From positions 4,384,001 to 4,448,000 of the forward strand of contig OZ244170.1 in assembly GCA_965216565.1 (NCBI GenBank): DNA of 64,000 nucleotides, read 5' to 3'. The DNA comes from Bythopirellula sp. GTDB taxonomy: Bacteria; Planctomycetota; Planctomycetia; Pirellulales; Lacipirellulaceae. Position numbers and translations under genes: made by a program. The notes beneath the pieces were generated by a model that had not been told where the DNA came from, did no database searches, and saw only the letters and a list, made by a program, of their open reading frames with translations. Below, one piece after another: positions 1 to 64,000 of this stretch (position 1 is the first letter of the stretch; each line of letters opens with the position of its first letter).

Positions 1-608
1 TTGAGAAGCTGCATACTGCGGTCAAGGAGAACTACGCATTGGGCTGGATGTCTCTGCCGCGACCCTGGGCGGGGGGCAATGCTCTGCATCACGGCGGCGA
101 TAATACCATGAATAATGCAATCGTGTGGGCAGCACCGAATAAGCGGTTTGCGGTGCTGGTCGTTACCAACCAAAGTACCACCGGACCGGCTGCCGACGAA
201 GTTGCGTCTGGACTTCTTGTCGCGTGGCAAGCAGGTCCTCAGAAAGCTCCGCTACAAACACGTGGGAGAGATTTCCCGAAGCGTGCTCCATTTCGGGCGG
301 TTCGTTGGAGAAAAAATGAACCCGTGGTAAATGTCCATGGGGAGTGGTTCACACTCATTTCCATCGATAAAGTGGCCGCCACCGAAATCGTAGGGTTCAG
401 TCAAGAAAGCTATGGTGATAAGTGGAAGAAACGGTTTGAGGAAGATCTGGTCGAGGTCCTAGCAGGAATGGGCAACGAGCCTGAGGATACCGTCGAACTA
501 GTCGTAAAGCCACTGAAGGAATCGAAAACGCGTACTCTGATCGGCGTCGCCATGACTGAGGCAAATCGCCAGGCCATTCGCGCAGCAGCGGCAGGCCATC
601 CGGATTGA
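1..608 (+). CDS. Serine hydrolase (beta-lactamase family), C-terminal part with extra C-terminal domain; 5'-truncated by window
   Basis: Frame open from base 3; YALGW...HGGDN...AVLVVTN resembles the C-terminus of class C beta-lactamase-like hydrolases. Confidence 0.65.
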   Translation, partial: EKLHTAVKENYALGWMSLPRPWAGGNALHHGGDNTMNNAIVWAAPNKRFAVLVVTNQSTTGPAADEVASGLLVAWQAGPQKAPLQTRGRDFPKRAPFRAVRWRKNEPVVNVHGEWFTLISIDKVAATEIVGFSQESYGDKWKKRFEEDLVEVLAGMGNEPEDTVELVVKPLKESKTRTLIGVAMTEANRQAIRAAAAGHPD

Positions 609-1217
609 CCCTCAAGAAACGAGAAGAGCCGCAGCGTTCTTGACGATCGCTACGGCTCAACCCTTCTGTATCAAACTTCCGGTCTAATTGCGACGGTGTG
701 GAGTCGCTGGAAGAATGGCGCGTGTCGGACAGTGCTGCGCACTGCCATGGTATCGACTCGGGCCAATCCAAAAAATTGGTCCTCCCGACGGAATTGCGAC
801 CAGGAAGTTTGGCTTGGTTATCCGCCTGCTTGGCGGAATTGTTCTCGGTTGCTCTTCAGTTATCGGATTTCGTCCCCCATAGGCTCCAGTCCGAAGCCGC
901 CAGGGACGAGACATTACAAAGTAATTCTACCTCGCGGAATAGGGGTATGAGAGCGATTTTTCTGGAGCAAACTTTGTGCCAAAGAATAAATTGTTAATTA
1001 CACGATTTTTCGAAAATTAGTTTGCGGAAAGCCCCACTAAACAGTTGCATTTTACAAAACATTCAACTCATCCCTACCAAATGCTGGCGGGCCAGTTGAC
1101 CTTGCCAAGTTGGAGGTCAACTCGTACAAGTCGGACCGCTAATTTTCTAGATGGTGGGGTATTTTCTTGGCGGGGGTGATGGGCTTGCTGATGGCGAGTT
1201 CGTCGAAAGGTTGCGAG

Positions 1218-1613
1218 ATGGACAGTTGGTATCTGGGTCGGTGGCAGAGGTCGAATTGGTTAGTTGGTTTTGTGATAGTGGCGACAGGCTGCGCCGTTGC
1301 GTTCCTGCAGTGGGCTCCCTCAAGCTTTGCCCAACAATCGATCACTCCTAACTCGAGCCAAGGACGGCGGGTCGATCTGCGCGATCAACTTGTCGCTGGT
1401 CTGAGAGCATTTACACCAGCAGATCGCTTGTTCATTGACAAAGTCGTCGCAGCGGTTGGCCAAGGCAAGCTTCCACGTCGCGTGGTAGACGGCACATTCC
1501 TCTGGGCTCGCGACCGCGCTGCCCGACGTAGCTCGATGCGTCGCTTGCGGCCGATGGTCTACTTTAGACCCGCGCTAGCTGCACGTGCCAAGCGATTCGG
1601 GGTCGTGCTCTAG
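1218..1613 (+). CDS. Hypothetical exported/membrane protein
   Basis: ORF 1167..1613; hydrophobic N-terminal segment ending SFA-QQ; start uncertain. Confidence 0.6.
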   Translation: MDSWYLGRWQRSNWLVGFVIVATGCAVAFLQWAPSSFAQQSITPNSSQGRRVDLRDQLVAGLRAFTPADRLFIDKVVAAVGQGKLPRRVVDGTFLWARDRAARRSSMRRLRPMVYFRPALAARAKRFGVVL

Positions 1614-1778
1614 CCGTCATCTTCGGCAGAAGATACGAGTATCGGCTTGGCAATCTACGTAGGTTATTAGGGAAATTGACTTCTATTCAGTCTCCCACGA
1701 ATCGGGTATGCTATTGAGCTAATCGGGCTGCTGCCAGCCCATCATTCGCTCGGTCTTCACCCGTAATAATAATTCGAT

Positions 1779-2195
1779 ATGGCCAAAAAGAAGGCAAAGA
1801 AGAAAGCACCCGCTAAGAAAAAGGCGGCTGCCAAAAAGAAGGCTCCTGCTAAAAAGAAGGCAGCCAAGAAAACGACTAAGAAGAAAGCCGCTGCGACAAA
1901 AAAGAAAGCGGCCAAGAAGGCTCCTGCCAAAAAGAAGGCCGCTCCCGCCAAAAAGAAAAAGGCAGCAAAAAAGGCACCCGCAGCCAAGAAGCCGGCCAAA
2001 AAGAAGTCGACTCGTCGCAAAGCAAAGGTGATTCGTTTGAAGGCCTATTGGGGAGTCTTTAGTCAATCGCTCCGGAGGGTCGCGCTGTTCGAATTCAACG
2101 AACGGAAGCAGGCTGAAAAGAAGGCCGTCGAACTCTCCAAGGGCGGCAAAAGCCCCCACTTCGTCCAACCGGTCAAGGAAGAGATTGCAGAGTAG
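1779..2195 (+). CDS. Histone H1-like Lys/Ala-rich DNA-binding protein with small C-terminal domain
   Basis: About 80 aa of AKKK/PAKKK repeats followed by non-repetitive RLKAYWGVF...HFVQPVKEE. Confidence 0.8.
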   Translation: MAKKKAKKKAPAKKKAAAKKKAPAKKKAAKKTTKKKAAATKKKAAKKAPAKKKAAPAKKKKAAKKAPAAKKPAKKKSTRRKAKVIRLKAYWGVFSQSLRRVALFEFNERKQAEKKAVELSKGGKSPHFVQPVKEEIAE

Positions 2196-2219
2196 AGTAA
2201 GCGGCGGAGCTGCTTGGGA

Positions 2220-2591
2220 TCATCCCAAGATTTTCCTGAGCCGCTCCTCAGTCTCTGGCTTTTCCAGTTCTAGCTTGCCGAATCCGCGTTGGGCGCCGAT
2301 CGCCTCGGCTGCATCTTGATGCTCGGGGAAGTTGGTCACCAGCATCACGGGAACATCTTTTAACTCGACATCAGACTTGATCTGTTTGATGACTTCGATG
2401 CCATCGGAGTAGTCGCGATCGAGTTTGCGGTTTACCAGCACTAAGTCGAACGCTCCGCTGCGAAGTTTTTCGAGCGCATCGTCCGCTCCGTGAGCCTGAG
2501 CCACTTCGCTACCAAAGCGTCCGCTCAGGAAACTCTCAATCGTTGAGAAGTCTGGCCCACAGTTTCCGACATCTAATACGCGTTTAGCCAT
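2220..2591 (-). CDS. Stand-alone response regulator receiver protein (atypical)
   Basis: CheY-like pattern RVLDV...FDLVLVN...DGIEVIKQIK...VPVMLVT; phosphoacceptor position appears to be Asn. Confidence 0.75.
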   Translation of the reverse strand: MAKRVLDVGNCGPDFSTIESFLSGRFGSEVAQAHGADDALEKLRSGAFDLVLVNRKLDRDYSDGIEVIKQIKSDVELKDVPVMLVTNFPEHQDAAEAIGAQRGFGKLELEKPETEERLRKILG

Positions 2592-2597
2592 GGATAT

Positions 2598-4595
2598 TTA
2601 TTCTTTCTCGCTGGAGTTTTCGTTTGCGATCGCAAACAGATGCGTGCGATTGCTGATGTAGAGCACATTGTCGGCAACAATAGGTGTGCTGTAGACGCTA
2701 TTGCCCATGTCTCGAGTGCCATAGGCGGGTTCCTCATCTTCCATGGCAACCGTCGGATCGGCGGAGTGTTTGAAGATGGCCACTTCGCCGTCCTCGTCGC
2801 CAATGTATACCTTGTCTTCGACTATCAATGGCGAGCCCCAGGCAGCGCTTAACATATCGTAAGTCCAGTGGACTTTGCCCGTTTCCGCGTCGAGACAGTG
2901 AAATAGGCCACTGAAATCGGCGATATAGAGGATGTCGTCGCGGATGGCGACTGTCCCGCAACTACGATGCATGGTTTCTTCAAACTCGATTTCGCCGTCG
3001 TCGTTCTGATCGAAACCGCTGTAGTGCCAAATCACGGCAGAGTCTGGATTGGCCCGGGCCAAATCGCCTTCTTCCGGAACTACCGCTTGAACGCGTTTGT
3101 GAGGAATAACTTTGTCAGGATCAGCGGAGTTGAAAGCCAGTTCGGGGCTCACATCGCCGCTGCCAGAGGGATCGATGCACCACAGGTGGCCGATGCCCTC
3201 GCCGTGCTCGGGGTCTTGGCCCACTGCCACATACACGCGATCTTCGTAGATGACCGGTGTGGCAATGATGTTGTTGCGCGTGCCGCGACCACCCAATTCC
3301 CACTTAGAGGTTTTGGGATTGGCGTCGAACTTCCACCATAGTTTGGCTTTGCCATCGGAGGTGCCACGGGGATCGAAGCTATAAACCCAACCATCACCCC
3401 CGGCGAATATCACCTGTGGTTTTCCAGAAAGCATGCCGTAGGTCGGTGATGACCACTGACCATGCAGAATATTAAGTCCAGGGGAATTATCGGTCCAAAG
3501 CACTTGGCCGCTATTCTTGTCCATTGCGAAAAAGCTGGGTGCCTCGGGCGCAGGGATGTAATTGTGCTCGACGTCTACACCGTTAGAAGTGTTCACAAAC
3601 AGCACGTCTCCTGCGGAGGTGACCGAGCAGCTACACATGTTGTGCTGCGAGATCCCCAATTCTTCCATCATGTCGTAGTTCCACACGACGTCGGCTTCCT
3701 GTTTGTCTGCTAGAGATCGTTCCTTGAAAATGGAGAGGACCTTCCCGACCAGCTTTGCGGTGAGCTGGCGATCTGTGCCGTCGAAATTGCCGTCCAGCGT
3801 CCAGCCAGTACCAGGATTGATGGCTTTCACAGAAACATCTCCCGCGACGGGTTCGCCGCGTTCTTTGAGAATCTCTTCCAGGGCCCCTACCACTTCGCCC
3901 TCGGTCAGTCCCTCCAGAATTTCTGGCAGAACTTCCTCTTTCTCGGCGTTGACGGTGGCGGGAGTGATGTCGACGATTCGCAGGGAGCCGTTCTGATGAG
4001 GGCCATCGTCTTGTTCGTCGTAGAACCCTTCGGTGTCGAGGCATCGCACTTCGCCGCGACTCGTGACGAACCACAGCCGATCGTTCTCAACTAAGGGAGC
4101 GCAACAAATCCCTTGTAACGGCCAATCATGCACACGGCCTGTCGGCAGCTTTTCGCTGGAATGCTGCCAGAGGAAATCGCCCGTTTCGGCATCGAAAGCG
4201 ATGAGGCAGCCAAGATCGATTCCCGCGGGGTAACGCGGCAGCCAACCGCCGCTATTGTTCGTGCCAACAAATACCCTGCCGCCGGTCACAACCGCATTGC
4301 CATAGGTTTGCGAGCCCAGTCGGGAAACCCACTTGATGTTTTCAGCGGTCGACGAATCCCACTCACCGGTACGGTAGTCGAAGTCCCCCACTTCCCACTC
4401 GATGGGAATGCCCTCGCCGACGGGAACGTTATTTCTCTGGGAGTCACCACCCCACTGCGGCCACTCGGTAGTTTGTTGTTCAGTAGAGTCAGCAGTGGTA
4501 TCAGCCTGGCCCGCGACTTGCTCCAACCCAGCACCAGCTAACCAGCCGAGGAGCAGTGCCGCACCGAGACTCGCAAATCTTGCAATTCTTTTCAT
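2598..4595 (-). CDS. Secreted PQQ-like beta-propeller repeat protein (BamB/AfsK-like)
   Basis: Signal peptide, WPQWGG motif, repeated ...DAETG...W propeller blades. Confidence 0.85.
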   Translation of the reverse strand: MKRIARFASLGAALLLGWLAGAGLEQVAGQADTTADSTEQQTTEWPQWGGDSQRNNVPVGEGIPIEWEVGDFDYRTGEWDSSTAENIKWVSRLGSQTYGNAVVTGGRVFVGTNNSGGWLPRYPAGIDLGCLIAFDAETGDFLWQHSSEKLPTGRVHDWPLQGICCAPLVENDRLWFVTSRGEVRCLDTEGFYDEQDDGPHQNGSLRIVDITPATVNAEKEEVLPEILEGLTEGEVVGALEEILKERGEPVAGDVSVKAINPGTGWTLDGNFDGTDRQLTAKLVGKVLSIFKERSLADKQEADVVWNYDMMEELGISQHNMCSCSVTSAGDVLFVNTSNGVDVEHNYIPAPEAPSFFAMDKNSGQVLWTDNSPGLNILHGQWSSPTYGMLSGKPQVIFAGGDGWVYSFDPRGTSDGKAKLWWKFDANPKTSKWELGGRGTRNNIIATPVIYEDRVYVAVGQDPEHGEGIGHLWCIDPSGSGDVSPELAFNSADPDKVIPHKRVQAVVPEEGDLARANPDSAVIWHYSGFDQNDDGEIEFEETMHRSCGTVAIRDDILYIADFSGLFHCLDAETGKVHWTYDMLSAAWGSPLIVEDKVYIGDEDGEVAIFKHSADPTVAMEDEEPAYGTRDMGNSVYSTPIVADNVLYISNRTHLFAIANENSSEKE

Positions 4596-4756
4596 TTGTC
4601 GCTACCTAGAGTTTTTGTGTGCTAGTTGTTCGCGGTTGTTAAAGCGTTTGTGTGTTCCCGCTCCGCTTGTCCGTTGTGTGTTCGTAGTGCCGTAGCTGAC
4701 ACCGCTAACTTTTGGTTGGCGAGTACCACACTCTTCACGCCTTCTCTCAATTCTCA

Positions 4757-7024
4757 CTAATCATTCGCGTACACGCGGATATTGTCCACATAAATCTCGC
4801 CCACTTCCGACTTGCCAAATAGTCCAGGACTGCCGTGCAAGTGGGGCAAGTCATCCACCATTTCGATGGTCCATTCCTCAGGTTCCTCCTGGTTGCGGGG
4901 CCAGAGTTTGCCGCGGACAGTAGCCTGCATTTCTTGGGGATCAACACGAAGCTTCATGGTGTACCAGGTTCCAGGCTGAGGTTGAAAATCCACCGAGGCA
5001 AACGTGCGATAGTCGTGCGGACTCCAGCTATACAGGCGAAGCTCGCCAGTCGAAGACCGCACCGTCATCGAGTAGCGGCTATTGGTCAGCCCGTAGTCGG
5101 GCATTTTGCCGTTATCTTCTTGGGCTGAGAAATCACCCTGAATTGTGTAGTTGGATAAATCAGTGGGTCCCATCGAGAGCTGGCTGCGTGTGCCAAGCTT
5201 ATTGCTGGGATTCTTGGGCGTAGGGAGCACGTCGCGCTTGACCGCAATCTTGTTGCCATCCTGTTCGCGAACGACATAGCGTACCCGCCCACCAATCCAA
5301 GTGAGCGGCACTTTGTCTTTTTGCTCAAAATCAAAACTCCAAGGCAGTGGTGGTACAACTCGGATGCGAGCAGTATTTGTGATGTCGCCCAAGTTGACCC
5401 TCACAACTGCAGTATCGTGCGATGAACTCTCTGGTGCTTTATAGATGCCCGACTCTGAAATAGTGCCCACTCCGTCAACGCTGAAGTTGGCCTCAGCCAG
5501 CGATACATCTTCCAGCAACTGACCCCTCGCGTTGAAAACACGCACCTTATAATTGACGGACTCGCCAGGCGCAAGCAACACATCGTACGGTACGATTTGC
5601 AGTTGGGCTGGGGTTGTATCTTCTGAAACAGCAGATTCATGGGTAGGAGATGGCAGGGACTGGGTTGTCTTCTCCGAATTCTCGTTTCCTAGACAGTACA
5701 ACGCAGCAGAAGTCGGTAGATAAATACGGCCCTCAGCAGCAATCGGCGAACCGTCGCTGGCTTCGCCCTTCAGTCGCTCTTTGTGCAAAATCTTCACCTT
5801 CTTGTCATCCACTTGCAGGATGTACCAGCGACCGTTGTTCGTGCAGGTGTAAATCTTGCCGTCGGCCACCAAAGGTGTGCTTCGCATGGCGGTGCCGAGG
5901 CCTTTCTTCACGATCTGCTTGCCAGTCTCTGGATCGAGCAAATACATCTTGGCCCGATCGTCGACTACACAGAGCTTTCCGTCGACCATCACGGGCGAGC
6001 TCTTCCCGACCATCAGTTGGTAGCGGATCCACTTTTCTTTCCCGGCCAACTTGCCGGACATAGATCCATCGAGCGCTACCACGGCTCCCATGGTATTGCC
6101 GACTACATTCTCCTCACTATGTCCGGCGTACACAGTGTCGCCAACGACTAGGGGAGAGGTGTTGATTCCCCGTCGCGAAAGCGGATAGTGCCAAATGTGC
6201 TTGCCCGTGCGAGGTTGCATCGCCCATACTTGCCCGTCACCCGAGCCGAAAACGAGGGCCGCTTGTCCGCCCAAAACACACACAGTTGGCGTACTGTAAG
6301 TCGTGTCGTAGGGAGAGATCCTCGTGCCATTGAGCCAGCGGATTTCCCCGGTGCTCTTGTCGAAGGCCATAAAGCGGTGGGCCGGCTTGGCTAGAAAATC
6401 GTACTTTGGCGAATCGCCCCAACCAACGACCACGGCACTGGTAATCACCAGGTCCTCGAATATCACCGGCACATTGGTCCGACCGCCATACGTATTGATG
6501 AGCCCAAATTCCTCGAGCAGGCTGCGTTCCCATACTAAGTCTCCGGTATCGCCTTCCAAGCAGCAGAAGTAGCCGCACACGCTTTGCACGTAGACCCGGC
6601 CCGTATCTGGATCGCCCGCACAGCACGACCAGCCAACGCGCGTGTCGGGAACTTCGCACAGATAGATGTTGATCCGCCGCTCCCATACGAGTTTTCCGGT
6701 TGCGGCATTTATACAGACGACTTTTTCAGATTCGGTCGGCGTTCCTGCTCTGTCGCGGACAATCGTATAGAGTCGTCCGTCGAAAACAATGGGAGTAGAC
6801 CGCCCGCCCAGGTCGTCTCTTTTCCAAATGAGGTTGCTGCCCTCGCCCCCTTCGGGTTCCCATTCTTCGATCAAACCCTGCTCGTTCGACGAGTTGTTCT
6901 GTTGCGGACCACGCCAATGAGCCCACGGTGCAGAGTCTTCAGCTTCTAGGAGGTTTGGGGCCAACAGCAAGAAGAAGGCACATGACCCAGCCAGCAGGTT
7001 TCTGTTTGCCAGACGCAATTGCAT
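4757..7024 (-). CDS. Secreted PQQ-like beta-propeller repeat protein with C-terminal lectin-like domain
   Basis: Signal peptide, WAHWRGP motif, STP/SSP blade repeats. Confidence 0.85.
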   Translation of the reverse strand: MQLRLANRNLLAGSCAFFLLLAPNLLEAEDSAPWAHWRGPQQNNSSNEQGLIEEWEPEGGEGSNLIWKRDDLGGRSTPIVFDGRLYTIVRDRAGTPTESEKVVCINAATGKLVWERRINIYLCEVPDTRVGWSCCAGDPDTGRVYVQSVCGYFCCLEGDTGDLVWERSLLEEFGLINTYGGRTNVPVIFEDLVITSAVVVGWGDSPKYDFLAKPAHRFMAFDKSTGEIRWLNGTRISPYDTTYSTPTVCVLGGQAALVFGSGDGQVWAMQPRTGKHIWHYPLSRRGINTSPLVVGDTVYAGHSEENVVGNTMGAVVALDGSMSGKLAGKEKWIRYQLMVGKSSPVMVDGKLCVVDDRAKMYLLDPETGKQIVKKGLGTAMRSTPLVADGKIYTCTNNGRWYILQVDDKKVKILHKERLKGEASDGSPIAAEGRIYLPTSAALYCLGNENSEKTTQSLPSPTHESAVSEDTTPAQLQIVPYDVLLAPGESVNYKVRVFNARGQLLEDVSLAEANFSVDGVGTISESGIYKAPESSSHDTAVVRVNLGDITNTARIRVVPPLPWSFDFEQKDKVPLTWIGGRVRYVVREQDGNKIAVKRDVLPTPKNPSNKLGTRSQLSMGPTDLSNYTIQGDFSAQEDNGKMPDYGLTNSRYSMTVRSSTGELRLYSWSPHDYRTFASVDFQPQPGTWYTMKLRVDPQEMQATVRGKLWPRNQEEPEEWTIEMVDDLPHLHGSPGLFGKSEVGEIYVDNIRVYAND

Positions 7025-7786
7025 TTAAAGGACCTCAAGCGATAGCAGGATATTGGGCGGGAAGGTAGTTTCTGACCGATTTGAGGACCTGATCAGAAGG
7101 TGGGTTGGTCGTAGTTGGTGGGGCTAATGTAGCAAGAGGCAACGCGGAGCTTGGTAAGGTATGCCGCTCAGGTAGCTTTTGCTTGTTTGGCAGACTTGTC
7201 TTATAGGCCGCTTCCGTGAACTGCAATAGACAGTTTCGTCCTCGCGACTTGCCGACTGCAAATTGAACGAAACAAGGGCTGGGGACTAGACTTACGGTCT
7301 TTCAGCATAGCAAATTTGAAGTCAGATCTCTATGAGCAGATCCGTGTTTTCCCCGCTTACAACCATCACCAGCGAAATTGCTTCTGTGGCCGTTAAAGCT
7401 TACCTAACGATTGACCTAAACCACTTGCTGAAAAATACTTCTGTGCACTCAAGGCACATTGTTGATAGGACCGATACGAACTGATGTCGCAAGCAGAGCT
7501 TTGCGGCGCACCACTGTTAAGCGCGTCGATAAACCGGCCTGTACTGAATCGAGTCATGGATTGGCTCGACTGGTGTTGACGCCTGACCGTGGGGACACGA
7601 AAGCAAACCCCCCTTTGAACATCCGGCCCCCCCGGATCACCTACCTTCCCCCCCGCAATACATGTAGGCCCGCTGCCTACGCTCACGTCATCTCGACCAC
7701 CCATGGAAGGTGTGGAGATTCTCGCCGGATAGGACTCAGGTGCTTTTTTTGCACGTTGGTCCCCAACGAATAGGAGACGTTATTCG

Positions 7787-9178
7787 ATGAAGTGGAATCT
7801 ATTGGGAGCGCTCATCTTTAGCGTGTGTCTCACAGGCCAGAGCTTCGGATTTGGTTTGTTAGACACAATGCTTGGGAGCGGATGTGGATGCGACTCTTGT
7901 GAGCCGCAATGTTGTTGTGAGAAATCATGTGGATGTGCAGACGACTGCTGCGGAAATGGTTGCTGTGGCGACAATTGCTGTGGTAACGGTTGCTGCGAAG
8001 CCAGCTGTGGCTGTTGCGACAACGGATGCTGTGAAGCTTCCTGTGGTTGCTGCGATTCTTGCTGCTGCTGCAAGAAGAAGCGTTCTTGCTTCTTGAGCCG
8101 TCTGTTCGAGCGTAAGAGCAAGTGCTGCTGCGAAGCTTCTTGCGGATGCTGTGGCGACGACTGCTGTGGTAACGGTTGCTGTGGCGACGACTGCTGCGGA
8201 AATGGTTGCTGTGGCGACAATTGCTGTGGCAACGGTTGCTGCGAAGCCAGCTGTGGCTGCTGTGACAACGGATGCTGTGAAGCTTCCTGTGGTTGCTGCG
8301 ACTCCGGTTGCTGCTGCTGCAAGAAGAAGCGATCTTGCTTCTTGAGCCGTCTGTTCGAGCGTAAGAACAAGTGCTGCTGCGAAGCTTCTTGCGGATGCTG
8401 TGGCGACGACTGCTGTGGTAACGGTTGCTGTGGCGACGATTGCTGCGGAAATGGTTGCTGTGGCGACAATTGCTGTGGTAACGGTTGCTGCGAAGCTAGC
8501 TGTGGCTGCTGCGACAACGGATGCTGTGAAGCTTCCTGTGGTTGCTGCGACTCCGGTTGCTGCTGCTGCAAGAAGAAGCGATCTTGCTTCTTGAGCCGTC
8601 TGTTCGAGCGTAAGAACAAGTGCTGCTGCGAAGCTTCTTGCGGATGCTGTGGCGACAACTGCTGTGGTAACGGTTGCTGTGGCGAAGCTTGCTGCGGATG
8701 TGCCGATGACTGCTGCTGCGGAAATGGTTGCTGTGGCGACAACTGCTGTGGTAACGGTTGCTGCGAAGCTAGCTGTGGCTGCTGCGACAACGGATGCTGT
8801 GAAGCTTCCTGTGGTTGCTGCGACTCTGGTTGCTGCTGCTGCAAGAAGAAGCGTTCTTGCTTCTTGAGCAAGCTGTTCCAGCGTAAGAGCAAGTGCTGCT
8901 GCTGCGAAGCTTCTTGCGGATGCTGTGGCGACAACTGCTGCGGCAACGGTTGCTGCGAAGCCAGCTGTGGATGCTGCGGCGACGGCTGCTGTGGTGACAA
9001 CTGCTGTGGCAACGGATGTTGCGACGGTGGTTCGATGGAATCGGCTCCAGTCGAGTCCGCCGAGCCAGAAGAAGCTGCCAGTGCTCAAGCTTCTCCAATC
9101 CCACCTGCACCGTCGGCCAGCCCGAATGCTCGGATTGCCCAACCTCGCAAGGTGGTTAGCGCTAGCTTCGTTCGCTAA
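7787..9178 (+). CDS. Secreted Cys-rich tandem-repeat protein
   Basis: AGGAG SD, signal peptide, 83-aa (249-bp) repeats with 31 Cys each, strong terminator downstream. Confidence 0.85.
   Translation: MKWNLLGALIFSVCLTGQSFGFGLLDTMLGSGCGCDSCEPQCCCEKSCGCADDCCGNGCCGDNCCGNGCCEASCGCCDNGCCEASCGCCDSCCCCKKKRSCFLSRLFERKSKCCCEASCGCCGDDCCGNGCCGDDCCGNGCCGDNCCGNGCCEASCGCCDNGCCEASCGCCDSGCCCCKKKRSCFLSRLFERKNKCCCEASCGCCGDDCCGNGCCGDDCCGNGCCGDNCCGNGCCEASCGCCDNGCCEASCGCCDSGCCCCKKKRSCFLSRLFERKNKCCCEASCGCCGDNCCGNGCCGEACCGCADDCCCGNGCCGDNCCGNGCCEASCGCCDNGCCEASCGCCDSGCCCCKKKRSCFLSKLFQRKSKCCCCEASCGCCGDNCCGNGCCEASCGCCGDGCCGDNCCGNGCCDGGSMESAPVESAEPEEAASAQASPIPPAPSASPNARIAQPRKVVSASFVR
7925..9030 (+). repeat. Intragenic tandem repeat, period 249/249/273 bp
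   Basis: aagaagaagcg(t/a)tcttgcttcttgagc recurs at 8072, 8321, 8570 and 8843. Confidence 0.95.
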
Positions 9179-9220
9179 GACACGAGACTAGACAAAGGGA
9201 TTCAAACGATTCCCCCTCTG

Positions 9221-9263
9221 AGGACCTGTCTCGGGCTTTCGGGCTCGGGGCAGGTTCTTTTTT
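9221..9263 (+). terminator. Intrinsic terminator
   Basis: AGGACCTGTCTCGGGCT-TTCG-GGCTCGGGGCAGGTTCT hairpin followed by a T run. Confidence 0.8.
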
Positions 9264-9413
9264 CGTAGAAGTTGGTTGTTAATCGTCGGTTGTAAGTTGT
9301 CACTGGACAGAAGCTAGCAATCTGAACTAACAAACTGTTTAAAACGTAATAGCATCGGTGGGGCAACTCTAGCTGACCAATCCTTCTCGGCTCTTTTCTC
9401 TTGGAGAATATTC

Positions 9414-10289
9414 ATGCGGAACCCCCATCGCAGTTTGCAGAGTCGAGGGATGATTTCGTGGCCGGCGTTTGCCTTGCTCATGAGCGGGACTGTGTGTCTG
9501 GCACAACTCTATTCGCAGAATTTGACCCCACGGCCACGCCCCGCCAGCGAAACACCATTGGCCGATACGGCCCGCAACGCCTTGGCTTGGTCCTTTGCTC
9601 GACTTATCCGAGATGCTATCCCGGCAGAGTACGAGAAAAAGAAAGATTGGGGGCGTCGGAAAAACATAACCGTTGGAGTGCGGGCCGATGGGTTAAAACT
9701 CGAGCGCCGCAAAAAACCGGTCAAACATGGTGTTTGGAAACATTATGTTGTGAAGTTAGTTGAGCCGGAGGAGAATCTCTCTGTGGCAATCAATGATCTC
9801 CGTTCGATCGACCAAGGCCGCATGGCATTCAAGCTTGTGCTTTCTGCCAAGCTCGATCTTTGGGCCCGGGCAAAGACCTATCAGTATGGGGTGCACATCA
9901 TTGCCCTCGAAGCGACCGGCAGAACCGACCTCGAATTGGAACTAGATTGCGAAGTAGGCGTGGGCGTCGTGCCAGAAAATGGGAAATCCAACGCAGTGCT
10001 TGATCCTAGGGTCGTAGATTCAAAACTGAACCTCAAGGGATTCCGTTTGAATCGCATCAGCAACGCCAAAGGGCCCTTGGTGCGAGAGATTGGCGAAGAA
10101 ATTCACGATCTCATCGAGAAGGAGCTGCGTGGCAAGAAACTAACAGCCAAGCTCAATAAGTCGATCGATAAGAAACGTGACCGACTGCAATTTACCTTGC
10201 CGGCATTCTTGAATTCGTCGTGGTGGCCCCTGGCAAGCTTGCCAAAAGTCGAAGATGCTCTGGAACAAGAAAAATCACTCTATCGCTAA
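9414..10289 (+). CDS. Hypothetical exported protein
   Basis: 291-aa ORF, GGAG SD, N-terminal hydrophobic stretch. Confidence 0.75.
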   Translation: MRNPHRSLQSRGMISWPAFALLMSGTVCLAQLYSQNLTPRPRPASETPLADTARNALAWSFARLIRDAIPAEYEKKKDWGRRKNITVGVRADGLKLERRKKPVKHGVWKHYVVKLVEPEENLSVAINDLRSIDQGRMAFKLVLSAKLDLWARAKTYQYGVHIIALEATGRTDLELELDCEVGVGVVPENGKSNAVLDPRVVDSKLNLKGFRLNRISNAKGPLVREIGEEIHDLIEKELRGKKLTAKLNKSIDKKRDRLQFTLPAFLNSSWWPLASLPKVEDALEQEKSLYR

Positions 10290-10351
10290 CCGGAAACGTT
10301 AGCGCCTGGATTGGTTCGGAGGCTGACGCCACCCGGCTAGCTGGACTGAAA

Positions 10352-11188
10352 TCAGCTTGCCTTCTTACCACCGATCTTTAAAAAGTGCTCTTCAGGCAGC
10401 AGCATCGAGATCACTCGGAAGCCAAATTTGTCACCCACCTTCACCGCTTCCCCTTCAGCGACGGCTTGCTCGGCGACTCGCATTTCCAGTAACTGATCAC
10501 AAGCCTTTTCGAATTTGATGAGTGTTCCAGGCGACATCTCAACAACATCTTTCAACGTTTCCTTGCGCGAAGCCAGAACAACCCGCACGGGCACCTGCAC
10601 TTTCAGCAAGCTGCGCGAATAGGGCGGCAATTCCGAAAAGCTCTTGGGGATCTTTCTGGGCTGGCCCACGTTCTCTGAGTCGTCCTGCAGCAGTTTTTCA
10701 GGAAAGTTCAGTGGCCAGATCAAGCTAATCTGCCCCGACTTTTCGCCCTGTGTAAGTTCCAGGGGCATCAACGATGCGTCTTTGGCGACCTTCGCCGAAT
10801 CGAGCGCCTTATCGATGTGTGGGACGTAGCCAGACTGGTAAGATTGGATTTTTAATGCTTCAGGAAGAAATACCTTGCCCAACTCCTGAGCAAGAGTGTC
10901 TAGCTTCGCAGTGCCGGTGGCGTCGGGGCTACTTACCCAGTCGGGTAGAAGCCCAGAACTTGCCGGGATTATCGCAACCGCACTTGTTTCTTCTGTATTC
11001 ATCAGCAACGCCAGGCCACCAGCGACAAAGCCATCTGGCACGGCACTCGCCGAATAGGTGGTTGCCTCGCCTACCGTCACTTTGAAATCGCCCTCAAACG
11101 CCCGCCCGCACGCACCGGCAGCTTCGTCGGCACCTGCTTGACAGGTCTCGAGAACGGCTTCCACGATCTCTGGGTTTAAATCACTCAT
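10352..11188 (-). CDS. FliM/FliN (SpoA) C-terminal domain protein
   Basis: C-terminus LLKVQVPVRVVLA...GEAVKVGDKFGFRV is typical of the FliMN_C domain. Confidence 0.8.
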   Translation of the reverse strand: MSDLNPEIVEAVLETCQAGADEAAGACGRAFEGDFKVTVGEATTYSASAVPDGFVAGGLALLMNTEETSAVAIIPASSGLLPDWVSSPDATGTAKLDTLAQELGKVFLPEALKIQSYQSGYVPHIDKALDSAKVAKDASLMPLELTQGEKSGQISLIWPLNFPEKLLQDDSENVGQPRKIPKSFSELPPYSRSLLKVQVPVRVVLASRKETLKDVVEMSPGTLIKFEKACDQLLEMRVAEQAVAEGEAVKVGDKFGFRVISMLLPEEHFLKIGGKKAS

Positions 11189-11257
11189 CCGATTTCGGCG
11201 CTCTAGCTCTGCGGCTCAAAGGGTGGCCCACACAATACGTGGCAGACTCATCGAGTG

Positions 11258-11286
11258 ATATCGGCAGGAGTTGCCGTCAAACTTTG
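11258..11286 (-). promoter_or_regulatory. Possible sigma-28-like promoter of the FliM/N-like gene
   Basis: CAAAGTTT...GCCGATAT on the minus strand; spacing 2 nt longer than the enteric consensus. Confidence 0.3.
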
Positions 11287-11343
11287 CCTAGTTCGTCGAG
11301 TCGTTTATTGCTGCTAGCAGTGCAACTGCCCTATAATTAGTTC

Positions 11344-12480
11344 ATGAGCACTGCAACCTCCTCCCCTCAGTTCGAATTGAAGCCTTACAAATCGCTGGAG
11401 AACGATGCCCTCGAGGCGCGAATCCAGGCGGTAAGAGACGAACTAGGTTCCAAACTTTTGATTCTTGGCCATCACTATCAACAAGACGAAGTGATCGCCA
11501 TGGCCGACCTGCGGGGCGATAGCTACAAGCTTAGCGAATTCGCCGCTGCTAGCAGCGAGTGCCGCTTCATCGCCTTCTGCGGCGTGCACTTTATGGCCGA
11601 GACGGCCGACATCCTGGCCAATCGTCCGGAAAAACTTGCCCAGCGCAGTGGCGAGCGGGTGCAGGTGATTCTGCCCGACATGGCCGCGGGCTGTTCCATG
11701 GCCGACATGGCAGCAATCGATCAGATTGAAGATGCGTGGGACCAATTGGGCGAAGTGATCGATACCGAGGACATCACGCCAGTTACCTACATCAACTCGG
11801 CTGCCAGCCTGAAGGCATTCGTGGGACGTCACGGGGGTATCGTCTGCACGTCGAGCAACGCCAAAGCCGCTATGGAGTGGGCGTTCGCACGCACAAGCCG
11901 GGTGATGTTCTTCCCCGATCAACACCTAGGTCGCAACACAGCGCTGGGCATGGACATCACCACAGACGAGATGCCGGTGTGGGATCCGTTTGCCGACGAA
12001 CTCGGCGGCAACGACGAAACGGAACTCAAGCGCAGCAAGGTGATTCTCTGGAAAGGCCATTGCAGCGTGCATCAAATGTTCAAGCCCGAGCATGTGGCCA
12101 TGTTCCGCGAGCAACACCCGGGCATCAAGATTCTGGTGCATCCAGAATGTCCACGCGAGGTGTTTGAGATGGCCGACGAAAGCGGCTCAACGGGCAAAAT
12201 CATCAAGGAAGTAGAGGCCGCCCCGCCCGGCACCAAGTGGGCCATTGGCACCGAACTTCATCTCGTGAACCGATTGAAGCAGGAACATCCCGAGCAAGAG
12301 ATTCACTTTCTTTCGCCGGTGGTCTGTATGTGCGCAACGATGTACCGCATCGATCTCGCGCACCTCTGTTGGAGTCTGGAAAATCTAGCTGCAGGAACTC
12401 CCGTCAACATCATTGAAGTCGACGAAGAGACGGCGAAGTGGTCGCTGGTTGCACTGGAGCGGATGCTCGAGGTGAAGTAG
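11344..12480 (+). CDS. nadA: Quinolinate synthase A
   Basis: GHHYQ, FCGVHFMAE, GCSMADMA, YINS, HPEC and CxCATM motifs. Confidence 0.97.
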   Translation: MSTATSSPQFELKPYKSLENDALEARIQAVRDELGSKLLILGHHYQQDEVIAMADLRGDSYKLSEFAAASSECRFIAFCGVHFMAETADILANRPEKLAQRSGERVQVILPDMAAGCSMADMAAIDQIEDAWDQLGEVIDTEDITPVTYINSAASLKAFVGRHGGIVCTSSNAKAAMEWAFARTSRVMFFPDQHLGRNTALGMDITTDEMPVWDPFADELGGNDETELKRSKVILWKGHCSVHQMFKPEHVAMFREQHPGIKILVHPECPREVFEMADESGSTGKIIKEVEAAPPGTKWAIGTELHLVNRLKQEHPEQEIHFLSPVVCMCATMYRIDLAHLCWSLENLAAGTPVNIIEVDEETAKWSLVALERMLEVK

Positions 12481-12485
12481 ATTCT

Positions 12486-12507
12486 CGGCGAGTCTACGAC
12501 TCGCCGG
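12486..12507 (+). repeat. REP-like hairpin (family A, leader degenerate)
   Basis: CGGCGAGTC-TAC-GACTCGCCGG. Confidence 0.85.
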
Positions 12508-12517
12508 AGCCCTTAGA

Positions 12518-12985
12518 TTAAGACACGACGCGAGCCTTAGCATAAGGCGCATCCACAACCGTCGCGCTGCTGCGTACCCCCTTCTTGTCTAGGTGCTTTT
12601 TCAACAGCGCGATGTTCATGTTATTCGCCTTATACATGGCATCGAACACGTCGCCTGCTAGGGGCACCGAACCGACCAACGAGTCCATTGCCACATTGCC
12701 GATCATCCGCGCGAGCACCCAGTTCGACGCACCTAATCTCTTCGCTTGGATGACAATCCAAGTAGAGAGTGCCGCAGAGATGGCGTCACCAATTCCAGGG
12801 ATGAGACCAACGATGGTATCCCAGCCAATCTTATAATTCGTGCCCGGCAACGTTATCGAACTATCTAGCCAAACGCTCAGCTTCTCGAGCTGTGCGAGCG
12901 TCCGACCCACGTCGGCGGGTTCGTTAAACCATTGTTCAAATCGAGTAAACATATCCTCGTATCTGGCGGCAGTTGCAAAACTCAT
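12518..12985 (-). CDS. DUF4112 family membrane protein
   Basis: LDSSITLPGT..IGWD.IVGLIPGIGD...GSVPLAGDVFD..YKAN..N. Confidence 0.85.
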   Translation of the reverse strand: MSFATAARYEDMFTRFEQWFNEPADVGRTLAQLEKLSVWLDSSITLPGTNYKIGWDTIVGLIPGIGDAISAALSTWIVIQAKRLGASNWVLARMIGNVAMDSLVGSVPLAGDVFDAMYKANNMNIALLKKHLDKKGVRSSATVVDAPYAKARVVS

Positions 12986-13110
12986 AAATCGGAAATCCTG
13001 GGGTCTTTGTTGTTTTTACGCAGTTCGACTGTGAATTGTTCTTCGCTGTTTGTTGGCGGATCTTGGGGAATTTCGCGTTATTTCTCAGAAATTCGCGAAA
13101 ACTGGGGGCC

Positions 13111-13199
13111 CCGGCGAGTCGTAGACTCGCGGCTAGTTGTTGAAACAAGCAGCGAACAAATTCAGAAATTGCAATAGCCGCGAGTCTACGACTCGCCGG
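13111..13199. repeat. Pair of family-A REP hairpins (13111-13135 minus; 13175-13199 plus)
   Basis: Identical TAGCCGCGAGTCTACGACTCGCCGG copies in inverted orientation. Confidence 0.95.
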
Positions 13200-13674
13200 G
13201 AGTTGGTTCGCCCTCGAACCACGTCACGCCACGATGACGAGGCAGGTAGCTAATCACTAAATACTCGAAATGGCGACGATCCTTCACCCGCTTGCGACTT
13301 CCTCCCTTGGAGAGCCACTTGCGTTGTTGAACCTTGTTTAGATCCAGAGTCATGCGACGTTTGATCGATTCGCTAACCCGCTGCCACGGTCTGTCATGCC
13401 GCCAGCTAATGAGGCAATGGATATGACTCGCGTCGCAAGCAACTCCACGAGTTTGCACGGATAGATATTTACAGCCGTCCAGAATTCCAAATAGAACTAA
13501 TTTCTGCACTTGCTCGCTAAACTCAACGATTGAGCCGTCAGCCAGATTCCGTCGGTAGCACTGCGCCATGTGAACATCCGCTGCCAGCACGCCTTGCTTT
13601 CGTCTAACATACCCTTTCTTGCGATCAGGCATCCATGAGCCGTAGGCGTGGTAGGTGAAGAGATAACACGGCAT
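13186..13674 (-). CDS. HUH/Y1 nuclease, REP-associated tyrosine transposase (RAYT/TnpA-REP)-like
   Basis: 162 aa; N-terminal YLFTYHAYGSWMP, HUH motif HIH, C-terminal W..GG and candidate catalytic Tyr (EYLVISY); flanked by four identical hairpins. Confidence 0.75.
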   Translation of the reverse strand: MPCYLFTYHAYGSWMPDRKKGYVRRKQGVLAADVHMAQCYRRNLADGSIVEFSEQVQKLVLFGILDGCKYLSVQTRGVACDASHIHCLISWRHDRPWQRVSESIKRRMTLDLNKVQQRKWLSKGGSRKRVKDRRHFEYLVISYLPRHRGVTWFEGEPTPGES

Positions 13675-13683
13675 GGTTTCCCC

Positions 13684-13817
13684 CCGGCGAGTCGTAGACT
13701 CGCGGCTAGGGTAGAGTGGGATAATATACTAATGTACATTAGTATGGCAGATTGGGGAACGTCTTGCAATACTTCATGCATAGCTTCGAAGATAGCCGCG
13801 AGTCTACGACTCGCCGG
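13684..13817. repeat. Pair of family-A REP hairpins (13684-13708 minus; 13793-13817 plus)
   Basis: Identical 25-mers bracketing the RAYT promoter region. Confidence 0.95.
13726..13769 (-). promoter_or_regulatory. Sigma-70-type promoter of the HUH gene overlapped by a 20-bp palindrome
   Basis: TTGCAA-N17-CATACT on the minus strand; ATACTAATGTACATTAGTAT at 13726-13745. Confidence 0.6.
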
Positions 13818-13820
13818 GGC

Positions 13821-14816
13821 CTACTCTAACGGATCACCCTTCTTCCTCCTCAGCTTCACAATCGGCGCGAGCGAGAGCAACAGAAACACACTCAAACCAT
13901 AAATACGACCGTAGTCGAGCTCAGAAGTTGTGAGCCGACGCACATCCTCTAGCTCCAGATCCTCACCACCATCAACGGTCAACAGCGCGACAGCGTGCTT
14001 GTGGGAAATCGGTAAACCTAAGAACTGCACGTACCCGTCAGCAAAAGCGACGTTAATCCCCCGCGTTGACCTATAGAAAAAGCCTTCGTCCACCTCGTAG
14101 CCAAAGTTGTCTGTCATGGGGGGATTGGTCAGGAGTTCGACCGCTTCGTCGGAACTCAGATCTTCCGGCTTCGCCCAGGGCACAGCTTTGTGCGAGGCCT
14201 CGATGAGCATGATCGTGTCGGCCGTGCCGTCCGTGATCTCGTTTAACTTCCGGCCTCGCCCCGGTGGCCACATCGTCTGCTCGCCGACGATGGCGAAGTA
14301 ATGAGTGACATTGCTGGGAGTGATATGCGAGGGGCAATTAAACAGCGGATCGAAGTTATAGTTGAGCAGTGTTTTCTTGTTGGCAGGACTGTCCCAGGAT
14401 TCATTTCGCTTGAATTGAGCATAGAACTGCGAAGATTCAAGATAGGGTGCGATCCAGATTCTCCAGCTCTGTAGATGGTCGCTGTTCGGATTACTTTGTG
14501 CGCTCGCCGGGAGGGTGTTATGAACGCTTACATAATTGTGAAGTCCTAAAGAGAGCTGTTTCATATTGTTAGTGCAGGTAAGACGGGCTATACCATATCT
14601 GACATGGGAAGTTGCTGGCAGAAGCAAAGCTGCCAGCACACTCAAGATAATGACCACAGCCAGCCACTCAGAAAAAGATGTCCGAGGTCGTCTTAACCTA
14701 AGCCACAGTAGCCAAAAGATAAGACATACGGCAACAATGCCTACGCCGCCGAAAGTCGCCAGCGCGGAGGCCAATAGTGCAAACGCCCAAAGCATTGTCG
14801 TGATGCGGAACTCCAT
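13821..14816 (-). CDS. DUF1559 (SBP_bac_10) domain membrane protein
   Basis: LLLPA...CTNNMKQLSLGLHNY...SWR..I.PYLE...NVAFADG. Confidence 0.9.
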   Translation of the reverse strand: MEFRITTMLWAFALLASALATFGGVGIVAVCLIFWLLWLRLRRPRTSFSEWLAVVIILSVLAALLLPATSHVRYGIARLTCTNNMKQLSLGLHNYVSVHNTLPASAQSNPNSDHLQSWRIWIAPYLESSQFYAQFKRNESWDSPANKKTLLNYNFDPLFNCPSHITPSNVTHYFAIVGEQTMWPPGRGRKLNEITDGTADTIMLIEASHKAVPWAKPEDLSSDEAVELLTNPPMTDNFGYEVDEGFFYRSTRGINVAFADGYVQFLGLPISHKHAVALLTVDGGEDLELEDVRRLTTSELDYGRIYGLSVFLLLSLAPIVKLRRKKGDPLE

Positions 14817-14848
14817 GCTGTTAGTTTAGCAGAGCTTTCTGGGATGCG

Positions 14849-14934
14849 CCGGCGATCTGTCAGATCGCGGCTATTCTTGATAGATCGCGCGTTACCACGG
14901 CTGCATGAATAGCCGCGATGCGATGCATCGCCGG
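14849..14934. repeat. Pair of family-A REP hairpins with TCT/AGA and TGC/GCA stems
   Basis: 14849-14873 minus; 14910-14934 plus. Confidence 0.9.
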
Positions 14935-14954
14935 AGCCCTAAAGCACGCTCAAC

Positions 14955-16052
14955 CTAGCTCACCAGTTCCGCAATCTTCCGCCCCGTCGAGCTTAACGGC
15001 AATTCGCTGAGTTGCGCCTTGCTTGTCCAACACATTTCCGAACCGTTACTACTTAGTCGGCCCGAGTGATAGTTCGCGGCGTAACAGTCGAGTGTAATCC
15101 GATAACGCGTGACGCCATGTTTGATTGTCTTCAAGTGAGTTGCGGTTCGGATTGAAATTCCACTTTGCTCACGAACTTTGTCAGCAAGTTCAGCCTGAGC
15201 AAACAGAGGCCCCTGCCCTTCCACTTCGAAACGTGGAAAGTCCCATAAGCCAGCCCAGCGCTGGTCTTCGCCGCATTTACGCAACAGAAATTGATTTCGC
15301 TTCCGCACTACAACGGCCGCCTCGCGAACGTCGACAAACTTCTTCTTCGCGGCCGCCACAGGGATTTCGTTTTCCAAACCCGCTTCGTATGCTGCACAAT
15401 GCTGCGAGACGGGGCACGCCGCGCAACTGGGATTTTTCGGCGTGCAAACGAGTGAACCCAACTCCATCAGTGCTTGATTGAAATGGGAGACATCCTGACG
15501 AGGCAAAAGCTCCTCGGCCGTTTGCCAAAGTAGCTTCTGTCCGGCGCTTTTGGTCGGATCTTCTTGATAAGCCAACAGCCGCGCGAGCAAGCGAATAGTG
15601 TTGGCTTCCAAGATGGGTGCCCGTCGATCGAAAGCTATCGAAACAATAGCCCCCGCGGTGTAACGACCAATGCCCGGCAAGGTTTGCAACGTTTCCACAT
15701 CATCGGGAAAACGTCCGCCATGTTCGGCAACAATCTGCCGCGCCGCCGCATGCAGTTGTCGAGCACGGCGATAGTATCCTAGCCCTTCCCACAGCCGTAA
15801 TACTTGTTGCTCGTTTGCTGACGCGAGTTTCTTGACGGTGGGAAACTCTTTGATGAATCGGCGGAAGTAGTCCTTCACTGTCGCCACCTGGGTCTGCTGC
15901 AGCATGACCTCGCTGACCCACACGCGATAAGGGTTTTTGCTTTTCCGCCAGGGAAGATCGCGCTGGTGCTGTGTGTACCACTTCAACAACCGGCGACGAA
16001 ACTGTTGCTTACCGCGAGAATCGAGAAGCTGGGAACTGCAGTCCGTTGCCAT
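14955..16052 (-). CDS. mutY: A/G-specific adenine glycosylase
   Basis: RDLPWR, SEVMLQQTQV, WEGLGYY, HhH LPGIGRYTAGA and the C-x6-C-x2-C-x5-C Fe-S motif. Confidence 0.97.
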   Translation of the reverse strand: MATDCSSQLLDSRGKQQFRRRLLKWYTQHQRDLPWRKSKNPYRVWVSEVMLQQTQVATVKDYFRRFIKEFPTVKKLASANEQQVLRLWEGLGYYRRARQLHAAARQIVAEHGGRFPDDVETLQTLPGIGRYTAGAIVSIAFDRRAPILEANTIRLLARLLAYQEDPTKSAGQKLLWQTAEELLPRQDVSHFNQALMELGSLVCTPKNPSCAACPVSQHCAAYEAGLENEIPVAAAKKKFVDVREAAVVVRKRNQFLLRKCGEDQRWAGLWDFPRFEVEGQGPLFAQAELADKVREQSGISIRTATHLKTIKHGVTRYRITLDCYAANYHSGRLSSNGSEMCWTSKAQLSELPLSSTGRKIAELVS

Positions 16053-16060
16053 TTTTTGTT

Positions 16061-16258
16061 TCTCGCAGAGACGCGGAGGCGCAAAGTTAGGGAAAAGAAA
16101 TCAAAGACTCGATAAATGGATGGACAGGATTAACGGAATGAAGTTCTTACGGCAACAAATGGAATCTAGTCAATCCAGCAAATCCCGTCATCCTGTCTAA
16201 TTGAATATCGCCTCTGGGGAGATTGGCAGAGTCTTTGCGTCTCGGCGCCTTTGCGAGA
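16061..16258. repeat. Nested inverted 9-mer-periodic repeats
   Basis: Outer pair tctcgcagagacgcggaggcgcaaag / ctttgcgtctcggcgcctttgcgaga; inner pair gacaggattaacgg / cccgtcatcctgtc. Confidence 0.75.
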
Positions 16259-16264
16259 GAAAAA

Positions 16265-17740
16265 TCAATTCTCCTTGAGCGCCGCTACCAGATCGACCAA
16301 TGCCTGTTTGCCGTCGCCGAAGAGCATCAGACAATTGTCTGCCGCAAAGAGCGGGTTGGGGATACCGGCGAAACCAGGGCTCAGGCTGCGTTTGATTACC
16401 ACGACGGTCCTCGCTTCATCGACATTCAAAATCGGCATACCGGCGATGGGACTCGAAGGATCGGTATTGGCCACCGGGTTCACGACGTCATTGGCCCCAA
16501 TCACAATCGCTACGTCGCATTGCGAGAACGTTGGATTGATTTCGTCCATTTCCTTCAATTGATCGTACGGCACATCGGCCTCGGCCAGCAGCACATTCAT
16601 GTGTCCCGGCATACGACCGGCCACGGGGTGAATGGCATATTCGACCGTCACGCCCTGGGCTTCGAGTAGGTTGGCCATTTCGCGGACCGCGTGCTGTGCC
16701 TGCGCGACAGCCAGGCCATAGCCGGGCACCACGACCACGCGTTGCACGCCGTCCATCAGCATGGCGACTTCCTCGGCCGACGTCTGTTTGATTTTGCCGG
16801 CATACACCTCATCAGCATCGGCCCCGGAACTGGATGCTTCGAACTTCGCAAAGAGCACGTTGGTAAGCGAACGATTCATCGCCTTGCACATGATGTTGGT
16901 GAGAATGAGCCCCGAGGCCCCCACCAACGAGCCGGCAATGATGAGCACATTGTTGTTGATCACAAACCCAGCAGCGGCAGCGGCCAAGCCGGAGTAGCTA
17001 TTGAGCAGTGCAATCACCACCGGCATATCAGCACCGCCAATTGGCACGACCAGCAAAACGCCCAGCACGAATGCCACCATCGAGAGCACCACAAATTCCC
17101 AACCCGATCCGTCGCGCATCCCCAGCACCAGCAGCATGCAGAACACCAGCATCACGGCGTTGACAATCTGCAGGCCATCAAAGCGGAACGCTTTCTTAAA
17201 GATAGGCAGCTCTTGTAGCTTACCTGCCGCGACCAGCGAACCGGTGAACGTCACCGCACCGATGAGACCGGCCAGTCCAGCGGCAATGCCGGCCACAGCG
17301 ACGTTCTCGGTGGATTCACCAAACCGATAGACTTCCGCCCCAGCCACCAGCACGGAGGCAATTCCGCCAAAGCCGTTAAAGAGCGCCACCAACTGAGGCA
17401 TCTGTGTCATTTGCACAGTATTAGCCAGCCACACGCCCAAAGCCGAGCCAACGAGCATCCCCGCAAAGCAAATCCAAAGTGAAACTCCCGTGCTGGTGAG
17501 CGTCACTAGCACGGCAATTAGCATCCCGATGGCCCCGAGCATATTTCCGCGTACCGCGGTTCGCGGATGCGTCATGCCCTTGATTCCCATGATGAAGAGA
17601 ATCGCTGCAACCAAATAGCCCAAGTTGGCCGTCGTGGAGCCGGTTGCCGCACTTTGGACAATCTCGGCGACGTCCGCTGGTTTCTCCAGCAGTGGGCCGT
17701 CTTGGGCAAGCAATATCATGTTGGCAATCTTGTCGAACAC
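16265..17740 (-). CDS. pntB: NAD(P) transhydrogenase beta subunit
   Basis: MTQMPQLVA, IGGADMPVVI, HPVAGRMPGHMNVLLAEA, GANDVVNP. Confidence 0.97.
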   Translation of the reverse strand: MFDKIANMILLAQDGPLLEKPADVAEIVQSAATGSTTANLGYLVAAILFIMGIKGMTHPRTAVRGNMLGAIGMLIAVLVTLTSTGVSLWICFAGMLVGSALGVWLANTVQMTQMPQLVALFNGFGGIASVLVAGAEVYRFGESTENVAVAGIAAGLAGLIGAVTFTGSLVAAGKLQELPIFKKAFRFDGLQIVNAVMLVFCMLLVLGMRDGSGWEFVVLSMVAFVLGVLLVVPIGGADMPVVIALLNSYSGLAAAAAGFVINNNVLIIAGSLVGASGLILTNIMCKAMNRSLTNVLFAKFEASSSGADADEVYAGKIKQTSAEEVAMLMDGVQRVVVVPGYGLAVAQAQHAVREMANLLEAQGVTVEYAIHPVAGRMPGHMNVLLAEADVPYDQLKEMDEINPTFSQCDVAIVIGANDVVNPVANTDPSSPIAGMPILNVDEARTVVVIKRSLSPGFAGIPNPLFAADNCLMLFGDGKQALVDLVAALKEN

Positions 17741-17747
17741 GTGCGAG

Positions 17748-18017
17748 TTAATCCTTCTTTTTGAACATGGCTAACATGCGATGCGTGACGAGAAACCCAC
17801 CTACGACGTTAAGTGATGCAAACACAATGGCAAGAAACCCGAGCAACCCTCCGAGAAATCCGCCGCCCGCTAATAGTGCTCCCACCAGCGTAATGCCACT
17901 AATCGCATTCGAGCCGCTCATCAATGGCGTATGCAGTGTTGGCGGTACCTTGGTGATGATTTCGAAACCAACGAAAACAGCCAACGCAAAAATCGTAAGA
18001 GCAGTGATTAAATCCAT
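17748..18017 (-). CDS. pntAB: NAD(P) transhydrogenase alpha-2 subunit
   Basis: VPPTLHTPLMSGSNAISG, NVVGGFLVTHRMLAMF. Confidence 0.95.
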   Translation of the reverse strand: MDLITALTIFALAVFVGFEIITKVPPTLHTPLMSGSNAISGITLVGALLAGGGFLGGLLGFLAIVFASLNVVGGFLVTHRMLAMFKKKD

Positions 18018-18046
18018 GTTTCTCGATAGGGATATGAGTTTAAGGT

Positions 18047-18093
18047 CAGCCGCCTTGCCACAGTTCACTCGCCAAGGCGAGCAATGCAAGGCC
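18047..18093 (+). repeat. Family-B REP variant with 18-nt loop insertion
   Basis: CAGCCGCCTTGC-CACA[GTTCACTCGCCAAGGCGA]-GCAATGCAAGGCC; matches copies at 24948 and 28353. Confidence 0.75.
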
Positions 18094-18098
18094 ACGGG

Positions 18099-19310
18099 CT
18101 ACTTTTTCTCCTCCGCCAAATGATCTGCGGGAGGTTCTGCAGGCGGCTTCACCAGGGGTTCTAGACCCAGCATGTCGCGGAGCCGTTCGTTCTGGACCTG
18201 TCCGTCTTTCGCTGCCAAAGTATCGCGAATTACTTCATCTTTGAGATCTATGTCCAGTTCCCCTTCTTTCACCAACTCGGCGAGAAAAGTAACCAGGTTC
18301 TTGGCGTACATTTGGCTGGCGTGCTGAGGAACTTCACTGGGCAAATTGGTGGGACCTAAGATGGTAACACCATCTTCCATCACCACCTCGTCGCCCTTAG
18401 TGAGTTCACAGTTCCCGCCGCGTTCGGCCGCCAGGTCGACGATCACCGAACCCGGTCGCATCCGCCGCACGCCGTCGGCCGTCACCAACAGTGGCGAGGG
18501 CCGGCCGGGGATAGCCGCGGTGGAAATGCACACGTCGCATTCCGCAACAATGTCGGCCAATTGTTGCTGTTGTTTTTCGACTTGCGCTTCTGTGAGCTGC
18601 TTGGCGTAGCCTCCTTTGTCTTCCGAGTCGGCTGTGTCGAGATCAAGCTCGACGAATTTACCGCCCAAGCTTTCAATTTGTTCTTTCACCACGGGGCGTA
18701 CGTCGTAGGCTTGCACTACGGCACCTAATCGACGGGCCGAGGCAATCGCTTGCAGTCCCGCCACGCCCGCACCAATGACCAACACCTTGGCGGGAACCAA
18801 CGTGCCGGCAGCGGTCATCAGCATCGGAAACAGTTTTGGCAAATGATTGGCCGCCAGCAACACGGCTTTGTAGCCGGCAATTGTGGCCATCGACGAGAGC
18901 ACATCCATGCTCTGAGCCCGCGTGATGCGAGGAATCATCTCCATGGCAAACAGAATTGCTTTGGTGTCGGCAATTTCTTGAATCGCCTGCGGATTGCCGA
19001 GCGGATCGCACATGCCGATGATCACCTGGCCGGAACGCATTAGTTTCAAGTCGTCGCGGCCCGCATCGGCATTGGCCCCCAAGGCTCGCACTTGCAGGAC
19101 AACATCAGCCTGATCGAATAGGGACTTGCGATCGGAGAGAATCTTCGCACCTGCCTCTTCGTAGGCGCTATCGGGGAAACCGGCTGCCACACCGGCTTGT
19201 TCCTGAACTAGAACTTCCCACTCCTTCTTCACCAACTGGCTGACCACCGCAGGAACGAGCGCGACTCTATTCTCTCCGGGGCAAGTTTCTTTGGGGACAG
19301 CGACTTTCAT
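18099..19310 (-). CDS. pntAA: NAD(P) transhydrogenase alpha-1 subunit
   Basis: PRITRAQSMDVLSS, GAGVAGLQAI, DLAAERGGNC. Confidence 0.97.
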   Translation of the reverse strand: MKVAVPKETCPGENRVALVPAVVSQLVKKEWEVLVQEQAGVAAGFPDSAYEEAGAKILSDRKSLFDQADVVLQVRALGANADAGRDDLKLMRSGQVIIGMCDPLGNPQAIQEIADTKAILFAMEMIPRITRAQSMDVLSSMATIAGYKAVLLAANHLPKLFPMLMTAAGTLVPAKVLVIGAGVAGLQAIASARRLGAVVQAYDVRPVVKEQIESLGGKFVELDLDTADSEDKGGYAKQLTEAQVEKQQQQLADIVAECDVCISTAAIPGRPSPLLVTADGVRRMRPGSVIVDLAAERGGNCELTKGDEVVMEDGVTILGPTNLPSEVPQHASQMYAKNLVTFLAELVKEGELDIDLKDEVIRDTLAAKDGQVQNERLRDMLGLEPLVKPPAEPPADHLAEEKK

Positions 19311-19481
19311 ATCAACTCATACTAGGGGTAGTTGGAAGTAACGGCTTAGTATGCAATCAAGCAGCGGGGCCTGGAGCGGATCGGCAATTGTGCCACATTT
19401 CCCAAGCTTCCCATAGTAGCCAAAAGCTATCGCCATGCTACCTGTGGCAGGAAAGGCTAGAAAAGCCTAATAGAAGGGAAA

Positions 19482-21230
19482 TCAGAGCCCAAAGTAGAAC
19501 CGGGCGACAACCGCTTGAGGCAAAAACCCCGAGTAACCGGGGACGACGCGATCCGGGTCTTGAACAATCGTTCCTACCACAGCGATTGTCGTTCCACGTT
19601 GAATATCACCGTCTTTGGCAAAAAATGGCACCACGATCTCCGCGTCTGAATTCTCTAAGGCAAGTTCGTATAAAGTAACTTCGCCGCCTTTGCCCAAGGT
19701 GTTTGCACCAACCACGCGACCCACCAATACGCAGCCTTGATGAGGCCTGCCGTTGTGTTGCCACCAGCGTTGGCCAATGAAAGCTAGTGCATCTCGTCCG
19801 GCGGATTGACCGGCAATGTTCTCAAACAAGGTTTTGGCAGCAGCGTCATCGAGATTGGCCGAGTCCACCCCTGCGAAGTCCCAACGCTCCGCCAATCGGC
19901 AAAATGCCATGTACGCTTGGCCTTTGGTGCGTTTGGTTTCCGGCGAAGTGACTTCGCCGGCCAGGAAGCCGGGCACTGCTTGCTGGGCTTCATTTAATAA
20001 CGCACTAAACTCAGCAGCCGTCGTTCCAGTGGCGGGAAGTAATGGAGGGCTTTGTTGCTTTGGCTCGATAGGAAGCTCCGCCGCGGCGGGAATCACCGCA
20101 TCGTCTTTCAAGAGATCAGCAATCGGACTTTCCGCTTCCGGAGTGCTCTCAGCTAATTGTGTTTGAGCTGTTGGATCATCGGTTTCAATCGCAGGTTCGG
20201 TGGCGGCTAGTTGCTCGCCCCCGGAAATCTGCGGCGCAAGCAATTGCGACGTCGGGGGGGGTAGTGCGGAGCTCGGTAGCACCTGCGCTAAACCCAGATA
20301 GTCGGCACTAGGGCCACGTAACCAAAGCAATGCGTATTGACCCAGCGTTGTGCCAATCAAAGCAAACAGCAGAAACACACCTGATAGACGAGCGAGTGAA
20401 TTTGTCTTGCGGCGCAGTTTGGTGTGGACCGGCTTTTCTTCTTCAGATGCTAAATCGTTGCCGGTCTGGGCAACTGCGGCTGGTATAGTTGTTTCGAGAG
20501 CAGGAATTGAGGAGGCCGCTGTGGGCGGCACTTCTAGTTCGGCAACGTTTTCGGTCGAGGTCGACTCGAACCACTCGGCGGTCTTCGTCAATTCCTCTGG
20601 GGTTGCCGACTCATGCTCAATCGGCGTTTCATCCGGCGGATCCATTTGGAAATCGAATTGCGGCGAGTCCTCGAGCGAAGTTGATCCCAGCCCCGCAACC
20701 GCCGCTTCGAAAGGTTCTTCCGGGTTTTCTTCCAGTGATTTCTCAGGCGAAAGCGCGTTTGAATCTATGTCTGCATTCGCCATGGAGTTTTCTTCAGCAT
20801 TCGAATCTATAGCCGAACGAATACGCTCTTCCCAACCAACGAGTTCTTCCGAATCGGCAACAACCGTCTCCGCACTGCTTGCCGCGGGGGTGAGATCATC
20901 TAGCGATACCGGTTGAGGAGTCTCAGGCGTCTCCTTCGAAACGAACTCATGCTCCAGTGGAAGTTCCACGGGATCGGGAAGAATCATCGTTTCGTCGGCA
21001 GCACTGGCCTCGGGATAGGTAATTGGCTCTGGATGGATCTCTGGTTCGGCAACCGGTTCTGGTTCCGGCAATTTTACTATCAATTGGGCTGCGGCTAACG
21101 TGCGGTGCTCGGCCTCTGCCAAAGAGAATTCCGCCCGACACTCCGGGCACTGCGCATAGTCGCTTTCGCTAGCCGCTTCGGGAAGGGCAAGTTGCGCAGC
21201 GCACTGAGGGCAAGTAGCGATCGAAGACAT
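19482..21230 (-). CDS. Zinc-ribbon, acidic-linker, single-TM hypothetical protein
   Basis: CPQC...CPEC N-terminus, long E/P-rich region, TM segment. Confidence 0.8.
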   Translation of the reverse strand: MSSIATCPQCAAQLALPEAASESDYAQCPECRAEFSLAEAEHRTLAAAQLIVKLPEPEPVAEPEIHPEPITYPEASAADETMILPDPVELPLEHEFVSKETPETPQPVSLDDLTPAASSAETVVADSEELVGWEERIRSAIDSNAEENSMANADIDSNALSPEKSLEENPEEPFEAAVAGLGSTSLEDSPQFDFQMDPPDETPIEHESATPEELTKTAEWFESTSTENVAELEVPPTAASSIPALETTIPAAVAQTGNDLASEEEKPVHTKLRRKTNSLARLSGVFLLFALIGTTLGQYALLWLRGPSADYLGLAQVLPSSALPPPTSQLLAPQISGGEQLAATEPAIETDDPTAQTQLAESTPEAESPIADLLKDDAVIPAAAELPIEPKQQSPPLLPATGTTAAEFSALLNEAQQAVPGFLAGEVTSPETKRTKGQAYMAFCRLAERWDFAGVDSANLDDAAAKTLFENIAGQSAGRDALAFIGQRWWQHNGRPHQGCVLVGRVVGANTLGKGGEVTLYELALENSDAEIVVPFFAKDGDIQRGTTIAVVGTIVQDPDRVVPGYSGFLPQAVVARFYFGL

Positions 21231-21277
21231 AAGTGAATGATTTAGTTGAGATATGTCATGTTGTCGGCTCTTTGATG

Positions 21278-21457
21278 AACCACAAAGACACGAAGATCAC
21301 TAAGTACGGCATCAAAGTTCGAGCGAGCGATGTTCAAACGCGGTGAATGGCTTCTCTAAAAAATCTTCTGCCAAGCCGCAGGTATTTGAGATTCGATCTG
21401 TACGAAACAAGTCAAAACTCCGTTCAAGCTCTTTGTGCCCTTCGTGTCTTCGTGGTT
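21278..21457. repeat. Inverted pair of 9-mer-periodic repeats
   Basis: aaccacaaagacacgaagatcactaag / ctttgtgcccttcgtgtcttcgtggtt. Confidence 0.8.
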
Positions 21458-21564
21458 CAGTAAAAACATAGCATTCAGCTATCAAAGTCCATTCTATCAC
21501 AGAGAAATAGGTCCCTCCGACCAGGTTTTTCGAGCTAGCACTGTGATTAAGGAGTTTGACGCTG

Positions 21565-23082
21565 CTACAGTCCGTATAGTTCGCCGAACTTACCACTTAG
21601 ATGCCGCATTAGTGCCTCGTGATCCAGTGGTTTGCCAGTCACCCGTTGAACTAATTCCGCAGGTGAATACCGCCTCCCCTGCTGATGAATGTTCTCACGC
21701 AGCCACTCGCGAAGCGGCTGAAACTCCCCTCGACGGAACTGATCATCCAGGTCTCCCAAGTCTTCTTGGGCCTGTTCAAAGAACTGCGCCGCGTAGAGAT
21801 TGCCGAGCGAGTAAGTTGGGAAATACCCAAATAGCCCGGCGCTCCAGTGGACATCTTGTAGCACGCCCTCGGTGTCGGTCGGAACGTCGATGCCCAGGTA
21901 GTGACGATACTTTTCATTCCAAGCCCCCGGCAAATCGGCGACGGGCAATCGATCCTCGATCAGTGCCAATTCCAATTCAAAGCGAATCAGTATGTGCAAG
22001 TTGTAAGTCACCTCGTCGGCATCCACCCGTATGAGCGAGGGCCGCACGTCGTTTACCGCCCAGTGAAACTCAGCAAGCGACACATCTTTCAATGCGGACG
22101 GAAACTCGGCTTGTGCCTGCGGGTAAAAATGTTCCCAAAACGGTCGACTCAGCGCCACTTGGTTCTCCCACATCCGCGATTGCGACTCGTGGATGCCCAT
22201 CGATACATCCTCGCCAATGGGCAGACCATAATGTTCTCGGGGCAAGCCTTGGTCGTAGATGCCATGGCCCGCCTCATGCAAGGTGCTGAAAAACGCGTCG
22301 CTGAAACTGTTTTGATCGAATCGCGTAGTGAGCCGCACGTCGCCGGGACCAAGCCCCGTGCAAAACGGATGGACTGACTTATCAATTCGCCCTGCCTGGA
22401 GATCAAAGCCAATCTTCTCCGCCACTGTTCTGCCGAACGATTGCTGCACGTCGATTGGGTATTCGCGCTGGACGATATCGACCGGCGCTTCCCGACCGCA
22501 CTCGGCAATGGACTTCACGAGTGGAACGAGCGCGTCGCGCAAACCTTCCAGCACCACTTTCACATTGGCGGTTTGCTCATCTTGTTCGTAATCATCGAGT
22601 AACGGGTCGTAAGGTGTCGTGTCGTAACCGACGGCCGCTGCCTCTTGCCGCCTAAGATCGAGAATTCTCTCGAGCTTGGGTTGGAACTGGGCGAAGTCGT
22701 TTGCCTTGCGAGCTTCGATCCATGTTTGTTGACCTAGCGTTGTAGCCCGTGCGAGTTCCTCGACCAAATCCTGTGGCAACTTGGCTTGCTTTTCGTAGTC
22801 GCGACGGAGTTGCCGAATGTTCGCGCCGCTATCGCTATGCGGATCGGCAGCGAGGGGGCTATCGACGAGTTCGGCCAGATACTCGCCCACGCGCGGTTCG
22901 GTCTGTTTGCGATGCGCCAGCCCCGCCAGGTACGCGATCTGCTCCGCCCGATAGTCGCCGCCGGCCGGGGGCAACTGCGTTTGTTCGTCCCAATCCAGTA
23001 AATCGCCAATGGACGAAAGCAGTTTTACTTCGCGAGCATGATCGCACAGCTTGTCGTAAGTGTCTTCGTGAGTGACGGGCAT
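21565..23082 (-). CDS. Carboxypeptidase, M32 (Taq) family
   Basis: HPF, HEAGH, HESQSR, IRVDADE, GVLQDVHW, YFPTYSLGN. Confidence 0.95.
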   Translation of the reverse strand: MPVTHEDTYDKLCDHAREVKLLSSIGDLLDWDEQTQLPPAGGDYRAEQIAYLAGLAHRKQTEPRVGEYLAELVDSPLAADPHSDSGANIRQLRRDYEKQAKLPQDLVEELARATTLGQQTWIEARKANDFAQFQPKLERILDLRRQEAAAVGYDTTPYDPLLDDYEQDEQTANVKVVLEGLRDALVPLVKSIAECGREAPVDIVQREYPIDVQQSFGRTVAEKIGFDLQAGRIDKSVHPFCTGLGPGDVRLTTRFDQNSFSDAFFSTLHEAGHGIYDQGLPREHYGLPIGEDVSMGIHESQSRMWENQVALSRPFWEHFYPQAQAEFPSALKDVSLAEFHWAVNDVRPSLIRVDADEVTYNLHILIRFELELALIEDRLPVADLPGAWNEKYRHYLGIDVPTDTEGVLQDVHWSAGLFGYFPTYSLGNLYAAQFFEQAQEDLGDLDDQFRRGEFQPLREWLRENIHQQGRRYSPAELVQRVTGKPLDHEALMRHLSGKFGELYGL

Positions 23083-23088
23083 TGTTTA

Positions 23089-23169
23089 GGGGCTGGGTGC
23101 TAGGGACTAGGGGCTAGAATGTGCTAGTCTGTGTTCTATCACATTCCCTAGTCCCTAGCACCTAGCCCC
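23089..23169. repeat. Inverted arrays of 7-mer (CTAGGGG-like) repeats
   Basis: ggggctgggtgctagggactagggg ... ccctagtccctagcacctagcccc. Confidence 0.8.
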
Positions 23170-23181
23170 AAACTCCTCCCA

Positions 23182-23871
23182 ATGCTCGACATTCTTGTAA
23201 TTGCACCTCATCCCGACGACGCCGAACTCGGTATGGGCGGGGCCATTTTAAAATTCAAAGCGGAGGGGCTCCGCGTTGGCGTGCTCGATCTCACCAACGG
23301 CGAACCGACGCCGCATGGTTCGCCGGAGATTCGCGCCGCAGAGACCGCCCAGGCGACGGAAATCTTGGACCTCGATTGGCGAGAGAATCTGGGGCTTCCC
23401 AATCGCAGTCTCCAGCCAACGCTCGAAGCACGTGCCCAACTCGCAGGGGTGTTCCGTCAACAACGACCGCGGTGGTTGTTCGCGCCGTATTGGGAAGACG
23501 CTCATCCCGATCACCTGGCAGCGACGGAACTGGTCGACGCCGCCCGCTTTTGGGCGAAGCTATCGAAGACTGACATGCCGGGCGAGCCCCATCATCCCGA
23601 GCGGATATACAATTACTACTGTGTGCATCTCAAGCACGCCGCGCAGCCTGCGTTTGTGCTCGACATCAGCGATCATTGGGAGCAGAAGTTGGCATCGATT
23701 CGCGTCTACGAAAGCCAATTCATCACCGGCCGCCCCACCGAGCCGCCCACGTTCCTCGACCAACTCCGCGACGAAGCCGCCTACTGGGGCCGCGTGATCG
23801 GCAAGCAATACGGCGAACCATTTAACTGTTGCGAACCGCTTGCGCTGAGCAGCATGTCGACGCTTGTGTGA
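23182..23871 (+). CDS. bshB1: BshB1-like PIG-L family deacetylase
   Basis: PHPDDAELGMGG, DLTNGE, HPDH. Confidence 0.8.
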   Translation: MLDILVIAPHPDDAELGMGGAILKFKAEGLRVGVLDLTNGEPTPHGSPEIRAAETAQATEILDLDWRENLGLPNRSLQPTLEARAQLAGVFRQQRPRWLFAPYWEDAHPDHLAATELVDAARFWAKLSKTDMPGEPHHPERIYNYYCVHLKHAAQPAFVLDISDHWEQKLASIRVYESQFITGRPTEPPTFLDQLRDEAAYWGRVIGKQYGEPFNCCEPLALSSMSTLV

Positions 23872-23886
23872 ACGAGAATTCGAGCC

Positions 23887-23940
23887 TAGTCGCGATCTGA
23901 CAGATCGCCGGGGGCCATGCGATGTGTGGCATCGCGGCTA
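23887..23940. repeat. Tail-to-tail REP doublet (family A + B)
   Basis: TAGTCGCGATCTGACAGATCGCCGG + revcomp TAGCCGCGATGCCACACATCGCATGG. Confidence 0.9.
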
Positions 23941-23982
23941 TTCTTGTGTGTGCTAATTCTACTAACATGGTAGAATAAAGTT

Positions 23983-24186
23983 ATGCACCAAGACCGCAAA
24001 GTTATCATTCGAAAGTCAACACTTGCCGAGCAGGGTAATGAGACGGACCTCATGCACCTCTCTCCCGGCGAGAGGATGGGCATGATTGAACAGATTACAA
24101 TCGATGCTTGGGCCATGAGAGGCGAGAATATTGCTGAACAAAGACTACAAAGACATGTTGTCTGCCTTAAACGAGGCGGGAGTTGA
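23983..24186 (+). CDS. Small hypothetical protein, partner of downstream nucleotidyltransferase
   Basis: 67 aa; TG-G-TAGAAT 6 nt upstream; overlaps the next gene. Confidence 0.7.
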   Translation: MHQDRKVIIRKSTLAEQGNETDLMHLSPGERMGMIEQITIDAWAMRGENIAEQRLQRHVVCLKRGGS

Positions 24187-24586
24187 GTACCTCGTTGTTG
24201 GCGCATTTGCGATGGCTGCCCATGACACACCTCGGGCAACCGTAGATATCGATATTTGGGTACGCCCCTCCAAAGAGAACTCACAGAAAGTGTGGAAAGC
24301 AATAGTCGAATTCGGTGCGCCACATAGCGGAGTGAGCGTCGATGACTTCAGCACACCCGATACGATTTTCCAAATTGGTGTTGCACCTCGGCGAATCGAT
24401 ATTCTGACTTCAATCTCAGGCGTTGAGTTTGAGGAGGCTTGGGTAAATCGGATGCACTCTACAATGGAGGCACTTCAAGTTCCCGTGCTTGGATTCGCCG
24501 AATTGATAGCGAACAAGCGCGCTTCAGGCCGTCCGAAAGACCTGGTTGACGCTGACTGGCTGGAAGAAAGACGCGGGAAAAACTAG
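24131..24586 (+). CDS. Minimal nucleotidyltransferase-fold protein
   Basis: YLVVGAFA...PRATVDIDIW...IDIL...NKRASGRPKD..D. Confidence 0.8.
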   Translation: MLNKDYKDMLSALNEAGVEYLVVGAFAMAAHDTPRATVDIDIWVRPSKENSQKVWKAIVEFGAPHSGVSVDDFSTPDTIFQIGVAPRRIDILTSISGVEFEEAWVNRMHSTMEALQVPVLGFAELIANKRASGRPKDLVDADWLEERRGKN

Positions 24587-24592
24587 TGTGCC

Positions 24593-24892
24593 ATGGCTAG
24601 CTCACCCGACAAAGCGCCGTTTCGCTTTTCGCTGCGTGCTCTGCTACTAACAACCACAGCGATCGCATTCTTAGCGGCATTGGGTGGTAGGGAATCGGGC
24701 AGAGTGTATCTGATGGTAATTCTGCTCGTCCTAGGATGGAGTGCTGTCACTGCGAGTCTTCTATCATCTGTGAGTCACGCGGATGTTCCAGGTTGGTTTA
24801 CCATTGCCCGATTAACGCTACTCTCGATCCTTGCCGTCATTTTCGGGCTATTGCTTTTGGACGTAGTGGCCCTCTACATCTACGATTCCTGA
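24593..24892 (+). CDS. Small membrane protein with FRFSLR leader
   Basis: Three hydrophobic segments; N-terminus paralogous to 25065 ORF. Confidence 0.75.
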   Translation: MASSPDKAPFRFSLRALLLTTTAIAFLAALGGRESGRVYLMVILLVLGWSAVTASLLSSVSHADVPGWFTIARLTLLSILAVIFGLLLLDVVALYIYDS

Positions 24893-24947
24893 GCTTACTT
24901 TGCGCTCGGGACGATGTAAGTGTGAGTTTAAATTCGACATCGAAAAG

Positions 24948-25021
24948 CAGCCGCGATGCCACAGTTCACTCGCCGAGGCGAGCATCGCATGGCCCCCCGG
25001 CGATCCGTAAGATCGCGGCTA
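24948..25021. repeat. Tail-to-tail REP doublet (B with loop insertion + A)
   Basis: CAGCCGCGATGC-CACA[18 nt]-GCATCGCATGG; CCGGCGATCCGTAAGATCGCGGCTA. Confidence 0.9.
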
Positions 25022-25064
25022 TTCTTCTGTGTAGACCGCTAGCCAGTGTTACAATATACGTGCC

Positions 25065-25472
25065 ATGGCTAGCCCACCAGACAACACGGAATTTCGCTTT
25101 TCGCTGCGGTATCTGTTTGGAGTGACAACAGCGATTGCAATCGTTGCTGCTCTTTGTGCAGGTGACTCTGATCTCGCAATGACACTTCGGCTCCTAATAG
25201 TTAGTTCGTCGGTAATTAGCATAGTTTTTTTAACTCCCGCAGCTTTCTGCAGTTGGCTTGCACAGGTCGACAATAAGTATCTGCGTTTCCCTCTCTTCGT
25301 TTGCTCATTCTGCGGTGTCATGTCTCTGCTGGTTGGAACGGTTTACTATTTGGGTCAAGAAACGTTCTACTACGGAGTCTCGTCATCTACTATCTGGGTA
25401 TTCGTTCTGGCTGGACTTAGCTTGTGCGGACTTGCAGTTTACGTTCGTAGCCGATATGCCCGTCGAAGCTAG
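25065..25472 (+). CDS. Small membrane protein with FRFSLR leader
   Basis: Four hydrophobic segments; TACAAT upstream. Confidence 0.75.
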   Translation: MASPPDNTEFRFSLRYLFGVTTAIAIVAALCAGDSDLAMTLRLLIVSSSVISIVFLTPAAFCSWLAQVDNKYLRFPLFVCSFCGVMSLLVGTVYYLGQETFYYGVSSSTIWVFVLAGLSLCGLAVYVRSRYARRS

Positions 25473-25507
25473 CGTATCGAGTGCACGCTTTTTCTCATCT
25501 ATCTCCA

Positions 25508-25561
25508 TAGCCGCGAGTCTACGACTCGCAGGCCCCCCGGCGACGCGTAGCGTCGCGGCTA
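25508..25561. repeat. Tail-to-tail family-A REP doublet
   Basis: TAGCCGCGAGTCTACGACTCGCAGG + CCGGCGACGCGTAGCGTCGCGGCTA. Confidence 0.92.
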
Positions 25562-25740
25562 CTTAATGCGCACGGATAAACTGCCCGCTAGCCCCGCTAG
25601 CACTCCTGCCTCCACGATTTTCTCTCCAGTCGCAGCACCTAGGCTGCCGATGTTAGCGACGATGGCACGGAACGCTGAAGCGATCCTCGCTATTGCCAAT
25701 TGAAAGGGGGGCCACCTTTCATTGGAATCTTATCTGCAAC

Positions 25741-26841
25741 ATGCGTGGGACGCTGCTCACTATCGCTGCTTTGGCCTGCTGCGTCGTTCTCTCGACGACC
25801 GGATGCCATCTGGTGCTGCCCAAGGTTTCGCATCAACCGGTGATTCGCAATCCGTTTCCGCAGTTGAGCCGTGTCGCGGTTGCACCGTTTTTCAACCATA
25901 GCGACGAAGCGACTCTCGACGCCCGTCAGTTCTCGATGGCCTACTTTGCCGAGCTGCAAGAGATTCCCGGCTTCGAGGTTGTGCCGCTCAATACGGTCGA
26001 AGAAGCAATCATTCGTCACCAAATCGATCTCAACGGACCGGGCGAAGCGCGCAGGCTTGCCGAAATTTTGGGCGTCGATGCTGTCGTGGTGGGCGGCGTC
26101 ACGGACTATACGCCCTATTATCCCCCACGCTGCGGACTGCGTGTGGAATGGTACACGGCCAACCCCGGCTTCCACGAAATCCCTGCCGGCTACGGCTTGC
26201 CTTGGAATACACCGCAGGAAGAGTTCATTCCCGATTCGCTCGTTTACGAATCGCAGATGGCACTGGCCCGCGCTCAGATGGCCACGCAAACCCCCGACTG
26301 CACAGGTGGCACGCACGCACTACCGGCACCTCCCATGGCCACAGAGGAGCCGCAATCCAGCGACCCGTTTGAGGCCGACGACCTACAACTCGCCCAAGCA
26401 GAGGAAGAATTATTCGAACCTGAAATGAACGAAGTGCCAGCAGAGGAGTTGTCTGCAGAAGGTATTACGAGCGGTTCAGAACAGACAACCCTAGAAGGCG
26501 GAGCAATCGCTACAACCGACATGTTGCCTACGAACTGGCCGGATGAAAGCTGTTTCGCACCAGCAGCACCGCAAGCAAACCGACCTGCTTGCGTGCCCAA
26601 TCATGGGCCGGTTTTGTCGCACACACGCATCTATCGGGGCACCGACCCAGACGTAACAGACGCTTTAAAAAGCTATGTTTACTACCGCGACGATGCTCGT
26701 TTCGGGGGTTGGGAATCGTACCTGCAGCGGAGCGACGACTTTGTTCGCTTCTGCTGTCACAAGCACATCGCCGAGATGCTGTCTGCGCGCGGAGGAAGTC
26801 GCAAAACCCGTGTGGTGTGGCGCTGGCCGGACGACCGATAG
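25741..26841 (+). CDS. Hypothetical lipoprotein
   Basis: Lipobox-like LSTTGC; VAVAPFFN...LGVDAVVVG CsgG-like segment. Confidence 0.75.
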   Translation: MRGTLLTIAALACCVVLSTTGCHLVLPKVSHQPVIRNPFPQLSRVAVAPFFNHSDEATLDARQFSMAYFAELQEIPGFEVVPLNTVEEAIIRHQIDLNGPGEARRLAEILGVDAVVVGGVTDYTPYYPPRCGLRVEWYTANPGFHEIPAGYGLPWNTPQEEFIPDSLVYESQMALARAQMATQTPDCTGGTHALPAPPMATEEPQSSDPFEADDLQLAQAEEELFEPEMNEVPAEELSAEGITSGSEQTTLEGGAIATTDMLPTNWPDESCFAPAAPQANRPACVPNHGPVLSHTRIYRGTDPDVTDALKSYVYYRDDARFGGWESYLQRSDDFVRFCCHKHIAEMLSARGGSRKTRVVWRWPDDR

Positions 26842-27090
26842 AGTTTTCTAGGGCCAGATGCACTCTTGCACAAATTCGGTACGTTCGTTTCGACGAGCGA
26901 AGCCAGTTCAAGCGGTTTTGTCTTGCCCTACCCGAATCGCCGATTGGCCTGCCCGTGGTCAATTCGATCAAGTCGTTGGCGACAGACCTCGCCGCGGCAG
27001 ATCACCTCCCGCACGCCCTTGCTGCCACGGAATCGGCAACGTGGATGCATGGCTGCCAACAGACGCCTGCCGCACTGGAGCTGCAAAGTA

Positions 27091-27333
27091 GTGAACGACG
27101 ACGACATCAATGTACTTGCGTTAGTCAAGGGAAGCGAACGTTACATCTTTTTGTTCGACGATACCCAGCGCGCCGAGGCCCTGCGCACCCTGGGTCGCTA
27201 TGCCTCGAACCCAGATCTAAGCTTCACTTGGTACGACGCGGCTGTGCTCAGCCAAAAGGTGCGCCAAACGGGACCGGCCGACAAGTCGCTCAACCGCATC
27301 AGCCTGCCACTGCCGTCGGATCTCGAGGAGTGA
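27091..27333 (+). CDS. Small hypothetical protein
   Basis: GGAG SD then GTG; DINVLALVKGSERYIFLFDD...FTWYDAAVLSQK. Confidence 0.7.
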   Translation: MNDDDINVLALVKGSERYIFLFDDTQRAEALRTLGRYASNPDLSFTWYDAAVLSQKVRQTGPADKSLNRISLPLPSDLEE

Positions 27334-27405
27334 TAGCCCACGGCTCGGCCGTGAGATCGATGCGGGTTGGTCAGTAATCCCCCGCCCAAGGCGAGGGCTA
27401 AGACG

Positions 27406-28305
27406 ATGCAACGACAGATATCTCGATTCCTTCAATACCTGCGAGTGGAGCGGGCTTCTTCGCCTCATACGCTGAAGGGCTATCGGGAAGACCTGGAAAC
27501 GTTCGTCGAATATTTCCAGGATGAGGACGGCGACTGTCCCGATCCGGCTGAGCTGACGGCTGTCGAACTCCGCGGTTTCCTCGCAGCGCTGCACGATGCG
27601 GGTTACGCGAAGACGTCGATCGCTCGCAAACTGGCGTCGCTGCGTAGCTTTTATCGCTTTGGTCAGCGTGAGGGCTGGGTCGATCACAATCCGGCCAAGG
27701 CATTGCGAAACCCACGCAAAGCCAAAAAGCTGCCGCACTTTCTTTCAACCGCTGAGATCGGCAAGCTGCTTTCCGCCCCGCCAAGCGACGAACCTCTGGG
27801 CTTGCGCGATCGGGCGATTCTAGAAACGCTCTACTCCGCTGGTCTACGTGTCAGCGAGTTGGTGGGCCTGTGCGATGGCGATCTCGACTTCGCACAGAGC
27901 ATTGTCCGCGTCCGCGGCAAAGGCCGCAAAGAACGGCTTTCGCCCCTGGGTTCCTATGCCACGCGAGCATTACGGCGGTGGATGAAAGCAAGAGTCTTGT
28001 CGTCCAAAGAACCGCACGACCACAAAGCGCCGGTGTTCGTCAACAAATTTGGCACACGTCTGACGGCTCGCAGCGTGGGACGTATGTTGGAAAAACATCT
28101 ACAGGAGGCGGGGCTCGACAATCGCACAAGTCCCCACACGCTGAGGCATAGCTTTGCGACGCATCTGCTCGATCGTGGCGCCGACATTCGTAGCGTGCAA
28201 GAACTCCTAGGTCACAAGAGCCTGGAAACTACGCAAATCTACACGCACGTCAGCACAAGCAATCTGCGAGCGGCGTACGAGAAGGCTCACCCTCGGGCGA
28301 GGTAG
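27406..28305 (+). CDS. xerC: Tyrosine recombinase XerC
   Basis: [52 protein letters not shown]. Confidence 0.9.
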
Positions 28306-28352
28306 CCGTGTGTTGCATGGCAACACGGCTGATCTTGTACCTAATTGACTTA

Positions 28353-28424
28353 TAGCCGCGATGCCACAGTTCACACGCCGAGGCGAGCATCGCAAGGCCC
28401 CGGCGATCCGTCGGATCGCGGCTA
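28353..28424. repeat. Tail-to-tail REP doublet (B with loop insertion + A)
   Basis: Near-identical to 24948-25021. Confidence 0.9.
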
Positions 28425-28696
28425 TTCTGCAAAATACCTGTAACACCGTCTTGGGTTTTACGCTTGAACTCTCAGAGTAAGCCGTGTCGTCCCCGACCAT
28501 AGCTTACCGGAGAAATGCGTCGGCGGTGGTGGTTTTACACGTAAGCAGGCAACTTACCGGCACGAGGGGTGCCGGCCACATACCGCCGGCGTTTTTATCT
28601 AAATTTGCCCACGAATTCGATCTCCTCGGCATAACCCGAACCCTCAGGATGTTGTATTTCGAGACTTTGTTGACCACAGGCATCCCGCGACGTAGA

Positions 28697-28744
28697 TATT
28701 TAGCGACACCGTTATCTAGCGACACCGCTATTTAGCGACGCCTA
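28697..28744. repeat. Three tandem 16-bp direct repeats upstream of the NtrC-family regulator
   Basis: tatttagcgacaccgt / tatctagcgacaccgc / tatttagcgacgccta. Confidence 0.8.
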
Positions 28745-28905
28745 GGGCCGACCCTCCCCACCGGTAGCCACCAGTTTTGCGCCACTCCCCAGCGCCTTGC
28801 TACCGCTTCTCCTAGGCAAACGAAAACCAATTAATCGCATAGACTTGCGTTGGGGAGATCTGTTTTCAGGTTCCCGAGCGCCAATTGCCAAGAGAAGAGG
28901 GCGCG

Positions 28906-30282
28906 ATGCTAGAGGGATCCTTACTAGTTGTAGATGACGATCGTCAATTACTTGAATCGATGAGCGAATGGCTCGGCGGCCAAGGTCTCAAAGTCGATAC
29001 TGCTGACGGTTATGGCCCTGCACTCGAACAGCTCACTAAGCAAAAGTACGAGATGGTGCTTGCTGACGTCCGTCTTGGCGATGGTGATGGCTTCGATCTT
29101 CTAGAGCAAGTCCGCCGCAACTACCCGGAATGTCACGTCGTGCTGATGACTGGCTATGGCGACCCCGATGCCGCCGTGGAAGCTGTGCGTGCGGGGGCAG
29201 CCGATTATCTCACCAAGCCACTAATCAGCGACGAGCTGCTCTTGGTAATCGAGCGCGTGTTTAACGAACGCCAGGTAATCGCCGAGAACCACCAACTCAA
29301 GAAGCAACTCGATAAGCACTACTCACTCGACAACATTGTCGGCCAAGATTCAGGAATGCTGAAGGTATTCGAAATGGTCGAGAGTGTTGCCGAAACCAAG
29401 GCCACAGTGCTCGTCACCGGTGAGAGCGGTACTGGTAAATCGATGATTGCTCGCGCGATTCACCGTCGTAGTGATCGCAGCGGCAAACCGTTTATCGAAG
29501 TTGCCTGCGGAGCGCTTCCAGAGAATTTGCTCGAAAGCGAACTGTTTGGTCACGTCGCGGGCTCATTCACGGGGGCTACCAGCGACAAGACGGGTAAGTT
29601 TATGCAGGCCAACGGCGGCACGATCTTTCTTGACGAAATCGGCACCGCCAGCCCGGCTTTGCAGGTCAAGCTATTGCGAGTTCTGCAGGAGCTTCAATTC
29701 GAGCAGGTCGGCGGCAGCAAAACCTTCAAGGTCGACGTTCGTGTGATTCTAGCCACCAACGAAGACCTGGCCGATGCTGTGGCTGAGGGCCGATTCCGAC
29801 AAGACTTGTACTATCGTGTGAACGTCATCAATGTGGAATTGCCCGCATTGCGGCAACGTCGCACCGACATTTCGCTATTGGCTCAAACGTTCCTCGATCA
29901 GTTGCGGGACGATACCAACCGCAACGTGCACGGTTTTAGCGAAGAGGCGTTGGCGGTGCTTGAGAACTACCCCTGGCCTGGCAATATTCGCGAGCTGCAG
30001 AATGTCGTCGAACGTGCTGTGCTGTTGGGTAAGAACGAGGTGATTACTCCGTCCGATTTGCCACACGAACTAGTCGGCGGAAATACAATCAGCGTTTCGC
30101 GCGTGGGTTCGATGACGCTGAAAGAAGCTCTTGAAGAACCGGAACGCCAAATCATCCTCGACGTGTTGGAAGCGAACAATTGGAATCGTAACGCAACGGC
30201 CGACTCGTTGGGCGTGAATCGAACGACGCTATACAAGAAGATGAAGAAGCTGGGCCTCGAAGACCGTCAGACTATCAACTGA
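28906..30282 (+). CDS. Sigma-54-dependent response regulator (NtrC/AtoC family)
   Basis: Receiver domain, GESGTGKS, GSFTGA, FLDEI, FRQDLYYR, Fis-type HTH. Confidence 0.95.
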   Translation: MLEGSLLVVDDDRQLLESMSEWLGGQGLKVDTADGYGPALEQLTKQKYEMVLADVRLGDGDGFDLLEQVRRNYPECHVVLMTGYGDPDAAVEAVRAGAADYLTKPLISDELLLVIERVFNERQVIAENHQLKKQLDKHYSLDNIVGQDSGMLKVFEMVESVAETKATVLVTGESGTGKSMIARAIHRRSDRSGKPFIEVACGALPENLLESELFGHVAGSFTGATSDKTGKFMQANGGTIFLDEIGTASPALQVKLLRVLQELQFEQVGGSKTFKVDVRVILATNEDLADAVAEGRFRQDLYYRVNVINVELPALRQRRTDISLLAQTFLDQLRDDTNRNVHGFSEEALAVLENYPWPGNIRELQNVVERAVLLGKNEVITPSDLPHELVGGNTISVSRVGSMTLKEALEEPERQIILDVLEANNWNRNATADSLGVNRTTLYKKMKKLGLEDRQTIN

Positions 30283-30590
30283 GCGGGAGTTCGTAGAGCT
30301 AGCTAAGCCCTAATTCCCCGCGAGAGGTATTTTTGAAGTTTCTCGCGAATTCTTTTACGAATTGCTTGATTCCCCGGTGGGACCAGCTATAGTAACGGGA
30401 CATTGAGCGAAAGCGCTCTACCAGTTTTAGGCCCGGTTTTTAGGTCGGGCAAAACACGTTTTACCACTATTTTAAAGAATTTGAGTCGACCTACTGTAGT
30501 CAATCTCTTGCAGCTTTCTTAACTGCACAACCGGTTGAGACGAATCTCGTCTCCCGTTTTCACCATTATCTCTGCTACTAGGTAGGTTTT

Positions 30591-31736
30591 ATGTATACGT
30601 CATATGGGGACAGCTGCGCGCGCCATTTTGGTAGGGCAGCGGTGTTTGCTTGGGCTTGTTGCGTGCTCAGCATGATGAACACTTCCGTCACGCACGCTTC
30701 GTTTTTTCATTCTTCGGACGAACCGTCCATTGATATTCGGGTCGTTGATAAAGCGGGACCGATTTGGGTCGGTGACAAGTTTGTTAGCTCAGGTGAATTT
30801 GATTTGCCGGCGCTAGAGATCTACGAAACCTTTAAAGACCACGACAGTGGCGGTCCACTTTGGGCCGACGTCGAGATTAAAGTAACGGTCCGACGTCCTA
30901 GCGGTCATGGTGGCGGCTGGGGTGATTGGGGTTCTGGCTGGGGTTCAGGTTGGGGCTCAGGTTGGGGCAATAACAACAACGGCAATTCTGGTTGGGGCAG
31001 CGGTGGCTCGGGCTGGGGTAGTTGGGGTGGTTCCAATAGCGGTGGCTCGGGCTGGGGCGGCTGGGGCAGTAACGACAACGGCGACTCCGGATGCGGAAGC
31101 GGCGGATTTGGCTGGGGTGGTTGGGGCGATTCCGGCTGCGACTCGGGCGGTTCTGGCGATTCAGGCTGGGGCGACTGGGGGAGCGGTGATTGGGGCGGTG
31201 GTGACTGGGGTGGCGGCGATTGGGGCTGGGATTGGGGACATGACGATCCACCAGCAGACCCTAACTTTTCGCCCGAAAGTCTCATTATTGGCATCGACAA
31301 GTTTGTGAAGAACAAGACCAGCTCGCATTGGTTCGATTTCCGGATCGGTTTAGGAACTGGCTTGGGCGACGACTTTGAACCTTCCGATCCCGAAGACGGA
31401 CTCTACATTCTCTCCGATCCCGAACCGAAAGAAGTCACTTCGTTCTACGACGATCTTCCTGGATCTAGCGGTCCAGAGTCTTCTGAAGAGTACGAAATCG
31501 ACAGGCTGCAATGGTATGCCGATGGGCAGTCGCGGCCAGGACAGGGTTACAATGACAAGAGCGTGTTCTGGTTTGGAGTTCACATCCCCGAATACCTATT
31601 CGAGCAAGACTCGCATGACTCGGACGTGTGGCACGCAAAGTTCACCATTCGTCAACACACGGGAATTCCCGAACCAGCAACTGGTATCATCCTGTTGATG
31701 GGATCTTCCGCATTGCTGCTCAGAAGAAGAGAATAG
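30591..31736 (+). CDS. PEP-CTERM sorting-domain protein with Gly/Trp-rich low-complexity region
   Basis: Signal peptide; (G/S/D)GWG repeats; C-terminus IPEP-hydrophobic-RRRE. Confidence 0.85.
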   Translation: MYTSYGDSCARHFGRAAVFAWACCVLSMMNTSVTHASFFHSSDEPSIDIRVVDKAGPIWVGDKFVSSGEFDLPALEIYETFKDHDSGGPLWADVEIKVTVRRPSGHGGGWGDWGSGWGSGWGSGWGNNNNGNSGWGSGGSGWGSWGGSNSGGSGWGGWGSNDNGDSGCGSGGFGWGGWGDSGCDSGGSGDSGWGDWGSGDWGGGDWGGGDWGWDWGHDDPPADPNFSPESLIIGIDKFVKNKTSSHWFDFRIGLGTGLGDDFEPSDPEDGLYILSDPEPKEVTSFYDDLPGSSGPESSEEYEIDRLQWYADGQSRPGQGYNDKSVFWFGVHIPEYLFEQDSHDSDVWHAKFTIRQHTGIPEPATGIILLMGSSALLLRRRE

Positions 31737-31784
31737 CCAAGTACGCAACTCAAGTACTCAACTAAGAGGGCTAGCGTAACTGCG

Positions 31785-32204
31785 TTAGCCCTCTTGTTTC
31801 AATTGCGTCGGCTCGACATGCCGCAGGTCTTCAGCGAGAAAGTCGTTGGGAATCGGCTTGTCGTTCTCGGTAATGCGATACTGCAAACATCGCTCTTTGG
31901 AGTTCCAAGTCATTTCTCGAATCACGCCGGTGCGCGGCGTGTTGCGTTTACCGCGTGAGAGCACTTCTACCCAGTCTCCAATTTCGTAGCCTTCGCCGGA
32001 AACTTCTTGCCAGAGGGTGCGCTTCACTCGTAGTCGTGCGTCACCGTAGTAAAGATTGACGAATTCCCCCTGCTCGCCCTCGCGTCGAAATACTCGCATG
32101 CTGGGAATCATGTTCCGAGCTAGCTCAACATCTTCGGGGTGGAGCCACTCGTTGCCATCTTCGGGCCACCAGGGATAGTAGCCGTATCGCGGTTCAATTT
32201 TCAT
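31785..32204 (-). CDS. Hypothetical protein (DUF6960-like, SH3-like)
   Basis: 139-aa ORF, YGYYPWWPEDG..W.HPED. Confidence 0.65.
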   Translation of the reverse strand: MKIEPRYGYYPWWPEDGNEWLHPEDVELARNMIPSMRVFRREGEQGEFVNLYYGDARLRVKRTLWQEVSGEGYEIGDWVEVLSRGKRNTPRTGVIREMTWNSKERCLQYRITENDKPIPNDFLAEDLRHVEPTQLKQEG

Positions 32205-32421
32205 GGTGCCATCTGTTCCAGGTCCGCCCGACGTGTCCCCTGTTCCTACGGGCGGGAATTCACTCGTTGCCTCTCCCCTAAGAATACCGCAAAACGCTCA
32301 CCAAGGCCAGTTTCTAACGGTTCTGCGGTTTGAGCAGGCTCTCAGTTAACACCCTGAAACGAAGGGGCAACCTATACTTGGAAAGCTCAGTCCTTAGTCC
32401 CCTGCAACCAAGCCCTCTCCC

Positions 32422-33924
32422 ATGAATCTACACGATTTTCTCGAACATCACGGCATGTCGGCCAATCCGTTTGCCGATGAAGACGCTCAAACCGACCCGG
32501 TCTTTCAGGGGCGTTGCCGGACGAGCACGTTTCATCCTAGTTGGGACAAGGTGTATGGCGACCCCTCGTCGCCAGCGACTTCGATTGTGTTCGGTGAAAA
32601 GGGTGCTGGCAAAACAGCGATGCGGTTGCAAATCGCCGCCCAGATTGAAGAGCACAATCGTGAGTCCCCCGATAACAAACTATTTGTCATTGACTATGAC
32701 GACTTCAACCCGTTTCTCGATCGATTCGCTGATCGGCTCAGTTCCCGTAAGCGTCGCAAGCCAACCAAGGTGCTTGCCGAGTGGAAAGTGTGGGATCATC
32801 TGGATGCCATACTTTCGCTGGGAGTGACGGACACGGTTAGTAAGTTACTAAAAGTTCGTCAGGCAAGAAACGAATCCGCAAACGATCTGCCCGAAGATGC
32901 TGTCAAGCGACTGGACCGCTTCCAGCGTCGCGACTTGCTCTTGTTGGCAGCCTGTTACGACAGCTCGTTGACCGAGTCCTTCGATACGCGGTGGTATCGG
33001 TTACGTAAGAAATTGAAGTACCGCCCCTGGCAAAGTTGGGCGATTCGAGGTCTCGGCATCGTGACCAAGGCGGCAGTGCTAGGCTTCATTGCCTACACCA
33101 AGAATTACGAGTTGCTTTGGACCAGTGTGTGGCCTTGGCTCATTATCGCTCTGGGCTGGGCGCCGTGGATGGCACAGGTGTGGCGATGGTGGATGCAGGC
33201 TTGGGGCGTTTCGCGAAATCTGCGTTGCGTCACCCGAGACGTCGGTCCATTGCGAAAAGTTCTCATGCAGTTTTCTGGCTCAGAGATCAACAATCAACCG
33301 CTTCCTAATCGCGCCCGCAGCGACGATCGTTACGAATTGCTGTACAAATTCCAGGGCTTGCTCAAGGCACTCGGATTCAATGGCATCGTGGTGTTAGTTG
33401 ACCGGGTCGACGAGCCGCACCTGATCGATGGTTCCCTGGAGAATATGCGCGGGCTGGTATGGTCGATGCTCGACAACAAGTTCCTAAAGCAACCTGGCCT
33501 GGGCTTGAAGATGTTGTTGCCCATCGAACTCTCTGATTTTGTCGAGCAGGAAGGACACGACTTTTTCCAAAGGGCTCGACTGGACAAGCAAAACATGATT
33601 CCTTCGTTAGAGTGGACGGGGCAATCGTTGTATGATTTGGCCAATGCTCGTCTGCAGGCATGTAGCGACAATGGCGAGGGCGTAGGGCTACAAGATTTGT
33701 TTGAGGATGAGATAGGGACCGCTCGCCTAGTCGATGCGTTCGCCTCGCTACGAGTTCCCCGGCATCTGTTCAAGTTCCTCTACCAACTCCTGATGACACA
33801 TTGCCAAGCCCATACCGACAGCGATCCGGCCTGGCAGATCGACTCTGGCACATTCGAAGCACAGCTAGCACTCTATCGGCGCGACCAAGAAGCTACAGAT
33901 CGTGGCCTGGTACATGGGGCTTAG
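32422..33924 (+). CDS. Membrane-anchored P-loop NTPase
   Basis: Walker A GEKGAGKT, Walker B-like VVLVDRVDE, two central TM segments. Confidence 0.8.
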   Translation: MNLHDFLEHHGMSANPFADEDAQTDPVFQGRCRTSTFHPSWDKVYGDPSSPATSIVFGEKGAGKTAMRLQIAAQIEEHNRESPDNKLFVIDYDDFNPFLDRFADRLSSRKRRKPTKVLAEWKVWDHLDAILSLGVTDTVSKLLKVRQARNESANDLPEDAVKRLDRFQRRDLLLLAACYDSSLTESFDTRWYRLRKKLKYRPWQSWAIRGLGIVTKAAVLGFIAYTKNYELLWTSVWPWLIIALGWAPWMAQVWRWWMQAWGVSRNLRCVTRDVGPLRKVLMQFSGSEINNQPLPNRARSDDRYELLYKFQGLLKALGFNGIVVLVDRVDEPHLIDGSLENMRGLVWSMLDNKFLKQPGLGLKMLLPIELSDFVEQEGHDFFQRARLDKQNMIPSLEWTGQSLYDLANARLQACSDNGEGVGLQDLFEDEIGTARLVDAFASLRVPRHLFKFLYQLLMTHCQAHTDSDPAWQIDSGTFEAQLALYRRDQEATDRGLVHGA

Positions 33925-34066
33925 TGGCTGAACCAGTGGCCCGCTGCCAGACGCACTTGACCTCGCTCGGGGGTTTTGGCAAACTTCCGCCGCGTTGTCT
34001 GGGAGCAGATTCTCCCGGGCTAGATTTCACTTTCAAAAGAGCTCCCACGGATGGGAAGTAGTAACC

Positions 34067-34684
34067 ATGAACAAGATGTTCCTGCTTTGTGCTGTTGCCA
34101 GTCTGAGTCTATTCACCCTGGGTTGTGGTGATACCGCGAGCGAGCCCGGCAGCTCGACGTTCGGTTTGCAACCGGCGGCCCCTCCCCAAGGAACGCAACC
34201 CGGCGATCCAGTTGGCCTAACCGTTCACGAGTTTCTCACTGCCATTCGCACCGGCGACACGCAAGCGTCCAGCTCTCGGCTGACGCCGCTAGCTCTACAG
34301 ATGATCAATCAAAACGACATGACCTTTGCGCCTCCGGCTAGCGAGAACGCCACGTTTCAGGTTGGCCAAGTGGAAATGTATGGACCCGACAAGGCCTCGG
34401 TCGATTCGATTTGGAGCGATCTCGATGCCGATGGTCAGCGCAACGAAGAGAAGATGACTTGGGCTCTGAAGCTCAACCAGGGTCAATGGAGAATCTCCGG
34501 CTTAATCGCCTATGTTGGCGAAAACCAATCCCCAGTGAAAATCAACTTCGAGAATCCCAGCGAGTTTATGGGAGGCAATTCGCAGCCTAAAACGGCGCAG
34601 CCCCCCCAACAACAGCAGCAACAACCTGGGTATCCGTCACCTCGCCAAGCGAGTCAGCCTACCCAGGACCCATTCCGGAAATAG
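34067..34684 (+). CDS. Hypothetical lipoprotein (NTF2-like core)
   Basis: Lipobox FTLGC; Q/P-rich tail. Confidence 0.75.
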   Translation: MNKMFLLCAVASLSLFTLGCGDTASEPGSSTFGLQPAAPPQGTQPGDPVGLTVHEFLTAIRTGDTQASSSRLTPLALQMINQNDMTFAPPASENATFQVGQVEMYGPDKASVDSIWSDLDADGQRNEEKMTWALKLNQGQWRISGLIAYVGENQSPVKINFENPSEFMGGNSQPKTAQPPQQQQQQPGYPSPRQASQPTQDPFRK

Positions 34685-34766
34685 ACCTCGATATGTTCAG
34701 CTCCAGAGCAGTGCAAACTGGAATTAGCCCACTCCGGAACCAGCATCGCACTGAATGGTTCGATAA

Positions 34767-34820
34767 TAGCCGCGATCCTACGGATCGCCGGAACCCCGGC
34801 GACTCCTAGAGTCGCGGCTA
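34767..34820. repeat. Tail-to-tail family-A REP doublet
   Basis: TAGCCGCGATCCTACGGATCGCCGG + CCGGCGACTCCTAGAGTCGCGGCTA. Confidence 0.92.
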
Positions 34821-35009
34821 TTGGCTCTTTTCGTGCTGCTTACCGAGTCCTAGCCAATCTCAATCTCCCCTACCTGTCTCCTAAGACTGCCTCCGGCCAG
34901 GATGTCGCGGAGCTGCATGCATTCTAGGTAATCTACGCAGCTTGGTAAACTGCTGCGTCGCTCCATGGTGGCTGATCTCGATCTTTCTTCGTCGACTCTT
35001 TTCAGCCTG

Positions 35010-35037
35010 TTGACACCCCTCCTGGGAATGTTATGGT
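35010..35037 (+). promoter_or_regulatory. Candidate sigma-70 promoter
   Basis: TTGACA-N16-TATGGT with extended -10 TG. Confidence 0.45.
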
Positions 35038-35274
35038 ATCGCCCTGGGTTCGCTAATTGGCAAAGTTTACCCAGACCTCAAACGCGATGACTCAAGCTAG
35101 TTGATGGATGCTTGCACGCTTTTAGAAAGCAAAAACAGGCAATCTACCGACCCAAGCACAATGATATTCGTACATACGGTTTGCTACCTGCCGTCGTAGC
35201 ATATTCGGTTTTTGAAGACGGCGTGAATTGAACTGTTAACCTTATTTCCCGTGATTTCCCAGAGGAGAACACAC

Positions 35275-35853
35275 ATGACGCGTACTATGACATGGATGAC
35301 TGCCTTCATGGTAGTCGTGGCAGCGTTTGCCACATCGACCGACAGCGCCTCTGCTGGCCTGTTCAACCGCAACAAGTGCAAGCCTGCTAAGTGCAAGAAA
35401 TCGCGTAAGAGCAACTGCTGCGAGCCTACAAGCTGCTGCCAGACTGCTTCTTACTGTGAGCCAGTTTCCAGCTGTGGCTGCGAAGCTGCACCTGCTTGTG
35501 GTGGCTGCGAAACTTCCGCTTGCGGTTGTGCTGCACCTGCCGCTCCTTGCGGTTGCCAAGCCTCTAGCTGTGGCTGCGAAGCTCAGACTTGTGGTTGTGA
35601 AGTAGCTAGTTGCGGTTGCGAGTCTTCCTGCAATTCCTGCTGCTTGAGCAAGCGTCAAGCTCGCAAAGCCAAGCGTAAGGGTTGCTGCGTTCAACAGTGC
35701 AGCACCAGCTGCAGTGCCTGCAGTTCCTGTGGTAGCCAAGCCGTTAGCAGCCCTTGTGGTTGTGCTGCCGGTAGCGACTGCGGTTGCTCAGGTGCCACCG
35801 AGAGTGCTTCGCCTGAGAAGGCTCCGGACCTGCCAGAAGACGCCGAGACTTGA
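35275..35853 (+). CDS. Secreted Cys-rich protein
   Basis: AGGAG SD, signal peptide ending ASA-GLF, CGCE repeats, basic patches. Confidence 0.85.
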   Translation: MTRTMTWMTAFMVVVAAFATSTDSASAGLFNRNKCKPAKCKKSRKSNCCEPTSCCQTASYCEPVSSCGCEAAPACGGCETSACGCAAPAAPCGCQASSCGCEAQTCGCEVASCGCESSCNSCCLSKRQARKAKRKGCCVQQCSTSCSACSSCGSQAVSSPCGCAAGSDCGCSGATESASPEKAPDLPEDAET

Positions 35854-35888
35854 ATCGGTCCTCGCTAACGCGAGACACTGACAATCAT

Positions 35889-35927
35889 AAAACCGGACTG
35901 TGTCTAAGTGGCACGGTCCGGTTTTTT
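35889..35927 (+). terminator. Intrinsic terminator
   Basis: AAAACCGGACTGTGTC-TAAGT-GGCACGGTCCGGTTTTTT. Confidence 0.8.
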
Positions 35928-36123
35928 CTGTTTTAGAGATAAAAGCCAATAACGATGCCACTGCGTTAGCGGTGTCGGGCACGACCTAACACTGTACCCC
36001 AGCTACAACCAATCGCCGTGGGCGACCGGCTCTTGCAGTGTCGAGGGACTCTCACACGCTCAATATTGGTTTGAATAATTCGAATCGCTAGGCGATCCTA
36101 GAATATTTGCCCACAATAGTGTG

Positions 36124-36837
36124 ATGGACGATAAGTGTAAAATCGCACACGCTAGGCTGCTGGCGGGCATCTGCCCTTGGTGTCGTCAGTATGTGTTGGC
36201 TGGCGAGGTCGAGGACGTCCGTGAAAAACGCAAATCTGTTTTTCATCAGAGGAATCTTGGGGGCAAGTCCATTCAACAATTTGTTGAGCAACGAGATCAC
36301 TTCTCTCTTCACTCCGTACTAACAATCTTAGAACAGATTGCCAGTAGAGTTTCTGACGTTCACAGTGATCGAGGAATGATTGGCTTATTATGTCCCAGCA
36401 CTATTCTTCTCTTGGGAAACAGCATAATCCTGATTGAAACTAGTGAGGTTGCTTCGTACTTAGACGATCCGTTTCAAGAAGATTCGTTTCAAGGAGATGT
36501 CGACCAGAACTCTCCCGTACTCGGAGTAGCTGATTATTTAGCTCCTGAGCAAGCTATAAGTAAGATCCGACCAGATGAGAGGGCCGACATCTATAGCCTG
36601 GGATGTATTTTCTTTTTTTTGCTAACTGGGCAGCCTCCCTTTTCTGGAAGCTCGATCTCGGAACGACTGTTGAAACATCAGACTGAAAAGCCTCCAAGTA
36701 TTCTACAGAGTTGTCCTGACGCCCCAGCTTGGGTTGAGCGAATGTGTGAGAAGATGCTGGAGAAGTTGCCCCAAGACCGATATCAATCGGCTGACGAATT
36801 AGTCGCAGAATTAAAGTCAAAACGAGAGGATAGCTAA
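36124..36837 (+). CDS. Degenerate Ser/Thr kinase (C-lobe only, pseudokinase)
   Basis: YLAPEQ, ADIYSLGC, LTGQPPF, DRYQSA present; HRD and DFG absent. Confidence 0.7.
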   Translation: MDDKCKIAHARLLAGICPWCRQYVLAGEVEDVREKRKSVFHQRNLGGKSIQQFVEQRDHFSLHSVLTILEQIASRVSDVHSDRGMIGLLCPSTILLLGNSIILIETSEVASYLDDPFQEDSFQGDVDQNSPVLGVADYLAPEQAISKIRPDERADIYSLGCIFFFLLTGQPPFSGSSISERLLKHQTEKPPSILQSCPDAPAWVERMCEKMLEKLPQDRYQSADELVAELKSKREDS

Positions 36838-36882
36838 CTGACCAGTACCCTTCAGGTAATAAATTGAAGCCAAGATCCTTGA

Positions 36883-37620
36883 TCACGGCTCGCCGACGGC
36901 GGCCTCTTCTTCCTTACTCTCAGGCTTTATCACCGCATCGGTTCCTGCCACCTTTTGCGACTTGATCCCGTTGATCATTTGTTCAAAACTCTCGGCCTGC
37001 GAGTCAATCAATTCTCGCGGTCCGTAGAATTTAATAAACCACATGCCATGCTTATTGGTCGGCACTATGGCCGCCAGCATGCGGTAGTTGGGTTTTTCAA
37101 TCGAGGGCCCGAACGGGCCGCGGGGCTTGTCGAGGAAAGTCCCGGCCAGGTCGACAGTATGCACGGTAAACGGGCCGTGTTCCTGCTTTGTGAGCTTCGT
37201 GTCCTTTTCGTCTAAGGCCTTGCCGTCCTCGGTTCGAAACTGGCCGACCCAACGTGCAATGTTCGCCTTCACCCCGCCGCCGGCGTTCATGATTGTCATC
37301 CGCCCGAAATCACTAGCTTCTTTCTCCGTCTCTTTTTTCTCACTGCCCTGCTCTGCTGACTCGGTGTTGGTTTGCTTTTCGTCCTCATTCTTGGCAATTG
37401 GTACCTGGAACTCGTGCGCAATGATGCGGCTCCGCGGCTTCACCTGTTTCCAGTCACTTGGCACCGGCAGCACAATATTGCCATCCGCCAGTTCAATAGC
37501 CTGCGGCTGTTTCGGTTTGCTGCTCTCTTTCTTGCCGCTACCCTCCTTTTCTTCAGCACCGACAATTCCAGGTAGTATGAGGAGTAGCAATAAGAACGCG
37601 AGCGGCTTGCGAAGACGCAT
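36883..37620 (-). CDS. Hypothetical exported protein
   Basis: Signal peptide; GGGVKANIARWVGQF. Confidence 0.75.
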   Translation of the reverse strand: MRLRKPLAFLLLLLILPGIVGAEEKEGSGKKESSKPKQPQAIELADGNIVLPVPSDWKQVKPRSRIIAHEFQVPIAKNEDEKQTNTESAEQGSEKKETEKEASDFGRMTIMNAGGGVKANIARWVGQFRTEDGKALDEKDTKLTKQEHGPFTVHTVDLAGTFLDKPRGPFGPSIEKPNYRMLAAIVPTNKHGMWFIKFYGPRELIDSQAESFEQMINGIKSQKVAGTDAVIKPESKEEEAAVGEP

Positions 37621-37728
37621 AACGAGATTCCATATAGAGTAGTTTGTTAGGTACGTACAAGTGCGTATCATGCTAGATCAACTCGAGTTACTTGGTGTTC
37701 AATCGTGGTTAACGTCACCCGAAGCTCT

Positions 37729-38460
37729 TCAATTCCTTATCAACACGACCACGAGAACCACCAGCAGCAAGAAAACCACCGCGGTTAGCAGCATTGTAAA
37801 GAGCTTAGCCCGTTCGCGACGTTTTCGTTGTTTAATGCGATAGTTCTCAGCAGGAAGTGGTTCCGCTGTTAGTTCTTCCTCGGCGGGAAGCGCTGTTTCT
37901 GGCGCCGGGGCGACATCTACTGTGGGCGCGGCAGGCAGGTTCAATTCAGTCAAGGCCTGCGTGCCGCTCTTCCACTCGGGCCAGCCGGTACGCCAGACCA
38001 GGCTGTCAGCGGGAACTCTGCCCGCTGCCGCCCAGCCATTGAAAGTCTCTGTGTTGGCCGGGCCAAATTGTTCACCGTTGGCTGCCCGCACATACCATAC
38101 GTCGGGCATGCTGCTGACCGTCGGGGGAAGTGGCGGAGGGGCGGGCGTCGCTTGGGTGGCTGGCGGTGCCAGGGGGGGCGGCGATGTGGGTGGCAAAGCA
38201 GCAGCCGGGGCAGACTCAGGTGCCTCGGACCGGGGGAGTGGTGAAGTTGACTCAGGTGTCGGCATTGCGGCGGTCGGAGCCGTCGCATTGGAGCGTGACT
38301 CGGCGGGAATCACGACAGACTCACCGGTCGACGAATTTTCATTGGTACTGGTGGGAATCGTGAACTTCGCCCGACATTCGGGGCAGATTCCCCGCTTGCC
38401 CGCCAAGTGCGATTTCACATTGAGTCGATGTCCATTCGGACACTCAAACCGAATTCCCAT
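37729..38460 (-). CDS. Zinc-ribbon / GYF-like (DUF4339) membrane-anchored protein
   Basis: CPNGH...CPEC; WYVR..GEQFGP...VWRTGWPEW; C-terminal TM. Confidence 0.8.
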   Translation of the reverse strand: MGIRFECPNGHRLNVKSHLAGKRGICPECRAKFTIPTSTNENSSTGESVVIPAESRSNATAPTAAMPTPESTSPLPRSEAPESAPAAALPPTSPPPLAPPATQATPAPPPLPPTVSSMPDVWYVRAANGEQFGPANTETFNGWAAAGRVPADSLVWRTGWPEWKSGTQALTELNLPAAPTVDVAPAPETALPAEEELTAEPLPAENYRIKQRKRRERAKLFTMLLTAVVFLLLVVLVVVLIRN

Positions 38461-38589
38461 GACTTGCCGATTACCTGCTGCAAGAGTTCTCTGTACCTAC
38501 GCCTAGTTTACAGGTGAAATCCTCATTCGAGAAGCCATCGAACTCTGCCGCAGACGCCGACAGTTTCGCTGAGTATAGTAGGCACTTCA

Positions 38590-38614
38590 CCGGCGATTCG
38601 TAGGATCGCGGCTA
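38590..38614 (-). repeat. Single family-A REP
   Basis: revcomp TAGCCGCGATCCTACGAATCGCCGG. Confidence 0.85.
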
Positions 38615-38650
38615 TCCAGACTGCCCACTGTCTTCTGACTACTTGAGTCC

Positions 38651-39469
38651 ATGTCGTTTCTAGAAATTATCCTGCTTGCCATCATTCAAGGGCTGACCGA
38701 ATTTTTGCCGGTTAGTTCCTCGGGCCACTTGGTCGTGGCTAATGCCATTTTCGAAGCATTGGGTAGCGAGCCGGTCGAAGACTTGGTGGAAGTGGAGATC
38801 GTACTGCATCTGGGTACGCTGCTGGCCGTGCTGGTGTATTATCGCAGAGAAATTGCGAGGCTGTTTACCGAAGATCGCCCCGTCATCCCACTGTTGATCG
38901 TTGGCACCATCCCCGCGGCGGTTATCGGCATCTTTGTGAAGAAAGTCCTAGACGATTCCACTGCCGAACGCGTGCAGGAACTAGTGTTTGAAAATCCGCT
39001 CGTCGCCGGCATCTGTTTTCCGATCACCGCGGCATTACTCTGGTGGGCTACGAAACGGACTGAAGGCGAGCAGGAGTACCAGGAACTCGGCTATGCAGAC
39101 ACCATTAAGATTGGCTTGTTGCAGGCGCTGGCACTGCTCCCCGGCATTTCGCGCAGCGGATCGACGATTGCCGGCGGATTAAGCGTCGGGCTTAAGCGAG
39201 AGTCGGCCGCCACATTCGCGTTTCTGCTCGCCATCCCTGCGATTGCTGGCGGTGGATTGCTAGAACTCATCGAAGCCGTGCAAGAAGGCGGTTCCGGCAC
39301 GCCGTTGCCGACGCTGGCCATTGGCTTTGTCGTAGCATTTGCAGTCGGCCTCGGCGCACTGGCCATTCTCATCCAGTGGATTCGCCGAGGCCGACTGGCA
39401 ATGTTTGTCTACTATCTGGTGCCGCTGGGTATAGCGGTAATAGCATGGCAGATTGGGTGGAAGCCTTGA
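38651..39469 (+). CDS. uppP: Undecaprenyl-diphosphatase
   Basis: QGLTEFLPVSSSGH, PGISRSGSTI. Confidence 0.95.
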   Translation: MSFLEIILLAIIQGLTEFLPVSSSGHLVVANAIFEALGSEPVEDLVEVEIVLHLGTLLAVLVYYRREIARLFTEDRPVIPLLIVGTIPAAVIGIFVKKVLDDSTAERVQELVFENPLVAGICFPITAALLWWATKRTEGEQEYQELGYADTIKIGLLQALALLPGISRSGSTIAGGLSVGLKRESAATFAFLLAIPAIAGGGLLELIEAVQEGGSGTPLPTLAIGFVVAFAVGLGALAILIQWIRRGRLAMFVYYLVPLGIAVIAWQIGWKP

Positions 39470-39560
39470 ACGTAGGCTTTGAGGCTTTGAGACTTCGAGG
39501 GGCTTGAGGTTTTCTTGAATACAGACTTCCCTCGAAGCCTCCAGTCTCGAAGTCTAACCT

Positions 39561-39785
39561 CTACCAATAATATCCGCCGCCGAAACCGACACCCACAGAC
39601 ACGCGCGGGCCATAGACTCGCGGGCCATAGTAGCCTCGATAAACAGGTCTGCGGATGATTGGCGGGCCGAGTACGGCACGGGCAATCGGTCGACGCACCC
39701 AGCGGCGATGCGCTTGGGCTTCTGAAGAATCAAACACTACAAAGCTCGCCGCAATGACGAGACACGCAATCAGACTTCTGAACAT
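39561..39785 (-). CDS. Small exported Arg/Tyr/Gly-rich protein
   Basis: Signal peptide ending AQA; 74 aa. Confidence 0.7.
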   Translation of the reverse strand: MFRSLIACLVIAASFVVFDSSEAQAHRRWVRRPIARAVLGPPIIRRPVYRGYYGPRVYGPRVSVGVGFGGGYYW

Positions 39786-39952
39786 GGCAGAGGTCCCCCA
39801 GGTAGGCTGTAGGTAGGTAGGAATCAAGGCAGGAGGCCCTCAGCCAAGGAGCCGAGCCGGCCAAATCACAGTTACATTCTTACGCCCGTCGACGCATCTA
39901 GGAAAGGGTTGAATTCTCCAGCCTCGAAGCCTACAGCTCCCTGCCCCTCCCC

Positions 39953-40101
39953 CTGCCAAATTGGCAGCTGCTACCCCCTCTGGCTCTAGGATCAAAGCAC
40001 TCTCGACGAAAATGGCAGGAGGAGCCTCACTCCACTATTCGTACTAACTCGATACGCAGTGGTCACTTAGGGTTTTGATCTTCTTTGGCGCGCTGGTTGC
40101 T
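39953..40101 (+). promoter_or_regulatory. Candidate sigma-54 promoter of groESL with upstream palindromic sites
   Basis: TGGCGCG-CTGG-TTGCT at 40086-40101; CTGCCAAATTGGCAG at 39953-39967; partial copy at 40004-40018. Confidence 0.65.
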
Positions 40102-40239
40102 TTGCAGTAGGCCTTGGCACTGGGCTACCGGTGCATTTTCCAGCTGTCAGCGATCAGCTGTCAGCCAAGAGCTTTTTTTAGTTTTGGCTGACAGCTAATT
40201 GCTGACCGCTAACCGCTACATAACGGAGGACCTCCCCCC

Positions 40240-40557
40240 ATGGCCACTGCCACCAAGAAGAAGAGCAAGGTTTCGCTACAACCCCTCGGCGATCGCGTCG
40301 TTGTCTCCCGCGACGAATCAGAAGACATCACCGCCGGTGGCATCGTCCTGCCGGATTCCGCCAAGGACAAGCCTTCCCGCGGCACAATCGTCGCCGTTGG
40401 CACTGGCAAACTGCTCGACGACGGCAGCCGTGGTGAACTCCAAGTGAAGAAGGGCGACCGCGTCCTGTTCACCAGCTATGCCCCCGAATCGATCAGCATC
40501 GACGACGAAGAATTTCTGATGATGAGCGAGTCAGATATTCTGGCCGTGATCGAGTAG
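40240..40557 (+). CDS. groES: Co-chaperonin GroES
   Basis: LQPLGDRVVV...TAGGIVLPDSAKDKP...GDRVLF. Confidence 0.98.
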   Translation: MATATKKKSKVSLQPLGDRVVVSRDESEDITAGGIVLPDSAKDKPSRGTIVAVGTGKLLDDGSRGELQVKKGDRVLFTSYAPESISIDDEEFLMMSESDILAVIE

Positions 40558-40703
40558 GAGGATCTAGGAGCTAGAGACTAGAGACTAGAGAAGCCACGCG
40601 CAGCGCCCACTTCCCCTAGCCCCTAACACCTAGAACCTAGCCCCTAACTCAGCAACAACATACAAGCACAAATCAGAACACACTCTCCAAACCAACCAAG
40701 TAA

Positions 40704-42335
<1,632 letters not shown>

Positions 42336-42374
42336 TGCGGTAGGGGCTAGGAGCTAGAGACTAGAGACTAGGGT

Positions 42375-42401
42375 TAGCCGCGTTGCCACAGCAACGCAAG
42401 G
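42375..42401 (+). repeat. Family-B REP without insertion
   Basis: TAGCCGCGTTGC-CACA-GCAACGCAAGG. Confidence 0.8.
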
Positions 42402-42458
42402 CACCCCCGAAACCCAAACAACTAAGACCCAGCCCCAAATAAGATTTGATAACTTACC

Positions 42459-42498
42459 AATCCCCGGGCGAAGCGCAAGCTTCGCACCGGGGATTTTT
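42459..42498 (+). terminator. groESL intrinsic terminator
   Basis: AATCCCCGG-GCGAAGC-GCAA-GCTTCGC-A-CCGGGGATT-TTT. Confidence 0.85.
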
Positions 42499-42549
42499 CG
42501 TGCGGTCTCAGTGCTAGATGTCAGTAGTCAGTTGTTAGTACTCAGTATT

Positions 42550-42574
42550 TAGCCGCGATCTGGTAGATCGCCGG
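42550..42574 (+). repeat. Single family-A REP
   Basis: TAGCCGCGATCT-GGT-AGATCGCCGG. Confidence 0.9.
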
Positions 42575-42870
42575 TGCCCCACCAACCCCCATCGCCACCA
42601 CGCACGGAAGAAATAAACCACGGAGCCACGGAGAGCACAGAGAAGATCGAACCCAGGGTAGCCCAGGTTGGCGTCCAGCCTACCTGGGTCGCGCAGCGAC
42701 GGGAGGTGGTGCATCGTAACGAAATAACCATTTGTAGCAAAGTCACGCCGTTACGTCTTCTGACGAATGCCGGCACGATTGAGATACCATTTAGGACGAA
42801 AACGAACGTGGCACTCAGATATACTTCAATAGTAGTGGATATATTCTAGTAGATTGGAAAATGGCTTGGC

Positions 42871-43653
42871 ATGAAAAACAAAAGAGAAATTGAAAGAGAG
42901 ACAGTGGCACTAAATGAGATGCAGTTAATGGCTTGGTTAAGCACAACTGGAAACGAGATTCTTAAAAAGATTAACGAAACCAAAAAGAACGGAGATACCT
43001 CATCAGCTTGTGACGCACTGTACCATCGCATTGTTCTCTCTGGGAATACACTAATGTTGTTACGAGAACAGGGTACTCAATATGATTGGACCTATGATGG
43101 CTCCTCGATAATACGTATAGTTTATGAAGCTTCTCTCCAGATTCTCTACATCCTAAATGACGAATCCTCCGGTGAGGAGATTGCGCGTCGATACCTTGAC
43201 TTTGCGATTATTGAGCGGGTGAAAATGATAAGACTATTTGATAAAAGAGCTACTGATTTTTCTTCAAGATTATCCCAGAGCAGTAAGCGTGCAGAAGTCG
43301 AAAATGTCATTTACCAGGAGTTTCGTCGCGTCTGCAAGAAGTATAACTACGACAGTAGAAAGCCGCCGCAGTATTGGCATCAAGGCACAACGAGAAATCT
43401 CGCAATTGAGGTAGGTGTGGAAGGTGAGTTTGAGCTATTGCAGAAACAACTCTCTTCAATAATTCACTGCTCGTTCACAGGGATACGAGAAATGCCTCGA
43501 TATGATGGCAATCATCTGCTAATGCTATACTGGAAATTTGCATTTCGTGCACTTGGGAAAATCGCAGAGCATGTCGACGTGCAGTTGACGAACGAACAGG
43601 AAAAGGTCATTCTTGATTCATACAATAGTATTTTCGATGATGCCAACGGTTGA
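42871..43653 (+). CDS. AT-rich hypothetical protein (DUF5677-like)
   Basis: 260 aa; RIVYEA and LSSIIH motifs; visibly lower GC than neighbours. Confidence 0.7.
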   Translation: MKNKREIERETVALNEMQLMAWLSTTGNEILKKINETKKNGDTSSACDALYHRIVLSGNTLMLLREQGTQYDWTYDGSSIIRIVYEASLQILYILNDESSGEEIARRYLDFAIIERVKMIRLFDKRATDFSSRLSQSSKRAEVENVIYQEFRRVCKKYNYDSRKPPQYWHQGTTRNLAIEVGVEGEFELLQKQLSSIIHCSFTGIREMPRYDGNHLLMLYWKFAFRALGKIAEHVDVQLTNEQEKVILDSYNSIFDDANG

Positions 43654-43708
43654 CACCGCAAGTAATCTGCAAGAGACAACCGATTGGTAGACGCGAAGGG
43701 AATAGCCC

Positions 43709-43789
43709 GTAGTGTGCGTGAAGCGATATCGAAACGCACCACTCACCCCGCCGCCAAGGTGCGTTCCGTTACCACTCCACGTACCCTAC
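43709..43789. repeat. Inverted pair of GTAG-type REP-like sequences
   Basis: GTAGTGTGCGTG...AAACGCACC and revcomp GTAGGGTACGTG...GAACGCACC. Confidence 0.6.
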
Positions 43790-43849
43790 AGAATCTGCCC
43801 ACTAACGCACTCTTCGTGCCCTTCGTGTCTTTGTGGTTCCTCCCTCACA

Positions 43850-43937
43850 CTGCCGCCTTTTTAGGGCTATAGTGTTTTCAACATCTCTGTCCAGGGGCTG
43901 ACGCCCCTGGCTATTTTCTGCCGCCCCTGGCGGGGCT
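43850..43937 (-). repeat. About 90-bp triple-hairpin element, copy 1
   Basis: Homologous to 56002-56092. Confidence 0.8.
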
Positions 43938-44242
43938 TTTGGGCTGCCGGTCACTTCTCCATGCCGTTTGTGTCTTTGTGGTTCTCTCCCTAACCCTGGC
44001 CACTGCTTGCATTCCGGGACCCGTCTTGAAAATTGCCTTTGCCGATCGTTGATTAATTGTCGCTTGCGTTGGCATGGCACTGGGCATTCGCAAACGCGTC
44101 AGGTGATTCTCGGCAAGCGTGGCATTGCGGCAAACTGTACGTGCCTAGCCATTGATCTTGCCTTGCGAATGTTATAATCGATGCCTTGTTTCGGGAGGGA
44201 ACCCCGCTTATTTCCCACTCGGTTTTTTGGAAGGAGAATGCG

Positions 44243-44770
44243 ATGAAACGCGTAGCACTGTTGGCAATGGTTGGCGTGGCACTGGCCGCGGGTTCGTTAG
44301 TTTGGGCAGAGCATCATGGCGAGGGGCATGACCACGAGGCTGGTTGGTTCGATATGGAACATTGCCAAATTTGTAGCCCCATGGCCAAGCATCCTGAGAT
44401 GATGCAGGAGATGGAATGGGAAACGCACAAGATCGACAGCGGCATGTTGATGGTGGCACAAATTCCTGAGAAGCACCGTAAGACGTTCGAAGGCATGTGC
44501 GAAAAATCGCATGCCTTGGCAGCCGAGCTTGCTGAGAAGAATCAGACTGAAAACTTGTGCGGCTTTTGCCAAGGATTTCAGGAATTGACCAAGGCGGGTG
44601 CCAAAGAGCAAATCATCAAGACGGGCTTCGGCAATATTACGCTAGTGACTTCTCCCGACAGCAAAGTCGTAGAAGATATCCACAAGCACGCCGAGCGTTC
44701 GCAAGTGGAAGCGAAGAAGATGGAAGAAAAGATGAAAGAGATGATGGCCAAAATGAAAGACGCCGGCTAA
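44243..44770 (+). CDS. Hypothetical exported protein with two CxxC motifs
   Basis: AAGGAG SD, signal peptide, His-rich N-terminus, CQIC and CGFC. Confidence 0.8.
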   Translation: MKRVALLAMVGVALAAGSLVWAEHHGEGHDHEAGWFDMEHCQICSPMAKHPEMMQEMEWETHKIDSGMLMVAQIPEKHRKTFEGMCEKSHALAAELAEKNQTENLCGFCQGFQELTKAGAKEQIIKTGFGNITLVTSPDSKVVEDIHKHAERSQVEAKKMEEKMKEMMAKMKDAG

Positions 44771-44870
44771 TCGTTGAATCACGGTTCACCCTCTCCTCGC
44801 ACGCGGGGAGAGGGTTTCAAGTTTAACAAGATCACCTACTCTGGTCTCTGGACTCTCAACTCTTGCCTCT

Positions 44871-45341
44871 CTAAGGCAACGACCAAATCACCAAGCCCGT
44901 CCGGCGATCCTCTCTCGCCTCCAGCAGCAACGGCCAATAGCGCTCGACCGCGTTGGCGGGACGTTCGAGATTTACAAACGGCTTGGCGACGATTCCGGTC
45001 TGACGCGTGGTTACTCCCAGGGCAGGTGCCGTTACCGGGGCAACGGGGGCAATGGTGGCTGCCACGCCGCGACGTCGGGTGATGGCATAGTAAGGCGCGG
45101 AGTACAGCGTTCGATTCTGTAAGGCAATGGGGACACCGGTGCCTTGCTGGCGATTGGGGTAGCCCACATTCCGCACGCGATAAAAGGCCAGAGCAGCATT
45201 GGAACTCATGCCTTGCGAGGTTTGCCGCCAGGTGTGTAGCGTCGTAGCGGGCGAGGAAATTTGTGCCTCTGCAGTCGACGCACTCGAGAGAATGCCGACG
45301 GCAAAACCAAGAGCCAGCAACGTGGTACGCTCGATATTCAT
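44871..45341 (-). CDS. Hypothetical exported protein
   Basis: GGAGG SD, signal peptide ending AEA. Confidence 0.7.
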   Translation of the reverse strand: MNIERTTLLALGFAVGILSSASTAEAQISSPATTLHTWRQTSQGMSSNAALAFYRVRNVGYPNRQQGTGVPIALQNRTLYSAPYYAITRRRGVAATIAPVAPVTAPALGVTTRQTGIVAKPFVNLERPANAVERYWPLLLEAREDRRTGLVIWSLP

Positions 45342-45570
45342 GATAGCTCCTCCGCCAGGTAGGCATCGGACAAACCGCAGGCAACGGTTACCAGCATTTA
45401 GTATAGCCGAGTTCTCGGTGAAATGTTGCCAACAAATAACAGGGCAATTCTTATTCGCTTCGAGCTGATAGTACTTGGCGAAAAAATTGGCCCCCATCTT
45501 CAATTCGCGGCAAGAATGAGGTATTTATAGTGCCTAAGTCGAATGGCCTTCCACCCATAAGAGAGTCGCC

Positions 45571-45975
45571 ATGCAACTCGTCTGCCCCCACTGTAACGCA
45601 AAACTAGAAATCGCCTCGGAACATGCCGGCGCGAATATCAACTGCCCCGAGTGTGGCGGCAAATCGCAGGCACCGATTCCCACGGCCATGCCGGAGGGGA
45701 TGGAATCGGTCGACTCAGTCGAAGTACGGGCATTCGCTTCTAAAAAAATTGCTGCAGGCGTGTGCGGGATTTTGATCGGCGCATTGGGAATTCACAAGTT
45801 TGTGCTCGGTCTCAACACAGCGGGTGTGATCATGCTGCTGGGAAGCGTACTGAGCTGCGGAATCCTAGCGGCACCACTGGGCATTGTGGGCTTGGTCGAA
45901 GGTATTATCTACATCTCCAAGAGCGACGCAGAATTCTACCGTGACTACGCGGTTGACCAAAAGGGATGGTTCTAG
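45571..45975 (+). CDS. Zinc-ribbon + TM2 (NINE) domain protein
   Basis: CPHC...CPEC; KKIAAG..GI..G.LGIHKF.LG. Confidence 0.9.
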   Translation: MQLVCPHCNAKLEIASEHAGANINCPECGGKSQAPIPTAMPEGMESVDSVEVRAFASKKIAAGVCGILIGALGIHKFVLGLNTAGVIMLLGSVLSCGILAAPLGIVGLVEGIIYISKSDAEFYRDYAVDQKGWF

Positions 45976-46006
45976 ACAAAACCGCAATTGAATGGGCTTT
46001 CGACCC

Positions 46007-46031
46007 TAGCCGCGATCTGACAGATCGCCGG
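46007..46031 (+). repeat. Single family-A REP
   Basis: TAGCCGCGATCT-GAC-AGATCGCCGG. Confidence 0.9.
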
Positions 46032-46033
46032 GA

Positions 46034-46687
46034 CTACTCAGCGTCTTTCTCGCGGCAATAGGCGATCATCTCTTCGACGCTCATCGAAGACTTGTCGACT
46101 TTCACCACTCCACCGTCCGACTCCGCTGCGGAGGTTTCCTCGGCGGCTTCTTCAGCAGGTGCTGGTTCCTCGGCTACGGGTTCGGGGGTTTCTTCCGGCT
46201 CCGGCGGCGCTTTTTCTGCTGCTGGTTTGGCACCGCCGCTAGTTTCAGCACGTGCCGCGGCCATCATCTCGGCAACGGACATCTTTTTCTTCGCCGCGGG
46301 CTTGGCTGCCGGTGCGTCTTTCTTGGCCCCAGCATCGTCTTTCTTGCCTAAATCCTGAGCACGAGCCATTTCCAAGGGTGAAAGTTTTTTCTCACCTGTT
46401 GGGGCTGCCTTCTTCGCAGCGGGCTTAGCGGCCGGTTTCTTCGCCGCAGGTTTTTTCTCTTGCGGCGCTGGTTTGTCGACTACCTTCAGATAGTCCAGAT
46501 CAATGTCATGCCAACCGATATTCAGGTGGAACTCCATGAACTCGACTAGGGCCCGACCGCTCATGTTGACGGTTTTCACTTGCCCTACGTGATCGCGAAA
46601 ACGGGCCAACTCGGGCCGGTTGGCATCCACCACGACATACTTGTCTGTGTATTCTTCTTTAATCTTTTCGATGTTGGCCGAGATCAT
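46034..46687 (-). CDS. Hypothetical protein with SH3-like N-terminal domain and Lys/Ala/Glu-rich tail
   Basis: YTDKYVVVD..RPELARF..GQVKTVNMSGRALVEF. Confidence 0.75.
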   Translation of the reverse strand: MISANIEKIKEEYTDKYVVVDANRPELARFRDHVGQVKTVNMSGRALVEFMEFHLNIGWHDIDLDYLKVVDKPAPQEKKPAAKKPAAKPAAKKAAPTGEKKLSPLEMARAQDLGKKDDAGAKKDAPAAKPAAKKKMSVAEMMAAARAETSGGAKPAAEKAPPEPEETPEPVAEEPAPAEEAAEETSAAESDGGVVKVDKSSMSVEEMIAYCREKDAE

Positions 46688-46867
46688 CGCAGTCAGCAAG
46701 CTCCCAATTTGGGGTGAACAGAGCCTCTGTGGCAAACCGAGAATTGTCCCGCAATTTGGGCTGTTTGGCAATGACTCCTCAGCGGTTTCAGCCTTGTTTT
46801 TCCTTGCGACTGAAGGCTCGACGCTCCATAATCACTACCTCAGAAGTTTGTTGCTCCACGTCCTCGA

Positions 46868-47701
46868 TTGAAACCCCCATTGGGAGTCACACCGTTGAAT
46901 AGCCGCATACTCGTGATTTTAATCGCTTCCACGACACTGACGGGATGCCCCGCTGCCAGTTGCTGGGCACAACACACCGAGTATCTGCCTGGAATCCAAT
47001 GGCCCGAACCGCCGGTTGTCGAACCCGCCAAAGAGCCAGGGGGCCCACCCTCAGACGCCATCATTCTATTCGATGGCACAGACCTCTCGGCATGGAACGG
47101 AGCGGACAATTGGAAGGTCGAGGATGGAGTGGCCATCGTCGGCGAGGGGGGAATAACGTCCAAGCAGGCATTCGGCGATTGCCAATTACATGCCGAATGG
47201 TCGTCGCCCGTACCCGCCCAAGGCGAGGGGCAGGGCCGCGGCAACAGTGGCATCTATCTGATGGGCAACTACGAAGTGCAGGTGCTCGATTCCTACAAAA
47301 GCAAAACCTACTTTGATGGCCAGGCCGGAGCGATCTACAAGCAGTCGCCGCCGATGGTCAATGCTATGCGTCCGCCAGGGGAGTGGAACGTGTACGATAT
47401 TGTGTTCACCGCCCCCAAGTTTACCGAGGATGGCAAGCTGGAGTCTCCCGCCTATATGACGGTCATCCACAATGGCGTGCTTTTACACAATCACTACGAG
47501 TTGAAGGGCCGTACCCTGTGGGAACGTCCCTCTGTGTATGAACCCCATGAGGCCAAGATGCCAATCTTTTTGCAGGATCATGGCAACCCGGTCCGTTACC
47601 GCAACATCTGGGTGCGAGAGTTCAAGCAGATCGAGGGCCGGCAAACGGAAAAGCCGCAATATCTAGATCACAGCACGGGTGAGAAAAAGTTGGCGGGATA
47701 G
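46868..47701 (+). CDS. DUF1080 (3-keto-disaccharide hydrolase) family protein
   Basis: LFDG.DL..W, GNSG, YEVQVLDS, LQDHG..V.YRNIW. Confidence 0.9.
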   Translation: MKPPLGVTPLNSRILVILIASTTLTGCPAASCWAQHTEYLPGIQWPEPPVVEPAKEPGGPPSDAIILFDGTDLSAWNGADNWKVEDGVAIVGEGGITSKQAFGDCQLHAEWSSPVPAQGEGQGRGNSGIYLMGNYEVQVLDSYKSKTYFDGQAGAIYKQSPPMVNAMRPPGEWNVYDIVFTAPKFTEDGKLESPAYMTVIHNGVLLHNHYELKGRTLWERPSVYEPHEAKMPIFLQDHGNPVRYRNIWVREFKQIEGRQTEKPQYLDHSTGEKKLAG

Positions 47702-47722
47702 GCATTGGAGGCTGACGCTACT

Positions 47723-49306
47723 CTAGCCGCGGCGACGCTTACCCAAAGCCAAGCAAACGAAAGCCAGGGCCAGCGTGCAACTTGAGGGCTCAGGCACGGC
47801 GGCTGACGACGCAGTTTGAGAGGTCGTGCCATAGTTGGCTTCCCAATCGGCTAAGGAACCGCTGCCAGGGTCTGTTTGCCACGCGAGAAAATCTAGGCCG
47901 TCTACGTCATTGTCAGAGTCGAAGTCGCCCTCAAGTCCGTTGATGAACAGGCCGGCCGAATCGATCCAGACCGCGCCATTGTCGGTCCCAGGCTGGTTGA
48001 ACTGAAAAGTTAGCCGGGCTTCCACCGCGTTTGCTGGTGCGGTTGTTTCGAGTTCATGGTTGAGCCAGATATTCTCTGGCGAGGAGCCATCGTGGATCAA
48101 TTCAACCACTTCCCCTAGAAAGGCACTCGATCCATAAGCTGCACCAAAAGAGCTATAAAATTCGATCTTCATCGAAACATCGTTGCTCTTGCCAAATAGT
48201 GTGTCCACCGAAGGAGATTGCGTGCTTGCCACAGCTCGCAGAGATTCACCTCCAGTGATAGCCGTCCCTTGGGAGGCTCCCGAGGAATTGCTGGAGCCAT
48301 TGAACTGTCCGAAGATTTTCAGGGCGTGCGTACCGTCGTTCGACAAGAAAGAACTTGCAGAGACGTTGGGGATGACGTTTCCGAAGATGTCCCATTCGGC
48401 TAGCGAACCACCTGCGATGTCGAATCCCGGATTGAGCAGCAGGTTGGTTCCCGGTTCGGGTCCTGTATTCGGATCAGGCGCGGCTTCCCGCTGCCAATAG
48501 CGAACGTAATCTACATACATTGTCTGGGGCCAAACCGTCGATCCATCGGGGTCGCCGCCAAAGTCGCCGCCGACTGCCAGATTGAGAATGATGTTTTTTG
48601 CCGTCTCGAATATGGGCCGATTTGGGGTTTCGGTAACGGTGAAATGTAGATTGTCATCGACGTAGTAGCGAATGGTTGTTTCGTCCCATTCCGCGGCGTA
48701 AGTGTGGAAGCCATCGTGAAAGTTTACCGGTTGGCCGGGCGCCGTGTACTCATCGTAGACGAACTGATGTTGGTCGCAGCATGGGCCGGGATTTGTCTGC
48801 CAATGATAGGCACTAGAAACCAAGTCTGGTTGGCTGCCACGGTTTTCTAGAATATCAATCTCACCACCCTGCGGCCAAGATACTTGATTGGCATTTAGCC
48901 AGAAGGCAGGCCACATGCCCTGCGAGGTCGGCAAATCGATACGTGCTTCAAACCGGCCGGGGCCGAACAAATTGTTGGAAGTCACCAAGCCAGACTGATA
49001 TGCCTTACCACCGAATGGAACATTGATGGCTTCAAGTTCTAAGTTGCCATTTGCGATGGTGACCTGCTGGGGTCGATAGTACTGCTTTTCGTTGTTGAAA
49101 CTGTCCCTGCGATCGAGTGCGGTCCAGTTCGTAGTATTAAGTGAAGTTCCGTCGAACTCATCGTTCCAGATAAGATCCCAACCAGGTAAGTCAGGGACTT
49201 GAGCCGATGCAACACTCCCGTATGACAATGCCAACAGCAATAGGGAGGATGTACAGATAAGTCTGCGGAGCAGGCGCAAGCGGCCGTTTGAAAACGGTGC
49301 GGACAT
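47723..49306 (-). CDS. GH16 glycoside hydrolase with CBM-like, dockerin-like and PEP-CTERM domains
   Basis: WPAFW, GEIDILE catalytic motif; GDFDSDNDVDGLDFLAWQ; VPEP-hydrophobic-KRRRG. Confidence 0.9.
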   Translation of the reverse strand: MSAPFSNGRLRLLRRLICTSSLLLLALSYGSVASAQVPDLPGWDLIWNDEFDGTSLNTTNWTALDRRDSFNNEKQYYRPQQVTIANGNLELEAINVPFGGKAYQSGLVTSNNLFGPGRFEARIDLPTSQGMWPAFWLNANQVSWPQGGEIDILENRGSQPDLVSSAYHWQTNPGPCCDQHQFVYDEYTAPGQPVNFHDGFHTYAAEWDETTIRYYVDDNLHFTVTETPNRPIFETAKNIILNLAVGGDFGGDPDGSTVWPQTMYVDYVRYWQREAAPDPNTGPEPGTNLLLNPGFDIAGGSLAEWDIFGNVIPNVSASSFLSNDGTHALKIFGQFNGSSNSSGASQGTAITGGESLRAVASTQSPSVDTLFGKSNDVSMKIEFYSSFGAAYGSSAFLGEVVELIHDGSSPENIWLNHELETTAPANAVEARLTFQFNQPGTDNGAVWIDSAGLFINGLEGDFDSDNDVDGLDFLAWQTDPGSGSLADWEANYGTTSQTASSAAVPEPSSCTLALAFVCLALGKRRRG

Positions 49307-49616
49307 GAGGCTCTTTTCCATTCCAGAAATCAGCAAGCAGAGGCGAGAAACTGTTTCATGCACTGTTTCTTATTCTAGGCGATTGCTCCCATTTCGTCCA
49401 ATGAAATTAGGGGGCAAATTACCCAATTGGGAACCCAGATTCAGCAGCCTGTGGGTAATACTTAGGCTCCGAAGACTCCCTCGAAACCCGCCTCGGTTGT
49501 TGCCCTAGATTGGGGAGTAAGGCTTATTCCAGGTGAAGCTGATCAAGCCGCCGAGCGAGAATCTGTCATCATGGGAGCAGTTCGCAAGTAATTGTAGAGC
49601 AAAGCCTTGCGCCTGA

Positions 49617-50219
49617 TCACACCTTCCACAGGCCGTATCGCCACTGGATGGTAGCAGGGACCGGTGATTCCCAGGTGATCTCCGTAACCAGGCAAACTTC
49701 GGTCGCGGTGAGCTCAATCTGGCACGATGTAGACTCTGAATTCTTACTAAATGCCACGGGGCGAAGTTCGTAGCTTCCTATATGACATTCCAATAGAACT
49801 CCCACAGCGGTTTTGGTGCTTTTTACAGCTTCGCCAAGGCGGTACGTGCTTGTGAGCCGTGGCGGCAAACTCTTGACGCGGCAGGCTACGTCGAACACGA
49901 GCCCGCATTTGCTCTGGTCCCGATCGCGTTCGACCGTCATCGACCAATGGCCATCGCCAGCCATACCAATCAGCATTGCAGCGGGGGCATCTCCCGGATC
50001 GTATCGGCGTAGGTCGTCCATGTTGAGCCCTTGTGTTACGGGACTGCATGGCCAAGCGTGATGCAGTCGGTCTTCGACTGCTGTGAGTAATGGGCAAGAA
50101 CCACCGGCATTATCTTGCGCTACTAGTTGGTGTGTGTAGCGATCGCCGTGGCGAGCGAATTCAGCCCAAGCACCTGTTCCGTTAGCATCAATGGCGGCAA
50201 GTGCCGCAACTTGTTTCAC
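49617..50219 (-). CDS. Hypothetical protein downstream of prfB
   Basis: Open frame; probable GTG start just after the prfB stop. Confidence 0.6.
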   Translation of the reverse strand: MKQVAALAAIDANGTGAWAEFARHGDRYTHQLVAQDNAGGSCPLLTAVEDRLHHAWPCSPVTQGLNMDDLRRYDPGDAPAAMLIGMAGDGHWSMTVERDRDQSKCGLVFDVACRVKSLPPRLTSTYRLGEAVKSTKTAVGVLLECHIGSYELRPVAFSKNSESTSCQIELTATEVCLVTEITWESPVPATIQWRYGLWKV

Positions 50220-50224
50220 GTCGC

Positions 50225-51347
50225 TCAATCGGCCGATTCCTCTATAGGTTGACCAGCTCGCCACCGCAGCACAGCATCCAGAAAACCCTGGATATCGCCA
50301 TCCAGTACCGCGTGAAAATTTCCCATCTGATACTTCGTACGGGCGTCCTTCACCCGCTGGTCGGGGTGCAGAAAGTAGTTGCGAATTTGTGAGCCGAAGC
50401 CTGTTTTGGCTTGCTGCTGATATTTGGCTGCTTCCTCGGCTTCCCGTTGCTCTTCTTCTTGCCTTGCCAGCCGTGCCCGCAGCATCTTCCAAGCAGTCGC
50501 ACGATTCTTATGTTGGCTCCGCTCATTCTGGCACTGCACCACGATGCCGGTGGGCTCATGGGTGAGCCGAATGGCGCTGTCAGTCTTGTTCACGTGCTGG
50601 CCACCGGCACCACTTGCTCTATAGGTATCCACCCGAACGTCCGCCTCGTTGATTTCAATGTCGGTCGAGTCAGAAATCTCTGGCGACACATCCACGGCAG
50701 CAAAACTAGTTTGCCGCTTGCCTTCCGAGTTGAACGGACTAATTCGCACCAGACGATGCATGCCACTTTCTCCGCGTAGATAGCCGTATGCCATCGGACC
50801 GCGAACGGCAATCGTAGCGTTGTTGATGCCAGCTTCTTCGTTGTCCTGCCGATCGATCAACGACGTAGAAAAGTCGTTTTTCTGAGCCCACTGCAAATAC
50901 ATCCTGAGCAGCATCTCCGCCCAATCGTTGGCGTCGGTGCCCCCATCGCGAGCATTGATCGTGAGAATCGCCCCCAGCGAATCGTGTTTACCGCTTAAAA
51001 GAGCTTGTAGCTTCAACTGCTCGAGATCACGCTCCAGTCGCTCAACCTCACCAGGTACCTCCGCCGCGAAGGAGTCATCTTCCTCCGCCATTTCGATCAT
51101 TGCAGAGAGGTCGCCACTGGCGGAAAGTGCATCGGTAATCGGTTTGACGATTGCCAATAGTGACTTCCGCTCGCCGACTTTCTCCTGCGCAGCTTCTTGA
51201 TCGTTCCAGAAGTCAGGTGCTGCCATTTCCTGATCTATGGCCGCGATTTGCGACTCTTTAGTCGCACAGTCAAAGAGAGTCCCGCAACTGGACCAAAGCA
51301 GTGCGAATCGCCTCGGCGCGATCAAGCCATTCCTTTTCCAGTGCCAT
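50225..51347 (-). CDS. prfB: Peptide chain release factor 2 (programmed +1 frameshift at codon 25/26)
   Basis: SPF and GGQ motifs; ATG 51347 reads 25 codons to CTT-TGA-C (51275-51269), then continues in the +1 frame. Confidence 0.97.
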
Positions 51348-51533
51348 GTCGGGACTCCGATAGATAGATTCGTTGAATTACTAAAAAGCAATATAAGCAA
51401 CATCAGACTGAGTTGCGAGGCCCTGGAAAGGTAAATGACCAAGGACCGAATGACCAACGCCCGTTAACTAGACGCTTATGGCATTGGACATACTCGATTG
51501 GACATGGGTCATTAGTCGCCTTAGACTTTCCTT

Positions 51534-52640
51534 ATGGCACGTGTAGTTCTAGCAATGTCTGGAGGCGTTGATTCAAGCGTCGCGGCCCATCTCCTGTGCG
51601 AGGCGGGCCACGAAGTCGTCGGCGTATTTATGCGCCACGGTCAGCAGTCGCCTGTAGCTTGTGAAAGCGAAGGACAGGCTTCGCAGTTGCCAATTATTAA
51701 TCGGCTCGACCACAAGCAGGGTTGCTGTACGGCCGCAGATGCTGAGGATGCACGCCGGGTGGCCGACCGGCTGAGTATTCCGTTCTATGCCCTTAATTTG
51801 AACGAAGAATTCACTCGTATTATTGATTACTTTGTTGACGAATACACGGCTGGGCGGACTCCGAATCCCTGTGTGCAGTGCAACAACTGGATCAAGTTTG
51901 GCAAGCTGTTCGACTATGCCGACAGCATCGAAGCCGAGTTTGTTGCTACTGGTCATTATGCGAGACTCCAAGCCTCTGACGACGGATCCTCGGCCCTGCT
52001 CCGCGGCTGCGACGATGGCAAAGATCAGTCGTATGTGTTGTTCGGAATTCGTCGTGAATTGTTGCCAAGGATGCTGTTGCCTGTTGGCAGTTTTCAGAAA
52101 CCCGAGATTCGCCGCATTGCTGGGACCCTTGGTCTAAACGTCGCTGAAAAAAAGGATAGCCAGGAAATCTGCTTCGTCACCAGCGGTCGTTACGACGAGT
52201 TTATTCGCAGCCGCGTCGATGATTTGGATACGGGGGGTGAATTGGTGACGACTGATGGCACCGTCGTCGGACAGCACCAAGGCATCGAAGGTTTTACCGT
52301 CGGCCAGCGCAAGGGGTTGGGTGTTGCGCTTGGCGAACCGAAGTTCGTTGTGCGTATCGAACCAGATACGCGTCGTGTTGTATTGGGAGATCGTGAGGAA
52401 TTGGGCCAAACAGCTTTAACCGCAGCTAATTGCAATTGGCTCGTAAAGATAGAAGATGTTCCCACTCGCTGCCTGGCACAGATTCGATACAACTCGCCTC
52501 CGGCATCTGCCACCGTTGAAATCCTGTCTAATGCACGTCTCGCCGTAAACTTCGACGAACCTCAGTTCGGCGTCACTCCAGGTCAAGCGGTGGTTTGCTA
52601 CGATGGTCCGCGCACCCTGGGCGGTGGTTGGATTGAGTGA
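51534..52640 (+). CDS. mnmA: tRNA-specific 2-thiouridylase
   Basis: AMSGGVDSS, TPNPCV.CN, ATGHY, KDQSY, SQEICF, TPGQ. Confidence 0.97.
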   Translation: MARVVLAMSGGVDSSVAAHLLCEAGHEVVGVFMRHGQQSPVACESEGQASQLPIINRLDHKQGCCTAADAEDARRVADRLSIPFYALNLNEEFTRIIDYFVDEYTAGRTPNPCVQCNNWIKFGKLFDYADSIEAEFVATGHYARLQASDDGSSALLRGCDDGKDQSYVLFGIRRELLPRMLLPVGSFQKPEIRRIAGTLGLNVAEKKDSQEICFVTSGRYDEFIRSRVDDLDTGGELVTTDGTVVGQHQGIEGFTVGQRKGLGVALGEPKFVVRIEPDTRRVVLGDREELGQTALTAANCNWLVKIEDVPTRCLAQIRYNSPPASATVEILSNARLAVNFDEPQFGVTPGQAVVCYDGPRTLGGGWIE

Positions 52641-52944
52641 GTATTTCTCGGCAGCACCTAAAGAGATTGAAAAAAGAGGGGCCCCTCTTCTACTAGCTCG
52701 AAGCTCCGATTTGTCGACGCACGACGTGTTGCGGGTGGGGCACTGCGATCTCGCGAGCGAAGAGACTTACCGCATTTGGGTGCCGGCCGGGCAGTATCCC
52801 ACACGGAAGTTCCTTGGCCATCGCAGTCTGTTATCAACCGATCCCCGCAAACATTGGCCGACGTGACAGGAGGAATTCTAACTGCCCGCGTGGCCAATTG
52901 CTAAAGCACTTTTTGGCCACTAGTACCACACCGCAGTGTTGGTA

Positions 52945-53068
52945 GTCAAAAAAGGGACTGGCTCGACGCACGAATTCGGTTGGGCCCCTTCGCGCACGTA
53001 GTGTCGTCGTGCCTGTCCCTTTTTTGACGGGCCATTGGTAGCCGCCGCTTGAAATGGGGACAGGCACG
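52945..53068. repeat. MITE/REP-like element with 24-bp inverted repeats plus a third half-copy
   Basis: gtcaaaaaagggactggctcgacg / cgtcgtgcctgtcccttttttgac (22/24 complementary); gaaatggggacaggcacg. Confidence 0.75.
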
Positions 53069-53212
53069 CGATTGCGGCCAGATGTGATCATCTACAAACA
53101 TGACTCTGCAATCACGAGCCAGTTCCCGTTTCAGGTTCACCCTGCGCTCTAATGCTTAGTGAGCCGTGGCGTCCCTGCCCGCAGTGCACCGACTTGGGGA
53201 CAAGTCGGCTCG

Positions 53213-53782
53213 CTACGCAGGCTTGGGTTTGATGATCGCTGCTGTGGCGAGGCCCATTACGAGGGCTGCTCCCAGCGTGTAGGCGGAGTTACCGAGACTG
53301 TACTGCAACGAATGGAACCACCAGACAGCGTCACCCCCATTGGCCCAGACGGCAGAGATTAGTCCCACCAGTAAAACAAATCCCACGCGCCCTGCATAGC
53401 TAGGGAAACGATCTACGACAAGCGACACCAAGATTGAAGTGAGCAATGCCACTACGAAATAGTGGCCGAGCCCTTTGCCCATTACGGCCGGCGACATCAC
53501 GGGCCCGCCTTCGGCTCGATAGGCCATCTGTAGAATCGGGCCTTCCTCGTGCTTGCGTTCCCACTCTGCGTGGGCATCTTCTTGGCTCGGGTCGACGGGC
53601 ATCGGATAGACGTACATGCCGGTCGGCGTTCGCTTGCTTCTTAAAACTGCGGTGACGTCCTCTTCCGCGGGCAAGGGCTCCATTAGTTTGGAGCCCATAT
53701 CTGCCAGGCCCCAAAAGAAGAAGCCCCACATGAACATCAGGACGGCAGAGAGTACAGACGCAGTAAGAATCCGGCCAACCAT
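53213..53782 (-). CDS. Hypothetical membrane protein
   Basis: Four hydrophobic segments; GGAGG SD. Confidence 0.8.
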   Translation of the reverse strand: MVGRILTASVLSAVLMFMWGFFFWGLADMGSKLMEPLPAEEDVTAVLRSKRTPTGMYVYPMPVDPSQEDAHAEWERKHEEGPILQMAYRAEGGPVMSPAVMGKGLGHYFVVALLTSILVSLVVDRFPSYAGRVGFVLLVGLISAVWANGGDAVWWFHSLQYSLGNSAYTLGAALVMGLATAAIIKPKPA

Positions 53783-53846
53783 AGCTAAGCCTCCCCTAAA
53801 AATACGCGTTTAACCAGCGAATTAGCTAATTGAGTTTGATGAACGG

Positions 53847-54728
53847 CTAGGACGTGGCAGTTTCGGACTTCACGCTCGAGATTTCCGACAAAAACTGCTT
53901 CATCGACTGCAATCGATTTTCTTGCTCAGAAATCAAACACCTGTGGATGGCGGCGCTGATTTTGGGGTTAATATCGGGACAACATTGGTCCAGCGGAGTC
54001 GGCTCGCTTTGCCCGTGGCTCATCGCGGCCAATCCATCTCCGCTGCCTTTCTGCCAGGGCAGATTGAACGAGAACATCTCGTACATCGAAACCCCGAAGG
54101 AAAAGATGTCGAGCCGTTGATCGGTTGTCTTGCGGCGAACGACTTCCGGAGCCATGTAGTTGGGCGTGCCAGTACGGATTCCCGGCTGCATGAACTCCTT
54201 GCGGGAAGGGACCGTGAGGCCAAAATCGATGAGTTTCATCGAGTCGGCTTCCGGGGCACAGACAAAATTGCGGGGGCACACGTCGCGGTGAATGTACCCA
54301 GCCTCGTGAACTGCCATCAGAGCCTCGGCACCTTGCCGCATGAGAGTGAGTCGATTTCCATCGAGTTTCTCGCTCCGACCGATAATTAGCGAGTTGAGCC
54401 CCGGGCCATCGAGAAACTCCATGACCACGAATTGCTCGCCCTTTGTGGTAATACCATGTCCAAGCGTACGGACGATATAGGGATGATCCATGGACATGGA
54501 GATTTGCCCTTCGGTGGGTTTCTCCAGTCCGCGAAATCGCATCTCGAGCTGATCGGTCTTATCCTTGTCGAGAATCTTGAGCCCAACGATTTGCTCGGTT
54601 TCCCGATCTCTGGCCATGTAGAACTTGCTCATGGTGCCGGAGACGGCTTCGCGGAGAATTTCGTAGCGTCGGCCGATGTCGACCTTGCCGCCTTCGAGAA
54701 TCGATTTAAAAAAAGAGGAAATTCCCAT
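53847..54728 (-). CDS. Ser/Thr protein kinase
   Basis: VGLK, HRDVCPRN, DFG, GTPNYMAPE, DIFSFG. Confidence 0.92.
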   Translation of the reverse strand: MGISSFFKSILEGGKVDIGRRYEILREAVSGTMSKFYMARDRETEQIVGLKILDKDKTDQLEMRFRGLEKPTEGQISMSMDHPYIVRTLGHGITTKGEQFVVMEFLDGPGLNSLIIGRSEKLDGNRLTLMRQGAEALMAVHEAGYIHRDVCPRNFVCAPEADSMKLIDFGLTVPSRKEFMQPGIRTGTPNYMAPEVVRRKTTDQRLDIFSFGVSMYEMFSFNLPWQKGSGDGLAAMSHGQSEPTPLDQCCPDINPKISAAIHRCLISEQENRLQSMKQFLSEISSVKSETATS

Positions 54729-54850
54729 GCGCGTGGCCAATTCTTAGAGAGGAAAGCGAGGCGAGCACATCTTGTATGATTGCTATCCCGTTACATCAGA
54801 TGTTGTGTTTTTCATGCAATGGGAAAACCGAAAACGGAAAATCCCGGTGG

Positions 54851-55702
54851 CTATTTACCGCAATAGTCAATCGCACGGGCAATTTCGCTCTTCAAATCAC
54901 TGCGGGGGACGATGCGATCGATGTATCCGTGCTCGAGCAAAAACTCGCTAGTCTGAAAACCTTCGGGCAATTCAATGCGGATGGTGGCTTTGATCGTACG
55001 TGGCCCGGCAAATCCGATAAGCGCTTTCGGCTCGGCAAAGGTCAGGTCACCGAGTGAAGCAAAACTGGCGGCGACGCCTCCCATGGTGGGATTGGTAAGG
55101 ACCGAAATGAATAGCCCGCCAGCTTCTCCGTATTTTGCCAGTGCCGCGGATATCTTTGCCATTTGCATCAGCGAGTAAATGCCTTCGTGCATGCGAGCCC
55201 CACCGCCCGAGCCGCTAATGATAATGAGAGCTAAGTTTTCGACGGTCGCTTTTTCGACGAGTCGCGTCAGTCGTTCGCCGACGACCGAGCCCATGCTGCC
55301 CATGATGAATGCCGAATCGGTAACGCCAACCGCGACCCGACGTGCTCGAATCATTCCGGAACCGGTCAATACGGCGTCGCGTAGTCCCGTTCGTTTTTGC
55401 TCAGCGACGAGTCGGTCTTTGTATTTCTTTTTGTCTTCAAACTCCAAAGGATCGATGGGCGTCAGGTTGCCGTCCCATTCCTCAAACGTGCCTTCGTCGA
55501 GTACGCCATTGATGCGGTCCTTGGCGGAGAGATACATGTGGTACCCGCATTCGGGGCACACGTTCATGAGCCGCTCGGCTTCCTTGCGGAAGATCATCGC
55601 CCCGCAATCCTTGCATCTCAGCCAGAGGCCGCCAGGCACGCCACGCTTTTCGCGTGCGGGTTTAAGCGTGTCGCCAGATTTTTCCGATTCACCGATAGCC
55701 AT
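54851..55702 (-). CDS. accD: Acetyl-CoA carboxylase carboxyltransferase beta subunit
   Basis: GLWLRC..C...CPEC zinc finger, [31 protein letters not shown]. Confidence 0.97.
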
Positions 55703-56001
55703 GGTCTCGTTATGTAAAGCCACCTGCAGGACGCTTTTTTAAGGTTCAGTCGACTGAATTCGCTAGATAGATAGTATATCAGGCGCGACGACCGAATTGT
55801 AAGGGGAAAGAGGGGGGTGGAAAGTGAAGGGAGAAAAGGGAATGCGGAGGGGAAATAGCAAGCCCAGAACGCCAGCGACGGGATGGGTACAGGGAGGCAA
55901 AGTCCAGGGTATTGTGACTGCCAGTTTTGATTCACAGGAGGACACAGAGGACACGGAAAAGCATGGATCTTGAAGCAGGCATCTAGAAATAGATATCTGT
56001 C

Positions 56002-56092
56002 AGCCCCGATAGGGGCGGCAGAGAATAGCCCGAGGCGTCAGCCCGGGTTCAAAGATTCCAACCATCAACCAATAGCCCTGAAAGGGCGACAG
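56002..56092 (+). repeat. About 90-bp triple-hairpin element, copy 2
   Basis: agccccgataggggcggcagagaatagccc...tagccctgaaagggcgacag. Confidence 0.8.
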
Positions 56093-56176
56093 ACTCTGTT
56101 TGTCTACCGCGGAGGGCGCGGAGAATACAGAGGGAACGAAATGTGGGGTGGGCCATCGATTGGCCCTGCAGAGCGA

Positions 56177-56935
56177 CTATTCCTCTTCTAGGCCTTCTAG
56201 CAACGCTTGGATCTGTTCCAGAGATTCTCGGTTTGCAAACGTCAGGGCATTGATCGAAGCTTTTGAGAGAATCTGCCCCTGCACCAGGTTTGATGTCTCC
56301 TGGGCAAAGTCGGCATCTTCGATCTGGCTCAATGCTTCCGTGCTGATAGCAATTTGATCCTTGCGCATTTGTTCGAAGAGTGTTTGCGTTTTTTGATAGG
56401 CTCCTGCTGCAGCTCGGGAATGGCTTAGCCCGCCAAGCTGACCTTCCACCAATTCGGTTGCCGCCGAGATGTCCCCATTGATAACGTTTGCCGAGCCAGT
56501 TTCGCGCAATTCCTTGAGACTTGTGGAATCGGCGACGCCTTCAACTCGATCTGCGATCTGACCAATGGCATCGAGCGAGGCATCAATTTCTTGTTGGAGG
56601 GCACGACTTTCGGTTGCCGAATTCAAGGGACTGGCTGCGGAGACGAGATTGCCGCGAATCCCATGGAGCGTCGCTTGAACTTCGGAAAGGGCCGACTCGC
56701 GTATGCGAACTTCAAACCGTCCCCCAGCGGCGGCGCGGGATTGCGCGTGCAGGTCGACAATGTCGCCGCGTAACTGCTCTGCCGCTACAAAGCCGGCGGG
56801 ATCGTCACCGGGGCGATTGATCCTCTTGCCGGTGCTCAGACGTTCGAGCGATTTGGCAACGCGATCGTTGTTGCGATTGAATTGCTTGAGCAACTGTCCG
56901 CTACGACCGGCTGTATTGGGAGTGATTGCGTTCAA
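56177..56935 (-). CDS. Short flagellin-like protein
   Basis: LERLSTGKRIN...DDPAG and SQIEDADFAQE flagellin N- and C-terminal motifs. Confidence 0.85.
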   Translation of the reverse strand: MNAITPNTAGRSGQLLKQFNRNNDRVAKSLERLSTGKRINRPGDDPAGFVAAEQLRGDIVDLHAQSRAAAGGRFEVRIRESALSEVQATLHGIRGNLVSAASPLNSATESRALQQEIDASLDAIGQIADRVEGVADSTSLKELRETGSANVINGDISAATELVEGQLGGLSHSRAAAGAYQKTQTLFEQMRKDQIAISTEALSQIEDADFAQETSNLVQGQILSKASINALTFANRESLEQIQALLEGLEEE

Positions 56936-57218
56936 TGAATGCAGTTTCTGTCGCAGGCTAAATAGCGGGTCATGTTGAGGGCAAGAACGTTGCTAGAGTT
57001 CCGCTGCACCGCATTGATTTTGCGGTGTCTTGGCAGACACCGCCAACCCAAGCCGGAACGGGTATTGAGTCAATGCTCTAGTTGTAACTCTCGACACTCG
57101 ATAGTGCGTAGTTCGGCGGAACCGAGCAAATTTTCAGGCCACACGAATCGACTGCCGCGTTGCGTGCCGCATGTGCGTATTAGAGCAACTTTGCGGCCTA
57201 CGCTTTGGCGCTTTCCGC

Positions 57219-57246
57219 TAGCCGGAGGCACACTTGCCTCCGGCTA
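57219..57246. repeat. Family-C hairpin
   Basis: TAGCCGGAGGCA-CACT-TGCCTCCGGCTA; also at about 59032 and 63085. Confidence 0.85.
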
Positions 57247-57320
57247 GGAAGCGTGAATGCTCGATCAAACCGAGAGGCAGACACGATGTTATTGCATGCG
57301 CTGAAGCAGGCTCGCCTGGG

Positions 57321-57899
57321 TTACGACGCGGCCACTTCGGCGGGCATTTCTAGGAGTTCCCACTGAGGGCTGTCTTGATTGTCGCTGCCCCATAAGTCGG
57401 CAACCGCTTCTTGGGCGAGCATGCTGTGCATGACGGACATCAAGGGCTCGGCTACTAAGATACCGATTGTGGCGTCCTTGTGCTTTTTGGCCAGCTTCGT
57501 GAGTGCTGTTTGCACCCGCTCGCGGACTTGCTTCACGGTTTCGCCGTCGGGTGGGCAAACCGATTCGGGTCGCTCCTGCCACTGCTTATAGACCTTGGGC
57601 TGCTTGGTCTTCACATCGTCAATCAACATCCCTTGCCATAGGCCATGGTCCAGGTTTTGGAAGGCGTCGAGCTTTTTCGTTTTGAGATCCAATTTTTGAT
57701 TAACTATTTCGGTGGATTGCTGCACGCACCGGCAGGGGCCGTAGTACAGGATATCGATCTGCTGCTCGCGGAGGGCATCGGCCAGGTCTTCGACTTGTTT
57801 GCGACCATCTTCGCTCAGCGGCACATCCAGCGTGCCTTGAATGCGGCCTTGGCATTCGTATTCGGTGTTGCCGGATCGTATGAGTAGAACCTTCAGCAT
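57321..57899 (-). CDS. Histidine phosphatase (phosphoglycerate mutase) family protein
   Basis: LIRSG.T...QG..DVPLS..G..Q; G.WQG; PPDGET. Confidence 0.85.
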   Translation of the reverse strand: MLKVLLIRSGNTEYECQGRIQGTLDVPLSEDGRKQVEDLADALREQQIDILYYGPCRCVQQSTEIVNQKLDLKTKKLDAFQNLDHGLWQGMLIDDVKTKQPKVYKQWQERPESVCPPDGETVKQVRERVQTALTKLAKKHKDATIGILVAEPLMSVMHSMLAQEAVADLWGSDNQDSPQWELLEMPAEVAAS

Positions 57900-57926
57900 C
57901 TTCGCATCTTTCTATAGTGTTCGGGT

Positions 57927-58634
57927 TTAGGCGGCCGCCTGGGCCAAGTCGGTAAGTTGTTGGAAACTAGCCTTGTAGTCGTCGCCGCCTGTAATGGCCG
58001 AACCGGCGACCAGTAAGTCGGTGCCGGCACGGACGCAATTCTGAATGGTTTCGTCGTTCACGCCGCCGTCGACTTCGATGAGTAGGGAGTCGTTGGCCGA
58101 GGAGCGGATCGTTTGTATTTTTTCGAGTGCGACAGGGTCGAATTTCTGTCCGCCGAAGCCAGGCATCACGCTCATCACGAGAGCGAAGTCGCAGTGTTCC
58201 AACACAGGAAGCACTTGCTCGACGGGTGTGGGTGGGTTGAGGACAATCCCGGCCGCAGCACCGGAAGTGCGGATTTGCTCGAGTAGTTTTGGAGCCTCGT
58301 CGGTTACTTCAATATGGAACGACACCATGTTGGCGCCCGCCTCGACGTAGCGAGTGACGTAGTCCGCGGGATTGGCGATCATCAAATGAACGTCCAATGG
58401 CAAGTTAGTGATGCTGCGAATGGATTCGACCAGCGGCAATCCGAAGGACAGATTGGGCACGAAGTGGCCATCCATCACATCCAGGTGGAGGGCACTGGCG
58501 CCGGCATCTTCCAGGCGACGAATCTCGCGCTCCAAGTGGCCGAAGTCGCACATCAACAGCGATGGCAATACGGCAGGAACTGCCGACCGTAGTGCTGCGA
58601 GTTGAGGAGATTCAGATTTCACTGCATCGACCAT
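57927..58634 (-). CDS. rpe: Ribulose-phosphate 3-epimerase
   Basis: HLDVMDGHFVPN, DVHLM, MSV.PGFGGQ, EVDGG. Confidence 0.97.
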   Translation of the reverse strand: MVDAVKSESPQLAALRSAVPAVLPSLLMCDFGHLEREIRRLEDAGASALHLDVMDGHFVPNLSFGLPLVESIRSITNLPLDVHLMIANPADYVTRYVEAGANMVSFHIEVTDEAPKLLEQIRTSGAAAGIVLNPPTPVEQVLPVLEHCDFALVMSVMPGFGGQKFDPVALEKIQTIRSSANDSLLIEVDGGVNDETIQNCVRAGTDLLVAGSAITGGDDYKASFQQLTDLAQAAA

Positions 58635-58988
58635 TTGCCAACCTTGAGAATAAGATGCTACGCACCGTGGTAGTTTGCTCTGAAATTTGCCATGGGGTGA
58701 AGCGAGTCAATCGACCAGCGAGGGATGGGCACAGTCATCGGGCGGGAATTCCGCTGACAGGTTTGGGAGAGGTAATACTGTGCGTAGCGATGAAAGCCCT
58801 CGGGCAGGTATCTGGCAGCTATTTAATTATCCAATGGGGAAGCGGGAGATTCTAGCAGCCTGCTTGCTTGGAGTCAGGGCGAAAAACGACCCAAAATGCG
58901 TAAGTTCAGAGCTAGTAGGCACTTACTCTAGATAGAGGGCGGACGACTCGCTGTCCAGTTTGGCTTGTTGAAGGGGTGAAGATTAGCT

Positions 58989-59057
58989 GGACCGCCATAG
59001 TCTACCCGCCGTGGTGGGCGGTCCGCGGGGCGCCGGAGGCAGGTGTGCCTCCGGCTA
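58989..59057 (+). repeat. About 70-bp composite element, copy 1
   Basis: Homologous to revcomp of 63083-63152. Confidence 0.8.
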
Positions 59058-59093
59058 GGTAGTAGGCTCTCGCGCTGCGTCGACACTCTGCAA

Positions 59094-59822
59094 CTACTGG
59101 TCGTCTAGATCTTCGCTGCTCGGCAGATCCTTGGGGCTGGCGATGCCGAAGAGTTGGTTGAATCTGTCTGTGGTGAGATAGCTTGGCTTTTTCACACTCT
59201 CTTCTGCCCTTTCCAGCCGAAGTAGTTGCCGACGGACAAGATGGTTGAGCAAGGTGTTGCTACGCGAACCGCGCAGCTTGTTGACCCGTTCCGCGGTGAT
59301 CGGCTGGCGATAGGCCACGATGGAAAGCACTTCGATCGATTGCGGAGTGAGTTTAACTTCCCGCACCGGCCTCTGGAATCTTCTCCGGACTGTCTTGAAC
59401 TCCTCAGCAATCTGCATTTGGTAGCCCGGGCCATTGCTAATGATGCGGTAGGCAGTGCCCGCCTGTTCGTACTCGTCGTTGAGTTCCTCAACGAGTGCGT
59501 CAACTTCGGTAGGCGAAACATCGCGGATGTACGTTGCTAGTTGGCGACTGGTGATCGGACGGCTGTCTTCGGAACCGACAAACAGCATGCCTTCGACAAT
59601 CATTCGCGGAGAAACCACCTCGCCCACTTCATCGTAGTCCGAGAGCGAGTCGACTTTGTCCAGACGATCGGCAACTTCGTCGGTCGAAGCCGGCTGAGGT
59701 TCGTTGCTAGTAAGGCGAGCGAAGGCAGCCGAGAGACGATGCAGGGAGAATCGACCGCCCGAATCGTTTTCCGATTCGTCCTTGTCGTGGGCAGCGCCGG
59801 TGCTGGTGTCTTTCTTCGCCAT
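59094..59822 (-). CDS. scpB: SMC-Scp complex subunit ScpB
   Basis: VEGMLF...EVLSIVAYRQPIT...RG...Y.TT..F..LFG..S..DLP. Confidence 0.9.
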   Translation of the reverse strand: MAKKDTSTGAAHDKDESENDSGGRFSLHRLSAAFARLTSNEPQPASTDEVADRLDKVDSLSDYDEVGEVVSPRMIVEGMLFVGSEDSRPITSRQLATYIRDVSPTEVDALVEELNDEYEQAGTAYRIISNGPGYQMQIAEEFKTVRRRFQRPVREVKLTPQSIEVLSIVAYRQPITAERVNKLRGSRSNTLLNHLVRRQLLRLERAEESVKKPSYLTTDRFNQLFGIASPKDLPSSEDLDDQ

Positions 59823-60048
59823 GGGGGGATCATAGTTGCAAGCAATTTCCGCGGGCAAGATCAAGCTGCTATGGGAGAAGTTTTGACAACCCCAATGCAC
59901 AGGCACAGCCAGTACCGCCCCTCCTGCATCAAGAAGAACTTCGATCACTGCTAGCAGGGCAAGCTGATCTCGACAGGGGGTTGGGGTCTCGGTACACAAC
60001 GCTCGATGTGATCCCCTAGTTTGTCTGTATGTCTATAGAGAACGAGAA

Positions 60049-61008
60049 ATGAACACTGTCTTGCTAGTTCAAGCTGCAGAGAAATCAGCCGCTGCCGGTG
60101 CCCAGGTGGCCGGCCAAGTGAATCCCACCAACTCCGATGCCGTACGTGCGGCGGCGTTAGAGAATATTCGTCAATTGCATTTCACCGATCTATCGACGAC
60201 GGATTGGATTTACGTAGCAGAGTATTACGGCTTGCGAGTAGCGTTCGTATTGGTGCTGATGATTCTGGCTTGGACCATCTCTGGCTGGGCGTCCGCATTG
60301 GTGCGTCGGGGCCTGGCGCGGATACGATTTGACGAGACACTGAGCAAATTTCTGGCGAAGCTCGTGCGATGGCTGATTCTGCTGCTCGTGGGGCTAACGT
60401 GCGTTAGCTATTTTGGGATCGATACTACCAGTTTCGCCGCCGTGCTGGGTGCCGCAGGTTTGGCGATTGGCTTGGCGTTTCAAGGCACGCTGTCGAATTT
60501 TGCGGCCGGCGGTATGTTGCTCATCTTCCGCCCGTTTAAGGTGGGTGACGTAGTAAAGATTGCGGACATCCTAGGCACCGTGAACGAGATCGCGCTGTTC
60601 ACAACGGAGATCGATACGTTCGATGGACGGCGGATGATTATTCCCAATAGTGAGATCTATGGTTCGGTAATCGAAAACATTACCTACCACCCAAGGCGGC
60701 GTGTCGATGTGCCGGTGGGTGCTTCTTACGAAGCGGACATTGATGAAACTCGTCAAGCGCTAGAACGTGCGATTGCGGCTGTGGCCGAAGTGGTCGACGA
60801 CCCAGAGCCCGCGGCTGTAATCACCGGCCTAGGGGGATCGAGCGTCGATTGGGAGGTTCGGGCTTGGGCCCGGCAGAAGGACTTCGGCATTGCCAAACAG
60901 GCACTGATTCGCTCGGTGAAAGTGGAGTTGGATCGGACTGGCATTGGCATCCCGTATCCACAGATGGACGTCCATCTCGATTCGCCTCCAGCGTCGGACG
61001 CAGCATAA
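60049..61008 (+). CDS. mscS: Small-conductance mechanosensitive channel
   Basis: GAAGLAIGLAFQGTLSNFA.G..L...RPFKVGD, IPNS, IPYPQ. Confidence 0.93.
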   Translation: MNTVLLVQAAEKSAAAGAQVAGQVNPTNSDAVRAAALENIRQLHFTDLSTTDWIYVAEYYGLRVAFVLVLMILAWTISGWASALVRRGLARIRFDETLSKFLAKLVRWLILLLVGLTCVSYFGIDTTSFAAVLGAAGLAIGLAFQGTLSNFAAGGMLLIFRPFKVGDVVKIADILGTVNEIALFTTEIDTFDGRRMIIPNSEIYGSVIENITYHPRRRVDVPVGASYEADIDETRQALERAIAAVAEVVDDPEPAAVITGLGGSSVDWEVRAWARQKDFGIAKQALIRSVKVELDRTGIGIPYPQMDVHLDSPPASDAA

Positions 61009-61132
61009 GTGGTTGGCGAAAATCTTTGGGTTTGATTCTCTTGGAATCGAGTCGGCCATTGTCCTGGATGGCCGCTGGCGGTAGGTTGGGCGCTTATTGG
61101 ATGCCTCGCCTTCGCTCCCACAAAGTGCCGCC

Positions 61133-61507
61133 ATGGATATCAAGAACTTGGCCGAAGTTCCGGCGTCTACAACCAAAGATGGCTCGGAGATCCGCGAACT
61201 GCTGGCCCATCGCAATTCGGTAATTGTTAATCAAAGCCTGGCCGAGGCGCGATTACCGATCGGTGCCAGCACGGCCCCGCACTACCACCCCAAGTGCGAA
61301 GAGATCTACTACCTGACCGATGGCCGCGGACGTGTGCAGGTAGAGGATGACACCCAAGAAGTAGGCCCAGGCGATGCGATCGCGATCCCACCCGGGGCAC
61401 GACATCAAATCACAAATATCGGCGCCGAGACACTGAGGTTCCTTTGTTGCTGCGCACCTACCTACGAAGACGACGACACTGTGATGGTCGATGATTGGCC
61501 GAGTTGA
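61133..61507 (+). CDS. Cupin domain protein
   Basis: HYH...EEIYY...G.G...GD.I.IPPG..H. Confidence 0.9.
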   Translation: MDIKNLAEVPASTTKDGSEIRELLAHRNSVIVNQSLAEARLPIGASTAPHYHPKCEEIYYLTDGRGRVQVEDDTQEVGPGDAIAIPPGARHQITNIGAETLRFLCCCAPTYEDDDTVMVDDWPS

Positions 61508-61633
61508 GTGGCGAAGCTAGAAGAGTGAAACAAGAGAGTTGAATCAACTTTGGATTTAGAATGCCCCCTCCCCTCGCCCCTCCCCTGCAGACGGGGGAGG
61601 GGAAATAGGTGGCAGAATAAGGATGACTGAGCT

Positions 61634-63046
61634 ATGAGTGAATTTCGCACCGAACGCGACACGATGGGCGAGATGCAAGTGCCTGCCGATGCGTTGTATG
61701 GAGCTTCGACCGCGCGGGCAGTGGATAATTTTCCTGTTGCCCATGAGCCGGTTCCAGCGGCAGTGATTCATGCCTTCGGGTATCTCAAGGCTGCGTGCGC
61801 GGAAGCGAATCGCGATTTGGATAAGCTCGACGCGAAACGGGCCCAGGCAATTGTGGCTGCGGCCGAGGAAGTGGCCGCAGGCAAGCACGATTCGCAATTC
61901 CCTGTGGATATCTATCAGACGGGGTCGGGCACGTCGACCAACATGAATGCCAATGAGGTGATTGCCAATCTGGCGAATGAAAAGCTCGGCTTTGGCATTG
62001 GTGCGAAGGGTGACGAGGGTGCTGTGCATCCCAACGATCATGTGAACATGGGGCAGAGCAGCAACGACACGTTCCCTACCGCCATGCACATTGCGGCTGT
62101 GTTGAGTTTGAAAAACGAGTTGATCCCTGCCATTGAAAAGTTGCATGCGGCGCTCGATGCAAAAGCTGCCGAGTGGGATAGTATCGTCAAAATTGGCCGC
62201 ACCCATCTGATGGACGCCACACCGATCCGTGTGGGTCAGGTTTTTGGCGGCTACGCGGCGCAAGCAAAATATGCTGTTGCCCGCGCAGAATTGGCATTGG
62301 GGCTGCGGGGGAATCTGCCCATCGGTGGAACAGCCGTGGGCACGGGGATTAATACGCATCCGGAGTTCGCACGTCGTGTCTGCGAATCGCTGGCAAATCG
62401 AGTTGGCGAGAAGTTTGAGGAAGCAGAAAACCATCCAGAGGCACAAGCAGCGAAAGATGCCTTTGTTGGTGCGCACGGCGAACTGCGGACGATCGCGGTC
62501 TCGCTTTCCAAGATCGCCAACGATATCCGCCATCTTGGTAGTGGTCCTCGCTGCAGCATCTTCGAACTCTCCCTCCCTGCCACCCAACCGGGAAGTTCCA
62601 TCATGCCGGGGAAGGTCAACCCGGTGATCTGCGAGTCGGTGATGCAGGTTTGCTGCCGCGTAATTGGCAACGACACGACGGTCACCACCGCCGGGCTAGG
62701 CGGCGTCGGTTCCGTGTTTGAGCTGAACGTGGCGATGCCGGTGATGATCGACGCGTTCTTGGAATCGGTAAAATTGCTGGCGAATGTCTCGAGCATCTTC
62801 GTCGACAAGTTGCTGGACGGCTTAGAAGTGAACGAAGAGCGTTGCCGCGAGCTGATCGACCAGTCGCTGATGATGGTGACGTCGCTAGCACCGAAGGTGG
62901 GATACGAGAAGTCGGCAGCGCTAGCCAAGGAAGCATTCAAAACAGGCCAAACGATTCGGCAGCTTTGCTTGGATCAAGATATTTTGCCCGAAGACGAACT
63001 AGACGGGCTGCTCGATCCCGATTCGATGACGCGACCGAGTGCTTGA
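61634..63046 (+). CDS. fumC: Fumarate hydratase class II
   Basis: QTGSGTSTNMN, HPNDHVN, GRTHLMDA, GSSIMPGKVNP. Confidence 0.96.
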   Translation: MSEFRTERDTMGEMQVPADALYGASTARAVDNFPVAHEPVPAAVIHAFGYLKAACAEANRDLDKLDAKRAQAIVAAAEEVAAGKHDSQFPVDIYQTGSGTSTNMNANEVIANLANEKLGFGIGAKGDEGAVHPNDHVNMGQSSNDTFPTAMHIAAVLSLKNELIPAIEKLHAALDAKAAEWDSIVKIGRTHLMDATPIRVGQVFGGYAAQAKYAVARAELALGLRGNLPIGGTAVGTGINTHPEFARRVCESLANRVGEKFEEAENHPEAQAAKDAFVGAHGELRTIAVSLSKIANDIRHLGSGPRCSIFELSLPATQPGSSIMPGKVNPVICESVMQVCCRVIGNDTTVTTAGLGGVGSVFELNVAMPVMIDAFLESVKLLANVSSIFVDKLLDGLEVNEERCRELIDQSLMMVTSLAPKVGYEKSAALAKEAFKTGQTIRQLCLDQDILPEDELDGLLDPDSMTRPSA

Positions 63047-63082
63047 CGTAGTCTGGCTTATCTAAACTCTGAGTTCACAAAG

Positions 63083-63152
63083 CAGCCGGAGGCACACTTG
63101 CCTCCGGAGAACGACGGACCGCCCACAACGGCGGGTAGACTATGGCGTTCCG
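63083..63152 (-). repeat. About 70-bp composite element, copy 2
   Basis: Homologous to 58989-59057. Confidence 0.8.
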
Positions 63153-63434
63153 TCTGCGGTGCAGTCTGCGAAGGCATAAGAACCAACGGCACCGAGTCAT
63201 TCACCTCGTCGAGCATCACGAACTGCCCCTGCGGTACTGCTAGCAGTCGAGGGGCGCGGCCCAAGGACCGCGGCTAGGTGGGGGGAATAGATAATTTCTT
63301 CTGATTAATCTGAGTTTTTTGATTGCAGAGGCTTTGCGGGCGTGGTCGATACCTATGGCCGAGGCGTCTGGTTTCCGGGCGTTCTCCGCTACAGGTTTTA
63401 ACCCCCTCAATTCCGCATAGCGAATACCAGAAGC

Positions 63435-64000
63435 ATGTCCGCGATTGAAAACTCCCGATCATTTCGAATTTCGTCCCTCTTCCTGCTGAGCCTGTCGGCA
63501 TTGGTGTACAGCGCCCATGCTGCTGAGCCTACAACCGTGGTCGTGTCAGACGGGCAGGCAAAAGCTAAGGTGACTGCGTCAAAGGCCTCCGCACCTAAGG
63601 CAAAAAAAACAAAGACGGGATCCGCGGCAGGCACGTTGGTATTCGTGGATCAAACGACTTCCAAGAAACAATCCACATCGAGAGCAAAGTCCACACGGCC
63701 AGCTCAACGTACCAGGCTAAACAGGACTGCTAGCAGACCTGCAAGCAAGGCGAACTCGCAAAGATCAACTAACCAAACGGTTCAAAGAACTACCAAGCCC
63801 GCGGCAACCGAGCAAGCCGCACGCGTCGCGCCCGCCAGAGTTGCGTCCAACAGAATTGATCGGCGTGTGCAACCGGCCTCCAGCGAGCAGCCCGTTGCCA
63901 AGGCAACTGAGCAGCCGCGGAAGGTGGCCAAAGTTCGTAAGCAGCAACCCAAGCCGGTTGATTCCGATCCGGTTGCGAAGATGTTAGTGCATGCTCATCA
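63435..64000 (+). CDS. Exported protein, N-terminal part (runs off window)
   Basis: Read manually: ATG 63435, signal peptide ending AHA-AEP, frame open to the window end. Confidence 0.7.
   Translation, partial: MSAIENSRSFRISSLFLLSLSALVYSAHAAEPTTVVVSDGQAKAKVTASKASAPKAKKTKTGSAAGTLVFVDQTTSKKQSTSRAKSTRPAQRTRLNRTASRPASKANSQRSTNQTVQRTTKPAATEQAARVAPARVASNRIDRRVQPASSEQPVAKATEQPRKVAKVRKQQPKPVDSDPVAKMLVHAH

Follow-up and report, generated by a model that had tools for sequence, protein, structure and literature searches.

A probable REPtron-type locus in a planctomycete, with a YLPxH-clade HUH/Y1 nuclease gene, TAG-led hairpins and a candidate LexA box

Introduction

Within the TnpA-Y1 superfamily, class 2 (RAYT) is defined by the signature Y---NP (Quentin et al. 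2018, PMC6006769). Class 3, as outlined in that study, shows Y----Q, an extended N-terminus and CnGA-footed structures and ranges over Planctomycetes and Acidobacteria; the REPtron layout in planctomycetes is thus already known. For subclass 1.2, the study lists no REP. The third metal ligand is placed four residues after the Tyr, as Q131 in IS608 and N119 in RayT (PMC6006769). In E. coli, precise loss of rayT, its replacement by hicAB and the capture of neighbouring genes are described in PMC3333891, according to which strains without rayT retain the repeats. Why cells keep RAYT-like enzymes, and when these are active, is an open question (PMC5581495, PMC6006769). We describe here a locus in a window (the whole stretch of DNA that was analysed, 64,000 nucleotides) from Bythopirellula sp., which adds to this picture a YLPxH clade, candidate LexA control and strain differences bounded by hairpins.

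Results

A predicted HUH/Y1 nuclease and its neighbours

The genes of the locus are as follows.

11344..12480, plus strand: nadA, the usual downstream neighbour of the nuclease gene lineage (context)
12518..12985, minus strand: DUF4112 gene, between nadA and the strain-variable module (context)
13186..13674, minus strand: predicted HUH/Y1 nuclease gene, 162 aa, with H84, H86, Y143 and H147; YLPxH clade
13821..14816, minus strand: DUF1559 gene, missing along with the nuclease gene in near-identical strains
46034..46687, minus strand: gene whose ortholog in relatives is the immediate upstream neighbour of the nuclease gene (context)

An earlier note, made from the DNA letters alone, had described a 162-aa open reading frame, which we located at 13186-13674 on the minus strand, together with the sequence YLFTYHAYGSW, the HIH motif (at residues 84-86) and the C-terminal Tyr residues (Tyr138 and Tyr143) that it had mentioned. 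Its remark that tnpB is lacking agreed with the neighbours found, namely DUF4112, DUF1559, nadA and a mutY-like glycosylase gene. The source genome consists of 5.21 Mb in one contig, and a contig from one sequencing run, possibly of the source sample, covers 11574-24977 with 0 differences. Elsewhere in the window, 7787-9178 (plus strand) encodes a protein of 463 aa whose N-terminus is signal-like and whose repeats, about four units with CCCCKKKRSCFLS, are extremely rich in Cys.

Single-sequence searches of the nuclease protein against Pfam, NCBIfam, PADLOC and the PDB, and a search of its profile against PDB sequences, gave nothing relevant. PF01797 was matched by 33 of the 108 homologs that were aligned out of 120 listed, and the ESM Atlas returned Y1_Tnp clusters at 0.96-0.97. 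The AlphaFold model of the 162-aa protein (pLDDT 95.3) had E. coli RayT 4er8 as its first Foldseek match (E 4e-5), and a wide structure search (VIA) gave Z 13.7, 12.5 and 11.3 for 2ec2, 2vhg and 4er8 (rmsd 2.1-2.6, 99-119 residues aligned), the next match being at 9.2. The monomer model aligned through the Tyr helix (residues 1-157) with RayT and only to residue 134 with the IS transposases. These profile and structure searches bear out the HUH/Y1 fold proposed earlier; by its HUH motif, its Tyr and its modelled Y1 fold, the protein is predicted to belong to the TnpA-Y1 superfamily.

Conservation was counted over the 239 of 268 proteins that span all four sites. The residues H84 (237/239), H86 (236/239), Y143 (234/239) and H147 (231/239) were kept almost throughout, P145 in 218/239. 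Since Y143 is kept in 234 proteins and Y138 in 148, Y143 is likely the nucleophile. H147 lies four residues past Y143, at the position of IS608 Q131 and RayT N119; we infer that a His may replace Gln/Asn as third metal ligand, giving a putative three-His site, with ligand roles assigned by position in an alignment (the HHalign alignment stops short of the Tyr helix). A His third ligand would broaden the range of known HUH/Y1 active sites. Y-x-x-x-H is not unique to the clade, since five distant proteins also have it. Other class-3-like lineages (L062, L078, L067, L084 and L085) likewise end in Y-x-x-x-H.

The source genome contains three paralogs, 41-46% identical to the query and each with its own hairpin; one paralog, of the same clade, has hairpins with perfect stems. 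Counting identical proteins once, we found ten other, distinct loci adjoining nadA and nine at a proS/DUF4416 site, and no match was found in 72,556 plasmids or viral contigs. The gene is of low copy number, without recent duplicates, at a stable locus and off plasmids, as is characteristic of the RAYT type. A true IS200/IS605-like insertion sequence, with the hairpins as its subterminal ends, would accord with the two best VIA scores, which are IS200 transposases, and with a gene found at several loci in the phylum and missing at the nadA site of genome G011, where the neighbours lie 10 bp apart. We consider this very improbable, given that the source genome has no near-identical copies of the gene, that there is no adjoining tnpB and no YxxxQ, that residence at nadA and proS has been long and that hairpins are dispersed without the gene.

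Relation to class 3 TnpA-Y1 proteins

A profile search returned 917 representatives at E<=0.001, 105 of them at 1e-30. The earlier note had spoken of a planctomycete system, and 32 of the 33 genome loci indeed lie in records titled planctomycetes, the remaining one in a record titled Acidobacteria. For comparison with class 3 we used as proxies four distant matches (L066, L080, L081 and L086), chosen by the class 3 repeat of Table S1 in PMC6006769, in place of that study's own proteins. With the clade profile, scores were 25-70 bits for class-3-like proteins, no more than 13.6 for class 1 and 5.4 for RayT, and HHalign gave 99.5% (E 8e-23) to the class-3 set and 70-77% for classes 2 and 1. Against these proxies, the class 3 core profile and the extended N-terminal conservation were recovered.

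Since a tree with a joint clade at 99 had included the N-terminal insert, the tree was rebuilt on 124 shared columns. In this tree, the YLPxH clade was recovered at 100/98 and joined to class 3 at 96/90, and AU tests did not reject the alternatives of a joint group with class 2 (p 0.25) or with class 1 (p 0.22). Both trees used 14 of the 43 clade rows and omitted the long-branch rows L009, L010, L067, L083, L084 and L085. The sister group may consist of L062 and L078 (91/79). The RAYT identity claimed earlier did not hold: the Y---NP signature was present in 0/239 rows, which have YLPxH instead, and the protein likely groups with class 3. The Q at Y+5 of the class 3 signature Y----Q occurred in 6/239 rows, H at Y+4 in 231/239, and the CnGA foot of class 3 was absent from the flanking hairpins of this clade's loci. 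The branch is likely a Planctomycetota clade marked by YLPxH and sister to class 3 TnpA-Y1, judging from the aligned proteins.

Other Y1 genes of the source genome, L005 and L007 (G000:C1:881196 and 2751317), are of subclass 1.2 type (YIANQREHH) and stand between TAG-led hairpins of which there are dispersed copies; L007 has an internal stop.

A bulged, TAG-led hairpin family

The hairpins in the window are as follows.

12486..12507, plus strand: fifth copy, without a leader but alike in the upper stem, right after the nadA stop
13111..13135, minus strand: REP-like hairpin, outer downstream, at the left end of the strain-variable module
13175..13199, plus strand: REP-like hairpin, inner downstream, overlapping the nuclease stop codon
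13684..13708, minus strand: REP-like hairpin, inner upstream
13793..13817, plus strand: REP-like hairpin, outer upstream
14849..14934: leader-to-leader hairpin pair at the right module end (14849-14873 minus, 14910-14934 plus)
23887, 23916, 24997, 25508, 25537, 28400, 34767, 34796, 38590, 42550 and 46007 (span 23887..46031): further family copies

The four identical 25-mers reported earlier were present at 13111 (minus), 13175 (plus), 13684 (minus) and 13793 (plus). The unit comprises a 3-nt TAG leader, a 9-pair stem, a 3-nt loop and, on the 3' side near the foot of the stem, one unpaired C. The bulge had thus been rightly described, but it does not set the family apart, as E. coli REPs need a bulge (PMC8266576) and the same-clade paralog has perfect stems. 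Of the (n)TAGCC leader that had been called different, the nTAG part stands; CC is the foot of the stem, and TAG is shared with GTAG. Among 161 hairpins the leaders were ATAG (107), CTAG (25), GTAG (15) and TTAG (13), with one cut off; ATAG thus predominates and the GT[AG]G guide of class 2 is not the rule.

With 2 mismatches allowed, the window contained 17 matches to the pattern, where 0.07 were expected and 0/100 shuffles reached 17. The genome-wide count that the earlier note had suggested gave 39 exact matches, 57 when 1 mismatch was allowed and 91 when 2 were; a stricter filter kept 72 hairpins, 68 of them intergenic by rough gene calls and 16 within the window. Across nine pattern-free positions, pairing was seen in 38, 37 and 37 of 39 copies, compared with means of 20.8, 18.0 and 22.4 and maxima of 30, 28 and 33 in 2,000 shuffles, with T-A, C-G, G-C and A-T among the covarying pairs. 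This compensatory pairing indicates that the structure is conserved as the sequence varies. Most window copies differ in the upper stem from the four flanking copies. The hairpins showed no leading- or lagging-strand bias (37/35).

Hairpins were clustered: 11 sites lay in 33 kb, whereas 5,000 random placements averaged 3.4 and never exceeded 7. Ten copies fell within a block from mutY to groEL, which in five relatives is located far from nadA and had 0-3 copies in the stretches fetched. The enrichment at this locus is one-sided, and a second hairpin family shows no such excess around the gene that belongs to it; local enrichment is consistent with seeding by the enzyme and is no demonstration of it, and for the same two reasons spreading in cis was ruled out as a general rule.

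Searches of Rfam gave only two sub-threshold miRNA-like matches, on long inverted pairs. In Table S1 of PMC6006769, TAGCCGCG occurs once, in an unrelated subclass 2.4 GTAG repeat. The source genome (G000) contains at least five further TAG-led hairpin families, among them a CCGGAGGCA-type with about 40 copies and no gene assigned. High counts of the present hairpin type were seen in G021, G020 and G011 (84, 65 and 46); most G021 copies among those listed have one sequence, which suggests a recent burst in that genome.

Pairing of gene and hairpin across genomes

A TAG- or TAA-led hairpin was found within 250 bp of the gene at 29 of 36 genome loci (33 in relatives and 3 own) and at 61 of 80 metagenome loci, compared with 2 TAG-led hairpins in the 16,750 bases of the distal controls. 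This supports the view that relatives are flanked by cognate hairpins, and the layout of the RAYT type, a gene flanked by hairpins that are also dispersed genome-wide, was observed. A 26-nt variant hairpin occurred only in G016 and G018 among 27 genomes, and in each of these 3 of 5 variant copies flank that genome's nuclease gene. The closest metagenome homologs, L159 and L163, have the same 25-mer as the window. The co-occurrence of gene and hairpin, which the earlier note had suggested checking, is not tight: in six genomes of the same genus (G005, G010, G014, G015, G017 and G022; 87-97% complete), 11-32 copies of the window's hairpin type and no clade gene were found.

These hairpin-rich genomes would suit a bystander gene beside an old hairpin family that either persists because it functions as RNA or DNA or owes its mobility to a different Y1 enzyme, the module losses described below being host recombination or slippage between short repeats. 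The many other TAG-led hairpin families and Y1 genes of the source genome, and the second family without enrichment near its own gene, point the same way. We nevertheless judge it quite improbable, as the catalytic residues are intact, the four copies around the gene do not differ from one another, the hairpin variant goes along with the gene in G016 and G018 and the 25-mer recurs at L159 and L163. The earlier note had gone further and held that the gene generated the hairpins of the window: the evidence points both ways, with the six gene-less genomes and the differing upper stems against it, and the claim is unproven.

A candidate LexA box upstream of the nuclease gene

One further feature lies upstream of the gene.

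13723..13740, minus strand: candidate LexA/SOS operator (TGTAC-N4-GTATA); the predicted -10 hexamer that it overlaps (13723-13728) matches the consensus weakly

The palindrome TGTAC-N4-GTAYA, first spotted by eye and one of seven patterns tried, occurred in 14/79 upstream and 0/80 downstream regions, with shuffles reaching no more than 2. The Verrucomicrobia-type box, TGTTC-N4-GAACA, was present in 0/79 upstream regions. A matrix built from 12 sites of other genomes was scored on 4,104 upstream regions of the source genome and ranked the paralog first, an IrrE-like peptidase 2-3, Y-family polymerases 4 and 5, the nuclease gene 10, a radical-SAM gene 18, recA 47 and lexA 305. Against the background of these 4,104 regions, 7 of 8 full polymerase genes from five other genomes scored in the top 0.3% and 4 of 5 recA genes in the top 2%; a ninth, weak polymerase family match lacked a site, and the five main lexA genes scored 3.8-11.5. 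De novo motif discovery in the five other genomes, on 18 promoters of lexA, recA and polymerase genes, gave the consensus GTGTAC-N4-GTACAC; this motif ranked the source lexA 4 and the nuclease gene and its paralog 10-11, and exceeded the 99th percentile in 12/79 upstream compared with 1/80 downstream regions. One polymerase and the radical-SAM gene ranked low with it (677 and 1666), probably because their sites overlap the predicted start and are clipped by the scan window. The genomes used here are kin rather than independent trials.

TGTAC-N4-GTAYA, being common to lexA, recA and Y-polymerase promoters, is likely a LexA box, and we infer that LexA would bind 13723-13740; an XRE regulator and the IrrE-like peptidase, both box-bearing, could form an alternative switch. 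Of 38 genome loci, 11-18 have the box, as do 1-4 of the 41 metagenome loci, so that it is either lineage-limited or the motif drifts; it is absent from one source-genome paralog and from the closest genome relative, L012. It resembles the cyanobacterial RGTACNNNDGTWCB and the B. subtilis CGAAC-N4-GTTCG boxes (PMC3091678), and planctomycete LexA is said not to use the E. coli box (PMC3108266). A literature search that reached a minority of subscription journals returned no LexA motif for this planctomycete group and no paper linking RAYT, the SOS response and LexA.

The candidate LexA regulon of the source genome comprises lexA (G000:C1:2995300-2995460), recA, two Y-family polymerases, the radical-SAM gene, a Mg-chelatase-family (comM-like) gene, the IrrE-like peptidase and the XRE regulator, with further coordinates at 1138507, 2462117, 858183, 1038337, 3602867 and 197642. 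Candidate-box scores of at least 10 were also obtained for 6 of 20 class-3-like Y1 genes (L076, L077, L065, L066, L084 and L085), and damage control may therefore reach beyond the YLPxH clade.

Strain differences bounded by hairpins

Two strain-variable modules were delimited.

13111..14848: strain-variable module, 1,738 bp between same-strand hairpins, with the nuclease gene, the DUF1559 gene and four hairpins; left boundary as most simply drawn
23916..24996: second strain-variable module, 1,081 bp between the minus-strand hairpins 23916 and 24997

In contigs of two other studies (runs X5 and X6), 13067 is linked to 14849 by 43 other letters. These 43 letters equal 13068-13110 in length, and the simplest missing unit is therefore 13111-14848, which runs between successive minus-strand hairpins. 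Runs X5-X7 give no cover over the nuclease gene, and the evidence for its absence consists of the joining contigs; X5 diverges by about 1.6% over 7.3 kb. X5 also skips the 1,081 bases between the 23916 and 24997 hairpins, where 15 letters fit either side. This second module holds a small gene, a nucleotidyltransferase with a weak AbiEii-like match and a small membrane-protein gene. Close strains without the nuclease gene at this site have the 14849 hairpin copy. The leaderless copy 12486, with the gene's own upper stem, lies inside the contigs of both strains, which favours loss there. Such differences fit the known kind represented by rayT loss and replacement in E. coli (PMC3333891).

The related small membrane-protein genes at 24593-24892 and 25065-25472 share an RFSLR N-terminus and each lie between hairpins; the X5 strain differs in the region 25065-25472. 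The block mutY-pnt-xerC-like-groEL (14955-42335) separates the nuclease gene from the gene at 46034-46687, its upstream neighbour in most other cases, and is found elsewhere in five relatives. The idea that the nuclease gene had inserted this 31-kb block was unsupported: close gene-less strains already have mutY beside DUF4112, and one possible donor edge carries no hairpin scar. In G018 (C1:1521700-1581300), the usual upstream neighbour lies 59 kb off in inverted orientation, and one of the breaks is immediately upstream of the REPtron.

The two modules raise the question of an integron-like shuffler, in which a damage-induced enzyme would excise and insert hairpin-bounded gene modules, including its own gene and passengers. 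Among the joints listed, two strain differences within 19.5 kb are bounded on either side, exactly or nearly, by hairpins of the same strand, but these are the only two events, and 7-15 nt of shared sequence would be enough for ordinary deletion. Spacer divergence is locally high (6 differences in a 36-nt spacer vs about 1.6% overall) and the 11 hairpin sites in 33 kb are clustered; genome-wide, however, no atypical composition of hairpin neighbours was found (p 0.66). A DUF1559 gene lies beside the nuclease gene also in L012, L017 and L060, on the other side, but these neighbours are merely 35-38% identical, and similar matches lie 9 kb from the gene in G009. Of seven RFSLR-type small genes, three are within 300 bp of a hairpin, compared with 2.6% of all genes, in a test picked after two of the three cases were known. 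Integron integrases are under SOS control (PMC3108266), whereas precise rayT loss and hicAB replacement are known from E. coli already (PMC3333891). On balance, we regard a general shuffler as unlikely.

Discussion

The reading that we judge probable is a REPtron-type locus: a low-copy HUH/Y1 nuclease gene whose nTAG hairpins are likely bound, cut and rejoined as single-stranded DNA and which DNA damage likely induces through a LexA box. By analogy with E. coli RayT and IS608, H84, H86 and H147 would hold a divalent metal, and Y143 would attack single-stranded DNA near a folded hairpin to form a 5'-phosphotyrosine; the TAG leader would guide the cut, for which CT is the predicted site, and strand transfer would copy or recombine hairpins. 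LexA would repress the gene until RecA-ssDNA appears, so that the enzyme would be made when its single-stranded substrate is abundant. The gene would be long-resident at few loci (nadA and proS), gained and lost by hairpin recombination rather than by IS-like multiplication.

A stronger form, in which an SOS-induced three-histidine HUH nuclease uses bulged TAG-hairpins as single-stranded recombination sites and excises and inserts modules that include itself, seems to us unlikely. If true, a domesticated transposase would have given rise to an integron-like system, which would offer a first clue to the timing of REP-associated enzymes in the cell. For the REPtron-type reading, the LexA box makes the timing of RAYT-like enzymes testable, by inducing DNA damage and then following expression, hairpin circles and new junctions; without such tests, the locus is one further planctomycete REPtron of the kind outlined in 2018.

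The locus can be set beside four described systems. The integron integrase with its attC sites offers an analogy only: an SOS-controlled enzyme and folded single-stranded sites that bound gene modules (PMC3108266). The integrase is, however, an unrelated tyrosine recombinase, and cassette exchange is hypothetical here. IS200/IS605 TnpA proteins (IS608, ISDra2) share the modelled fold (VIA Z 12.5-13.7, residues 1-134) and a hairpin with a 5' guide, whereas YxxxQ, tnpB and identical copies are absent here. With class 2 RAYT and the E. coli REPtron, the locus has in common the core fold, a lone gene between inverted hairpin pairs, dispersed cognate hairpins, a bulged stem and a fixed locus with precise loss in some strains (PMC3333891, PMC3479197 and PMC8266576); it differs in lacking YxxxNP, in a profile score of 5.4 bits for RayT vs 25-70 for class-3-like proteins, in the preference for ATAG over GTAG (107 vs 15 of 161) and in having 39-72 hairpin copies instead of hundreds.

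Class 3 TnpA-Y1 differs in its Y----Q, where YLPxH with one extra residue ahead of the Tyr is found here, and in its CnGA foot, where an nTAG leader and a tighter stem with one bulge are found; the candidate LexA box finds no mention in the accessible parts of PMC6006769. The likenesses are the planctomycete range, the REPtron-like layout and an extended N-terminal region that follows strand 1 and has the motif T-x-G-[ST]-W, and the Solibacter-type hairpin rows of Table S1 also begin with AG-CCGCGA. The signature of class 2 is lacking, as are two of those of class 3; in its manner of working the locus resembles a REPtron, and a sister branch to class 3 is the most fitting name for it.
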